Assembly: GCA_002269645.1 (NCBI GenBank)
Contig: NIVC01003906.1
Coordinates: 1 to 64,000, forward strand
DNA: 64,000 nucleotides
From: Macrostomum lignano
Lineage: Eukaryota
Direction of reading: 5' to 3'
Notes under the pieces: model-generated
The model's input: the letters and a program-made list of their open reading frames with translations, nothing else
The model's database searches: none
Told to the model about the DNA's origin: nothing
Translations under genes and position numbers: made by a program
Part shown: positions 1-64,000 of the stretch, piece after piece
How the letters are laid out: each line of letters opens with the position of its first letter
Numbering within the stretch: position 1 is the first letter of the stretch

Positions 1-1044
1 TTTTCCCCTTCTCTCAGATACAGGAGCAGTGCAAAAATTTGATTTGTTCCGGCAAACTCAGTTAGCTCTGACTGTGCACTCACTGCACCGGGCAGTGTCC
101 GTTAAGATTGAAATTTTTAGTGTCGGATACCCATCGACCGATGCTGCGCTCATTCATGCGGTGGAAGTAAAAACTTTAGTGAGACCTTGCATACATATAA
201 ATATAAAGCCTTGGGTTGGGTTTAGCTAAGCTTAACTAAACAACGATGCGACGTATTGTGCGCGGCTTCCAACAAAACCTCATCAAGACTATGCGGTTTC
301 AATACCAGCTTCACCATAAGCTATTAACTCTTCTTCTCTCTCCATCAGCAAAATCATCAACTGTGTCTGTCTGTGGGCGCTTACTAAGGACATCTTCTAT
401 TGCATCAAAGCGGCCTGCTCAACCATGGAATACTGCGGGACTCAGGGCCGCACAGTCAACCTTGGCCGGAAGGCAGACTCTCTCCGCTTGGTCCCCTCTC
501 CTCTCTCTTAGTCTCTTTCTCTCCTCCAAAAAAGCTACTGGATGGGGGAGAATTCAAGGATTCAAGCAAGTGGGGAACGAGAGGAATTTGACTGGTGAGG
601 GAGCCACCTTTATTAAGAGGGGGGGGAGGTGAGGGAGAAGTGTGCGGTGTGGCTGGGGACCGGAGAAGCGGTATAGAAAAGGCCAGCTGAAGGGGTAAAC
701 TGTAGCTGAAGAGACTACCTGTGTGCGCGTGCGTGTGTGTGTGGGAGTTGTAGGAGGCAGAAAGGTTTTCTCCGCCAGGAGGGAAGGGGGCATGAACCGC
801 CTCTGCTAGGAATAATTCATTTCTAGGCAAACGTGAGAAGTAGCTGCGAAATTATTAAAACCAAAAATGCAACGGCCACATCACTAGCTGCTGCGTAGGG
901 GGCATGAAAGTGCGCCAACAGAAGTGCGACCACCATCGCCGCTATTCCATTTGTATCGGTATCGCATCTTTCCTTTCTCTTGTATCGGAGGGCGCGGGGT
1001 TTGACTCCATTTCATTGAGTTGGGGTGTGACACTTCTCCCTTGA

Positions 1045-1190
1045 GTAGGGGTGGGAAAACTCCGGCACGCTCAAGGTTTGTGTCCTCTCAGCTCTTTTCT
1101 TCCTCTCTCCTCTCATCTCTTCTCTTATCACATCACTCCTCTTATCTCCTCTCTCGCCTCTCTTCTTTCCTCTTTTCTCTGATTCTTGCA
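1045..1190 (+). mobile_element. Possible non-autonomous hAT (MITE-like) left end followed by a CT-rich tract
   Basis: TAGGGGTGGGAAAACTCCGGCACGC resembles Charlie/MER-type hAT termini (recalled). CCGGC(A/C)CGCTCAAGGTTTG followed by CT-rich DNA is shared with 61331. Confidence 0.4.
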
Positions 1191-1339
1191 ATTCTTGCTC
1201 ATGAAATACCAAGCCCAGAGCAAGTGCAAGTTACGAGCTACGAGTAGAAGTACGTGCATACATGATGGGCGTTCGAAATATCTCTAAAATTGTCACCGAA
1301 TGCATAACACGATAGCAAACTAATCAAAAGAAATTCATG

Positions 1340-2862
1340 CAGTTTCTCACCAACAAAGAAGTTGCTCTCATTGATGAGAATGTTGTAGAACTCCTTGCCG
1401 GGGAAATTGGTGATGTTTCTAACGCAGGAGATGAACAGGCCAGTGGCTTTCGTGTCTGCGTGCATCGGCTGTTCCTGGCACACCAGCCGCTTCACCTTTT
1501 CGAGACGTGCGCAAAGGTGTATACAGCGTCGTAGACAAATTGCACTTTCGGTTCCTGCTTAAAATTGGCTATGTGCGACCATTCGCAGACCTTCTGGTCG
1601 CATTGGCGTCGCTGGAGTTGCCACTACCGCCAGGGGAATTCTGGCACTCCAGTTTCAATTGTCGATACTCGTCGAAGAACGGATTGACGAAAGTTAAGCC
1701 GCTAATGCTGGTTGTTCTGACCGCGTCCTGTCGCAGACTTGTATAGTAGTTATTGAACCCCGGTATCTCGGCCGTGGCAATCTCCAGAGTCAGCGCGCCC
1801 TGAGCCTCGACCGTGTTGTTGGCTACTGGCACGTGACTCTTACCCCAGCCGTCCGCTGAGATCCACACGAAGTGGCTGGTAATATTGGCCCGTCTAACCG
1901 CGTCAAGAAACTTCTCGGTGTGCTCTCCCGGGTGAACATGACCACAACGCGAGCTCGCTTCTGGCTGTAGAGTTTCTCCACGATGCCGTCAAGCTCCTCC
2001 TTGCCGGGCTCCAGACTGATGAACAGCCGTTCGGCGATGCAGACGTTCAGCTTTTCAATCTCGGCCTCGAAGCTTTGAATGCCGCCTTCGCCGTAGTCGC
2101 CTTTACTGAATACTGTCGCCACAAAGGTCCAGTTGAAGTAGCCAACAATGTCAGCCAGAGCCTTGGCCTGCTCGGTGTCTGGCGCAGAGTCCGGGCAAAA
2201 TATTCGTAGCGAGCTTTGTCGCTAAGCCAAGCCGAGGTGGACGCGTAGCTAATCTGCGGTATGGCGAATAGCCTCAACAGGTTGGCCACCTGGGCGCTCA
2301 CCTGGCTGTAGGCGCCGCCCACTACGCCACGGATTGGTTTCTTGGAATGGCGCCGATACTTAGATCGAATAGCGGGCAGCCGAGTGCCGTTGGGATATTC
2401 GCACACGAATCCGCCGTCCAGCTCGTGCGTGAGTGAGTTCTTCACAAATTCTAGAGCCTTCTCGAGTGCCACCGTGTCCTTGGAGCAGGTGTCAAACAGT
2501 AGAGCGCCCAGCCCGATCTTATGCCGACCGTACTGCAGTATCTCCGGATTTGTGTTAATCTCTTGCAGAGTGAAGATCATCGCCTCCATGCGCTGGATGC
2601 CCCGGTGGCTGTCCAACCGGCCGCACTTACTGTCCCCGGTCTCCGAGCTGCTGTGGATTGGGAACAGGCCGCCCAGCTGGATGTCCCCGTCGATCAGCAC
2701 CTTGTTCTTGTCGTTGGCGGTAGATGAGTCGGCGGCGACGGCTGCGGCTGGTGGCGGTACCGATTGAACGCGTTGTAGCAGCAAAAGCAGCAGAAACAGT
2801 TTCAAAAGTTGTTTCGTCAGTATGTTGGACTCAGTTAGAGCAGAAACTGCTCTTTGTCGCAT
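1340..2862 (-). CDS. Class C GPCR (metabotropic glutamate receptor-like), signal peptide plus Venus-flytrap domain exon; four apparent single-base frameshifts; later exons not identified
   Basis: Motifs GDIQLGGLFPIH, RGIQRMEAMIFTLQEIN, DTCSKDTVALEKAL, GGAYSQVSAQVANLLRLFAIPQISYAST, SKGDYGEGG, WISADGWG and KQEPKVQFVYDAVYTFAH are spread over successive frames, with shifts near 2184, 1928, ~1600 and ~1503. Probable donor near 1340. Confidence 0.9.
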
Positions 2863-3894
2863 ATCTTCGTTTTTTCTTCGGTTGTTTATCGCTGCTTTTC
2901 TGCTTCTTGATAATTTGGAAAGTGTGTTAGCAAAATAGAAGCAAATGACGAAGGGTGGGGCTCACACAAAGGCTTCTAAAGCCGGAAGCTGGATAGCTGA
3001 TGATAAATCAGATCTCTAAATCAAAAGCAAGCGGGAGAATCTTTACCGGGACGATCAGGAAGGAATTTTATCTTCTTCAATTTCAATGTGACGAAGGGCT
3101 CTGCTGCAGATGACACACGAGACGGTCCAACAGCAAGAAGGCACGATGCCACGCCTTTGCTTGCTCTCTCGGAGACGGGAAGGAAGCTGGCTTGGACAGC
3201 AGGGGAGGGGAGGTGAGGAAGATAGAAGAAACGCCGCAAAATGTGTCTGTCACCCACCAGAGTTCTCGAGCTGAGTCTTCTGAATCCTTGAGTTGACCCA
3301 CCACCCAGAGAGCTGCTCAGGGATAAAAGCAGAAGAAAACAGCAGCAACAGCAGCAGCTTCATCCGTGCAAAGCAGCTGAAAGTGAGTCTTAATCCTCGC
3401 TTGTGATGACAGTTCGGTGTTTTTAGTAAGCTCTCCTGCGTGCTGTTTCTTACCGCTGGCCAGCCGGTTATTTGCCTGCCTCCCCTGAGGACAGCCGCCG
3501 TCCAATCCGCGGGCACGCAGGATGGAAGCAATGGCGGGGCAAAAGCAAGCAAAAGAAGCAAAATATGGGACAAGCATCGGGGCAAAAATTGTAGCGAGAA
3601 GACCCGAGAAAAGTAGCAATTTGTTCGTGAGACGGCTGATCGCCTCCTCATTTGCAGACTTGAGACAATCCATCCAACGATGATGTTGCGTGTATCTTTT
3701 GAGCAGCATCGTGAATAACTTTGAATACAGGAAGACGGGCACGAACCCGTGTAGCGACTGGGGTTAAGTTTCTCTGATCCGAGCGGCGAGTAGCTTTTTT
3801 ATGCTTCAAAAGAGCTTTGGAACTATCGTGCCTCATCAGAGTGACTGGGAACTAAAGGCAGTTCATATCTACCTCGCCTGCTTTCAGACTGACT

Positions 3895-4266
3895 ATACTA
3901 ATGCAGAAATAGAATGGATTGCTAATCTAGCCAATACATGGATGCAGAAATAGAATGGATTGCTAATCTAGCCAATGCATGGATGCAGAAATAGAATGGA
4001 TTGCTAATCTAGCCAATGCATGGTTGCAGGAATGGAATGGATTGCTAATCTAGTCAATACATGGGTGCAGGAATAGAATGGATTGCTAATCTAGCCAATG
4101 CATGGTTGCAGGAATGGAATGGATTGCTAATCTAGTCAATACACGGGTGCAGGAATAGAATGGATTGCTAATCTAGCCAATGCATGGATGCAGAAATAGA
4201 ATGGATTGCTAATCTAGCCAATGCATGGTTGCAGGAATGGAATGGATTGCTAATCTAGTCAATACA
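3895..4266. repeat. 41-bp minisatellite, about 9 copies
   Basis: Unit ATGCAGAAATAGAATGGATTGCTAATCTAGCCAATGCATGG; copies start at 3901 and 3942. Confidence 0.95.
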
Positions 4267-4399
4267 GATTGATTGGTTTAATTATTTTAATGTTTTAAAA
4301 CTCCGTTTAGCGTCGTACACAGTTTAGCCAGTGCATTGTGGAAAAAATAAGCAGAACTTTGGTTGCAAGAGAAGACTAAACTAAACCGCCGAGCTCACC

Positions 4400-6260
4400 C
4401 CAGGCTGATACTCTCCCATTCGCCGTTCATCGACCGGCTGTCGAGGACCAGCCTTGGTGGTGTGCCGTACCGTGAAGCCGGTGGTGTTGTACACGGAGGT
4501 GTTGTAGGCCGAGCTAATATACCGAAGCTTCCTGTCCCAGTCCTGCTAGTTCTCCGACACCGTCGTTGCCAGCATGTCGCCTAGAGTCCGATTGTCTCGT
4601 TCGATGAAGCCGTTTCCGCTCTAATAAACAGGCGACGTGCAGGTCTTCTCAACGCCCAGCGTTCTTCTTCTCAACACCACGTCGATTGTTGTTAAAACTC
4701 TCGTCTTCATTCACTTGGAGGAGGTGTCAGGCATGTTCAGGATGTAAGAATTGCCATCAGTCGTGCACGGCAGCGGCTTTTCCGTGTCAATCTGCACCGG
4801 CTGCTCCGGCGCCTTCTGTATGGCCTGGTCGGATTCTTCCTAGCTAGACAGGTAGCACAGCTGGCCACCTAAAAGTAATTCTCTACGTCCCGCCGCATAC
4901 CGGGCCATCAGCAGTGCTCCATCAGTCTCGCTGGCGTCCTATCGATGCCGAGATGTCCACTCTGGTTGCATGAGTGAGCCTGGTGCAGAAAGTGGGAATG
5001 ACTGACCGGGCACAGACCTTCAGGACACCCGCCGAACTCACTGCAGCTTCGTCAAGCAGCTCACGAACCTGCGCTGCCCAACCCTCAGACTGACTGTCGA
5101 TCTCTTCGGCCAGTACCTGGAACGCCTTGCTAAGTAGCGGATCTTCCAGTCGCCCCTCCTGTAGGTTGCCCACCGAGGCTGCATCCGAGTGCCGGCCACC
5201 CGGCCCACCCGGCCCAGCGCATCCGGCACTACGTTGTCTATGCCACGCCTGAAGGAGAACTGCTGCAGAGTCGACAACCACCGCGCCAGCCAGCCCTCCG
5301 GGTCCTTCGTCGCCAACAGACCCTGTAGAGGCTTATGGTCCAAATAGACCGTGAATTTCGGGACACACAGCAGGTACGTCCTGGAGTGCTTCAGACTCCA
5401 GACCATTGAGAGCAGCTCCCGGTCGCCTTGTTGAGGGTGCGAGAGGCAAACACCACCGGCAGCTCGGCATCTCCCTGCAGCTGGCTGAGCACAGCACCGA
5501 ACTCAAACTGGCTGCTGTCGCAACCGAGCACGAACTGCTTGGTGAAATCCGGTTATCTTAGCACCGAGGTCAGGTTGTTTTTATGCTCATTGAACGCCCA
5601 CTCGCAGTTGCTGTTTCAGGCGAAGTCCCTCAATTTCAGGCTGAAATCATGCAGGACCCTTGTAGGCTGGCTGAAGCCTTTGATGAAACGGCGGTAAAAA
5701 CCCAGCATACCGAGAAACCGCTTCACCTCCTCGTCTATCGTTGAACTAAGCATGATGCAAATCACCTCAAACTTGGCAGAGGTATCCCAGGTACAGCACC
5801 GATTTTCGCTTTGTTCAGTTTGAGTCTTACGCTTCTCAAGCGTCGAAAAACATGATGGATCAAGCCTCAACAAGTACTCGTCGAACGTACCGCTAATGAC
5901 CACCAGGAGAACATCGACTCCCATGACAGACTAGACATGACCAGCTCCATAAGCCACAGAAACGTTGCACATCCCGAAGCCCATCTTGCAGAACTACATC
6001 AGGCCGCGGTTCGAATAAAACGCAGTCTTGAACCGATCCTCTTGCGCCACCTCCATCTGATGGTAGACAGTCAATGGTGGAGAACCAGGAGCATCCGAAC
6101 AGCGCGTCTTTGATTGTGCAGACATTCAGCTGTCGCTAGTCCTTGCAGAGTCGGTTGTCGCTGTTCTTCTTGAGCACCAGCAGCAGGTTCGATGATGCCG
6201 CTGTCCAGCATCTGACCGATTTTCTTGTCCACCTAGTCCCGCCCGGACAGAGGCAGTCGG
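4400..6260 (-). mobile_element. Decayed Ty3/Gypsy LTR-retrotransposon pol (RT, RNase H, integrase remnants)
   Basis: KIGQMLDSGIIEP (~6200), YHQMEVAQEDRFKTAF (~6040), MGFGMCN, FLGMLGFYRRFIKGFS and KFTVYLDHKPLQGLL..WLARW; many stops and frameshifts; no LTR pair found. Confidence 0.85.
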
Positions 6261-7403
6261 CCCTGGCTAGGCCTTCAAATATAGTTAAATGATGAAAGCG
6301 ATGTGTGTGGCCTCCATCATAGACATGCAGTGGCCCCTGCGCACACTAGAGATCATGCGCCAGACTACAGTAATCTTTGCATTTGCACTACTACGAGTAG
6401 TACGCATATATATGGTTTGGATTGCTAAAAATAAAACACAGTTATAACAGAGAATGCCTGCATAAGGACAGAACCGCTTCCCTGCTGTTGCTGGAGTGCT
6501 GTCCGAGTTATCGACATTGGCGAAAGTTAGAATTTTTAGCTTCAGGAAAAAGCAAGAAAAGGGAGTCGATGCTCTGATTGCGACTCAGCCCTTCCACCGG
6601 GCTCTGCCGCATCCCAACCGTCTCACGATCATGACCGGATGTGCAAAAACGTGCATCATAAAGAAAGTACTAGCGCGTATTCTGAAGATTCTCAGATTTT
6701 ATCTACTTACTAATCGATTCAAAGCAGCTTATTTTTGCTGACAAGTGTTTTATGCGTACGTTTTATTTATTGTAGAAATTCTTATAAGAACTCACACGTT
6801 GAGAATAGGCCTGTGACAGTCGAATTTGGAGACTATAGATCAGTGAGAGTAGACTAATGAGATTAGACCAGTGAGACTAGAGAAGTGAGACTAAATCAGT
6901 GAGCTTAGATCTGTAAGAGTCGACCCAAAAGACTATATGGATCAGTGAGAATGGACCACTGATAGAATACATGCGAAAGTTGACCTGCGACAGAAGACGA
7001 GTCGTCCAGCACTTTAACAACTCTCTAACAGATACGCTTAAAGATTTCTCTTATTTTTTTACAAAAGAAACACGCAGACGGTAAAGTCCGTATACGCACC
7101 GACATCAAATGTAGCCAGCTCCCTGAGCAATGTTGCCCCTCATTTCTACTTGCAAGCGCAATCGGAATACAAGTTCCTTATCAAATCTAGTACGTTGGGC
7201 CTGCGACACTGTGAACAGAGTGTTAAGGTGCCACGTGCGGGCAAAGCTTAGTGATAATGAAGAGCACGTTGTAAAAGGCGGTTTTCGGAGCTCTTGATCT
7301 GATAAGACTTAGTCAAATAAATAGAGAGAATTATGCTTGAATTGAGTTCTCAATACTGCAGGGTGTACAGTAGAAGCAGATTAGAGAAAGGCAGGGGGCA
7401 GTC

Positions 7404-10030
7404 ATGAACGATCCAACAGTCAGCTACGACAATAATCTGGATCAGGAGTCAATCAGCATGTGAGTGCGTTTCTGTCATTTGCTATATTCTAACTGACTAA
7501 TAATGCTAACTGATTAAATTTCTAGAAAAAATTCTTTACATGGAAGTCCTGTTCTATAAATTGGCCTTCAAAAAATTGACCAAAAACTGAAAATCACTTT
7601 CTTGCCAATTAGTTCTTCCAATAAATCGGCTTTAATAAAAACTAAACTTCCTAAAAACAGGCTTTCATAAAAAGGACTTTTGAAAATCGGCCCTAAAAAT
7701 GGCCCTTCATAAAACGGCCTTCATAAAAACCGGCCTTCATAAAACGGCCTTCATGAAACGGCCTTCATGAAACGGCCTTCATAAAAACCGGCCTTCATAA
7801 AAACTGGCCTTCATAAAAACCGGCTTTCATAAAAACCGGCTTTCATAAAAACCGGCCTTCATAAAAACCGGCCTTCATAAAAACCGGCGTTCATAAAAAC
7901 CGACCTTCAATAAATCGATATTTTTTTCAGCCGCGAGGTCTCCTACGTGGGCATCAACTCGAACTCCACCGCGTTCAACCAATCCGGCTCCCGACGTCGA
8001 CAGCAGGGATGCCGTCGTCGCCGGCGCTGCCGACGCTGGTTGGTCGAGATCGGCGACGCTGCTCGCCTGCACGCACCAGCCGCGGCAGCCGGTCTTCTCG
8101 GCATCGGGCCTCAAGTCGCCTGCCTTGTCGCCTGCGGCCGATTGTCGTCGATTGAACTGTCCGCCGCCAGCGTCTCGCTGCCGCTGCTTGTCGGGCTCTG
8201 CTTGGCGCCGGCGCTAACTGCCGGCGCTGTGTCTGGCGCCAGCGCTGGCGCCGTCGCTCTTCTCCTGGCCGGCTGTCTGCTGGCGAACTCGCGCCCGCTG
8301 CTGCTGGCGCTGGGCCTGGCGCCCGACCTGGCGCAGATGTCAGCCGACCTGCTGCTGGCGCTCCTGCCTGGCGCCGTTTTCGCCTGCGGCTTTGCTTGGC
8401 TCAGTCGAGCGCGCCGTCTATCTGGCGCCGGCTGCCCATCGGCGCCGTTGCTATGCTCGTTGCTAGGCAACGCAGCTTGCATTGGCGCGTTGGTATACGG
8501 CTCGGCCGGGCGGGGCCTGCGATACCTGGGCGTCGGGGCCTGCTACTCGGCTGCCCAGGCAGTCGCTTTGATGTCGTTGCTGGCGACAGCCGCGGTGGAG
8601 TCGGCGGCTGCCGCACTTGGCGGTCGAATCGGCGCCGGACCGACTTGGATTTGTCGCGGCAGCGGCGGCGGACGTCGACAGAGGCGCGTCTGGCTGGGCT
8701 TGGCCGCAGGCATTCTGGAAGGCGTCGCATTCGACGCTGCGCCAACGCTGGTTGCCGTGGCGACGGACTCGACTGGGGGTCTGGCGGCTGCTCAAGGAGT
8801 CGCTTGGCAGGTGGGATGGAGTGACAGATGGAGTGACGGATAGAGTGACGGATGGAGCTTTGGATGGAGTGAGAGATGAAGTGACGGGTGGAGTGACAGA
8901 TGGAGTGACGGATAGAGTGACGGATGGAGCTTTGGATGGAGTGAGAGATGGAGTGACGGGTGGAGTGACAGATGGAGTGACAGATGAACCTATGGATAGA
9001 GTGATGAATCGTGTAATAGATGGAGCTCTGGATGGAGTGACGGATGAAGCTTTGGATGGAGTGACGGATGGAGTGACGGATGGAGTGACGGATGGAGTGA
9101 CGGATGGAGTGACGGATGGAGTGACAGATGGAGTGAAAGATTGAGCTATGGATAGAGTGACAGATGGAGTGACGGATGGAGCTTTGGATGGAGTGACGGA
9201 TGGAGCTTTGGATGGAGTGACAGATGGAGTGACGGAAGGAGCTTTGGATGGAGTGACAGATGGAGTGACGAGCTATGGATGGAGTGATGATTTGAATGCC
9301 GGATTGTGTTGCGAAGTTTTTTAGACGGAGAGACAGGAGTGGGCAGAAAGCCATATTTACCGTGACAAAAATGTGAGTGAGGAATTGACAGATGAAATGA
9401 AGGATGGAGTTGTCCAGAAGGGACAATAGACAGCTTGAATTTTATTTACTTTAAATGTAACTAAAATGGCAAACAAATGCTAATCATGACACTACTAATA
9501 GTAGTCTTTTATAAAATCACTTTTCTCAGTTGGTCGCCCTAATCCGAGCTGTCGGTCCGCTCGCTTCCTCGACGTCGGTCGGCCTCCGCGTCGCCGGTCA
9601 GTTGGATCGGCGCGACGCGCCATCCGCTCGGCGCAGCCTTAGCGCCGGGCTCTGCCTCGCCTTTGCTATTGGCGCCGCTGTTGGCGCCACGCCTCTGGCG
9701 CTATTCCGCTGGCCGCTGGCGCTCTGGCTCTGCCCCTGCTGGCCGGAGTTAGCGGCCAGGCTACTCGGAATTGCGGCGCCGTTGCCGCTCGCCGAGTCGC
9801 TCGCCCTGCCTTGCGCCGCCTCCCTGGCCGCCGTTGGCCATCCGTCGGTCGCTGCCGGCATCGCCGCGCTCGCCCTGGCCGGCGGCGCCCTGCCGCTGGG
9901 ATTTCTGCTCGCAATGATCCCCGCTGCCCGGCTGCAGCTGGGCCCTGCCGGCTGCTGGCTCGGCCTCCTGGCCGGCTCCATTCTCGCCGTCGCGCTGCTC
10001 GGCTCGTCGCTTCTTCGACTGGCCTGGTGA
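7404..10030 (+). CDS. MATE/SLC47-family multidrug and toxin extrusion transporter, join(7404..7459,7931..8810,9530..10030), 478 aa; frame stays open past the stop to 10393
   Basis: All splice sites are GT-AG and in phase (1437 nt). Motifs CGRLSSIELSAAS, PLLLALGLAPDLAQ, LEGVAFD, SVGLRVAGQL, LGPAGCWLGL and LLRLAW match the two-repeat MATE fold, but the sequence is divergent. Confidence 0.75.
7695..7908. repeat. 16-17-bp tandem repeat in MATE intron 1
   Basis: Unit AAAACCGGCCTTCATA(A). Confidence 0.95.
8815..9295. repeat. 12-bp tandem repeat in MATE intron 2
   Basis: Unit GATGGAGTGACG with variants; begins immediately after the donor at 8811. Confidence 0.95.
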
Positions 10031-10489
10031 CTCGGCGGCAGCAGCCTTCCGGACGAAAGTCTGGACGAGGCGGCGGCGCTGCTCGGCCAGTGGCGCGGCG
10101 GGCCGCAGGCATCGCTTCGCCGAGGCAGCGGCGTCATCCGGGTGGACCTGCTGGCGCCGAGATCCGCCACGGCTACGGCGAGGCCGACCCCGCTGCGGCC
10201 CTGCCTGATGGTGCCGTCGGAGTCGGGACAATTGTCGGCATCTTCGACAATGTCGTCCCGCTGTCGACAAGTCACCGCCTGCCTGCTGCTGCTGATGACT
10301 GCGGCGGCTGCGGCTGCTCTGCGACTGCACCAGGCCGACTTTTTGCCGCCGGTGGCCAACTTCAGCCTTCCGCTGCCCGGTGATGGTTGCTAGGCGACCA
10401 TACTAGTCGCCATGGTAGCTAGTGTAAAGTATAAATTTTGATTTCTTTTCGATCGATAAGTAAAATCAAATTTAAATTTGCGCCGAAGA

Positions 10490-10530
10490 GGGTCTGTCTT
10501 AGTGTCTGTCTTAGTGTCTTAGTGTCTTAG

Positions 10531-10575
<45 letters not shown>

Positions 10576-10595
10576 CACTCACTCACACGCTCACA
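10490..10595. repeat. (TGTC)n and related microsatellite
   Basis: Direct reading. Confidence 0.9.
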
Positions 10596-10597
10596 CA

Positions 10598-10887
10598 GGG
10601 TGTACAGTCGCCTTGACATCTTATCGTCAGACATGTGCCATTCGGGGGTCTGATTCCCGATCCCACTGGAACAATTTGTGTCCTTGAGCAAGACAATTAA
10701 CTCTACATTGCTTCAGTTCACCCAGCTGTAAAATGGGTGCCAGCATTAGCTGGGGTAATTGAGGGTGTGTGTGGCGACCCCCCAGTCCTTGGACTGAACA
10801 GCCTTCAGATGCGCCGCGCAATAGCTGCGTCTGAGCTGTCGGTTGCACATCTGGCTTAATTGGTGTTGGTGTAATCAATTATTATTG
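10598..10887 (+). mobile_element. tRNA-derived SINE with a CORE-like central domain
   Basis: B-box-like GGTCTGATTCCC, then TGTCCTTGAGCAAGACAATTAACTC..TTCAGTTCACCCAGCTGTAAAATGGG (similar to the recalled MIR/CORE domain), ending in an ATT-repeat tail. Confidence 0.6.
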
Positions 10888-10888
10888 C

Positions 10889-10952
10889 TACGGAATCGAA
10901 CCACGGGTCGTGGAGCTAAAGTCAGACGTGTTGACCGCTGAGCAGCCCAGTG
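10889..10952 (-). mobile_element. tRNA-like SINE head fragment (not a functional tRNA)
   Basis: GCTCAGCGG A-box and GGTTCGATTCC B-box; no acceptor stem. Confidence 0.55.
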
Positions 10953-11299
10953 TTTAAGAGTACTCTTCGGTGTCTAAAACTATAAGCGCGAATTTAAATG
11001 CGATTCAATTTACCGAACGATTTCACTATGGTAACAAAGGACCTTCTGTTGAAAGTCCCACGCACAGTTCCAGCTGATATTACAGCATAAAATTTGATAG
11101 GTAGTCGAGCCGGCTGTATTCTCATGCAGCTCAGGAAATGGCTCTGAACTATATTTAAAAAGAACATTTTTTATTGGAGGCAGAGGGGGGTTTGTGTGCA
11201 CCCAGGCGCACTTTAAGCGACATTGTCACACAACCGGCGAGAGGCATTGCTGCCCATTCCGCCCGACTCCCCTGAGCAGGCACACAAGCGCGCGGATAC

Positions 11300-11532
11300 G
11301 TACGCAGTCATACGCACAGGCACACACTCACACAGGAGTGTAGAGCGGCCCTAACTTTATTTATCGTTAGGCATGTACACTTCACTGTGCCTTGGGGGTT
11401 GGGCCTCAAGGGCGATAATTGCACGAGCAGAGCCAAGCCGAGATTCCAATTTAGCCCCAAATTAATGTGACTGCACTTGGAATCGAGCCTGGGCCGCTGG
11501 CACATCAGAGCCCCGTGGTTGAGCACTGTATT
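11300..11532 (-). mobile_element. tRNA-derived SINE, second family, copy 1
   Basis: B-box-like GGCTCGATTCC; body motifs TCGTGC..AT, GAGG.CC.A.CCCC, AGTGTACATGC and ATGACTGC are shared with 49697-49930. Confidence 0.5.
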
Positions 11533-12254
11533 AAATTAGATTATTATGATTATAATACAATTATAATAAATTATATTGCATTTAATTTGAGACTGAATAT
11601 CCTGCACAGCGGAATTTTATGTACTTCTTTGTTTAAACAAAATCAAATTCCTAATCTGTAATTTAATGTAAATCCGGTAGTTTTTTACGCATTTTTCTGC
11701 GCTATTAGCTACTAAAAAAAAAAAGTAGCATAATAAGCGACATCTTTAGATTTTTTCGTTATTATAGTGAAAGCTTAGTCACTCGTGAGAAAGTAATTGC
11801 GCGTGTATATTTTTAATTTAATAAAAAATCAGACAATAAAGCATTGCAAACTCTATCTGAGCAACTGAAAAACAATTGCAAAACAAAATTGCGCACACGA
11901 CATCAAAATATTCATTATACGCTACTTGATACTACGTAGCCAGTAGTGTAGACAGTTCACGGCAAGCTGAAACGAAAAAATATCAAAACTGGCTCGGTGA
12001 GAGAGAGAGAGGGCCCGTATGATTTGATCGATTTTTTTAAACAAAAGACGCATTGCTTGCGGTGCAAGGCGGCGAGGCAAGAAGAAAAGCAACAGAAGAA
12101 AAAATGTGTTGTGAGCAAACAAAAGTACTAATAGTATGGTACGCTACTATAGAACATAAAATCCAAATTTAAAACGACAGATCTCTTCACAAAGAAGTTT
12201 CGTATCATCTCGAAGTCTATAAGTAATTCTGCTTCCAGGTTTTCATTTTGTGGT

Positions 12255-15232
12255 TCACTTCTCAGCGGACTCCTGAAATTATAACAAAATATTTACAGTC
12301 AGTCATCATTAGATTGAGCACTTCTACTTAAAAAATGTTCCATGAATGTAGAATTGAAAATTCAGTTTTTTTATGAGTGCTCTCTGAGAGTCAGTGGTCC
12401 TAGTACGATTCCGCAAGTTAAAAAAGTTCTGCTTTAGTTGACAAGTATTATTGTACAAGTAATACAATACTACATGCAAACTATAGTATATAATAAAATG
12501 TTCTAGTATGTATTAGTGCACCTTTACTATAATATCAATACTCCTGCACTATAGTATTAGTACACATGTACTTTAGTATCAGTGCACCTGTACTATACTA
12601 TCAGTACAACTGCACTATAGTATTATTGGACCTAGACATCCCACTACAGTATTAGTACACCTGCAGTAAAATATTACTACATCTGTATTAAGCTACCCCT
12701 CCATTCCCCCTCCCTTACCGATTCTCCCTTTTCCTCGGCCGCCTGCTCGGGCACTTCTTCCACCTGAAATTAGACGATTAATTAATCAATTTATCCATTC
12801 ACTTACGGGTGTACTTTTATTTAGCTATTGTGGCATAACATTTAATACCTTCTCAAGCTCTTGTTTCTCCTCAGCTTCATCCTCCGCGTCACCGATGCCC
12901 GTCCCAGCCTCTTCTTCTTCATCAACCTGCCCGTTTCTGAGCGCCGCCTCGCGCTCCTCTTTGCGTCGGTCGCGCAGTTTCTTCTCGTTTTCGATTGCGG
13001 CGAAAAAGTCCGCCTCCGCCTTCGCAACCAAATCCTCATGCTCCTCGTCTCTGTGCTCCTCCTCTTCCTCCTGGTGTTGGGATGAAGATATTAGTGGATT
13101 AAGAGAGAAAGTTCATCTGACCCAATGATCATGTCACTATGTGGATCAGCTGACCCACTGGTCCTGAATCTATCCCACTCTATGGGTCAGCTGACCCACT
13201 AGTCCCGAATCTATCCCATTCTATGGGTCAGCTGACCCACTGATCCTGGATCTATCCCACTCTATGAGTCAGCTGACCCACTGATCCTGGATCTATCCCA
13301 CTCTATGGGTCAGCTGACCCACTGATCCTGGATCTATCCCACTCTATGGGTCAGCTGACCCACTGATCCTGGATCTATCCCACTCTATGGGTCAGCTGAC
13401 CCACTGATCATGAATCTATCCCACTCTATGAGTCAGCTGACCCACTGATCCTGGATCTATATCACTCTATGGGTCAGCTGACCCACTGATCCCGAATCTA
13501 TCCCACTCTATGGGTCAGCTGACCCACTGATCCTGGATCTATCCCACTCTATGGGTCAGCTGACCCACTGATCATGAATCTATCCCACTCTATGAGTCAG
13601 CTGACCCACTGATCCTGGATCTATATCACTCTATGGGTCAGCTGACCCACTGATCCCGAATCTATCCCACTCTATGGGTCAGCTGACCCACTGATCCTGG
13701 ATCTATCCCACTCTATGGGTCAGCTGACCCACTGATCCCGAATCTATCCCACTCTATGGGTCAGCTGACCCACTGATCCTGGATCTATCCCACTCTATGG
13801 GTCAGCTGACCAGATTTGCATTCTTCTAATATCAGTGAAACTGTATAAAATCTTCCGAATTTCTCACTCTAGTCTGGCAGCTCATGTGATCGAAATAAAT
13901 TATTTAAAGGAAGCTAAAATTGCTTCTTTCGTGTTCTGATCCAGTAAACAGGTGAATTTGATGAATAGAAGGTTTTTCCGTGAAAATTTGTGTACAAAAA
14001 TGCGGAAACTTTGATCTACAACAAACGGCAGCCCAAGTCTTATGCTCCTAGAAGCAGAAGATTACCGGCGGAGCGGGCGTTTTGGCACTTCGAGTGCTCA
14101 ATGGTGTCTCATTGCCACTGACGCTCTGCTAGATGAAGTTGGTTTGACCATTTTATAATTCGATTTTTTTAACTTGTTAGTCTGTTATTAAACAATCCAA
14201 AATAAGTTACAAAACATGTAAACTGTACGTGTGTCGTGGCTAAGAATTTGTTCAATGCTAAGGGGATTAAGCATTCGAAATTATGTCTAACATTTCAATA
14301 TAGATTTTGCATAAACATATACGAGATTTCAGCTGACTCCCTTGAATTTCTTGCAAAGGGGTCAGTTGACCCTCCTGATTTTCACGAGTGAGGGGTCAAA
14401 TGGCGGGGTCAATTTTCACGGGAGGTCAACTGACTCCCTGATTTTTTTCTTCGTGAAAGGGGGCCAACTGACTCCCTGATTCTATCAAAGAAGGATTCAA
14501 CTGACTCCCAGATCTTATTTTCTCGAGAAGGAGGTCAACTGACTCCCTGATTTTCTTGGGGGGTCAACTGACTCCCTGATTTTCTTGGGGGGGGGGTCAA
14601 CTCACTCACTGGTTTTTTGCGGGGAGGTCAACTAACCCATTGTTTCCCGCCAACACAGGGGTCAATTGACCATACTGAATTGCTCGCGGGGTGGTCAGCT
14701 GACGTATCAATCTCCCCAAAAAACTCACCGCTCCACCTTTCTTCTCCTTCAGCTTCATCTCGCGATGCCGCGACTCCAGAATCTTCTCTCGTCGAGTTTC
14801 CCGTTCGAAAATCGCGTTCACCAGATTTCGCTCGTTCCGGTTTTGCGCGTAGAAGCCTTCGGACAGCTCCACGATGGTGGCGACTCCCGACTGGCTGCCG
14901 CAGGCCATGAGCCGGCCGTGCTCCTGCAGGCGGAGGCACTGCAGCGGCTCGTCGCAAACCTGCACAGTCAGTGTCGGGTCGTTCTGCTTGAACAGCAGGT
15001 CCCACACGTCCAGGGTGCCATCAGTTTTCGATGTGAAGAACACCCCGGGTCGGGCGGTGGACCAGCAACCGTCCGTGAGGCCGCACTGGTGATACTTGGT
15101 CCACATGATGGCGTTCTCTTTGATGTCCTCCGACCAGATGCGGGCTGTCCAGTCGCCAACTGACATGAAAACCTGCGGATGGGGGGGGGGCGGGGTTGTC
15201 TATCTCAAGCACTCGATGTCTGTGGGCAAAAT

Positions 15233-15264
<32 letters not shown>

Positions 15265-15267
15265 CTA

Positions 15268-15332
<65 letters not shown>

Positions 15333-15351
15333 GGCAGACAGACAGACAGGC

Positions 15352-15414
<63 letters not shown>

Positions 15415-15416
15415 TG

Positions 15417-15454
<38 letters not shown>

Positions 15455-16592
15455 ATAAGCTCACCTTAGGAAACTGCGGGTTCCTCTGCAGGGCGTACAC
15501 CGGCCCAATGTGTCCGGGATACACAGCGACAATTTTATCGGCGTCAGTTTTGCCTTTCCTGTTGCAAGCGAAAATCGCGCCCTGCTCCGAGCCGGCCATG
15601 AACTTAGTGGGAATTGTCGGCTCGTATTCGAGCGAGTAAGCGCCGTGAGCGCAGGCCAGGTCCTGCTTCTTTGTCGGATCCAGGCACAGCCGTTCGATCG
15701 GTTCGGACAGCTTTCGAGTGTCCCACCAGAGCACTTGACCGTCCGTGGACACTGAGAAGCACTCTGTACCGGTTTTGCTCTGGTTCCAAATCACTTTCCA
15801 TACCGGATCGCGATGTCCGTTGGCCACCTCTGTTGACTCAACAGGTTGCGAACCTTTCCTTGAGTCCCAGTAGGCAATTTGACCGTTGTAGCAACCTCCA
15901 ACCAGGACGTGCGAGTCCTTGGGATTGTACTCCAGGCAAACAAGTGGCGACACCGGCTTAAGAGCGAGCTCCGGCTTGTTGGGATTGATGACGTCCCAGA
16001 GGTAGGACTCGGTGGACGTGTCCTTCGGCGCCCGCTGGAAATCCGTGTTGCAGTAGGCGATGGCCAACTTTGTTGGCCCATCCGGGTACCAGCTGATGTG
16101 CGCCACGCCGCGGTCTTTGCAAGGATCTCTGAACACGTTGATGGTCTTGGCGGAGGGCGGCTCTTCCGTTGCTTGAATCTCAATATCGCTGAAGTAGTCC
16201 TGGTAGATGTCTATAGCGTTGTTCTGCCTGATGCAGTGCTCCATCTGGTTGCCGAGGTTCTGCACCGTACTGACGTACATTTCGTCTTTTTCGACCTTCT
16301 TACGAAACCGGATCACCTGTTCTACCTCCTGCGGATTGACGTCCTTCGGCCAGCCGCCCTCGGCGTGATTGACGCCATGGGAGTCAGTCTCAAATCGCTC
16401 GGTGTTCACATCGTGCTCGCTCATCTCCTGGACTACTTGGATGGCCCTGTCGACGGGGTCGCGCTCGAGGAACTCCTTCAGCGCTTCCGGGTTGGGCGCG
16501 ATGTCTACCAGCAGCTCCGAGGGTCGGTCGCTGAAGATGCATTGGCGACCGAAATCGGCGCGCTTTTTCGTGTATACGTACTGGATCTCCAT
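12255..16592 (-). CDS. DNAI2: Axonemal outer-arm dynein intermediate chain 2 (WD40), join(16592..15465,15172..14729,13070..12849,12763..12719,12272..12255), 618 aa
   Basis: Starts [18 protein letters not shown]; WD40 repeats ([45 protein letters not shown]); acidic C-terminal tail; all introns GT-AG, phase 0. Confidence 0.93.
13120..13812. repeat. 41-bp minisatellite, about 17 copies, in a DNAI2 intron
   Basis: Unit CAGCTGACCCACTGATCCTGGATCTATCCCACTCTATGGGT. Confidence 0.95.
14355..14705. repeat. Degenerate GGTCAACTGACTCCCTGATT repeat in a DNAI2 intron
   Basis: About 9 imperfect copies with T/G spacers. Confidence 0.8.
15232..15455. repeat. (GACA)n microsatellite filling a DNAI2 intron
   Basis: Lies in intron 15174-15464; creates the false read-through in ORF 15021..16679. 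Confidence 0.95.
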
Positions 16593-19500
16593 GGCAACCA
16601 CCGGGTAGCGCGGTTCTTCGCTGAAATCGGCAAAGGACCAATATATTGTAATGTAATTCACGAAATAAATATATTTCATGAATATCTTATAGCAAATATT
16701 TATTTGAACTATATCACTTAATAGCTATTTTATAATTATCACAGTGATTATTATAAGTATTTTAGAGATAGTTCATCTACAGACACTGAAGATCTCTTCT
16801 TGTATCAAAACTGAAGAACCATCAGGCATATGTGCATGTAACCAGTTCTCTTCAAAAGTTTGAGGTTGTGTGCTAAAAAAGAATCTCACAAAGAAGAAGT
16901 TATCGTTCCTGTAAAATGTATTGTAGTATCTACCAATTTCATTTAAAAATAAAATCGACATTCATTAGTTCAAATCATATATATTATTACATAAAAATCT
17001 TAAAGCAACAGAACAGAATGTCCACACTCCTTAATTCAATTATATTTTTTATATGATGATATTAGAGATTGGAGATTAATATTTAGTGAATAAGTTTCAG
17101 AAATAACTTTATATATTTCTGCTTCGGAGAAGATACACATATCGGAGAAAATGCAAAACGTAATACAGATAGTATTATAGTATTGATAATCATCACAATA
17201 AAATTTTCAGCTATTTTGAATCCTTAATTATTTCCTTGATATCTATCCATTGCTATGGCTGTGCTACCTGCCAAGAAAAAGCTTAAAACTAAAAAAGTCA
17301 TATATGAATATATAAAATAGTACGAGTATATAGTTCCCGTCCCGTTATTTTGCTACTTTAGTTGAATATAGAACCCATTCAAGAATTCCATCTTATAAAA
17401 TCGAAGTCATTTTTGTACTCAGAAATCGATCGCATCCGGTCGCAATGCAACTAACAACCAAATAAAATATTTTGTTTAATAAAGAAAACAAAAAGAAAAC
17501 TAACGAAAGTCGCAATTTATGCTTTTACTTTTTTTGCAGCATTGTAACTCGCCGACTGTTTTTTGGCTTTGTTTTACTCGTAATATACTAAAGCCCGTTG
17601 AATATGTTTCAAACTACGAAGTCATACACAGCTCAGCTCAGCGCAAGTAAGTCGTTCAAAATTTTAAAAGTTTCAGCTTTCATCCAATAAAAAGTTTTCT
17701 TTCATCCATCTTTTCACTGCAAAGCCACTTTGAAATTTTTTTTCCATGCTTTGAAATATCAAATAGTATTTTTTACTAATAAACGAATACTCAAATGACG
17801 TTTATGCTTAAAGAGCGTATTAAATCGATATTAATATTATTATTATTATTATTAAATCGAATTACATTCAATGGGGTAGTCACTTTCAGAATCTTGTGGG
17901 ATATCGGTTTTGAGACCATGAAATCACTTGTAAAGGATAAATACTCAGAAAATACTCGATTTATGAAACACAGCTTGGACACAATTCTGATCGAATTGAC
18001 GACTCTCTGTATTTGCAGAAAATAAATTTAAGTTGAATTTAAATTGAATGAAGCGCGCAGAAATTTTAAATCAGCAGGTAGAAGTTTTGCAGGTGTGTTC
18101 AGTGTAATAAAAAGAAGACCAATGCAAATGCCGCAAGCGGACGCGCGTGCTTGCGCAAAGGCGACAGGATTAATTTGCTACAAGGGTATTGGGGAAAGCG
18201 CGGCGCGCCACCGCAAGACGCGAAAGCAACTTGCGATGCATCTGAATTGCGATTTGGATCTGGCTGCAGGCCGCCGCCCGCCAGCTACATTGGGGCAATA
18301 TGAGATTTGCTGGAATCCCAGACGACCCATTTGAACTGCGTGTTTCGGGGTGGCGGCCGGTTGCTTTTTTTGCAACGGCTGGCAGTGGCGGCGCGCGCAA
18401 AAAGAGCCTGAAGGAGCGAACGGTAGAGCTGGGAGCGGAAACGGCCCTCGGGGGAGGGGAGGGGGGTGGTAGGGGGAATTGCGGGTTGGCATGCGAAGCC
18501 TTGGAATCAGAGTTCCTCAGACAGCTTCCTTTCCTAATTTCCCCGAGCCTCGCTCGCAGCGCGCGCCGCACCATCTTATTCCTTAGCTGCTGCTGCTGCA
18601 TGGGCTGTAGGGCTCTTGCCGCCGCTGCCGCCGCCGCCGCCGCTGCCGCCACCCGGCCAGCCCCACCCCCTGCCCCTACACTTTCAGCGCGCTGCGTGTC
18701 CCCGGGTCCCATTCCGCGCATCCCCCCCCTGGCCGGCTGTCCGTCTCTCCCACCCCTTCCACCCCCTAAACCAAGCCAAGCCTTCAAATTGTTTGGCCGT
18801 GCGGCGCTGCCGCGGCGACTCGCGGCTGTGCCGGCCGGCCGGCCGCATCTATTTGACGAGCAACGCGCGGAGCCCGGCGGCCCCCCGCGCGGGTAGGTGA
18901 AGTGAAGAGGAAACTGCGAAGGCTAGAGAAAAAAATAAGCTATAGGCCTATATGACTAGGCTAGCCCAGCTAGGTATATAGCCAGAGCTGGGCATCTCAA
19001 TGACGCGCGGGCGGCCAGTAAAAAGGGGGTGGATGAAGTGAGCGAGAGCGCCCCGCAGAGGTGACGACAACGTAGAGAATGGAGTGGACAGGCCCCTGGC
19101 CAAAGAGAGAAGAGAGACAGACGCAGCGGCTTTAGTAGCCATTTGCCAAACCCGGATCCACAGCTTAGCTGGGATCGTTTCTCTCCTCTGCACCCGACCT
19201 TCCTCCTCCCTCCGGAGGCGGGCGGACGGGCGGGCGCTCGCGCGTCGTCGTCAGGCCGGCGCTCAGGGCTGATCGCGCGCCTCGCCCCGGGCCCGCATCC
19301 GTATGCGGCAGCGGGAACAGAATATTAACTAACTAGCTAATAGCTGCTGCGGGCCTCCAGTCTGTCTACGTGAAGCTTTGGCTCACAGTGAGAGCAGAGA
19401 GGCCAGGCCAGGCATTGGGGTTGGGCGGGGCAGAGTTCGCCGATTAGGGATTTAGGAGCAACGCCGCTGCTGCCGGCTTGGCTGCTGCCCCGCTCTGCTG

Positions 19501-21244
19501 GCAGCACTGGCAGAGGCTGAGAGCGGGATGGACTTACAGAGAAAAAACAGAGAAAAATGAGACAGCTACCCGAGCGCCGAGCGTCCCTTGCTCAATCACC
19601 CGGACCTCCCAGATTTAAAGCGCGAAGGCCATACAACTTGTCAGATAGTTTTAACAATCAATCTCAGAAACTTGGGGAGGCGTCCATCTGACCATATTGA
19701 CTTCCTGTGGATGGCTCCACAATTGGAGTTAAGCAATAATCTTTTTAGTCATGGAGGGCAGCGTCATGGGGGGCAGCGAGTGAAAGGGGCGCTCGGCCCC
19801 GACAGGATGTGGAAGGACTGGGAAGGAGGCGACGGGCAAGGCGGGCCCAGTAGTCGCAATTTTTGTTGTTGTTGGAGATGTGGCGCGCACATCTGGCATC
19901 CAGGAGTTTCGCTCCATGCGGCATCCCCCTTCTGCCGCCCCCTCCCTCCCCAGGAGCTCCAAGCTGGGCAAACAAGTAGGGACCCGCCGCCGGGCCCCCA
20001 ATCCATCCCTCTCCAATCCCTCAATCTCGAAGCATATTCGCTCGCTCGATTGCGCAATCAGCGCTTGGTTGCGGCGGGCGGGCGGGCGGGCGGCCCCCCG
20101 TCAGAGCTGAGCCGTGCAGACCGAATCGAAGCTGCTGGAGACCCATTGCGCAGATTGGCTTGGCTTGGCTCCTTTCTCTCTTCAGGGCTATTATCGGCGG
20201 GCAAAGCGGGGGCGCGGGAACGACAGTCGGAGCGGAACAAAGCCCCCCTGCCCCCCGGTTTTTCTCTCTTAGGCAGGGGCAGCTCGCGGCCCGCAACCCG
20301 CCCCCCTGTCGCCAGCTGTGGGATTTTCAGAGAGGAGGAAATGGGAATCGCGGGGAGGAGCGAAGCCGAGCCCAGAGCCAGGAGGAAGAGAGACGCCGGG
20401 GACCCGGGGGCGCGCGGCGGTAACCCAATCTTCCTCCTCTCGCTTCTCCTCCCCCGCCCTCTGTTTCTTCCTCATTTCCCAAAGCCCCTTTTCATCGCTC
20501 GCCTCGCGCGATCCCGGCAGTTGGCAGCCAGCCTGGGCCTGTCTCTCCTCTCCTCCCCTTCCCCCTTCATCCGCGCGCTCCATTTCCCGCGGGCCATTTC
20601 GCGCGCTGGCCCCGCCATGGAAGAAGCGATGGACCTTACTAAACTGCTCCCCTTTGCCTGCTCCGGGTGCTCCCGCTCCTCTGCTTCATGGCAATCCCTG
20701 GCAATGACCGGCACTGCCAATGAGAACAAAGACTGAGGAAATAGCGGCGGTGTTGCTTTTTGCCTTTGCTTTTTTCGTTTTCGCTCTTTGATTTTGGAAT
20801 TTCTTTTTCTTCACTTTTTGTTTATTCTTCTGTGGATATTAAACACGGTATTGTGAGGGAGTTCATCTCAGTTTATAAAAATAAAAATTCTCACGAACTC
20901 TACCGAAAAATCATATTTTTGACCAGATGTTTGCTGTCTGCTGGGGTCTCCCCTATTGTGTTGCTTGCGTTTGCGGAAATGGCACCGCTTCTTATGCATT
21001 TATAAATGCATAAAGCGCATATTGACATTTGTAACAAAGCTACCGGCGCACAATTGAATTTGAACCCCCAAGTAAAACAAACTTCTTAGTTTGCCCGATG
21101 ATCCTCTTCTTTTGGTGCGAAATCAAAACAGAAAGTTCTGACGACCTGTCAGGTACTCAGTTCACTTGATGATGAACTAAGAACTTACTCAATTTCGAGT
21201 TTTGAGTGAATGCAATGCACATATAAATCAGTCAAGTGCAAATA

Positions 21245-21910
21245 TTGTTGAATCAAGTGCAGACATGAGTGAATGCAGAAATGAGTGAATGCAGAGATGA
21301 GTGAATGCAGAGATGAGTGAATGCAGAGATGAGTGAATGCAGAGATGAGTAAATGCAGAGATGAGTGAATGCAGATATGAGTGAATGCAGAGATGAGTGA
21401 ATGCAGAGATGAGTGAATGCAGAGATGAGTGAATGCAGAGATGAGTGAATGCAGAGATGAGTGAATGCAGAGATTAGTGAATTCAATGCAGGGATAATTG
21501 AATTCAAAGATGAGTGAATCCAAAGTAGAGATTAGTGAATTCCAAGCATAGATGAGTGAATCCAATGCAAAGATGAGTGAATCTCAAGCAGAGATGAGTG
21601 AATCCAATGCAAAGATGAGTGAATCTCAAGCAGAGATGAGTGAATCCAATGCAGGGATGAGTGAATCTCAAGAAGAGATGAGTGAATCCAATGCAGGGAT
21701 GAGTGAATCCCATGCATAGATGCGTGAATCCCATGCAAAGATGAGTGAATCCCATGCAGATATGAGTGAATCCCATGCAGATATGAGTGAATCCCATGCA
21801 AAGATGAGTGAATCCAATGCAAAGATGAGTGAATCCCATGAAAATATGAGTGAATCCCAGGCAAAGATGAGTGAATCCCATGCAAAGATGAGTGAACGCA
21901 GAATTAAGTG
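21245..21910. repeat. Compound satellite: 16-bp units grading into 21-bp units
   Basis: GAGATGAGTGAATGCA, then GATGAGTGAATCCCATGCAAA. Confidence 0.95.
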
Positions 21911-22555
21911 AATAAAAAAGAAGTTTATTACACTTGTCTTAGGTGATAATATTCATGAATTTATCCTGAAATGCTGGATTCATTTTTTATTTTGTACAGA
22001 AAGAGATGCCATAATGAATAAGAGTAAAATAATGCATTGTTTTGCTTAAAACTGATTAAAACATTGAAGCAATTCACAGGCAGTCACGCGTGAATTGTGA
22101 TTAGAATAGCATGTTTTGACCGGGATATGCCAAATAAAAAGCAGCAATTGAATTTGACTGCAATTGTTATCAGACAGAATGCTAATGTACACGAATTTTG
22201 AGAAGTTCAAAATTTACAACTGACAGACACAGATTAAAGCGATAGGGATAGTTTGAGAACAAAGGATTTCACATAAATGCTACAAGTGACGAGAAACTAT
22301 GCTACAAACAGAGATTTAGAAACTGTTTAAATTATTTACATAAATATCGATATTTGTTAATAAGTAGCAACACTTGGAACGAAATTTGACAACAACAATT
22401 TAATTGAAGCTTGAATGTCAAAGATATTGTACTAATAGAGACTTAAGAGATTAAAGATTTGCCATTTACAAGAAATCGATTGCTATTGAATCCTTTCTAA
22501 TCTGTGTACAACATAGCAATTTGCCGTAGGTTCGGTCATCAGGTACAAAAAGCAG

Positions 22556-25490
22556 TCAATTGCTAGCATTACTGTTTGCTTGCAGCAAGGTACGGCATCG
22601 GTTCTGCAGTTTGTTAATCCTCTCAAATACTTTAACAGCTGGGCCCAGTTTCAGGCCGAGACCGGCGAGCACGTCCATTCGCTTCATCAGCATCAGAGAG
22701 GCGCCGTCTATCTCTTGATCGACAAATGCCTGAGCAGCCAGAGGGAAGCCTTCGGATAGGAGCCAGGATTTCACTTGGGCGATGGTCCACTTGCTGGCGT
22801 CGAATGGATTCGGGTCGTCTAGAAATACAGGCGACTTCCTGCTGGAGTTGGGAGAGACAAATCAAGCGAATGAAATTAGCTTTTTACCATAGAAGTTTGA
22901 ATTAGAAAACTAGATTCAATGGTCTATCTAGTTGGAAGCTTTTACCATAGACACTAGCTAGTTAAGGTGGTTTTACCAGGCATTGGCTAGCTGGGATGGA
23001 GTTTTACCATAAACACTAGCTGACTAACGTCTAGCTGGGGTGGGATTTTACCATAAACACTAGCTGACTAACGCCTAGCTGGGGTGGAGTTTTACCATAA
23101 ACACTAGCTGACTAACGTCTAGCTGGGGTGGGATTTTACCATAAACACTAGCTGACTAAAGTCTAGCTGGGGTGGGATTTTACCATAAACACTAGCTGAC
23201 TAACGTCTAGCTGGGGTGGGATTTTACCATAAACACTAGCTGACAAACGTCTAGCTGGGGTGGGATTTTACCATAGACACTGGCTGATTAACGTCTAGCT
23301 GGGGTGGGGTTTTACCATAGACCACTGGCTAGTTAAGATGATTTTACCATAGACTGGCTAGTTGGGTGGAATTTTACCATAGACACTAACTGACTAACGT
23401 CTAGCTGGGGTGGGGTTTTACCATAGACACTGGCTGACAAATCAGAGTCTGCAATATAGACTGTTGCATAAATTTATATTTAGGTCCACGGTTTCTACCA
23501 TGCGCGTTACTCACCTATTCATTGATCCGTCATCCTCGATCTTCTGACAGGCTGAGCAAATCCACTTGGCCTCGCTAGCCGGCTTCTCCGGTATCTTCGG
23601 CCGGTGGCAGCTGACGTGGTAGCCCTTGTCGCAGGCGTCACAGATAAGCATCAGCTCCGCGTCGCCTGGATCGAGGCAGACGCAGCAGGTCTTGCACTCG
23701 GAGCACTGCCAAGGCGACTGGCGGGCTCGAGAGGCCAGCTCAACTGAGTAGAGCATGCAGCTAGGATGGGCCCGGTGGCTGCAGTCGCGGCAGGTTAGCA
23801 ACTGCTCAGGGACGCCCATTCGATTAGCTCGGCCAGAGGACAAGCAAAAATCGCAGAGTTCATCGTCAGACTGCTGCTGATTAAGCTCTTGCTCAATGTC
23901 CTGCTCAGAGTCTTCATGATGTTGCTGCTGCTGCTGCTGCTGCTGGGAACGCTCTTCCAGCGAAGCAGCAGATGCTTTGGATTGTTTTCGAGTTTTCTCT
24001 TTGTTGTGCTTTGACTTGGTCGTAGCCGGCGATTCACTTGGTTGACTTTGGCGTCGCTCCTTCTGCTCGGTTGGATTTGGCGATCCGGCGGTCGCCGGCT
24101 TCTCAGCGACTACGGCGGAAGCGGCGGCTACTGCTGGGGATGCTGAGTCCCTGGCAACGCCTTTGACTCGCGAGATGACCACGGTTGGAATTGGTGGTAG
24201 GGCCTGCTGCGGTTGCTTAGTGACAGACGAAGGCTGCGATGTCGGAGAGTGCTCAGCAGACTGAGCCGCTGGCGTTGCCGTAGTGTCTGCCACAGAGACA
24301 GACGTGATGCAGTAAGCAGGTGGCGCAGTTTCACTATTAGAGGAGCAATTACTTGAGCTGGAACTGGCGGTGGAGGCTGGCTGCCGCTGCTGCTGCTGAG
24401 GCAAGCAATGGCCAACTGACAAGTCCAGCGGTTCGCTCAGGTCCGACTGAGCTGGCTCGCTCGGTCTCGGCCGCTTAGCCTGGGGCGGGTGAAGCTGCTG
24501 CGACTGCTGCTGCTTGTTGCTGTTGCTGCTGCTCTCCTTGCGCTTTTTGAGCGCCTCCTTATCGCGACGCTTCGATCCGTCCGGGTCGAGAGTGTACCGG
24601 CCGGTGGAGACGCGGCACAGTCCGCCAGTGGACGCCTCGCGTTCGAGCGCCATCTCCAGAGTTTCGCCCTGCAGAGGCTCCGCGCCTGGCGCCGAATCCT
24701 CTTCTTCAGACGTCGCCGACGGCAGGCAGCGCAGACGATCGGCCACGTCCTGAACGGTGAAGCCGGAGGCGAGCGCGTCGGGCTGATCGCTGGCCAGGCT
24801 GCCGACTGCGGCCAACAGGCGACGACTGGTGGCGCTGCTGTTCAACACGCTGCTGATGAGGGAGCCGCGGCGCCATTTTGAAGCATTCCGGTAGGACACG
24901 GAGCCTTTGTACTCGACCTTCAGCACCGAGCCGTCGTCAACTAGACGCTCGAGCAGCTGTACAATGGCCTCCCGTTGGAGACCGTGATGCCGCGTCACCA
25001 TCGAACAGATCCGATCAATATCTGGCCGGGCCTTCCGCTCGCGCAGTTTGTCAATGATGGTCAGGATCATTGTGCGGATCGGCTCATCGCCGAGAGCAGC
25101 CGCTGCAGCCGCGGCGGCTGCTGCTGCTGCGGCGGCTTTTTCCGCGGAACGCTGCTGCTGCTGCTGCTGCTGCTGCGACGGTGGCGGAGAAGACATCGTT
25201 GTGGACGTGACAATGGCGGCTGCGTGTTCGGGCAGCTGCTGAGCGGCGGCCGGATTATCCGGACGCTGTTGAACTAGCCGATCAACCGAGTGTCCGATGG
25301 AGGACTTGACCGGTGCCGGTGCATGACAGATGTTGTTGTTCTCGCCTAGGCTGGCACTGGTATTATTATTAATGGCAGCCTTTGCACCGCCGTGGTGATG
25401 ATGGAGCTGATGGTGATAGCTAGCCACCACCTGCTGCGACGACAGGAAGCCAGGCGGGATGGCCGTCTGCACTGGCAGAGCGCGGGCCAT
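22556..25490 (-). CDS. Chromatin reader: two winged-helix domains, double PHD finger and atherin/SAMD1-type SAM; join(25490..23515,22838..22556), 752 aa
   Basis: WH1 TIIDKLRERKARPDIDRIC..VLKVEYKGSVSYRN; WH2 GFTVQDVADRL..LCRVSTGRYTL; PHDs CDFC..CRDCSHRAHPSC and WQCSECKTCCVC..CDACDKGYHVSC; SAM KWTIAQV..AFVDQEIDGASLMLMKRMDVLAGLGLKLGPAVKVF. The single phase-2 intron is in frame (2259 nt). Confidence 0.85.
22935..23440. repeat. 44-bp minisatellite in the intron of the WH-PHD-SAM gene
   Basis: Unit TTTTACCATAAACACTAGCTGACTAACGTCTAGCTGGGGTGGGA. Confidence 0.95.
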
Positions 25491-26413
25491 TTGTTCTTTC
25501 CGTCTTTTTGAGAACTTTCTTTTAGGAAGCAAATTGGCTGGTATACACAACCAGACAGGCAAAAGGGAAGCAAGCTTCTTGGCGGGAGATATTTGCAACG
25601 CGCAACGCAGTCTGGGTACCGCTGCTGAGGAGAGCGACAACTTAAAAGCGCGACTGAGTGGGGGGGTGGAGGAGAGAGAGGAAGGCAGGGCCTCCGGGAA
25701 GCAAACAGGGCTTTGTGAGAGAGGAGGAAAAAAAGAGAAAAAAGCCCGACGGAATTGAGGGGGCAGACAGGGCCTTTTTTCTAGTTAAGGCAGGCAGGCA
25801 AGGCTTTATTCCGCGGATCGCGGGCGGGCGCGCTAAACTCGGGCCGGGCCGTCCGTCTTCTCTTCTTTCTGCTTGGTGGCGGGCCGCGTCGGTGCCTCCC
25901 TGCGCATAAATAGGGGCCCACCGCCACCCCCCACAGCCCCAAGCCTAAGAGAATGAGGGGTCGGAACTGGAAGCGAAGAACTGGGGGGGGGGCGGGTGAC
26001 GCGCTCACTCGGTCCAAGATCGCCCCCGCCGCTCTCCAGTCCGGCCGCCAACCCCGCCTCCCCAAACCAAAGCGGCCTCAGCCAGTGAAACGAGAGGAGA
26101 GCCCGCCGCCGCGCCGGGCCGCTCTCCAGAGCCTGTTTCGCGGGCCTTTGCCACCTTCCCACTCACCCCCCACACGCAGCAGACTAAGGCCAAGGCCCGG
26201 TCCGCTTTTGCCCGGGGGCGGCGGAGGAGTGGGGCAGGGGTTGGGCCGCGGGTTTATGGCCCTGGGGCGCGCTGGGCCGTGCCGCTGACGCGGTCTTGGC
26301 TTCTATGCTTCGCTTCGCCTCCTCTCCTAGTTCTCCCGCGCTCCTGGGGCCGTGGGGCCGCCCCGCCGCCTGCAGCCCTTCAAGGCCAAAGCCGAAAAAA
26401 ACTGGAAGAGAGC

Positions 26414-29400
26414 CCATAGTGCAGAAGGACGGGTGTACGACGGAAATTTCCGTCGTACATTGAGGTTGGTTGTCGTACATGTCGTACATCGTTCATTTTT
26501 GCAAGGGCTCTTTGTCGTACATGTCGTACCGTCGTTGGCCACACTGTCACTGTCGTACATCTCTGACTAGAAAGCTATATGCATAGGCATTTAAAAATAC
26601 AATTTCGTTTTCATAATTAAATTAAATTTATTCAAAGTTCTTTTTACGAGGCACAAATAAAATATAATCTTGGCATACTTAATAATAATTTTTTATTATG
26701 TGGCACCAAATTTCACATTTTTATATTCAAGGCCACACAAATGTGCATCCGTTGTTTTAATCTTAACCTTGTTTATTTCTTTTTTGAAATGCGTATCGTT
26801 GTATCGTGTTACTGGGAATTGAATTGTGAATGTGAATTAATTCATAATCATCTGATCTTGTAATTCTCGTCCTCCGGTCAGTCTCGTCTCTCGTGATCGT
26901 GATGTGATCTAAGATAAGATCTGATCTGACTAATGTCTTTTGTCTTATCCCTTATAACTTTTACTTTTCTATAATCTATGGCTATGCACTCTGCACTGCA
27001 CTAGCACTATATACTATACTACAAGCTACAACTAAAAGTAACTTTTAAGTTTTCTTAATTTGTTGCAAAACTTAAACTAGCAATTTGTAATTTTTCAACT
27101 TTGACAAGTAAATTTATTAGTAGTTAGTACGAGTAACAAGTTGAGTAATTAATTAAGTTGAGACTGTTGAGTTGAGTTGCATGTTGCATTGTTGCAGTTG
27201 ACTCATTGACTTTGACTGTTGACAAATGACAAGGTCAACTGTCAAGTGACACTTGTGACAGTTTGTTGTTTGAGACTTTGAGTTAGTGAAAGTGACTAGT
27301 GACTGACTGACTGGTCTGTCTGACTGACTGACTCGTGTCTCGTGTCTGTGTCTGTCTGGACATCTGGTGATTCTTTCAAGTTTATTTTTTAAACATTTTA
27401 TCACTTTTACCTTCATAAATTAGTTCTAGAACTTCTAGTGTTCTGTTCTAATTCTAGTTCTTAACTTAACTTCTTGTTCTTAATCTTAGTTGCAAGTTTT
27501 TATTTTAAAAGTTCAAGTTGTCAGTTGTGTAATTTCACAATTTCAGTAATTGAGTTGACATTAGACAAGTTTATAAAATTATCTTATCACTTTCTTTTAA
27601 TAATTAGTAATTAATTAATTAAATGCATTTTTTATTTGTCAAATTTGACTTTACTTGACAAGTTGAAGTTGACAGTTGAGTACTTGAGTATTGAGTAAAG
27701 ACATAGTAATTAAGTTGACAGCTATGGCTTATTGCTTGGCTTGAAACCAACAAATATTTCTTACGAAATAACAAGTAGAAGTAGCTAATAGCCATCTAGC
27801 CAAGAGACACCAAGTTTTGCTTCGTTTCATGAAAGAAAAGAAGTGAATATATATAAATTAGGGCCTACTGCAAGTCTGCAACTAATTTGAGACAAAACTT
27901 CAGGTGCTTGGCAGCAACTTTAGCAAATACAACTTCCAAGTTGACTTGACATTGACAAGTGTATAAATTTATCTTATTACCTTTACTTTTAGTCTTTTAG
28001 TAATTCTAAATTCATAGCAAATTTTGCTATTGTATTGTATTGTAAGTTGACTAGATTGAGTAATTGAGTTGTATAAAATTATGCAATTGATTATATTTGG
28101 TAGAGTTGAGTAGAACATTTGGTAGAGCTAGATTGTAGAATGGTACAGTATAGTATATGAAATTATTTTATAAAAAAAACAAAATATATTGAAATGTGCA
28201 TTAATTATATCCTATTACTAAATGTCTAATCTTTATTTCCTAAATTTCTATAAGTATAATTATAATTATTTATTTAATTTTTGTAAACAAAACCATATTT
28301 TTATTCAACTGATAACTAGTTTGGTTTATGCTTACTTATTGATTAGATTTGGTCATAACTAATAATACTAAATTAAATGCTGATTGCCAAAAAAATTAAC
28401 TTGTCTTTCAGCTAAATTCAGCTATTCAGCATTTGCTTTTTGATTTATTGTGCCAAAATTAATCTCTATAATGTCTCGTAGCAGTAGCACATCAAGTTCT
28501 GGCTCTGAAGAAAATCAGTCTGAGACAGAGACACCACTAGCTGCAGCTTTGCAAGCTAGTATCCAGGACCAGGCTGACCAGGCAGAGCCAGAGGCAGTAG
28601 TAGAGAAGGCGAAGGCTGCTGAGTGTGCTTGGGCCCATATGCCAATCATGCAACAGGCACAGCGGCAACGCCAACAGCAACAGGCTAATGTGCAAGTACA
28701 AGCAAAATCAAAGCGTCCACTGAGTTTGTCTCATGCAGCGTCTTCATCTGCACAAACTGAAGAGCCACCAACTAAGAAGCCTCGCGGAACTGTGTGTGAC
28801 CCACATTACTGTGTGGATTGCCTTCAGCGAGGGCTTCCACTGTCCAACTGCCGCATTTATCGAAACAATGGTAGTAGCAGAAAAACTCATCGGAGTCGCT
28901 GGCACAAAGAAGACCCAGCCAATAAGATTTTAACATATTGCAGACCTGACCATGCTGATGTTCGCGACCTAATTGCTGCCAGGCCTGCCAATGAGAATGA
29001 GAAGCAGGTAAAAAAACGCATCACAAAGGCCATGGTCAGCCATGAGGTGCTGGAGGTTGAAAGTGCCAGTGATGAAGAGTCACCTGAACGTCCTGAAGTT
29101 CCAATGACCACTGAGCCTGAGGCAGAGCAGCAGCAGTCTGAGGGACCAAAGACAAATCTGGTAGTAAACATTGAAGTACTGGAATCATCCGCCGTTGACC
29201 AAAGATCCAGCTCATTTGTTAGGCAGCTTGCTGATGCTTCACCTATCCTTCCCAGTCCTGCTGAGGCTGCATCTACAGCATCATCAAGCACGTCAGGTCG
29301 GGATCTTTTGGCAATTGTCACTGGGCTGGAAATTAAAATGGCGGAGGCAGCCCGACAACTTGCCCTACTTCCGATTATACTAAATGTTGTTCGGGACTTG

Positions 29401-32400
29401 GCGCTGTCACAGGCTACCTCCAGCTCAAACTCTCGGGGACAAAACTTACCAAAAGTGCCGCCAATTGTGGCTAGCAACATGGCCGAGCTCCTGGAGAACG
29501 AGATGCTCGCCACAGCACCTTGCGGTGAGGACACAATTTTATACTGTGTCCCGTGCTACAACGTTTTAATGGAAGGCACGGCCTTCTCGCCAAAGTTGAC
29601 TGTTGCGGAGAGGCACAGCACTTTGTAAGTCCATTGTATGTACTTTTATCTAACAGGCAATAAGACAATCCAGTTGGCCTTTTCCATTTATTTATTATAA
29701 ACTTTCATTTCTCTAACTTCTTATAGAAACCCCAAGTCGATGGGCACGCTTGCACGAGGGCAGCTCATTACAAAGCTGGAAATGACTGAGATCCTTGCGT
29801 GTGGCGAGGCATTCTCCCGGCTTCGTTATAGGATAGTGAAACATCTCTCTGGTATCGAGGCTGTCGGCCATGTGAAAGCTATGAAGAAGTATGCGGACCG
29901 CAAGATTGAAGAGAAGCGCGTCTCAGGAACTGTTCGGCGCCTTTTGCGTTGCTCTGTTGCCAATATCGAATCAGCGTCAGCTAGTAAGCACTATGAGACG
30001 TTCGTGAGCATGCTTTATCGGTCGGACGCTGAAGTTGGCCAGCGGGGCCACGGCCGGTATGTACCATATTATGTGGTTTGTATCTGTATGCCATTAGCTA
30101 AGCTATGGTTATTTTGTACGCTATTTGTTAATTTACCACCCACTATGCATCCAACTAGGGAGTTTAACAAGGAGTTGTGGTCGTTGTTTGAGGTCACCGC
30201 TGACAAGTATACGGCTGAGTTCCTGCAGACCCCACTGCCGTCCACCGGATGTCCTCCCTGCTACGCCATTGCTTGCGACAAAAGCACACCAGGTCGCATC
30301 ACTAACCAAGCTGTTATGGTGTTGGCCAGGTAAGTAGGGAGGAAGAAGGAAAAGTAATGTACATTAGGAGTATCCGCCACTTAAATATTACTTTTACTAC
30401 CTCCTTAAAACGGATAACCCCTAACAGGTGCGAGACTGGTGACGCCGTTGCTATCCCAGGTGGCGCCCCGGCCGTTTATTCCAAAGAGATGGACGGCAGC
30501 GGCCCCGTTCTGGTGCAGCGGCTTTTTCAAGGTCTGGCGAACTTTGATTTGCCCATTGATCGTCTTGTGGGCGTCATTGCCGACGGGCAATATCAAACTG
30601 CGCCTTTTAAAACGGCAATATTTGAGAAGCTGAAGGAGGCCGGAGCCGACTATGAGATCCCAATTAACTGGGACCCGGCCCACTTTATAAACCTGGCCGT
30701 GACTAACGTGCGCGATAGTGACGACGGAGAGGCGTTGCAGGATTTTATTGACAGGGCAAACCTGTTTCCGCATCTTTTTGGCCACGGGCGTGGCCGTTCG
30801 GCTTTGGAAGTAAGTATGCAACCTGAATGTCTAACTGAATAGTTTACCGAGGGTTTTAGATATACGTTTGCTATAAAACTACTCCAAATTCTTTGTTTGT
30901 AAAAAAACAGATTGCTTCCGAGGACCATGCCGGAGCAATTTCATCATTTGCCTCGCAGCGCTTTACCAGTTCAGCCATGAACCAATGGCAGACCATCTTT
31001 CGCTGCTACGGCGATCTGCATGCCGCATTTCGAGCCGAGAAACCACGAGTCAGAGATAACGACCCACAGCCGTACATAATGTTCGGATTTGATTTTGTGT
31101 GCGACTTGTTGGGCTACCTGGATCTCTTTGCGCCAATCAAGTAAGTTGATTTATATGCCTTGTGGGTAGTAAAATTACTATGGGATCAACTTTTTGATTA
31201 CCTACTTACTCCAAACACATAACACTTGCACAGAGCTCTTATGGAGATTGCGCAGAATCTTCAGCTGCCCCACTGGAAAGTGTCTACCTTATGGCCATTG
31301 GTAGCTGAGTTCCTCCATGTCCATGCAGAGCAGTTTCGTAGTGAGGACTACCCCACGCTGCATGAGCACATCGACAATCTGCACGTTGGTGGCACATTTG
31401 ATGGCGTGACTCTGCTGGACGGCTGGCTCAAAGTAAAAAAGCCGGTTGCTGGCTCTGCCTCTGACCAGGATCAGTGGCGCGCTCGAGACATGGAGGTAAG
31501 CTTGTGCAATCATTATATTATGTACTCTGCCAAAGTTACCATATTCTCCTTTGTGCTTCATTATTCAGCTCCATCCTTCTTCCTCCTTCCTCAGGACATT
31601 GCACGTGATACACAGAAGCTTGCCGGGGCACTTCACCGCAGCTTCGTTGCTCGCATTCAACGCTGCTGCGACCCGAGCACCTCTGATTGTGCCTCCTTCG
31701 ATGCAGCTGCCATCATCCGTGCCATTGCATGCAGGGACCCTGAAGTTGCAGCAGAAGAGTTTGCAGACCAGTGCGCTCCCGCCTTTAAGCGGCTTGTGAC
31801 CGAGGCAGTCAAGCATAAGCACCTGGCTCATCTGAAAGTTCCCATGGCCCGAAGGTGAGCTCCTTCACAATCAAAACTATAAATGCACTGGTACTATAAC
31901 TAGTGTGAGGCTGGAAATCACATATTTCAAGACCACTTTGCTACAGAAAAATGTAACGAAATCGAATTGTATTTAATTTTATTTTTTGTCCACTAAACTT
32001 AGGTATGCTGCGAACTTTGTGGACACTATACGCCACGTCATTTTCACGGGTGAAGGCCGCAGTAGCTGGCTGGTGCCTTCCATCAACGGGCCACTGACGG
32101 ATTTAAAAGTAGCAGCACCCACTTTGGCACGTCAGTTATTGCTGCATCTATCGGGTTCGACAGCAGGTGGTGAATTTTCATCTGTTGTGGTGGACGAAGC
32201 AGCAGTTTATGCGTCTTTCTATGCCGACCCAGACGTTTTCCAGCGAGCCGGCCCTGCAACATGTGCACTACTTGATTTTGCACTACACCGAGGTGGCACT
32301 GGTGAGTTGCAAATTCCAGTTGCTATCTACAAATTAACTAATGTCACCTTGGGCAAGTCAGTCAGATTTGATCAGAATTTCATCTACATATTTTTCCGCC

Positions 32401-32982
32401 TTTTTCTTCCAGAAGCGATTGTCGAGAGCTTCTACTCGACTATGCGGTCGCAACAGCAACAGGGAGGCCAAACCAACGACACCCTTCAGCTTCGCGCTAA
32501 GTTAGCTTGGTTGCTACCACCCATGGGCGGCGATGCATGCGAAGAATTTCTCGACGACTCTGCGAAACTTTTTTTTAAAGGCGACAAAAGCCGTGGGATT
32601 CGTCCACATTGGAGTCCGTTTTTTGCTGCCAAAACTAAGGACGCCATCGGCAAGGTGCTGCAGAGGCGCGCAGCAGCTGTTTCCCGTGTGCCATTCATCG
32701 GCCGTCGGAAGCAGAAGCCCAAAGACGGCGACAATAATGCCAATTGATAAATTCATTTAATTGAATCATTCATAATTAATATTACTTCAATTACTTGTAA
32801 ACTTGTTATTACCACTTACAACTTATTATTACTCTTTGTCTGGGTCGGGAGTATGTGGGTTTCTGCATTGTAGTTTGTCGTACAAAAAAAAATTACTTAG
32901 TTCACTTGTGTCGTACTGTCGTACAGCAGGCTAAAACTGAAATTTGCCTTCCGTCGTACACAGAAATCCTTCTGCACCATGG
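26414..32982 (+). mobile_element. Complete autonomous hAT-like DNA transposon, 6,569 bp
   Basis: TIRs CCATAGTGCAGAAGGA (26414) and TCCTTCTGCACCATGG (ending 32982) match at 15/16, plus an inner 13-bp match GTGTACGACGGAA. Perfect 8-bp TSD AAGAGAGC at 26406-26413 and 32983-32990. Eleven subterminal GTCGTAC motifs. Confidence 0.92.
28471..32747 (+). CDS. hAT-like DDE transposase, 9 exons: 28471..29624,29727..30056,30159..30329,30428..30809,30911..31140,31234..31495,31595..31854,32003..32301,32413..32747; 1140 aa
   Basis: Eight GT-AG introns, all in phase (3423 nt, no internal stop). C2H2-like finger CVDC..HRSRWH; TTF-like CVPC..KHLSGIEAVGH; catalytic candidates YAIACDKST, VIADGQY and GTEAIVESFYS; WDPAHFINLA; FASQRF. 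Confidence 0.87.
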
Positions 32983-34464
32983 AAGAGAGCGCGCTCAGCG
33001 TCACCGCCAGCCAGAGCCAGACAGAATGCTCCGGAAGAGAGTTCTCTTTCAAATCCCGCCCCAATGCGAAATAAGTCAAACAGGGATGGCAGCCTTGGAA
33101 GACAAAATAGACTTCTGATGATTGCCAAAAAATTAATTAGCTCCCCAGATTTCCTACTGATAAAAGTGGCACAGACCGACGAGTCATTGACAGGTTGAAA
33201 TCCCCGGGATTTTTCCGGGGATCGAATTCTCTTAAACTGGACTCTCCACAAGACGCCGCTTACTCTACAGTTCTCGCGGCACCACCCCTGCAACCGAAAG
33301 AGGGACCTCCGTCGATGCTCGATGCAGCCGGTCAGTCATCCACCCGAAACCCCTCTGTCTCTCTCACTCACTGCGCCAGACACTCGTTCGCCCTAATGAA
33401 TTCTCCACTGCGCCGGCTCCTATCCTCGTGCGTCAGCCCCCGCCTTGCCCGCGTTGCCTGTCTCTCGGTTGCCCTTGCCTGCCCGCCTCTCCCACCTCTT
33501 CTTTGCTCTTTCTCTTCAGTGTCGCGGCTGCTGCGGCCGCTGGCCTCGCCTGCCTAGACGCGCGCTCAACCCGGTTCTTCCTTCCTCTTCCTCTCTCTTT
33601 CTCTTTCTCTCAGCCGGCAGGCGGCCCAGCCATCGAGGGGGGGGGGAAGTTGAGCTGAGTAGCCCGAGAGCCTATATAGGTATAAGGTGGATAGGCGGGC
33701 CGTCCCCCGCCCCACCTTTTCCTCTCTTTTTTCTTGCCAGCCATGAGCCTCAAATCCGCCGATGCGAGTCGCCGGCCAGGCCGCCCCCCCCCCTGGGGTC
33801 TATTCATCTTTTCCCCTATATATCTATCTATATTGCTCATCCCTTATACCTGTATAGATTCCTCATTTTTTTCCACATCCTGCCAGCAGGAGCAGAATCT
33901 GAGCTGAGCCTATAGCTATAGCTAGTCCCTAGTCCGCGCCACTTCCCTGTTTCCTCACCCCTCTATCCTTCCCCTTCCCCTCGTCGATTCTTGATCCCCA
34001 TTTTCCCAACCGCGAGCGCGCGGGTGCGAACGGAGCGCTCACGGGGATCAAGAGGCGAGGCGAGCAATCGTTCCTATAGAAAAGTTGCAAATCTCCCATC
34101 CTAGTCCTCTACCTGCCGCCTTCCACCCACCTAATCATTCGAACACTCTGCATCCTGTTCTGCTTCTGCTCCGTTTATAAGGAATTGGGAAAGTAAATAA
34201 GGCTTCATTGCAGCAATGGCTATTTGGTTATGCGTGTCTCTACTCCATATGCGTTATGGAGATCTCTCACTTAGATCTCTGAGATGAGACTAGCTTAGCT
34301 AATCGAAAGAGGATTCCATTTCGTCAAACATGTGGCATGAAGACCCGGAAACTGACTGACTGGCTGTCTGCTTTTCTTTTATGTCTGTTTGTCCTGACAG
34401 ACAGTCAATTGCAGCTCATCTGTGGCTGGGTGTCGCTTCTCAATTTTCAAGGTCAGACATCAAA

Positions 34465-34640
34465 ATTGGGCGCCACTTTGAAGACTGAGCGTCATTTTGA
34501 TGCTTTCGGGTCATTTTGAAGAATAAGCGCCACTTTGATGCTGGAGCGAGCGCCATTTTGAAGAATGAGCGCCACTTCGATGATGGCGAACGTGCATAAT
34601 GTCACTTGGATGATTGAGCGCCAAAATCGACACAGTGGCG
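34465..34640. repeat. Degenerate GCGCCA(C/T)TTTGA repeat, same family as 51975-52815
   Basis: GGCGCCACTTTGAAGAC is shared exactly with the start of the array near 51980. Confidence 0.75.
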
Positions 34641-35442
34641 CAACTTTACTATACTGATTGGGCGCCCAGATTGGAGCCTAAAGTGGGGTGCCCGATAGAC
34701 CAAAGGCAAACCCCCTCGGGCCATCACGGCCCCAACACATGGCATCCAAAGTTCCCAACCTAACTAACTAAGCTGCTCCGCCTTAATTTCGGGTTTGTTG
34801 AATGGCAGCGGGGGCGGTCAGGAGAGAGGAGTGGCGGAGAAGAGGAGGGGAGGGGAAAGAGCGAGAGAGCGAGGGCGCGCGCAAGTGGCGCTTAGATTGC
34901 GCTGCTGGGCCTAGGGGAGTTGAGGGGAAGAGACTGCTTCTTCATGATGGCTGCTATGGGAAATGGCCACATGCGTGTGGGGCCCCCAGTTGGGCCGGGT
35001 CTGCCTCCCTTCTTCTTCCGTTCCTCGCAGTTTTAGGGGGTTAAGTAAGTCCCATCATACTCAACTCCGTTTAGTCCTGGCCTTGGGCGCAGCTGCATAT
35101 GAGCGCTCCTTCTTCAGTGCTTTTCCGGCCCAGTGACTGCCGCTGCGAGGGGTGAGATGGGGGGTGGGGGTTGGGTTCGGACTGCAGGGTTGGGGAGGAA
35201 GAGGAGGCGCTGTGGTGGGAGAATTAGCGCGCGCCCGCGCCCGCAGAAAGACTCCCGAGTTGTGACGGGAGCAGGTTGGGTCTGGGTGATTGAGAGAGAC
35301 TGGCTCGCTCACTGCTGTGTTGACTCTTGGCTGTCATCTTAGACGCGCGCACCTCCTGCTCGTCAGACTGGACAGACTCTGGCTCATTCATTTTTCTCAT
35401 TTCATTCTCCATGCCGTTGCTTAGTTAGCATTCGAGGGGCCG

Positions 35443-35815
35443 GAATGAGTGTTTAGGAGAGATGGAATGAGTTGTTTAGGAGAGATGGAATAAGTGTTTG
35501 GGAGAGATGGAATGAGTGTTTGGGAGAGCTGGAATGAGTGTTTAGGAGAGGTGGAATGAGTGTTTGAGTGAGCTGGAATGAGTGTTTGGGAGAGCTGGAA
35601 TGAGTGTTTAGGAGAGGTGGAATGAGTGTTTGAGTGAGCTGGAATGAGTGTTTAGGAGAGTTGGAATGAGTGTTTGAGTGAGCTGGAATGAGTGTTTAGG
35701 AGAGTTGGAATGAGTGTTTGGGTGAGCTGGAATGAGTGTTAGGAGAGTTGGAATGAGTGTTTGGGTGAGCTGGAATGAGTGTTTAGGAGAGTTGGAATGA
35801 GTGTTTGAGTGAGCT
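35443..35815. repeat. 22-bp minisatellite
   Basis: Unit GGAATGAGTGTTTAGGAGAGNT. Confidence 0.95.
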
Positions 35816-36574
35816 GTAGTAAATTTTCTCAGTTGGAAAAAGTCAAGAAATTCTTATCTAAAAATGTTTACGAGACTCGTATATTGTTCAAACTGATTGA
35901 AAAACTTGCAAAAACCCGGACGCTCAAAAATTGACTTGTTGAATTTGAGCTCATTTTATTACGAGTATTGCATTGCGGATTAGCACTCGGACATTGTGCG
36001 TCTCGCAACTGCCACCTTCGACCATCTCCCCTCAAAACCCCTGGAGGGTCCTGTCAGTCTGAACACCCCCCGCGCGGCCACTTGAAAGCGTGAAGAGGAG
36101 GATCTGGTCAAAGCGCGCGATGTAACACAACGATGGTGATGACTCAACGAGAGAGAAAGAGAGAGAGAAAGCGAGCGAATTTCCCGCTGGCGAGGGCGGC
36201 CACTCGTCACCTGCATCGGGTTTGGCTTGTCTCGCGCGGTCCTGACATGCCAAGACCAGCTGGGCAGTCGTGCTGGGGGGGGGCTTGCCCTTAAACCTCT
36301 ATCTAAGCCTGAGGCTTATCCACTCAGTTTATTTTGCTTTCATTCATACTTATTATATACAGACAGTATGGGCGCAAAATGGGTGCCCAAGTTGGCTGTT
36401 GAAGTGAACTGAAAGCGAAAGGTATCATTAACTGGCTCCGGTTGCGTTTAAAACAGATCGATCGCTTTCTTTCGGACAGGGTACATCGTATTATTCAGGC
36501 AGGTTTGCTAACTCGGCGCCTTCCATAAATAACATTTGGCAACCGTGCACTAATCAGTAGCGCTCTCGATAATA

Positions 36575-37187
36575 ACCTTAGGCGCCATTGATAACTCGTA
36601 GCAATATTCGGTGCCATTAATAATATTCGGCGCCATTGATAATAACGTTCGGCGCATTTATAACAACATTCGGCGCCATTGATAATAAAATTCGGTGCCA
36701 TTCATAATAACATTCGGCGCGATTAGATATTCGGCGCCATAAATAGTATTCAGCGCCATTGATAATAACATTCGGCGCCATTGATAATAACTTGAGGCGC
36801 CATTGATAACAACCAGAGGCGCCATTGATAACAACCAGAGGCGCCATTGATAACAACCTGAGGCGCCATTGATAACAATCTGAGGCGCCATTGATAATAA
36901 CCTGAGGCGCCATTGATAACAACCTGAGGCGCCATTGATAACAACCTGAGGCGCCATTGATAACAACCTGAGGCGCCATTGATAACAACCTGAGGCGCCA
37001 TTGATAACAACCTGAGGCGCCATTGATAACAACCTGAGGCGCCATTGATAACAACCTGAGGCGCCATTGATAACAACCTGAGGCGCCATTGATAACAACC
37101 TGAGGCGCCATTGATAACAACCTGAGGCGCCATTGATAATAACCTGAGGCGCCATTGATAACAACTTGAGGCGCCATTGATAACAAC
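36575..37187. repeat. 22-bp minisatellite
   Basis: Unit GCGCCATTGATAACAACCTGAG. Confidence 0.95.
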
Positions 37188-37479
37188 CACTCAGTACTCT
37201 GCAGCTATCATACTGGTAACTTGAGCTCTGATCTTAAGCGAGCTTATCTCACTAGCAAATCAAACGATTTTTGAAAAGTTTCTTCTAGCTAGACTACTCG
37301 TAGGAATGCCATTTTTCCCCATTCACCCGTTTGGGACTTGGCCCCCGGAATCCGCCCCATTTAGTTCTCAAACCCCGGGTTTTTCCCGTCGCTGGGTTTT
37401 GACCACCGGAATTCATTCCCACTGGGTCTTGACCACTGGAATCTGCCTCTGAAAAGTCTGACATGACAGGAAAGAGATA

Positions 37480-37875
<396 letters not shown>

Positions 37876-38503
37876 GGACAAAGCTTCAATTGGCTTCGAT
37901 GGGGGCGCATAGCAAAGGAGAATGAGCTGGAGGAGAAGAAAGACGAGGGGAAAAAGAGCGAACGAAGGGTTGAAGTTGAGACTGGAAGCGGGCAGGCTCA
38001 GAGATTAGCCTCAAGTATTTGGGGTTGATTTCGGGTGTCCCAGGGGTGCCGTCCGTTATCCCCAAGCCGGACCACACCGCCTTTTGCCCCCGCCCTGGGT
38101 CCATCAGCGCAACTAAGCAACCATGCACCTACCTAACCTTCCCACCCAATTCCGCTCCCCGATTTCTTCCCCAGTTCCCCAATCTCTTTCTCCGCTATCT
38201 GCCTTTCCTTCTTGTCATAACGTGTGTCGGACACGTTACAGCAGTCGCGCGCTTTCAGTCCAGTCTCCGAGTCGAGCGCGAGTTCCGTCATCATCATCTC
38301 TTTCAAATCCCTTCCTCGTTTTCTGTCCTGTCATTTATGTTTTGATTGCGCCCCAAGTCTTTATTTTTTAATGTCCCCATCTCCTCCCCTCTCAAGTTCA
38401 CAGAAATTAGAAAGCCGAAAGCAGAAAGAAGAAGAAAGCGGCGGCCTCACAAAGCAGTAACAGGCGCTGCAGCAGCAGCAGCGGAGGTGACGCGAAGCGC
38501 AAT

Positions 38504-38574
<71 letters not shown>

Positions 38575-41500
38575 GGTCGCGCTTCACAACCCGACTAGCC
38601 CAGCCATAGAGAAGGGTTGAGGATGCGTGTGGGCCCCGCAAGGCTGGGTGGGAATCGGGAAAAGGCGGCTAGGGTTTGGGGTGGCGGATTTAGCCTCTCG
38701 GATTCCCGCACCGGTGGCTGCGGCAGCAGACGGGAGGTGACGGGGGAAGGGGGGGGGGGTTGGAGCTGCGCGGCGCGGGCCAAGCAAGCAGGCAGGCAGG
38801 CAGGCAGGCAGGCGGGCAGGCCGTCAGAATTAATGGGCCGATCGAGCAGTTGCGGACGCGGCGGCGGCGGACCCAAGCGAGAGAAAAAAAAGCGAGAGGG
38901 ACAAGTCGGGGCCGTTGGGGGCGGGGACTGGGATAGGCAGGGCAGGCTGACTGCCTGGCTGGCGGCCGAGGCGAAGGGCCGGGCAGCGGGGCGGGAATTT
39001 GGCGCGCCATCGAGATTAGAGCGAAAGACGGCTTGAGGCTTAGGGGAGGGCAGATTGGGATTCTGGGCCTGGCAGGAGAGCGCAGCGTCTGCACCCCCCC
39101 CCCTGTGCGCCTTATCCACCGACCCGACGGGCCACCCACTCCAGATCCCCTTCAACTGCCCCCGGCCCTGAGGGCTCCCACACAAAGCAGCCTCTCCTCC
39201 CGAGTCCCGCCCCACCCAGAAAGATTTTGACGCGACCGCGCATAATTTGCGACTGGCTGACTTTGCGACTGGCAGAGAAAGAGAGAAATGACTTCTCGAA
39301 GCGGCGTTGGAGAACTGAGCGCCAAATTGTCGGTCAAGTCTCATTGGTGGTGATGGAACCCCGTTTCAATTTGACAAGCTCATGGCCTTTTCTCGCCTTA
39401 GCAAATCATTTATTGGTAAATTTCGAACGATTCTCCAGCGAGACGATCTGTGGTGACGTGTTCAAGTTTAATAGGCTGGCAACGCGCTTCGAGTGTTTTT
39501 TTTTGGGTGTATTAATTTAACTTCTGCTTACACACGGTGGCCTCCGAGTCCCAGAGCAGTGAGGAGGCCTGGAGACGGTGGGGTAGGGGGAAGATCAGAT
39601 CAGGCCCAGCGGGGGATGAGGGAGGATGGGATTGAGAGCGGATCTCCAAGGCCAGTGGGTCGAGTGTCTGCCTGTGTGGCGGGAGGGTTGGCGGCAGCAG
39701 CTGCTGCATGCGGGCTTCCGAGCGGGCGCGGCCGACTCTGCGGGGAGCAGCTGCGAAGCCCCGGCCACCGGCCCGACCTCTCGCAGTCGCTGAAGCAGCA
39801 AAGCATGGCAAAACCGGCAGTGACTGACTGACTGGCTGTAGGGGAAGGGGGCTGGCTAGATGGATTGGCGGCTCGAGTCCGTTGGCCACTCGCTGCGCAG
39901 AAACGAGCGCTCGCGACTGGCGCGCACACACCACAAGCAATGGTTTGCTTTAGCTCTAGCTAATCCGCAGCCCGGCCGCGCTTCTGGCTCAATTCATTCA
40001 TTCAACCTGTGATGTGGCGAGTGGCGAGCGAGCTAGCATGAGTGTGTGTGTGCGTGTGTGTGAGCGAGCGCCTGTGTCTGGCAGGCAGCCCTGCTAAGCC
40101 CCACGGCAGACGCAGAAGAAAGAAAGAAGGAAATAAACGGAAGGCAAGGCGGGACGCCGGAGAACAAGAAACGGCCGGAGCCGCGAGCTCTGGAGAGAGA
40201 GAGAGAGGATGACGCAGTCCCTCAGTCTGTCCTGCAGCTCCCTGCCCCAGCCTCCGCCTCATCACTAATTTATGGCAGCGGGTCTCAACGCGCTCAGCGA
40301 CTCGAACAGAGAGAGAGAGAGATCTAGAGGGGGAGAGAGAGGGCGGAAACTCAATCAATCCCGCCTCTGCCGCCGCTACTGAAGTCAGCGCGCAATCTTC
40401 TGACTTCCTCGCTCTCTTTTTCCCCTTTCATTGTTCCCAAATCTTTGCATGTCTGTTGGTTACTCTGTTTCTGGCAGAGAGAGAGAGAAATGTGTAAAAG
40501 CGATCGGATTTAGCAAAATGCCTAGTGTGAATCGCTCTCACTTGCAATATAGGAGAGGATTGAACGGCCAGAATTTACTCAGAGTAAGGCAAGCCCCAGG
40601 TTAAAGAGGAAAGGAGACACGCAAGCAGCTGCGCTTTGGTTTCGGCCTGCCCAATCTGCTCTCCTTAGTAGCTAAGCTATCCCTTCCTCTTCCGCACCAA
40701 GTAGCGCGCGCGCGTGGCCGCGGCCGGTCGCATCCCAGCGAGTCTCTGCAGCCTCCTTCCTCATCTAAAACATGCCCCCAATCTGCGCTCCCCCCGAGCG
40801 CTTTGTAAATCCCCTCTGCGTCTCAGCTCTGAGGAGAGAAGGCTTGAGGACGAACCCGTTGTTGGGCCAGGAGAAGTCTTCCTCTTCGTTCCCTATATTT
40901 TTTATCCCGCGGCAGCGGCAACGGCAGCGGCGGCGGCTGCGGCCACGGCGGGGTCGGCATGCGGGCCAGAGTCTCTTCTTCTCCATCATCTCGCCAGGGG
41001 GCGGGTGGATGGATGGGCCCCGCTTGCATATAGCCAGGGGTGACGGTTGCGGCGAAAGTAGGGACGGGGAGAAAAGAGAAGAGCACAAGAGAGAAGGCAT
41101 GGAGCGAGAGAGCCAGAGGGAGGAGGCAGGCAGGCAGGCAGCGAGGCAATTTTCAAGGAAGTGGAAGCGCGCCGAAAGACAGACAGGCCGCGAAAGGGGG
41201 GCGGGCGGGCGGCAGGGGAAACGCGACAGGACAGCAGCGGCAGCGGCAGCAGCAGTCGGTGAGAGGGGCAGGCGGGCAAGCAAGCAAAAGTAAAGAGAGC
41301 GCCAGTGCCGTGAGGCATGCAGCACAGCGGGAGGCAGGATATAGGAGCAATTGACCCGCGCAGACGCAATAGGGACTGGGGGGCTGCGAGAGCGCATCGC
41401 ATGCGGCCGAGAGGAGGCCGACCACTTCTTCTGCAAGGCCAAGTGGATTCTTTAGGGCGCGCGAGCGGGCGGGAGAGCGAGAGAGGAAGAGGAGAGGAGA

Positions 41501-41710
41501 GTGGCAGGAGACAGTCGCCCCCCCCCCGCTTCGGTGTGTGAGCACTCCGCTCTATGCCTATGCCTACTGTCTGCGTGTGCCGTGTGCTCTGCCGTTTGAT
41601 GACGTCGTTCAAAAATTGCAGAAACCCATTATTATTGAAATTTTTACTTTGATTTTTGTAAACCAGCGAATGTCTGTGCTATCAGTTACTTTCCTTTTTT
41701 AGTAGTATAG

Positions 41711-42425
41711 ACCAGTTCATTGATAGATTGATAACCTCACCAGTTCATTGATAGATTGATAACCTCACCAGTTCATTGATAGATTGATAACCTCACCAGT
41801 TCATTGATAGATTGATAACCTCACCAGTTCATTGATAAATTGATAACCTCACCAGTTCATTGATAGATTGATAACCTCACCAGTTCATTGATAGATTGAT
41901 AACCTCACCAGTTCATTGATAGATTGATAACCTAACCGGTTCATTAATAGGTTGATAACCTAATCAGTTCATTGATAGATTGATAACCTCACCAGTTCAT
42001 TGATAGATTGATAACCTCACCAGTTCATTGATAGATTTATAACCTAAACAGTTCATTGATAGATTGATAACCTAAACAGTTCATTGATAGATTGATAACC
42101 TAAACAGTTCATTGATAGATTGATAACCTCATCAGTTCATTGATAGATTGATAACCTAAACAGTTCATTGATAGATTGATAACCTAAACAGTTCATTGAT
42201 AGATTGATAACCTCACCAGTTCATTGATAGATTGATAACCTCACCAGTTCATTGATAGATTGATAACCTAAACAGTTCATTGATAGATTGATAACCTAAA
42301 CAGTTCATTGATAGATTGATAACCTAAACAGTTCATTGATAGATTGATAACCTAAACAGTTCATTGATAGATTGATAACCTAAACAGTTCATTGATAGAT
42401 TGATAACCTCATCAGTTCATTGATT
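41711..42425. repeat. 28-bp minisatellite, about 25 copies
   Basis: Unit ACCAGTTCATTGATAGATTGATAACCTC; variant blocks with CTAAA. Confidence 0.95.
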
Positions 42426-42643
42426 AACTGGCACAAGTGTTCGCTGCCAAGCTAAAAAACAGGTAAAAACGAGACTAAAAACGATTTCACAGCAAAATTT
42501 CGAATTATATTCGAAGATAACAATAAAAAAACATTAAACACATAATTTTGTATAATAATACTACTACTACTGACGGGGGGCGCAGGCGCCGCGAATAGGC
42601 CGCGAGGCCCCTATCGCAACCCCAAGGTAAAAGAGCACAAGGA

Positions 42644-47729
<5,086 letters not shown>

Positions 47730-48202
47730 TTAGCCAGCAGCCAACTACTTAGCAGCCACCTGCCCCGCAAAAAAGCAGCAGGGGGGATCCGTCCCCCACC
47801 AGCAGACCAAGACGAGGAAGCTAGCCGCTTCCACGCCAGGCCAGAACGAAAAGGAGGGGGAAGAGCCTCCTCGAAAAACGAAAAGCTGGCGGATGTCACA
47901 GAGTCCCTCGGTTTAAGTTGCCGTTTGCCCCCCTTGTATAATAATAAGGATACACAGTTTTAAATAATAGGAACGAGTTTCGAGAAATATTCATATTTAA
48001 TTTAGCCATAAAATTCTGCAAAACAAATGAAGTTAAGATACAAGACCATGGCATGGCACATAGCAAAAATGGAACAACAATAATGTAAGTTACAATAATA
48101 AATGTATATATAATTCTAAAACATGATAAATACAGAAAATGGCGCTTAGTACAAAGTGACATTCTGGGTGTTACTTTTGTTACTGAAGAAAGTGCATTAT
48201 CT

Positions 48203-48705
48203 ACCGCCACTGCCAGCTCACACCTGAGCCCTCTGTGGCGCCACTGCCAGCCCACACCTGTGCTTTCCTGTGGCGCCACTGCCAGCTCACACCTGAGCCC
48301 TCTGTGGCGCCACTGCCAGCCCACACCTGAGCTTTCCTGTGGCGCCACTGCCAGCTCACACCTGAGCCCTCTGTGGCGCCACTGCCAGCCCACACCTGAG
48401 CTTTCCTGTGGCGCCACTGCCAGCTCACACCTGAGCCCTCTGTAGCGCCACTGCCAGCCCACACCTGTGCCCTCTGTGGCGCCACTGCCAGCCCACACCT
48501 GAGCCCTCTGTGGCGCCACTGCCAGCCCACACCTGAGCCCTCTGTGGCGCCACTGCCAGCCCACACCTGAGCCCTCTGTAGCGCCACTGCCAGCCCACAC
48601 CTGTGCCCTCTGTGGCGCCACTGCCAGCCCACACCTGAGCCCTCTGTGGCGCCACTGCCAGCCCACACCTGAGCCCTCTGTGGCGCCACTGCCAGCCCAC
48701 CTGCC
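48203..48705. repeat. 34-bp minisatellite
   Basis: Unit CTGTGGCGCCACTGCCAGCCCACACCTGAGCCCT. Confidence 0.95.
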
Positions 48706-49241
48706 TCTAAGCTAAAATCTGAGAGCATTAGCTTGCAGATAAGATCAAATCTAATTAACGCACAGCCGCGCACCTGATACAAGCCACCTGTCCCAGGCTC
48801 CAACTGGGAATTATGGTACCACCCCAACACTCCTAACCCTTAACACTTTTTATTACTTAAGCCAGACGGAACCAGCAGCACAGATTTAATTTCACACACA
48901 ACCGCTGCGTCCCACAAGGAAACCGCGGAAACCAAAAACCTGGAGATTTAAACTATTCCGGAAACCCCTATTTTTGAGACAGGAGCAGGCCTAGTGGCTG
49001 ATATGGTGTGGCTGTTTCATAATACCTAAACATCGCTTAAAAGCCTCAAACATCCAGTTTCATAACACCCAGGTAAGATGCAAAGAAGAGATTTGGTCAA
49101 TTGCAAAGAAAGCATTGCAGACGGGACACATTGAACTGTTTATTGCTGGTTCAGTCTTACAATGCTTTTACAACTGAAGAAGCAAAGGACGCCAGTTTGC
49201 GTTTGACCCCTGCTTCGACTGTTTTTCCTCATACGCTCGTA

Positions 49242-49445
49242 TCACAAGAACGGATTGTGATTCGACAGCTGCGGAGGTGCCGGCTGCGGCGACGCAATGA
49301 ACGGATTGTTGGAAGCTAAAATTGTTGCGCAAAATCAAAGCACGCTATATATACTACTGGCGATTTGATAGTAGTCTGTTAATATTAGTAGGATATATAT
49401 ACATGTACGCAAAAATATTTGGATTGATTAGTTGGTTAGTTAGTC

Positions 49446-49499
<54 letters not shown>

Positions 49500-50537
49500 C
49501 TAGTTAGTTAGCTAGTTAGTTAGTTAGTTAGTTAGTTAGCTAGTTAGCTAGTTAGTTAGTTAGTTAGTTAGCTAGTTAGTTATTTAGTTAGTTAGTTAGT
49601 TAGTTAGTTAGCTAGTTAGTTAGTTAGATAGTTAGTTAGCTAGTTAGTTAGTTAGTTAGTTAGTTAGATAGTTAGTTAGCTAGTTAGATAGCTAGCTAGC
49701 AGTCATGCCGATTCCACTGACTCTGGCCTGAGCACGCACAGAAGGTTGGCCGCTTTCTCATCGTCGTCAGCATGTACACTCTGTAGGCCGTGTAGGGGGC
49801 TTGGCCCTCATAGGCTGAGATGGCACGACAAGCTACCAGGCCCATGCTCAGTAAGAGTCGCAAATGAATGAGCCCGCTCGCGGAATCGAACCAGGGGACC
49901 AAAGCTCCAGAGCTCCAATGCTTGAAATTCGTGCAGGTGAAAAACGATGGGCCGGGGGAGGGGGGCTTGGCGAAATGTTTGACAGCGGCGGCGGGGCTCG
50001 AGGGGAAATGATGAACTGGAATGGAGGGATGATAGAATGAAAAAACAGCGCGGGACCGAATCGAGCCCTTGTTGGATTGGGGGAGCAAAATCCTGACAGG
50101 CTCGACCCGTGTGGCCAAGGGAAAAGTAGATAGGGACTGGGGACGCGCGCGGGATATTTCCCTCTGCCACCTCCCCGCCGCCCAAAACTTGCACAGCGAG
50201 TTGAGCCGGTCTGGTCATTGATAAAATTGATCTCCCCGGGATAGCGGTCGAGGGAGAAGAGTCGGGGGATCGATGCTGGCTAACTTTTTTAGTCCGAATC
50301 TGGTTTGGTAGGCTCGGCATCAGAGCAGAATTTCTCAGTCAGCCAGTTTGACCATTAAAAAGTCTGGACCGCTGTACAACGATCCTGTATCCGTGCGGTT
50401 CCGTGTGGTCTGCGCGCTCAGGCGTCAGCGGAATGAGCATGACTGCTTGCCTCCTAGCTGACTGCTGGTGTACTGACGCCTTGATTGCGTGCGTCAGTGC
50501 TCACAGCACCGAAACTAACTTACTAACTGACTAACTG

Positions 50538-50588
<51 letters not shown>

Positions 50589-50589
50589 G

Positions 50590-50632
<43 letters not shown>

Positions 50633-50633
50633 G

Positions 50634-50682
<49 letters not shown>

Positions 50683-50693
50683 TTAACTCACTG

Positions 50694-50734
<41 letters not shown>

Positions 50735-51116
50735 TTAACTCACTGACTAACTAACTAACTTAAATAACTAACTGACTATTTAACTAACTAACTAACTAAC
50801 TAACTGACTAACTAACTAACTAACTAACTGACTAACTAACTAACTAACTGACTAACTAACTGACTAACTAACTTACTAACTGACTAACTAACTAACTTAA
50901 ATAACTAACTGACTATTTAACTAACTAACTAACTAACTAACTAACTGACGAACTAACTGACTAACTAACTTACTAACTGACTAACTAACTAACTTAAATA
51001 ACTAACTGACTATTTAACTAACTAACTAACTAAGTAACTAACTGACTAACTAACTAACTAACTAACTGACTAACTAACTAACTAACTGACTAACTAACTA
51101 ACTAACTAACTAACTG

Positions 51117-51167
<51 letters not shown>

Positions 51168-51168
51168 G

Positions 51169-51207
<39 letters not shown>

Positions 51208-51258
51208 TAACTAACTAACTGACTAACTAACTAACTAACTAACTTAACTAACTAACTG

Positions 51259-51309
<51 letters not shown>

Positions 51310-51323
51310 TAACTAACTAACTG

Positions 51324-51360
<37 letters not shown>

Positions 51361-54300
51361 ACTAACTAACTAACTAACTAACTAACTTACTTAACTAACT
51401 TAACTAACTAACTGACTAACTAACTAATTAACTAACAAACAAACAAACAAACAAACAAACAAACAAACAAATTAATTAACGAACTAACCAACTGACTAAC
51501 TAAATAACTAAAACAAACGAAGATAAATACTTCATAGACTCAAGCACTAATCTGAGTTGCAAGCAACCAGCAAATCTCACCAATTAAACTAGTTGAAGGC
51601 GCATTAACAGCAAGTCCTGTCGATGCTGCACTGTGTGGTTCACTGGTTACCAATGGAGGCAGGGCAACTGTGGTAGCCCAAGGGTCGCCGAATCCCAGGC
51701 CCGCTGAGAAATATAAATAGATAATGTTTCGTATGACAAGTGCATTCTACATATCGGAAACAAAAAAGACCGTACACCAATGAAAAGTCTATCAACCTTA
51801 AACATACTACTTACATGTCCCAATTTGCGCACCGAACGGACTCGAGTTCCACGGCTCGAATGAGTCTGCAATTTGAAGACAGAATGGACTAGTGGACACT
51901 TTAAATCTTTTAAGGCTATGATTCAAGCATAATCACTGTGCTTGATGAACAAAATTGGCTCTCTAGACTTTGAAAAAACTGGCGCCACTTTGAAGACACT
52001 AGCGCCATTTTTGAAGACACTAGCGCCATTTTTAAAGATATTAGCGCCATTTTTAAAGACACTAGCGCCATTTACGAAGACACTAGCGCCATTTTTGAAG
52101 ACACTAGTGCCATTTTTAAAGACACAAGCGCCGTTTTTGAAAACACTAGCGCCAATTTTAAGACACTAGCGCCATTTTTGAAGACACTAGCGCCATTTTT
52201 AAAGACATTAGCGCCATTTTTGAAGACACTAGCGCCATTTTTAAGACATTAGCGCCATTTTTGAATACATTAGCACCATTTTTGTAAACACTAGCGCCAT
52301 TTTTTAAGACATTAGCACCATTTTTAAAGACACTAGCGCCATTTTTGAAGACACTAGCGCCATTTTTTTAGACATTAGCGCCATTTTTGAAGACACTAGC
52401 GCCATTTTTGAAGACACTAGCGCCATTTTTAAGACATTAGCGCCATTTTTAAAGACATTAGCGCCATTTTTGAAGACACTAGCGCCATTTTTGAAGACAC
52501 TAGCGCCATTTTTCAGACATTAGCGCCATTTTTCAAGACATTAGCGCCATTTTTAAAGACATTAGCGCCATTTTTGAAGACATTAGCACCATTTTTGAAG
52601 ACACTAGCGCCATTTTTGAAGACACTAGCGCCATTTTTAAAGACATTAGCACAATTTTTAAGAAACTAGCGCCATTTTTGAAGACACTAGCGCCAGTTTT
52701 GAAGACACTAGCGCCATTTTTTGAAGACACTATCGCCATTTCTAAGAAACTAGCGCCATTTTTAAAGACACTAGCGCCATTTTTGAAGACATTAGCGCCA
52801 TTTTTGAAAACACTAGCCACTGAAAATGCCTAGCAACTCACCAGCGCACAAATCTGGAGGCTCTGGTGGCAATTCAGCGGTGTCGCAGTCAGGTCTGGAA
52901 GTGGCACCAACATTAGAGGCTGAGCCGATGCCCTCGAAGGCTGATGCTGACCAAGGATCTGGCGCGTTGGCTGGCGCGGCCGAGAGCGACACGTCGATTT
53001 GGCTCAGGTAGTCCACCTGGTTAATTGACATTTTAATAAGCGAGACATGCTACTTATTAGTAATATTAATTTAACGAAGTTTTTAGTAAATAACACAAAA
53101 AACATGTTTACACACATTGAAATGTGTTAGAAAAGTCTACAAGTAACTTAAACGCGCCCTAGACGCTAAAAGTTGCGCTTCATTAGCCCTACAATAAGCG
53201 AGCAAAACTAGTGAGAAAAAATGGCAACCATATAATAAAACCATAAGCTTACATCTTGCTGCTGCTGTTTTGTGTTGGAATTTTCGCCTCTTTCGCGTCT
53301 CTGAAATAATTTACCAAAGAAATTTATTCTATATTAAGCCAAATTAAAGTCACTCTGATTAAACAAATTCACACAGGTGACAATTAATTGAAAACAGCAA
53401 ATCATTAATAAAATATTGACAATATGAATTATAATACCCTGAAATAGACAAGACATGCGTACAAGTGATACAGAAATTCAGATTATTATATCCAATACAA
53501 AATTTGTTGTTTGGAATAACATCTACAACTTGCATGCAAGTGGCAGGAGTCTTATCAATAAATTATCCGAATTTTTCTTAAAGCAAGCATTACCGCATCA
53601 GTGCAGCAACCAACTGTGAAAGATGCTTTATGCAGGATTACAATTGCGAAATCCGGAAACAGTCTTCAATACTGCTGGAGTAAGTTAGGAGATAGCAAGT
53701 GGGTGGAGAGGCAGGAAGTGAGGTGGCTGAGGGGATGGGTGGGGAGGGGCAGGGAGTGAGATGGCTGCGGGGATGGGTAGGGAGGGGCAGGGAGTGAGGT
53801 GGCTGCGGGGATGGGTGTGGAGGGGTAGGAGTGAGGTGGCTGCGGGGATGGGTGGGGAGGGGCATGGAGTGAGGTGGCTGCAAGGATGGGTGGGGAGGGG
53901 CAGGGAGTAAGGTGGCTGCGGGGAAGTGGTGTGGAGAGGCAGGGAGTGAGGTGGCTTCAGGGTTAGGTGGATCTGTAGCGTACAGTGAATAAAATCCAGT
54001 GAAACGGACAAAACTGACACGATACAGACAATAAAATCTTCAATAAAACCTAATTGAAGATGCAAAGCGGTTACTGTATTTTGAATATTTTAAAATCTGA
54101 AACTTTTTAAATGTCTACAGATGTTAAAATTTGAAAAATGTCAGAACAAAGCAGAGTGATTAGTGCACTGTACACAAGGCAGAGGACTTACTACTCCTGT
54201 AGAATTGAGCGGCGGCGGCATGCGAAGTGGCGCTAAAGTCTAGAAGAAATAAATTCAAATTTTTACTGTGCAAAAATATTCTATCGCGCAAATATTAAAT

Positions 54301-56146
54301 AATAGTACTATCAGTAGAGAGGCCATAAAACAATAAAACCATTGGAATACAAAAACTGTAAAAAATATAATCATAGACAATAGACAAGTTACAATAACTT
54401 CGCACCTCTTCTTCCAGTCTGCTTGCCTCAAGTACGCTCTGTAGTCGAAGCTCCTCGCGTTGTTGCTCTTCCTGGCGTAAATTGTACTCTTCGCGCGATA
54501 CTTGCAAAGCTATTTCTAATTCTAAGTCGGCATCGATTGCGTCATCTGGAGCGGCAGGCAGAGGCTGCTTTGATTCCGCCTGCGGTGGCTGCTGCGACTG
54601 TCGCGGCGGTGAGTACGGAATATCTCGACTGTCGCCTCGCATTCTATTTTTAGCTTTGATAGCGCTGGCCCGTTCGGATTTTAATCGGTCGGGATCTTCT
54701 AAGAGGGCTATTAGCTTTGTAGCTTTGTCGCGAATGCTCTGAGCCGGATCTCTAGAAAGGACGGACGAATGAAGAAAAGTTGAGTAGGTGGTTTGGCTGA
54801 TGTAAAATTGACGTCTTATGGCTAGGCCGGTGTAGGATAGAGGGTTGCGGACTGGGGCAAGGGAAGGAGTGAGGTGGCTGCAAGATTGAGGGGTTGCAGA
54901 CTGGGGCAGGGAAGGAGTGAGGTGGCTGCAGGATTGAGGGGTTGCGGACTGGCCCAAGGGAAGGAGTGAGGTGGCTGCAGGATTGAGGGGTTGCAGACTG
55001 GGGCAGGGAAGGAGTGAGGTGGCTGCAGGATTGAGGGATTGCGGACTGGGGCAAGGGAAGGAGTGAGGTGGCTGCAGGATTGAGGGGTTGCAGACTGGGG
55101 CAGGGAAGGAGTGAGTGGCTGCAGGATTGAGGGGTTGCGGACTGGGGCAAGGGAAGGAGTGAGATGGCTGCAGGATTGAAGGGTTGCAGACTGGGGCAGG
55201 GAAGGAGTGAGTGGCTGCAGGATTGAGGGGTTGCGGACTGGGGCAAGGGAAGGAGTGAGGTGGCTGCAGGATTGAGGGGTTGCAGACTGGGGCAGGGAAG
55301 GAGTGAGGTGGCTGCAGGATTGAGGGGTTGCGGACTGGGGCAAGGGAAGGAGTGAGGTGGCTGCAGGATTGAGGGGTTGTGGATTGGGCCAAGGGAAGGA
55401 GTGAGGTGGCTGCAGGATTGAGGGGTTGCAGACTGGGGCAGGGAAGGAATGAGGTGGCTGCAGGATTGAGGGCTTGTGGACTGGCCCAAGGGAAGGAGTG
55501 AGGTGGCTGCAGGATGGGGATGCGGACTGGGGTAAGGGAGTGAGGTGTTGGTAAGATTGAGGGGTTGCGGACTGGGGTAAGGGAAGGAGTGAGGTGGCTG
55601 CAGGAGGGGTTGAGGACTGGGGTAAGGGAGTGAGGTGGCTGCAGAATTGGGGGGTTGCGGACTGTGGCAGGGAAGTTGTGAGGTGTCTGCAGGATTGAGG
55701 GGTTGCGGCCTGGGGCAGGGAATGGGGTGGCTGCAGATTGAACCCAATGCAAGAAAATGTATTACATGGCGAATAGAGAAGAATTTGCAATATTATTATA
55801 ATTACCTCTCTTCAGAAGGGTACTCAAAGCTTGTCAGCAGCCGAAGTGTAGAGACATTCTCTCGGCACTGCCAGGCAACCTTCTCGCTGCCAGTCTTCAC
55901 TAGATACTCCATCAGTACAAGGCCTTTGCAGATATGACGCCAATGCTTGGCTTTGTCTGCTAGGCGCTTCCACAGCATGGACATGATCTCAGAAAATGCT
56001 TGACTATTATAAGTCATATCTGATATTTCTGACATAAGAGCACCAGAGGGACCCCAAGGGTCATTTGAGGTGGCTTTGCGCACCTTCACCTGGGCATCAG
56101 AGTAGTTATGCACAACATTCTTTAGGTTGCGTCGCAGGGTAGTCAT
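49242..56146 (-). CDS. EPN: Epsin (ENTH, UIMs, DPW and NPF motifs); exons 56146..55806, 54751..54406, 54239..54192, 53300..53253, 53016..52842, 51703..51581, 49315..49242
   Basis: ENTH (NYSDAQVKVRKATSNDPWGP..WRHICKGLVLMEYLVKTGSE); UIM-like DLELEIALQVSREE and LQSVLEASRLEE; two DPW; last exon SNNPF..NHNPFL-stop. Splice phases are consistent; the two 48-nt exons are less certain. Confidence 0.88.
49428..49697. repeat. (TTAG)n microsatellite in an epsin intron
   Basis: Direct reading. Confidence 0.95.
49697..49930 (-). mobile_element. tRNA-derived SINE, second family, copy 2
   Basis: B-box GGTTCGATTCC at about 49880-49892; body is homologous to 11300-11532. Confidence 0.55.
50513..51510. repeat. 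(CTAA)n microsatellite of about 1 kb in an epsin intron
   Basis: Direct reading; reverse complement of the (TTAG)n tract at 49428. Confidence 0.95.
51975..52815. repeat. 21-bp minisatellite in an epsin intron
   Basis: Unit GACACTAGCGCCATTTTTGAA. Confidence 0.95.
53690..53965. repeat. G-rich minisatellite with GAGTGAGGTGGCTGC core
   Basis: About 7 copies; same core as 54845-55735. Confidence 0.9.
54845..55735. repeat. 48-bp G-rich minisatellite in epsin intron 1
   Basis: Unit GGCAGGGAAGGAGTGAGGTGGCTGCAGGATTGAGGGGTTGCAGACTGG. Confidence 0.95.
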
Positions 56147-59100
56147 AGCATTTATTTTACTATGTCCACTAATCACTATACTAAAAACGTGAAGACTGCA
56201 ATGAAGTTAGTATGAAATATATTGATTCACTTTGGTTTCATTATCTTCATAAAAGTTTAAATATTAGAGATTATTTATGCAGGACTTTAATATCTTTAAA
56301 AAAATTACTGCTTAAAACATTGCTACTGTTGAAATTAAAGGATATTTCTATGAATAGAGGATATCTAACAAGTTTATAGATATTATAGTTTAAAACATGT
56401 AGGTATATGTATATCTAGAGAGCAAAAAAAACTATTTATATAACAAAGCTATATAAAATTTGATAATACAAGTGTTCAAAAAATTGACTATATGTTTTAT
56501 TCTAATAATAACTTTTTCATTAAAATATTCTAGATTAAAAAAAGATTAGTTGGCTATACTGTTGTTAATAAAGAATAATATTGAACCATTATTTAAACAG
56601 TTTATTTATAGCCCTCTAAACTCATCCCTAGTTAGGTCTAATGATTGATAGTACATTATTTTCTTAGCCTTATTTCTAATTTAAATAACTTATCTAAACT
56701 AACCAAAATATAAAGTAAAAAGGACATTGCATTGCTAAGTAAGAAAAAGATAAACCTAACAAATTAAAGTATTTTTTAGATAAGTAAAAGTACTAATACA
56801 ATTAGTAGTAGCATAGGTGAGAGGCAAAAGAGGCTATAGCCCCTAAATGACTATTGTTCAAAGCTTTCCAAGGGATGACTATTATATCTTCTAGTATTAG
56901 CATTTTTATGAAATTTTAGCATAATGTTGTTCTAATTCTAAAAATTTGCTAGGGGGTGACCACCTAATAAATATCCCCCTTCCTAATTAAAGGTACTGCA
57001 CTATCATTAAATATGTAAATTCCCATTTAAAAATACTGATCAAATAATTAAGTTTAATTAGATACCTAAGTATGCCAATGCTTTAGTGTCTATAGCAAAA
57101 TAAAAGAGAACTATTTAATAAAACTTGACCCTTGCTTATAATAGGATTTAGAATATTTAAGGCTCAAATAATGGGCTTATTCCAGATAAGATGGACATAT
57201 TTGGAAAAAAGAAAAAAGTCAATATTTTTGCTTACCATTGCCTTATCAGCCAATTTTTTGCCAAATGTTTTAAGTGTGTAATATATACAATCTAAGAATA
57301 TATTAATGGTAAAATGTTGGATTAGTATATTATCAATTGGCAAAAAGTCATTTTTGGAAAAATTTGGACATTTTTCTAAGCAAAAGACATCAATAACTTT
57401 GTGTACCTTTTAAAAACAAATAGAAAGCTTTGGGAGGTTGAAACAAACTATAGATAAAATTATAGTACTTGCATAATCAGATAAAAACATTAGCGACCAT
57501 ATAATCTATTATATTTTAATATATTGATACCTCAAAGTTACTGAATTGACAGAAAAAAATGTGTTACAACCATAAGGCTGCCTTTTCTTTTGTATCTTTG
57601 TTGCCTTTATGAGTTTATATATTCTAATAAAAGAATATGATTTCTGAAGATGTTCTTAATCAAATTTAAAAAAATGTATTGCAAAATATCAAAAATGAAA
57701 AAATGTTATAAGACTTTTATCTTTTAGTTTCTGTGTCAAAAATCCTGTTGTTATGACCATAAGTGCCATTCAAGGTTTAATAGCATCTATACTAATGATG
57801 ATATCTATATGAAACAATATAAATATATTCTTAACAAAATAATCCTTTATTCGAAATATTGGTTTAGTATATTCTATTATTAGATTTGATTTTATAAGTA
57901 AAAATAGCCTGTCATGTTACAACCATAATTATATGGAATGGCCCAATGTAGCTTGCTTGGAAAATAGTAAATAAATAAAAGTAATAATCAACATAAAGAA
58001 AAGAACTATATTAAGGTTTCCATTGCCTAACTATTTTGTCCACAATGTTTATAATAGATAAAATGCATTAGCATTTGGCATGATTAGATATCTAATAAAA
58101 TTCAATTAAATATTAATTTCAAATAAGTATTAAAACTTAATTATTCTAAATATTAAGGGTAATTAAAAATAGGCATAACAGCATTAGCAAAACACTATAA
58201 ACAATACATAGTCATATGATAATCTATAGTCTATAGAATACCTTACTATTCATAGACATTATTTTAATAAATTGAATAGCTTTATAGAATTTTTATCTAT
58301 TAGTATTGCCTATAGTTTTTCCAAGACAACACCAATAAGAATAATCAATATATTTATTTGCAATTGCATATTTCATTATACTTGCCTGTGATATCTGACA
58401 CCCCATGGGGCAGTAAAACTCCCTAGTAAAATTTACCCTCCATCTGTCAGCCAAAAAGGCTACACAGTCCCCTAAACCCCTACCAGACCAGTCCCTAAAA
58501 TACATGGACTGAATACACGAACACCTCTGGATACACAATCACCCCAGGTAAGACTTTGGCACCCCCAAAATGAAAACCTGGATATAACGGTGATATTTTC
58601 AGGAAACACCTAGATAGTCTAAGCTAATACAATTAATACATTATGCCTATGGGCTATGGCTCTCCTTGTACTTTTCAAGCCTCCGCCAGTATTATAAGCG
58701 TATAAAAGTTCAAAGTAATAGGCAATAGAATATAGTTAGGTTATGGCAAAATAGTAAAAAAGTTTTGGTTGGGATAAATGCAACTGTGAAAAAAAACAAT
58801 TGAATAAAAATTCTGATGACAAAAAAAATAAGAATGTTCGATCAGTTAAACTTCTGAAAATTTTAGTCACGCGGGACTCAGCTGAGTAAAGCGAATGCAT
58901 TACTGCGTGAATGAAATATGAACTATATTTAGCATTAAAACAGCCTTTTCCTTCAAGCTTCGCTTAGCTTTGTCGATAGTTTTTATTTTTCTTTAATTTT
59001 ATGAGAATGAAATTGTTATATCGTTTGATTTCTAACCAACCAACGACGACTCTAAAAGTTTTAATTTGCAATAGTTTGAATAATTTTTTAACTGTAACTT

Positions 59101-59164
59101 ATTCAAACAATTAAAACTTGTTCATCATAAATCTTGATAAAATCTTCCATCCTGTCTAGCGAGA

Positions 59165-60147
59165 ATGGAATCACAAACAGGTACACGTACGTCTTTTTAT
59201 CCAGAAATCGAATCTATATTACTTGATTATTTAACCATTTGGAAGCCAAAGGGCTGCACTGCAGGCCATACCAAAACGGCCCAAAAGCCCAGAGATTCAA
59301 AAATATCTATAGCATCAAAAACCATATCCCCAGTCACTAACGCAACTGCCCAGAATGGCCACTGTATGACCCAGTATGCAGGCCATGATTAATTTAAAGA
59401 AGTGGGCACCAAGTGGTTAAGGTCTAATGATTTCTTACAAAACTTAAGCAAGAAGTGCCTATTCCTTCAGAGTCGTAATCACCATTTTATACCGGGCCGG
59501 GTTGGGGGTCGAATTGGCCGATTGGGTCACATACGTCATTGGAGGGGTTACACATAGGGCTTGTGAGACAAAATTGGTTGCGCAGTGTAATTTTTGCTTA
59601 GTGGGAATTGTGGAATCCCTGGAATGCAAATGATTTACAGATCAAGTAGCCCTGTGTATTTCAACAGTCGTCTAAAAATTGAAACTTCTCTTTTTCAGAA
59701 CAACCGGAGGAGCAAAAGGAAGCCCGCGTGCTGACAGAAACAAGCCTACTCAATCTTGGCAAAGCTGTGAAGCAAGGTGACATGAAGTTGTACATGCTGC
59801 TCAATATTCCCACTGTAGAGATCGTCCGTCAGAAGGTTCGAAACGAGGAATTGAAGATGCCAGAGTACGGTGAGTAATGCGAGATAATAAAAACACAGAT
59901 TCCAGATTAAACTACATTTTGTAGCCAATACTTATTAAAACAATAATTGTTGTGAAACTACACAGGAGCCGCTCAAAAGCTTCTACTCTATTGGAAGAAG
60001 ATGCGCAAGGGCGCAAAAGAGAATGACATCATCCGGGACCTGGACAATGCTCTGCGGGAGTCCGGCCAGGAAGAAATTGCCGACATTGTCAGCGATAGAA
60101 ACAGAATCGATCAGGAGATCGTACCTGAGCTGTTCGTATCTGCTTGA
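59165..60147 (+). CDS. Small death-domain-only protein, join(59165..59180,59699..59869,59966..60147), 122 aa
   Basis: Two phase-1 GT-AG introns give 369 nt open. SLLNLGKAV..DMKLYMLLNIPTVEI..AAQKLLLYWKKM..IRDLDNALRESGQEEIADIV fits the death-fold helix pattern. Confidence 0.72.
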
Positions 60148-60745
60148 GCTCCCTTTCAGTCTTCGATTTTGTGCCAGAAAACGACAATTCACCATTTTTA
60201 TGATCAACTAAACTAACAAAGTTGTTTTTGCCAAGCGGACGACATGATGTGCGGCCTGCTTTAATTCGATTTTGGCTCAATTCAGACATAAAAAATTCAT
60301 TCAGCCAAAAATCGAAATTCGATCCCAACAGCCACCAGAGGCGCAGCTTTAGTACTAAGCTAACTAGTATTTGCAAATCGAATCTTTATGAGGCTTGTAA
60401 AGTTATATTCGAGCAGCCAACAACGTTTTTTATAACTGAATTCCATTCCGGATTCGTACTTTTTGCTGGCGTGATATTATTACTAGTATTAATTTCTAAG
60501 GTGCTACCGCCAACCCACTTTATTGGTTTCTATTGTAGTAGAGCCTTGCGGAAGATCTTTATGCCAGTATGACGCTGAAACAATCTACACACTTGTCCAA
60601 AATATATTGAATAATTTATTGCTCGTTCATTCTTTCAAAGAAATTTTTTTTATAAAATTGGTAGTTCTTCGTTCCGTGTTTGTGGATGCCACAGTGTCAT
60701 ATAATAGCTCGTAGTTCCTCATGAAGTATATTAATTCCGGAAATT

Positions 60746-61188
60746 TTATTTAAAATTCAGCGCACTGCTGGGCACGCTCTGATAAATAACGCTTATCGCC
60801 ACACCGCTGATGGCCAAGAACAGCCAGAACAGAATTCTGTCAGCCGATCTGGCCAGAGCAACCCACGCTTCTGGGCTGCTGCACAGGCAGCTGCTCAATT
60901 CTTCCTTATGCAGTCCTCCTCGCGGCTTGCCTCTGGCAACGCTATCCCCAGCCATCTCTGCTTCATCGCTGCCCAGTTCTCTAACAACTGCCGGCTGTTG
61001 CTCCTTGCGTCTTGGGCGTCGCCGGTAGCGACAGCTTTGCAGACAGTGAAATCTGGACACGTAGCGGCGGAGACAGTCGGGCACTCGACCAGTTGAGCGG
61101 GTGAACTTTCTCACGTGAATATTGGTCACTGCGACGGCCATCAGGAGAGCCAGAGATACCATTAGCATTGTGGAGCCGAAGAGTAGAC
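60746..61188 (-). CDS. Terminal exon (TM3, loop, TM4) of a Cys-loop ligand-gated ion channel, nAChR/5-HT3-like
   Basis: Acceptor CAG at 61191-61189; LLFGSTMLMVSLALLMAVAVTNIHVR..VPDCLRR..EAWVALARSADRILFWLF. Confidence 0.8.
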
Positions 61189-61235
61189 CTGTTTGAAGTG
61201 CAGGGTGTACTTTGTTATTTTATTTGTTAGCATGC

Positions 61236-61345
61236 CAGAGGTCGGCAGACTCCAGCCCACTGGCCACATGCAGCCCGCAAAGCCTCTCTATCCGGCCCTC
61301 GGGTCCCTTGAAACTTCACAATAGCAATCCGGCCCGCTCAAGGTT
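61236..61345 (+). mobile_element. hAT-Charlie-type MITE left end
   Basis: CAGAGGTCGGCAGACTCCAGCCCACTGGCCACATGCAGCCCGC resembles recalled MER20/MER58-type TIRs; no matching right end found. Confidence 0.45.
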
Positions 61346-62895
61346 TGTTGAGCTCTTTTCAGCTCTCTTCTCTCAGCTCTCTTCTCTCAGCTCTCTTCTC
61401 TCCTCTCTCCCCTCTCCCTATCCTCTCTTCCCCTCTCCTCTCTTCTCTCTTTTGTCCCCTGTCATCTCTTCTCTCCACTCTCCCCTCTCCTCTCTTTTTT
61501 CTCCTATCTTCTCGCTTCTCTTCTCTCCTCTCTCCCCTCTCCTCTCCCCGTCTCATCTCTTCTATCTTCTCTTCTCTCCTCTCTCCACTCTCCTCTCTCC
61601 TCTCTCCCCTCTCCTCTCCCCCCTCTCATCTCTTCTCTCTTCTCTTCTCTCCTCTCTCCCTTCTCCTCTCCCCGTCTCATCTCTTCTATCTTCTCTTCTC
61701 TCCTCTCTCCACTCTCCTCTCTCCACTCTCCCCTCTCCTCTCTTTTCTCTCCTATCTTCTCTCTTTTCTTCTCTCCTCTCTCCCCTCTCCTCTCCCCCCT
61801 CTCATCTCTTCTCTCTTCTCTTCTCTCCTCTCTCCCTTCTCCTCTCCCCGTCTCATCTCTTCTATCTTCTCTTCTCTCCTCTCTCCACTCTCCTCTCTCC
61901 ACTCTCCCCTCTCCTCTCTTCTCTTCTCTCCTCTCTCCCCTCTCCTCTCCCCGTCTCATCTCTTCTATCTTCTCTTCTCTCCTCTCTCCACTCTCCTCTC
62001 TCCACTCTCCCCTCTCCTCTCTTTTCTCTCCTATCTTCTCTCTTTTCTTCTCTCCTCTCTCCCCTCTCCTCTCCCCCTCTCATCTCTTCTCTCTTCTCTT
62101 CTCTCCTCTCTCCCTTCTCCTCTCCCCGTCTCATCTCTTCTATCTTCTCTTCTCTCCTCTCTCCCCTCTCCTCTCCCCCCTCTCATCTCTTCTCTCTTCT
62201 CTTCTCTCCTCTCTCCCTTCTCCTCTCCCCGTCTCATCTCTTCTATCTTCTCTTCTCTCCTCTCTCCACTCTCCTCTCTCCACTCTCCCCTCTCCTCTCT
62301 TTTCTCTCCTCTCTTCTATCTTCTCTTCTCTCCTCTCTCCCCTCTCCTCTCCCCCCTCTCATCTCTTCTATCTTCTCTTCTCTCCTCGCTCCCCTCTCCT
62401 CTCTTTTCTCTCATCTCTTCTCTCTTCTCTTCTCTCCTCTCTCCCCTCTCCTCTCCCCCCTCTCATCTCTTCTATCTTCTCTTCTCTCCTCTCTCCACTC
62501 TCCTCTCTCCACTCTCCCCTCTCCTCTCTTTTCTCTCCTATCTTCTCTCTTTTCTTCTCTCCTCTCTCCCCTCTCCTCTCCCCCCTCTCATCTCTTCTCT
62601 CTTCTCTTCTCTCCTCTCTCCCTTCTCCTCTCCCCGTCTCATCTCTTCTATCTTCTCTTCTCTCCTCTCTCCCCTCTCCTCTCCCCCCTCTCATCTCTTC
62701 TCTCTTCTCTTCTCTCCTCTCTCCCTTCTCCTCTCCCCGTCTCATCTCTTCTATCTTCTCTTCTCTCCTCTCTCCACTCTCCTCTCTCCACTCTCCCCTC
62801 TCCTCTCTTTTCTCTCCTATCTTCTCTCTTCTCTTCTCTCCTCTCTCCCTCTCCTCTCTTTTCTCTCATCTCTTCTCTCTTCTCTCCCCTCTCCA
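61345..62895. repeat. CT-rich higher-order repeat in the channel intron
   Basis: Almost pure pyrimidine strand with recurring CCCGTCTCATCTCTTCTATC blocks. Confidence 0.95.
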
Positions 62896-63429
62896 GAGAT
62901 CAGAGCTTCTAGCCAAACACAGCAAAGTGAGATATTGAGAAATAATCATGCATGTATTCTAAGAAAATAAATTGAATTATTATAAATCTCGTACTGTAAA
63001 CAAAGATTATTATTCAAACCATAGTCAGTATAGTTGAACGGGCTGCAATTTCTTTTTCAGAGTTCTTCTATAGGCCAACAAGTAGCCAGTGTGTAGTCAA
63101 GCCCGTCTTGATAACTATGAGTAGTAGTGCTCAGTCGTTGCTTCGCTCCAAGGAGTTTTTGCATCAATGCTGAGCTACTTCGAATACTCAGGTGAGAAGC
63201 TGGGGGACATGGCAATTTGCTTCGAGCTGTACCGTTTTTGGCTCAAGTATTGCATTTTTAAAGAGTTTCCATTACCATTTTTGATACGCTTAATAAACAT
63301 CACAGTCGATATTCATTGTAATGATATCACTACTCAAATACTTCAACGCCAATTCTAGTTTCCAAGTCCTAATCAGTCCCAAACCGTCTGAAACCATCCT
63401 AAAAATCCCTAAAAAGCATTCAAATCCCA

Positions 63430-64000
63430 TCCTAATCCCAAATATCTAGATCCCATCCTAGACATAAAAATCCCATCCTGAATATCCAGATCCCATCCTA
63501 AATATCCAGATCCCATTCTAAGCATCCAGATCCCATCCTAAATATCCAGATCCCATCCTAAGCATCCAGATCCCATCCTAGGCATTCAGATCCCATCCTA
63601 AGCATCCAGATCCCATCCTAAATATCCAGATCCCATCCTAAACATTCAACTCCCATCCTAGGCATTCAGATCCCACCCTAAGCATGTAGATCCCATCCTA
63701 AGCATTCAGATCCCATCCTAAACAGTTAGATCCAATCCTAAACAGTTAGATCCCACCCTAAATATTCTAATACCATCCTAAATATCCAGATCCCATCCTA
63801 AACATACAAATCCCATCCTAAGCATCCAGATCCCATCCCAAGCATTCAACTCCCATCCTAGGCATTCAGATCCCACCCTAAGCATGCAGATCCCATCCTA
63901 AGCATTCAGATCCCATCCTAAACAGTTAGATCCAATCCTAAACAGTTAGATCCCACCCTAAATATTCTAATACCATCCTAAATATCCAGATCCCATCCTA
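63430..64000. repeat. 20-bp minisatellite running off the window end
   Basis: Unit ATCCAGATCCCATCCTAAAT. Confidence 0.95.

What the first reader, a model, noticed from the sequence alone, without database searches (positions are those of the whole stretch)
26406..32990. Intact, probably recently active DNA transposon whose 1140-aa transposase is split by eight introns
Seen: both TIRs, a perfect 8-bp TSD (AAGAGAGC) and a stop-free 3423-nt CDS after removing eight canonical ~100-150-nt introns. The ORF track shows only fragments, so automated annotation could call it a host gene. Known: an 8-bp TSD with D-D-E, (C/D)xxH and TTF-like finger fits the hAT superfamily. Inference: an autonomous, young element whose intron-rich structure could allow splicing control of transposition, as in the P element. 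Unlike host introns here, these introns carry no satellites.
Basis: partly seen in the sequence, partly recalled or inferred. Interest (0 to 1): 0.8.

Follow-up and report, generated by a model that had tools for sequence, protein, structure and literature searches.

The report
Young hAT-like DNA transposon in flatworm
This is an intact 6.6-kb cut-and-paste "jumping gene" of the flatworm Macrostomum lignano, present as at least four letter-for-letter identical copies at different genomic sites, so it probably moved very recently; databases list its protein only as a hypothetical host protein.

Summary
There is a perfect 8-bp duplication (AAGAGAGC), 16-bp terminal inverted repeats (15/16) and a 3,423-nt reading frame after removal of eight GT-AG introns. 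The window is M. lignano contig NIVC01003906.1. The 1,140-aa model equals the RNA-seq-derived GenBank protein PAA45963.1.

The assembly holds four full-length 6,569-bp copies with no differences between them. Each sits in unrelated DNA with its own perfect 8-bp duplication. It is therefore a real, transcribed, very young transposon and not a domesticated gene.

No Pfam or PDB sequence model recognises the protein or 31 homologues. A confident AlphaFold model (pLDDT 92) matches only the Hermes hAT transposase as top hits (12 of 12, E about 1e-5). Invariant D535, D604, W-D-x-x-H and E1034 lie on a split RNase H fold.

Three diverged relatives share 8-bp duplications and CCA termini. The family has 584 cluster representatives, from a flatworm, an amphipod, a jellyfish and a tunicate among others.

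It is best read as a new, probably active member of a divergent hAT-like lineage. Splicing control remains untested speculation.

The parts
26406..26413 (.). Left copy of the 8-bp target-site duplication, AAGAGAGC
   Evidence: Identical to 32983-32990. The other three copies carry different 8-bp duplications.
26414..26429 (+). Left terminal inverted repeat, CCATAGTGCAGAAGGA
   Evidence: Matches the right end at 15 of 16 positions. Only two matches in the window, 0.05 expected.
26434..26559 (.). Left subterminal region with seven copies of GTCGTAC (one inverted, six direct); putative transposase-binding sites
   Evidence: The 8-mer GTCGTACA occurs ten times in the window against 0.6 expected, and nine of those lie within about 150 bp of the element ends.
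26560..28470 (+). 5' non-coding part of about 1.9 kb. It is AT-rich and cryptically simple, and presumably holds the promoter and 5' UTR.
   Evidence: No ORF of 90 aa or more, no tandem array, GC about 0.40. The assigned function is inferred.
28471..29624 (+). Exon 1 (aa 1-385). It holds a low-complexity N-terminus, a basic patch, zinc finger C114-x2-C117...H140-x4-H145, and the CxxC (C359, C362) of the second finger.
29625..29726 (+). Intron 1 (102 nt, GT-AG, phase 2). Retention gives an immediate stop.
29727..30056 (+). Exon 2. It carries H424 and H433, which complete the TTF-like finger.
30057..30158 (+). Intron 2 (102 nt, GT-AG, phase 2). It is in frame and stop-free. Its position and phase are shared with the L007 relative. 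It is retained in UniProt model A0A1I8FS65.
30159..30329 (+). Exon 3. It carries the first catalytic aspartate, D535 (codon 30277-30279), in the motif DKST..R.TNQ.
   Evidence: In the AlphaFold model this lies on strand beta1.
30330..30427 (+). Intron 3 (98 nt, GT-AG, phase 2). Position and phase are shared with L007.
30428..30809 (+). Exon 4. It carries the second catalytic aspartate, D604 (30582-30584, motif DGQY), and W633-D634-x-x-H637 (30669-30683).
30810..30910 (+). Intron 4 (101 nt, GT-AG, phase 0)
30911..31140 (+). Exon 5 (start of the all-alpha insertion domain)
31141..31233 (+). Intron 5 (93 nt, GT-AG, phase 2)
31234..31495 (+). Exon 6 (insertion domain)
31496..31594 (+). Intron 6 (99 nt, GT-AG, phase 0). 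It is in frame and stop-free.
31595..31854 (+). Exon 7 (insertion domain)
31855..32002 (+). Intron 7 (148 nt, GT-AG, phase 2)
32003..32301 (+). Exon 8 (end of the insertion domain). It ends with the first base of the E1030 codon.
32302..32412 (+). Intron 8 (111 nt, GT-AG, phase 1). It is in frame and stop-free, and it splits the E1030 codon four codons before the putative catalytic E1034. Position and phase are shared with L007, where the donor is GC.
32413..32747 (+). Exon 9. It carries the motif G-T-E-A-I-V-E-S-F-Y-S with putative catalytic E1034 (32424-32426), the C-terminal helices and the stop codon.
32877..32960 (.). Right subterminal region with four copies of GTCGTAC (element positions 6464, 6497, 6505 and 6540)
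32967..32982 (-). Right terminal inverted repeat (reverse complement CCATGGTGCAGAAGGA)
32983..32990 (.). Right copy of the 8-bp target-site duplication, AAGAGAGC

Best explanation
Window 26414-32982 is one of at least four identical copies of an autonomous class II (cut-and-paste) DNA transposon of Macrostomum lignano. It belongs to a divergent hAT-like lineage.

Shown here:
- It has 16-bp terminal inverted repeats and an 8-bp target-site duplication.
- Eleven GTCGTAC repeats are confined to the two ends.
- A single nine-exon gene encodes a 1,140-aa protein. The public RNA-seq-based annotation splices it exactly this way.
- The protein has two conserved zinc-binding patterns, followed by an RNase H-like core. 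D535 lies on beta1 and D604 at the end of beta4, and W-D-x-x-H follows beta5. A roughly 390-aa, mostly helical insertion comes next, and then a helix that carries E1034.
- The only close structural match is the Hermes hAT transposase.

Inferred mechanism, by analogy with Hermes:
- The N-terminal finger(s) bind the subterminal GTCGTAC repeats.
- Transposase multimers pair the two ends.
- The DDE site nicks each end and releases the element through a hairpin on the flanking DNA.
- The free 3'-OH ends attack the target 8 bp apart, and repair of the gaps gives the 8-bp duplication.

Zero differences among four copies at unrelated sites imply transposition very recently. The element is likely still able to move.
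For: Ends and reading frame.

Identity to GenBank PAA45963.1, PAA49331.1, PAA83209.1 and PAA93563.1 on four contigs.

Copies: four copies of 6,569 bp with 0 mismatches carry the duplications AAGAGAGC, CAGCCCAT, ATTAGGCC and GCACAGGT. Their neighbouring genes differ.

Transcription and splicing: the GenBank annotation comes from StringTie/TACO transcripts built on RNA-seq, with TransDecoder ORFs (PMC5730564).

Subterminal repeats.

Family size and motifs: there are 584 representatives at E<=1e-3 and 225 at E<=1e-10. D535, D604, W633, D634, H637, E1030 and E1034 are conserved wherever the region is covered.

Structure: the AlphaFold2 model has pLDDT 92.4 and pTM 0.89, with RNase H strand order and a helical insertion. 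In the Foldseek PDB search the top 12 hits are all Hermes (E 9e-6 to 4e-4, probability 1.00, TM-score on the target 0.38-0.56, 478-702 aligned columns). The next hit is ISCth4 at E about 1e-2, and no P-element, piggyBac or Transib transposase appears in the top 50.

Relatives: three diverged relatives have the same architecture. L007 has TIR CCATAGTCAGGAAGGTGGCA and duplication GACATCAA. L005 has CCAGGATGGAATTCTTGC and TGGCCATC, plus its own subterminal repeats. L008 has CCAGGGTGCATTCCATGT and CATGTTTG.
Against: - No Pfam hAT model (hATC dimerisation domain, DUF4371, DUF659, zf-BED) hits the protein or any of 31 homologues, even at permissive thresholds.
- Neither a single-sequence nor a profile search of PDB sequences finds Hermes.
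- TM-scores to Hermes are moderate, at most 0.56.
- The seven duplications seen fit neither the Ac-type nTnnnnAn nor the Buster-type nnnTAnnn consensus.
- The element (6.6 kb) and the transposase (1,140 aa) are larger than the 2.5-5 kb usual for hAT (PMC3942097).
- Perfect identity of the copies could be slightly inflated by assembly polishing.
- No empty site, excision footprint or line polymorphism could be examined, so present-day activity is inferred and not shown.
Confidence: 0.8

Rival explanations
1. It is a genuine young DNA transposon, but of another superfamily that also makes 8-bp duplications (Novosib, P, Mutator-like or Zisupton/KDZ), or of an unnamed sister superfamily. On this reading the Hermes resemblance reflects only the common split RNase H fold.
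For: All Pfam hAT models are silent. The duplications lack the hAT sub-family consensus. Several superfamilies, Novosib among them, have no Pfam model, so a Pfam search cannot exclude them (PMC5751038). The element escaped a Repbase-based repeat classification in 2017.
Against: The fold search gives Hermes alone as significant, over 478-702 aligned columns, which is far more than an RNase H core. No P-element transposase or Transib appears in the top 50, and RAG1 reaches only E 0.27. The IS256-type transposase ISCth4 matches only weakly, at E about 1e-2. Pfam models for P, MULE and KDZ transposases exist and also do not hit. The D-to-D spacing of 69 residues, the (D)xxH right after beta5, the E-S-x-Y-S...R motif and the TTF-like finger all parallel hAT (the comparison with hAT motifs is from my own knowledge).
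Confidence: 0.14
2. The four identical copies are segmental or assembly duplications, or a once-active element that is now silenced. It would then be intact-looking but no longer mobile, for example repressed by piRNAs.
For: The DV1 assembly has 180-312 Mb of redundant sequence. Polishing can homogenise repeats. Only four copies were found. No polymorphism data could be examined.
Against: The duplications and flanks differ at all four sites, and so do the neighbouring genes. This excludes segmental duplication. Each site shows a perfect 8-bp duplication. The gene is transcribed and correctly spliced according to the annotation pipeline. There are 0 differences in 26,276 aligned bases.
Confidence: 0.05
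3. It is a domesticated, transposase-derived host gene that merely lies between chance repeats.
For: GenBank and UniProt treat it as an ordinary protein-coding gene. It has many introns, as a host gene would.
Against: The inverted-repeat and duplication pattern recurs at four unrelated loci with different duplications. The whole 6.6 kb, including 2 kb of non-coding DNA, is identical between loci. Diverged relatives also carry inverted repeats and 8-bp duplications.
Confidence: 0.01

Closest known systems
Hermes (Musca domestica) and the hAT superfamily in general (Ac, hobo, Tol2, TcBuster, Tip100/BuT2)
   Same: - It makes 8-bp target-site duplications and has short inverted repeats (16-20 bp).
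- Short motifs are repeated in the subterminal regions.
- It carries a single transposase gene.
- The N-terminal zinc finger is of C2H2/BED pattern.
- The RNase H-like DDE core is split by a large helical insertion.
- The (C/D)xxH motif follows the second aspartate.
- Hermes is the only strong structural match.
- Introns in the transposase gene are also known in hAT; BuT2, for example, has five exons (PMC3942097).
   Different: - No Pfam hAT domain is detectable.
- The motif is WDxxH rather than CxxH, and the first aspartate sits in DKST.
- The transposase is about twice the usual length, and the element is 6.6 kb against the usual 2.5-5 kb.
- Termini begin with CCA in all four lineages.
- The duplications show no nTnnnnAn or nnnTAnnn bias (n=7).
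- It has eight introns.
P element / THAP9 (P superfamily)
   Same: It makes 8-bp duplications. The transposase gene contains introns.
   Different: There is no THAP domain, and no Pfam P-transposase model hits. The P transposase structure is absent from the top 50 fold matches. The inverted repeats are 16 bp, not 31 bp. I saw no evidence of tissue-specific splicing.
Novosib superfamily (Repbase)
   Same: It makes 8-bp duplications. No Pfam model exists for it, and the group is poorly characterised (PMC5751038).
   Different: No Novosib sequence was available for comparison. An RNase H core for Novosib was itself not confirmed by others. The element here has a clear Hermes-like fold.

Membership tests
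hAT superfamily | 8-bp target-site duplication | tested here: met
   Four identical copies carry four different perfect 8-bp duplications. Three diverged relatives also have 8-bp duplications. The definition is from PMC3942097.
hAT superfamily | Short terminal inverted repeats (10-25 bp) | tested here: met
   16 bp, matching at 15 of 16 positions. Relatives have 18-20 bp.
hAT superfamily | DDE RNase H-like core with a large all-alpha insertion domain before the E-bearing helix, and a (C/D)xxH motif after the second D | tested here: met
   D535, D604, W-D634-x-x-H637 and E1034 are conserved. The AlphaFold secondary-structure order is beta1-3, alpha, beta4, alpha, beta5, helical insertion, then the E helix. 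Hermes takes the top 12 fold hits. Superposition of the catalytic residues could not be inspected.
hAT superfamily | C-terminal hATC dimerisation domain (Pfam PF05699) | tested here: inconclusive
   There is no Pfam hit in the query or in 31 homologues. However, the Foldseek alignments to Hermes span 478-702 columns, and the motif E-S-x-Y-S...R resembles the hAT E-R-x-F-S...R. That resemblance is recalled from memory and was not tested with a model.
hAT superfamily | N-terminal BED-type zinc finger | tested here: inconclusive
   C-x2-C...H-x4-H is invariant in six sequences and preceded by a basic patch. Pfam zf-BED does not hit. The AlphaFold model of this segment is poor (pLDDT 67), and its fold search gave nothing.
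hAT superfamily | Excision through a hairpin on the flanking DNA, leaving characteristic footprints | not testable with these tools
   This needs empty or excised sites, or a biochemical assay.
hAT: Ac family or Buster family | Target-site consensus nTnnnnAn (Ac) or nnnTAnnn (Buster) | tested here: not met
   The seven duplications are AAGAGAGC, CAGCCCAT, ATTAGGCC, GCACAGGT, TGGCCATC, GACATCAA and CATGTTTG. T at position 2 occurs in 1 of 7 and A at position 7 in 2 of 7, and none has a central TA. The sample is small. The consensus sequences are recalled from Arensburger et al. 2011, as cited.
P superfamily | THAP DNA-binding domain and P-type transposase domains (Pfam Tnp_P_element and related models) | tested here: not met
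   No Pfam hits. No P transposase among the top 50 fold matches.
Mutator-like (MULE) | MULE / Transposase_mut domain, usually with 9-10-bp duplications and long inverted repeats | tested here: not met
   No Pfam hit. The duplication is 8 bp and the inverted repeats are 16 bp. The IS256-type structure ISCth4 matches only weakly, at E about 1e-2.
Zisupton / KDZ | KDZ transposase domain with CxC cysteine clusters | tested here: not met
   No Pfam hit of any kind. That Pfam holds KDZ models is from my own knowledge.
Novosib | Sequence similarity to Novosib transposases (8-bp duplication) | not testable with these tools
   No Repbase sequences were on hand. The 8-bp duplication is shared. See for the weak definition of this group.

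The most novel reading that the evidence does not exclude
The element would be the first recognised, currently mobile representative of a deep-branching hAT-like clade, or of a sister superfamily. The clade's marks would be CCA termini, DKST/DGQY/WDxxH/ExxxES motifs and transposases of roughly 1,100 aa. It has escaped Pfam, and probably Repbase-based classification, yet it is spread across marine invertebrates.

Its own spliceosomal introns turn over quickly. Three of the eight are shared with a relative that is about 45% identical, and none with other lineages. One conserved intron sits exactly at the catalytic-glutamate helix, where retention could produce a catalytically dead, repressor-type isoform.
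Probability: 0.3. Interest if true: 0.55.

Novelty: new member of a known kind. Interest (0 to 1): 0.42.

Why it matters
Macrostomum lignano is the flatworm model in which stable transgenesis is available. Minos did not mediate integration there, and piggyBac is only at proof of principle (PMC5730564; PMC8717057).

An endogenous element that is intact and transcribed, and whose copies are still identical, matters in two ways. It could become a species-adapted vector or insertional mutagen. It could also be an unnoticed source of new mutations in laboratory lines.

The family is invisible to Pfam, and databases name its members as ordinary host proteins ("hypothetical", "HECT/SET/SWIM domain-containing"). 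Hundreds of such transposases in invertebrate genomes are therefore probably mis-annotated as genes. The profile and motifs defined here would let them be flagged.

The partly conserved, partly lineage-specific introns also offer a small natural system for studying intron gain and loss inside a mobile element.

Tried and rejected
- **Pfam.** Scans of the query, of ten long homologues and of all 32 members of alignment A1 found no transposase family.
- **PDB by sequence.** Neither the single sequence nor the profile found anything meaningful.
- **Word-indexed protein search.** It returned only the element's own gene models, both with the single sequence and with the alignment. Low-complexity words probably swamped the candidate list.
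- **Empty-site test through the neighbouring host gene.** A homology search with its winged-helix region returned no M. lignano protein. No allelic or homeologous empty site could therefore be examined.
- **N-terminal finger.** The AlphaFold model was poor (pLDDT 67) and its fold search was empty.
- **DUF4371-like ORF next to the L008 element.** An hhalign comparison of the family profile with this weak ORF showed no relation.
- **Hyalella locus L006.** No inverted-repeat and duplication pair was found within 6 kb of the gene.
- **UniProt names.** The SET, HECT and SWIM names of the same protein have no support in the Pfam scan, so I disregarded them.
- **Domesticated-gene and segmental-duplication readings.** Both are rejected.
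- **Literature.** I found no description of this element or of active DNA transposons in M. lignano.


Full report
**What is in the sequence**

The finding is correct as described. AAGAGAGC occurs at 26406-26413 and again at 32983-32990. Immediately inside these lie CCATAGTGCAGAAGGA (26414-26429) and its inverted partner (32967-32982), matching at 15 of 16 positions. The 16-mer occurs nowhere else in the window, against 0.05 chance matches expected.

After a short gap a second inverted block, TGTACGACGGAA, follows at both ends. The heptamer GTCGTAC occurs eleven times within about 150 bp of the ends. The related hexamer occurs only once more in the remaining 6.3 kb.

From the ATG at 28471, nine exons joined across eight GT-AG introns of 93-148 nt (GC 0.29-0.39) give a 3,423-nt ORF of 1,140 aa. 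Tandem Repeats Finder reports no array inside the element, although the window holds 47 tandem-repeat rows. One of these is a 44-bp satellite in the intron of the adjacent host gene.

**Where it comes from, and whether the gene model is real**

The window is positions 1-64000 of contig NIVC01003906.1 of the Macrostomum lignano Mlig_3_7 assembly. My translation is identical to a GenBank protein with four accessions (PAA45963.1, PAA49331.1, PAA83209.1 and PAA93563.1).

That annotation was built from RNA-seq-derived StringTie/TACO transcripts with TransDecoder ORFs. Two things follow by inference:
- An assembled transcript exists with exactly these eight junctions.
- The element was not recognised as a repeat by the Repbase-based pipeline of 2017.

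UniProt models from the older assembly differ only by retaining intron 2 (1,174 aa) or skipping an exon. These are gene models, not evidence of isoforms.

**Mobility**

The exact-protein look-up returned four loci. In each, the element is 6,569 bp long, and all pairwise comparisons show zero differences. The flanks are unrelated, and each copy has its own perfect 8-bp duplication: AAGAGAGC, CAGCCCAT, ATTAGGCC and GCACAGGT. The neighbouring genes also differ: a SAMD1/PHD gene, a C2H2 gene plus CD36, and a CCCH gene plus Rho-GDI.

This excludes both a domesticated single-copy gene and segmental duplication. It shows four independent integrations, each duplicating 8 bp.

There are no substitutions in 26,276 bases. 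This bounds the age at roughly 1e4-1e5 generations if one assumes 1e-8 to 1e-9 substitutions per base per generation. That range is my assumption and has not been measured for this species. Assembly polishing could hide a few differences.

**What kind of transposon**

Sequence-profile methods are silent. There is no Pfam family for the protein or for 31 homologues, and no PDB sequence match.

An exhaustive HMMER search nevertheless finds a large family, with 584 cluster representatives at E<=1e-3 and 225 at E<=1e-10. Members include several other M. lignano lineages, the amphipod Hyalella azteca, the jellyfish Sanderia malayensis and the tunicate Styela clava.

The alignment shows these conserved features:
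- LPSTG.PPH....DKST..R.TNQ, containing D535.
- G...DGQY, containing D604.
- WD..H, covering residues 633-637.
- G.EA..ES.YS.M......Q....L..R, containing E1030 and E1034.

An N-terminal C-x2-C...H-x4-H finger behind a basic patch is invariant in the six sequences that cover it.

With a 150-sequence alignment, AlphaFold2 gives a confident model of residues 335-1140 (pLDDT 92.4, pTM 0.89). Its order of elements is that of a split RNase H fold:
- D535 lies on the first strand.
- D604 lies at the end of the fourth strand.
- WDxxH lies at the start of the helix after the fifth strand.
- A long, mostly helical insertion follows.
- The last element is a helix that carries E1030 and E1034.

Foldseek against the PDB returns the Hermes hAT transposase for all twelve significant hits (E 9e-6 to 4e-4, probability 1.00, TM-score on the target up to 0.56, 478-702 aligned columns). 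The IS256-type ISCth4 follows at E about 1e-2 and RAG1 at 0.27. No P-element, piggyBac or Transib transposase is in the top 50.

The hAT-like assignment rests on the 8-bp duplication, the short inverted repeats, the subterminal repeats and this fold match. It does not rest on sequence profiles, and I give hAT membership in the broad sense about 0.75-0.8.

**Family traits from relatives**

I located the ends of three diverged relatives:

| Locus | Source | Element coordinates | Inverted repeat | Duplication |
|---|---|---|---|---|
| L007 | M. lignano, about 45% protein identity | 7421-13438 | CCATAGTCAGGAAGGTGGCA, 20/20 | GACATCAA |
| L005 | M. lignano | 4464-10832 | CCAGGATGGAATTCTTGC, 18/18 | TGGCCATC |
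| L008 | ENA assembly | 5656-11815 | CCAGGGTGCATTCCATGT | CATGTTTG |

L005 also has its own GTGCGCGC subterminal repeats. All three therefore share CCA termini, 8-bp duplications and a size of about 6 kb. The seven duplications fit neither the Ac-type nor the Buster-type target consensus, although the sample is small.

**Introns**

Introns 2, 3 and 8 occupy the same codon position and phase in L007. There, intron 8 has a GC-AG donor. The other five are not shared. The cores of L005 and L008 have no introns, and the Hyalella homologue has introns at unrelated positions. The introns are therefore partly old within this sub-lineage and otherwise lineage-specific.

Retention of introns 1, 3, 4, 5 or 7 gives a premature stop. 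Introns 2, 6 and 8 are in frame and stop-free. Intron 8 splits the E1030 codon, four codons before the putative catalytic E1034.

This makes a P-element-style inactive isoform conceivable. Nothing I could run tests that idea, so it stays a speculation.

**Comparison with what is known, and verdict**

The element works like a hAT element, and Hermes is its only close structural relative. It differs from described hAT elements in these respects:
- It escapes every Pfam hAT model.
- It has WDxxH and DKST motifs.
- Its transposase is about twice the usual size.
- Its termini begin with CCA.
- It shows no target consensus.
- It has eight introns.

Novosib, which is poorly defined and also makes 8-bp duplications, could not be tested. 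I found no paper describing this element or any active DNA transposon in M. lignano.

I rate it a new member of a known kind. It is of moderate interest, mainly because it looks currently mobile in a transgenesis model and because it exposes a widely mis-annotated transposase family.

Noticed in passing
L001, L002 and L003 (window copy: host gene start codon at 25490, element left end at 26414): Three of the four identical copies lie 924, 770 and 735 bp upstream of the start codon of a host gene in head-to-head orientation. This may reflect a preference for promoter-proximal DNA, as is known for some hAT and P elements. The sample is too small to test.
   Followed up: partly
window 42644-45655 (-), with neighbouring ORFs at 45889-47579 (-) and 40765-41612 (-): A 1,003-aa ORF carries reverse transcriptase (RVT_1) and RNase H domains, so it is a retrotransposon pol gene. 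Its ends and state of preservation were not examined.
   Followed up: partly
window 22556-25490 (-): This is a two-exon host gene of 752 aa with a SAMD1-type winged helix and PHD fingers. Its single 676-nt intron (22839-23514) is largely filled by a 44-bp satellite (22987-23319).
   Followed up: partly
window 26560-28470: The 1.9-kb 5' non-coding part of the element is AT-rich, 'cryptically simple' DNA. Many short words are repeated two or three times, and there is a loose periodicity of about 390 bp. No formal tandem array is reported. The relatives L007 and L005 have only about 0.6 and 1.5 kb in this position.
   Followed up: no
L007 12426-12585: The relative's intron at the catalytic-glutamate codon uses a GC-AG donor. 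At 160 nt it would shift the frame if retained. The annotated product of that copy (729 aa) stops well before the homologous coding sequence ends, near 12893.
   Followed up: partly
UniProt entries A0A1I8FS65, A0A1I8FTV9, A0A1I8H6T0 and A0A1I8IA18 (the same protein as window 28471-32747): Database names for this transposase ('SET', 'SWIM-type' and 'HECT domain-containing protein') have no support in a Pfam scan. One model (1,572 aa) fuses it to the neighbouring CCCH zinc-finger gene.
   Followed up: partly
window, whole length (for example 13135-13811, 41711-42424, 50513-51511 and 61363-62894): The window is extremely rich in satellites and microsatellites, with 47 Tandem Repeats Finder rows. 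This agrees with the 15% simple and tandem repeats reported for this genome.
   Followed up: no
cluster of P0014 (ENA contigs up to 3.5 Mb): A homologue cluster has 16 members at 90% identity or more, spread over many contigs of an unidentified eukaryotic assembly. This suggests that the family is multi-copy, and perhaps recently active, in at least one other species.
   Followed up: no
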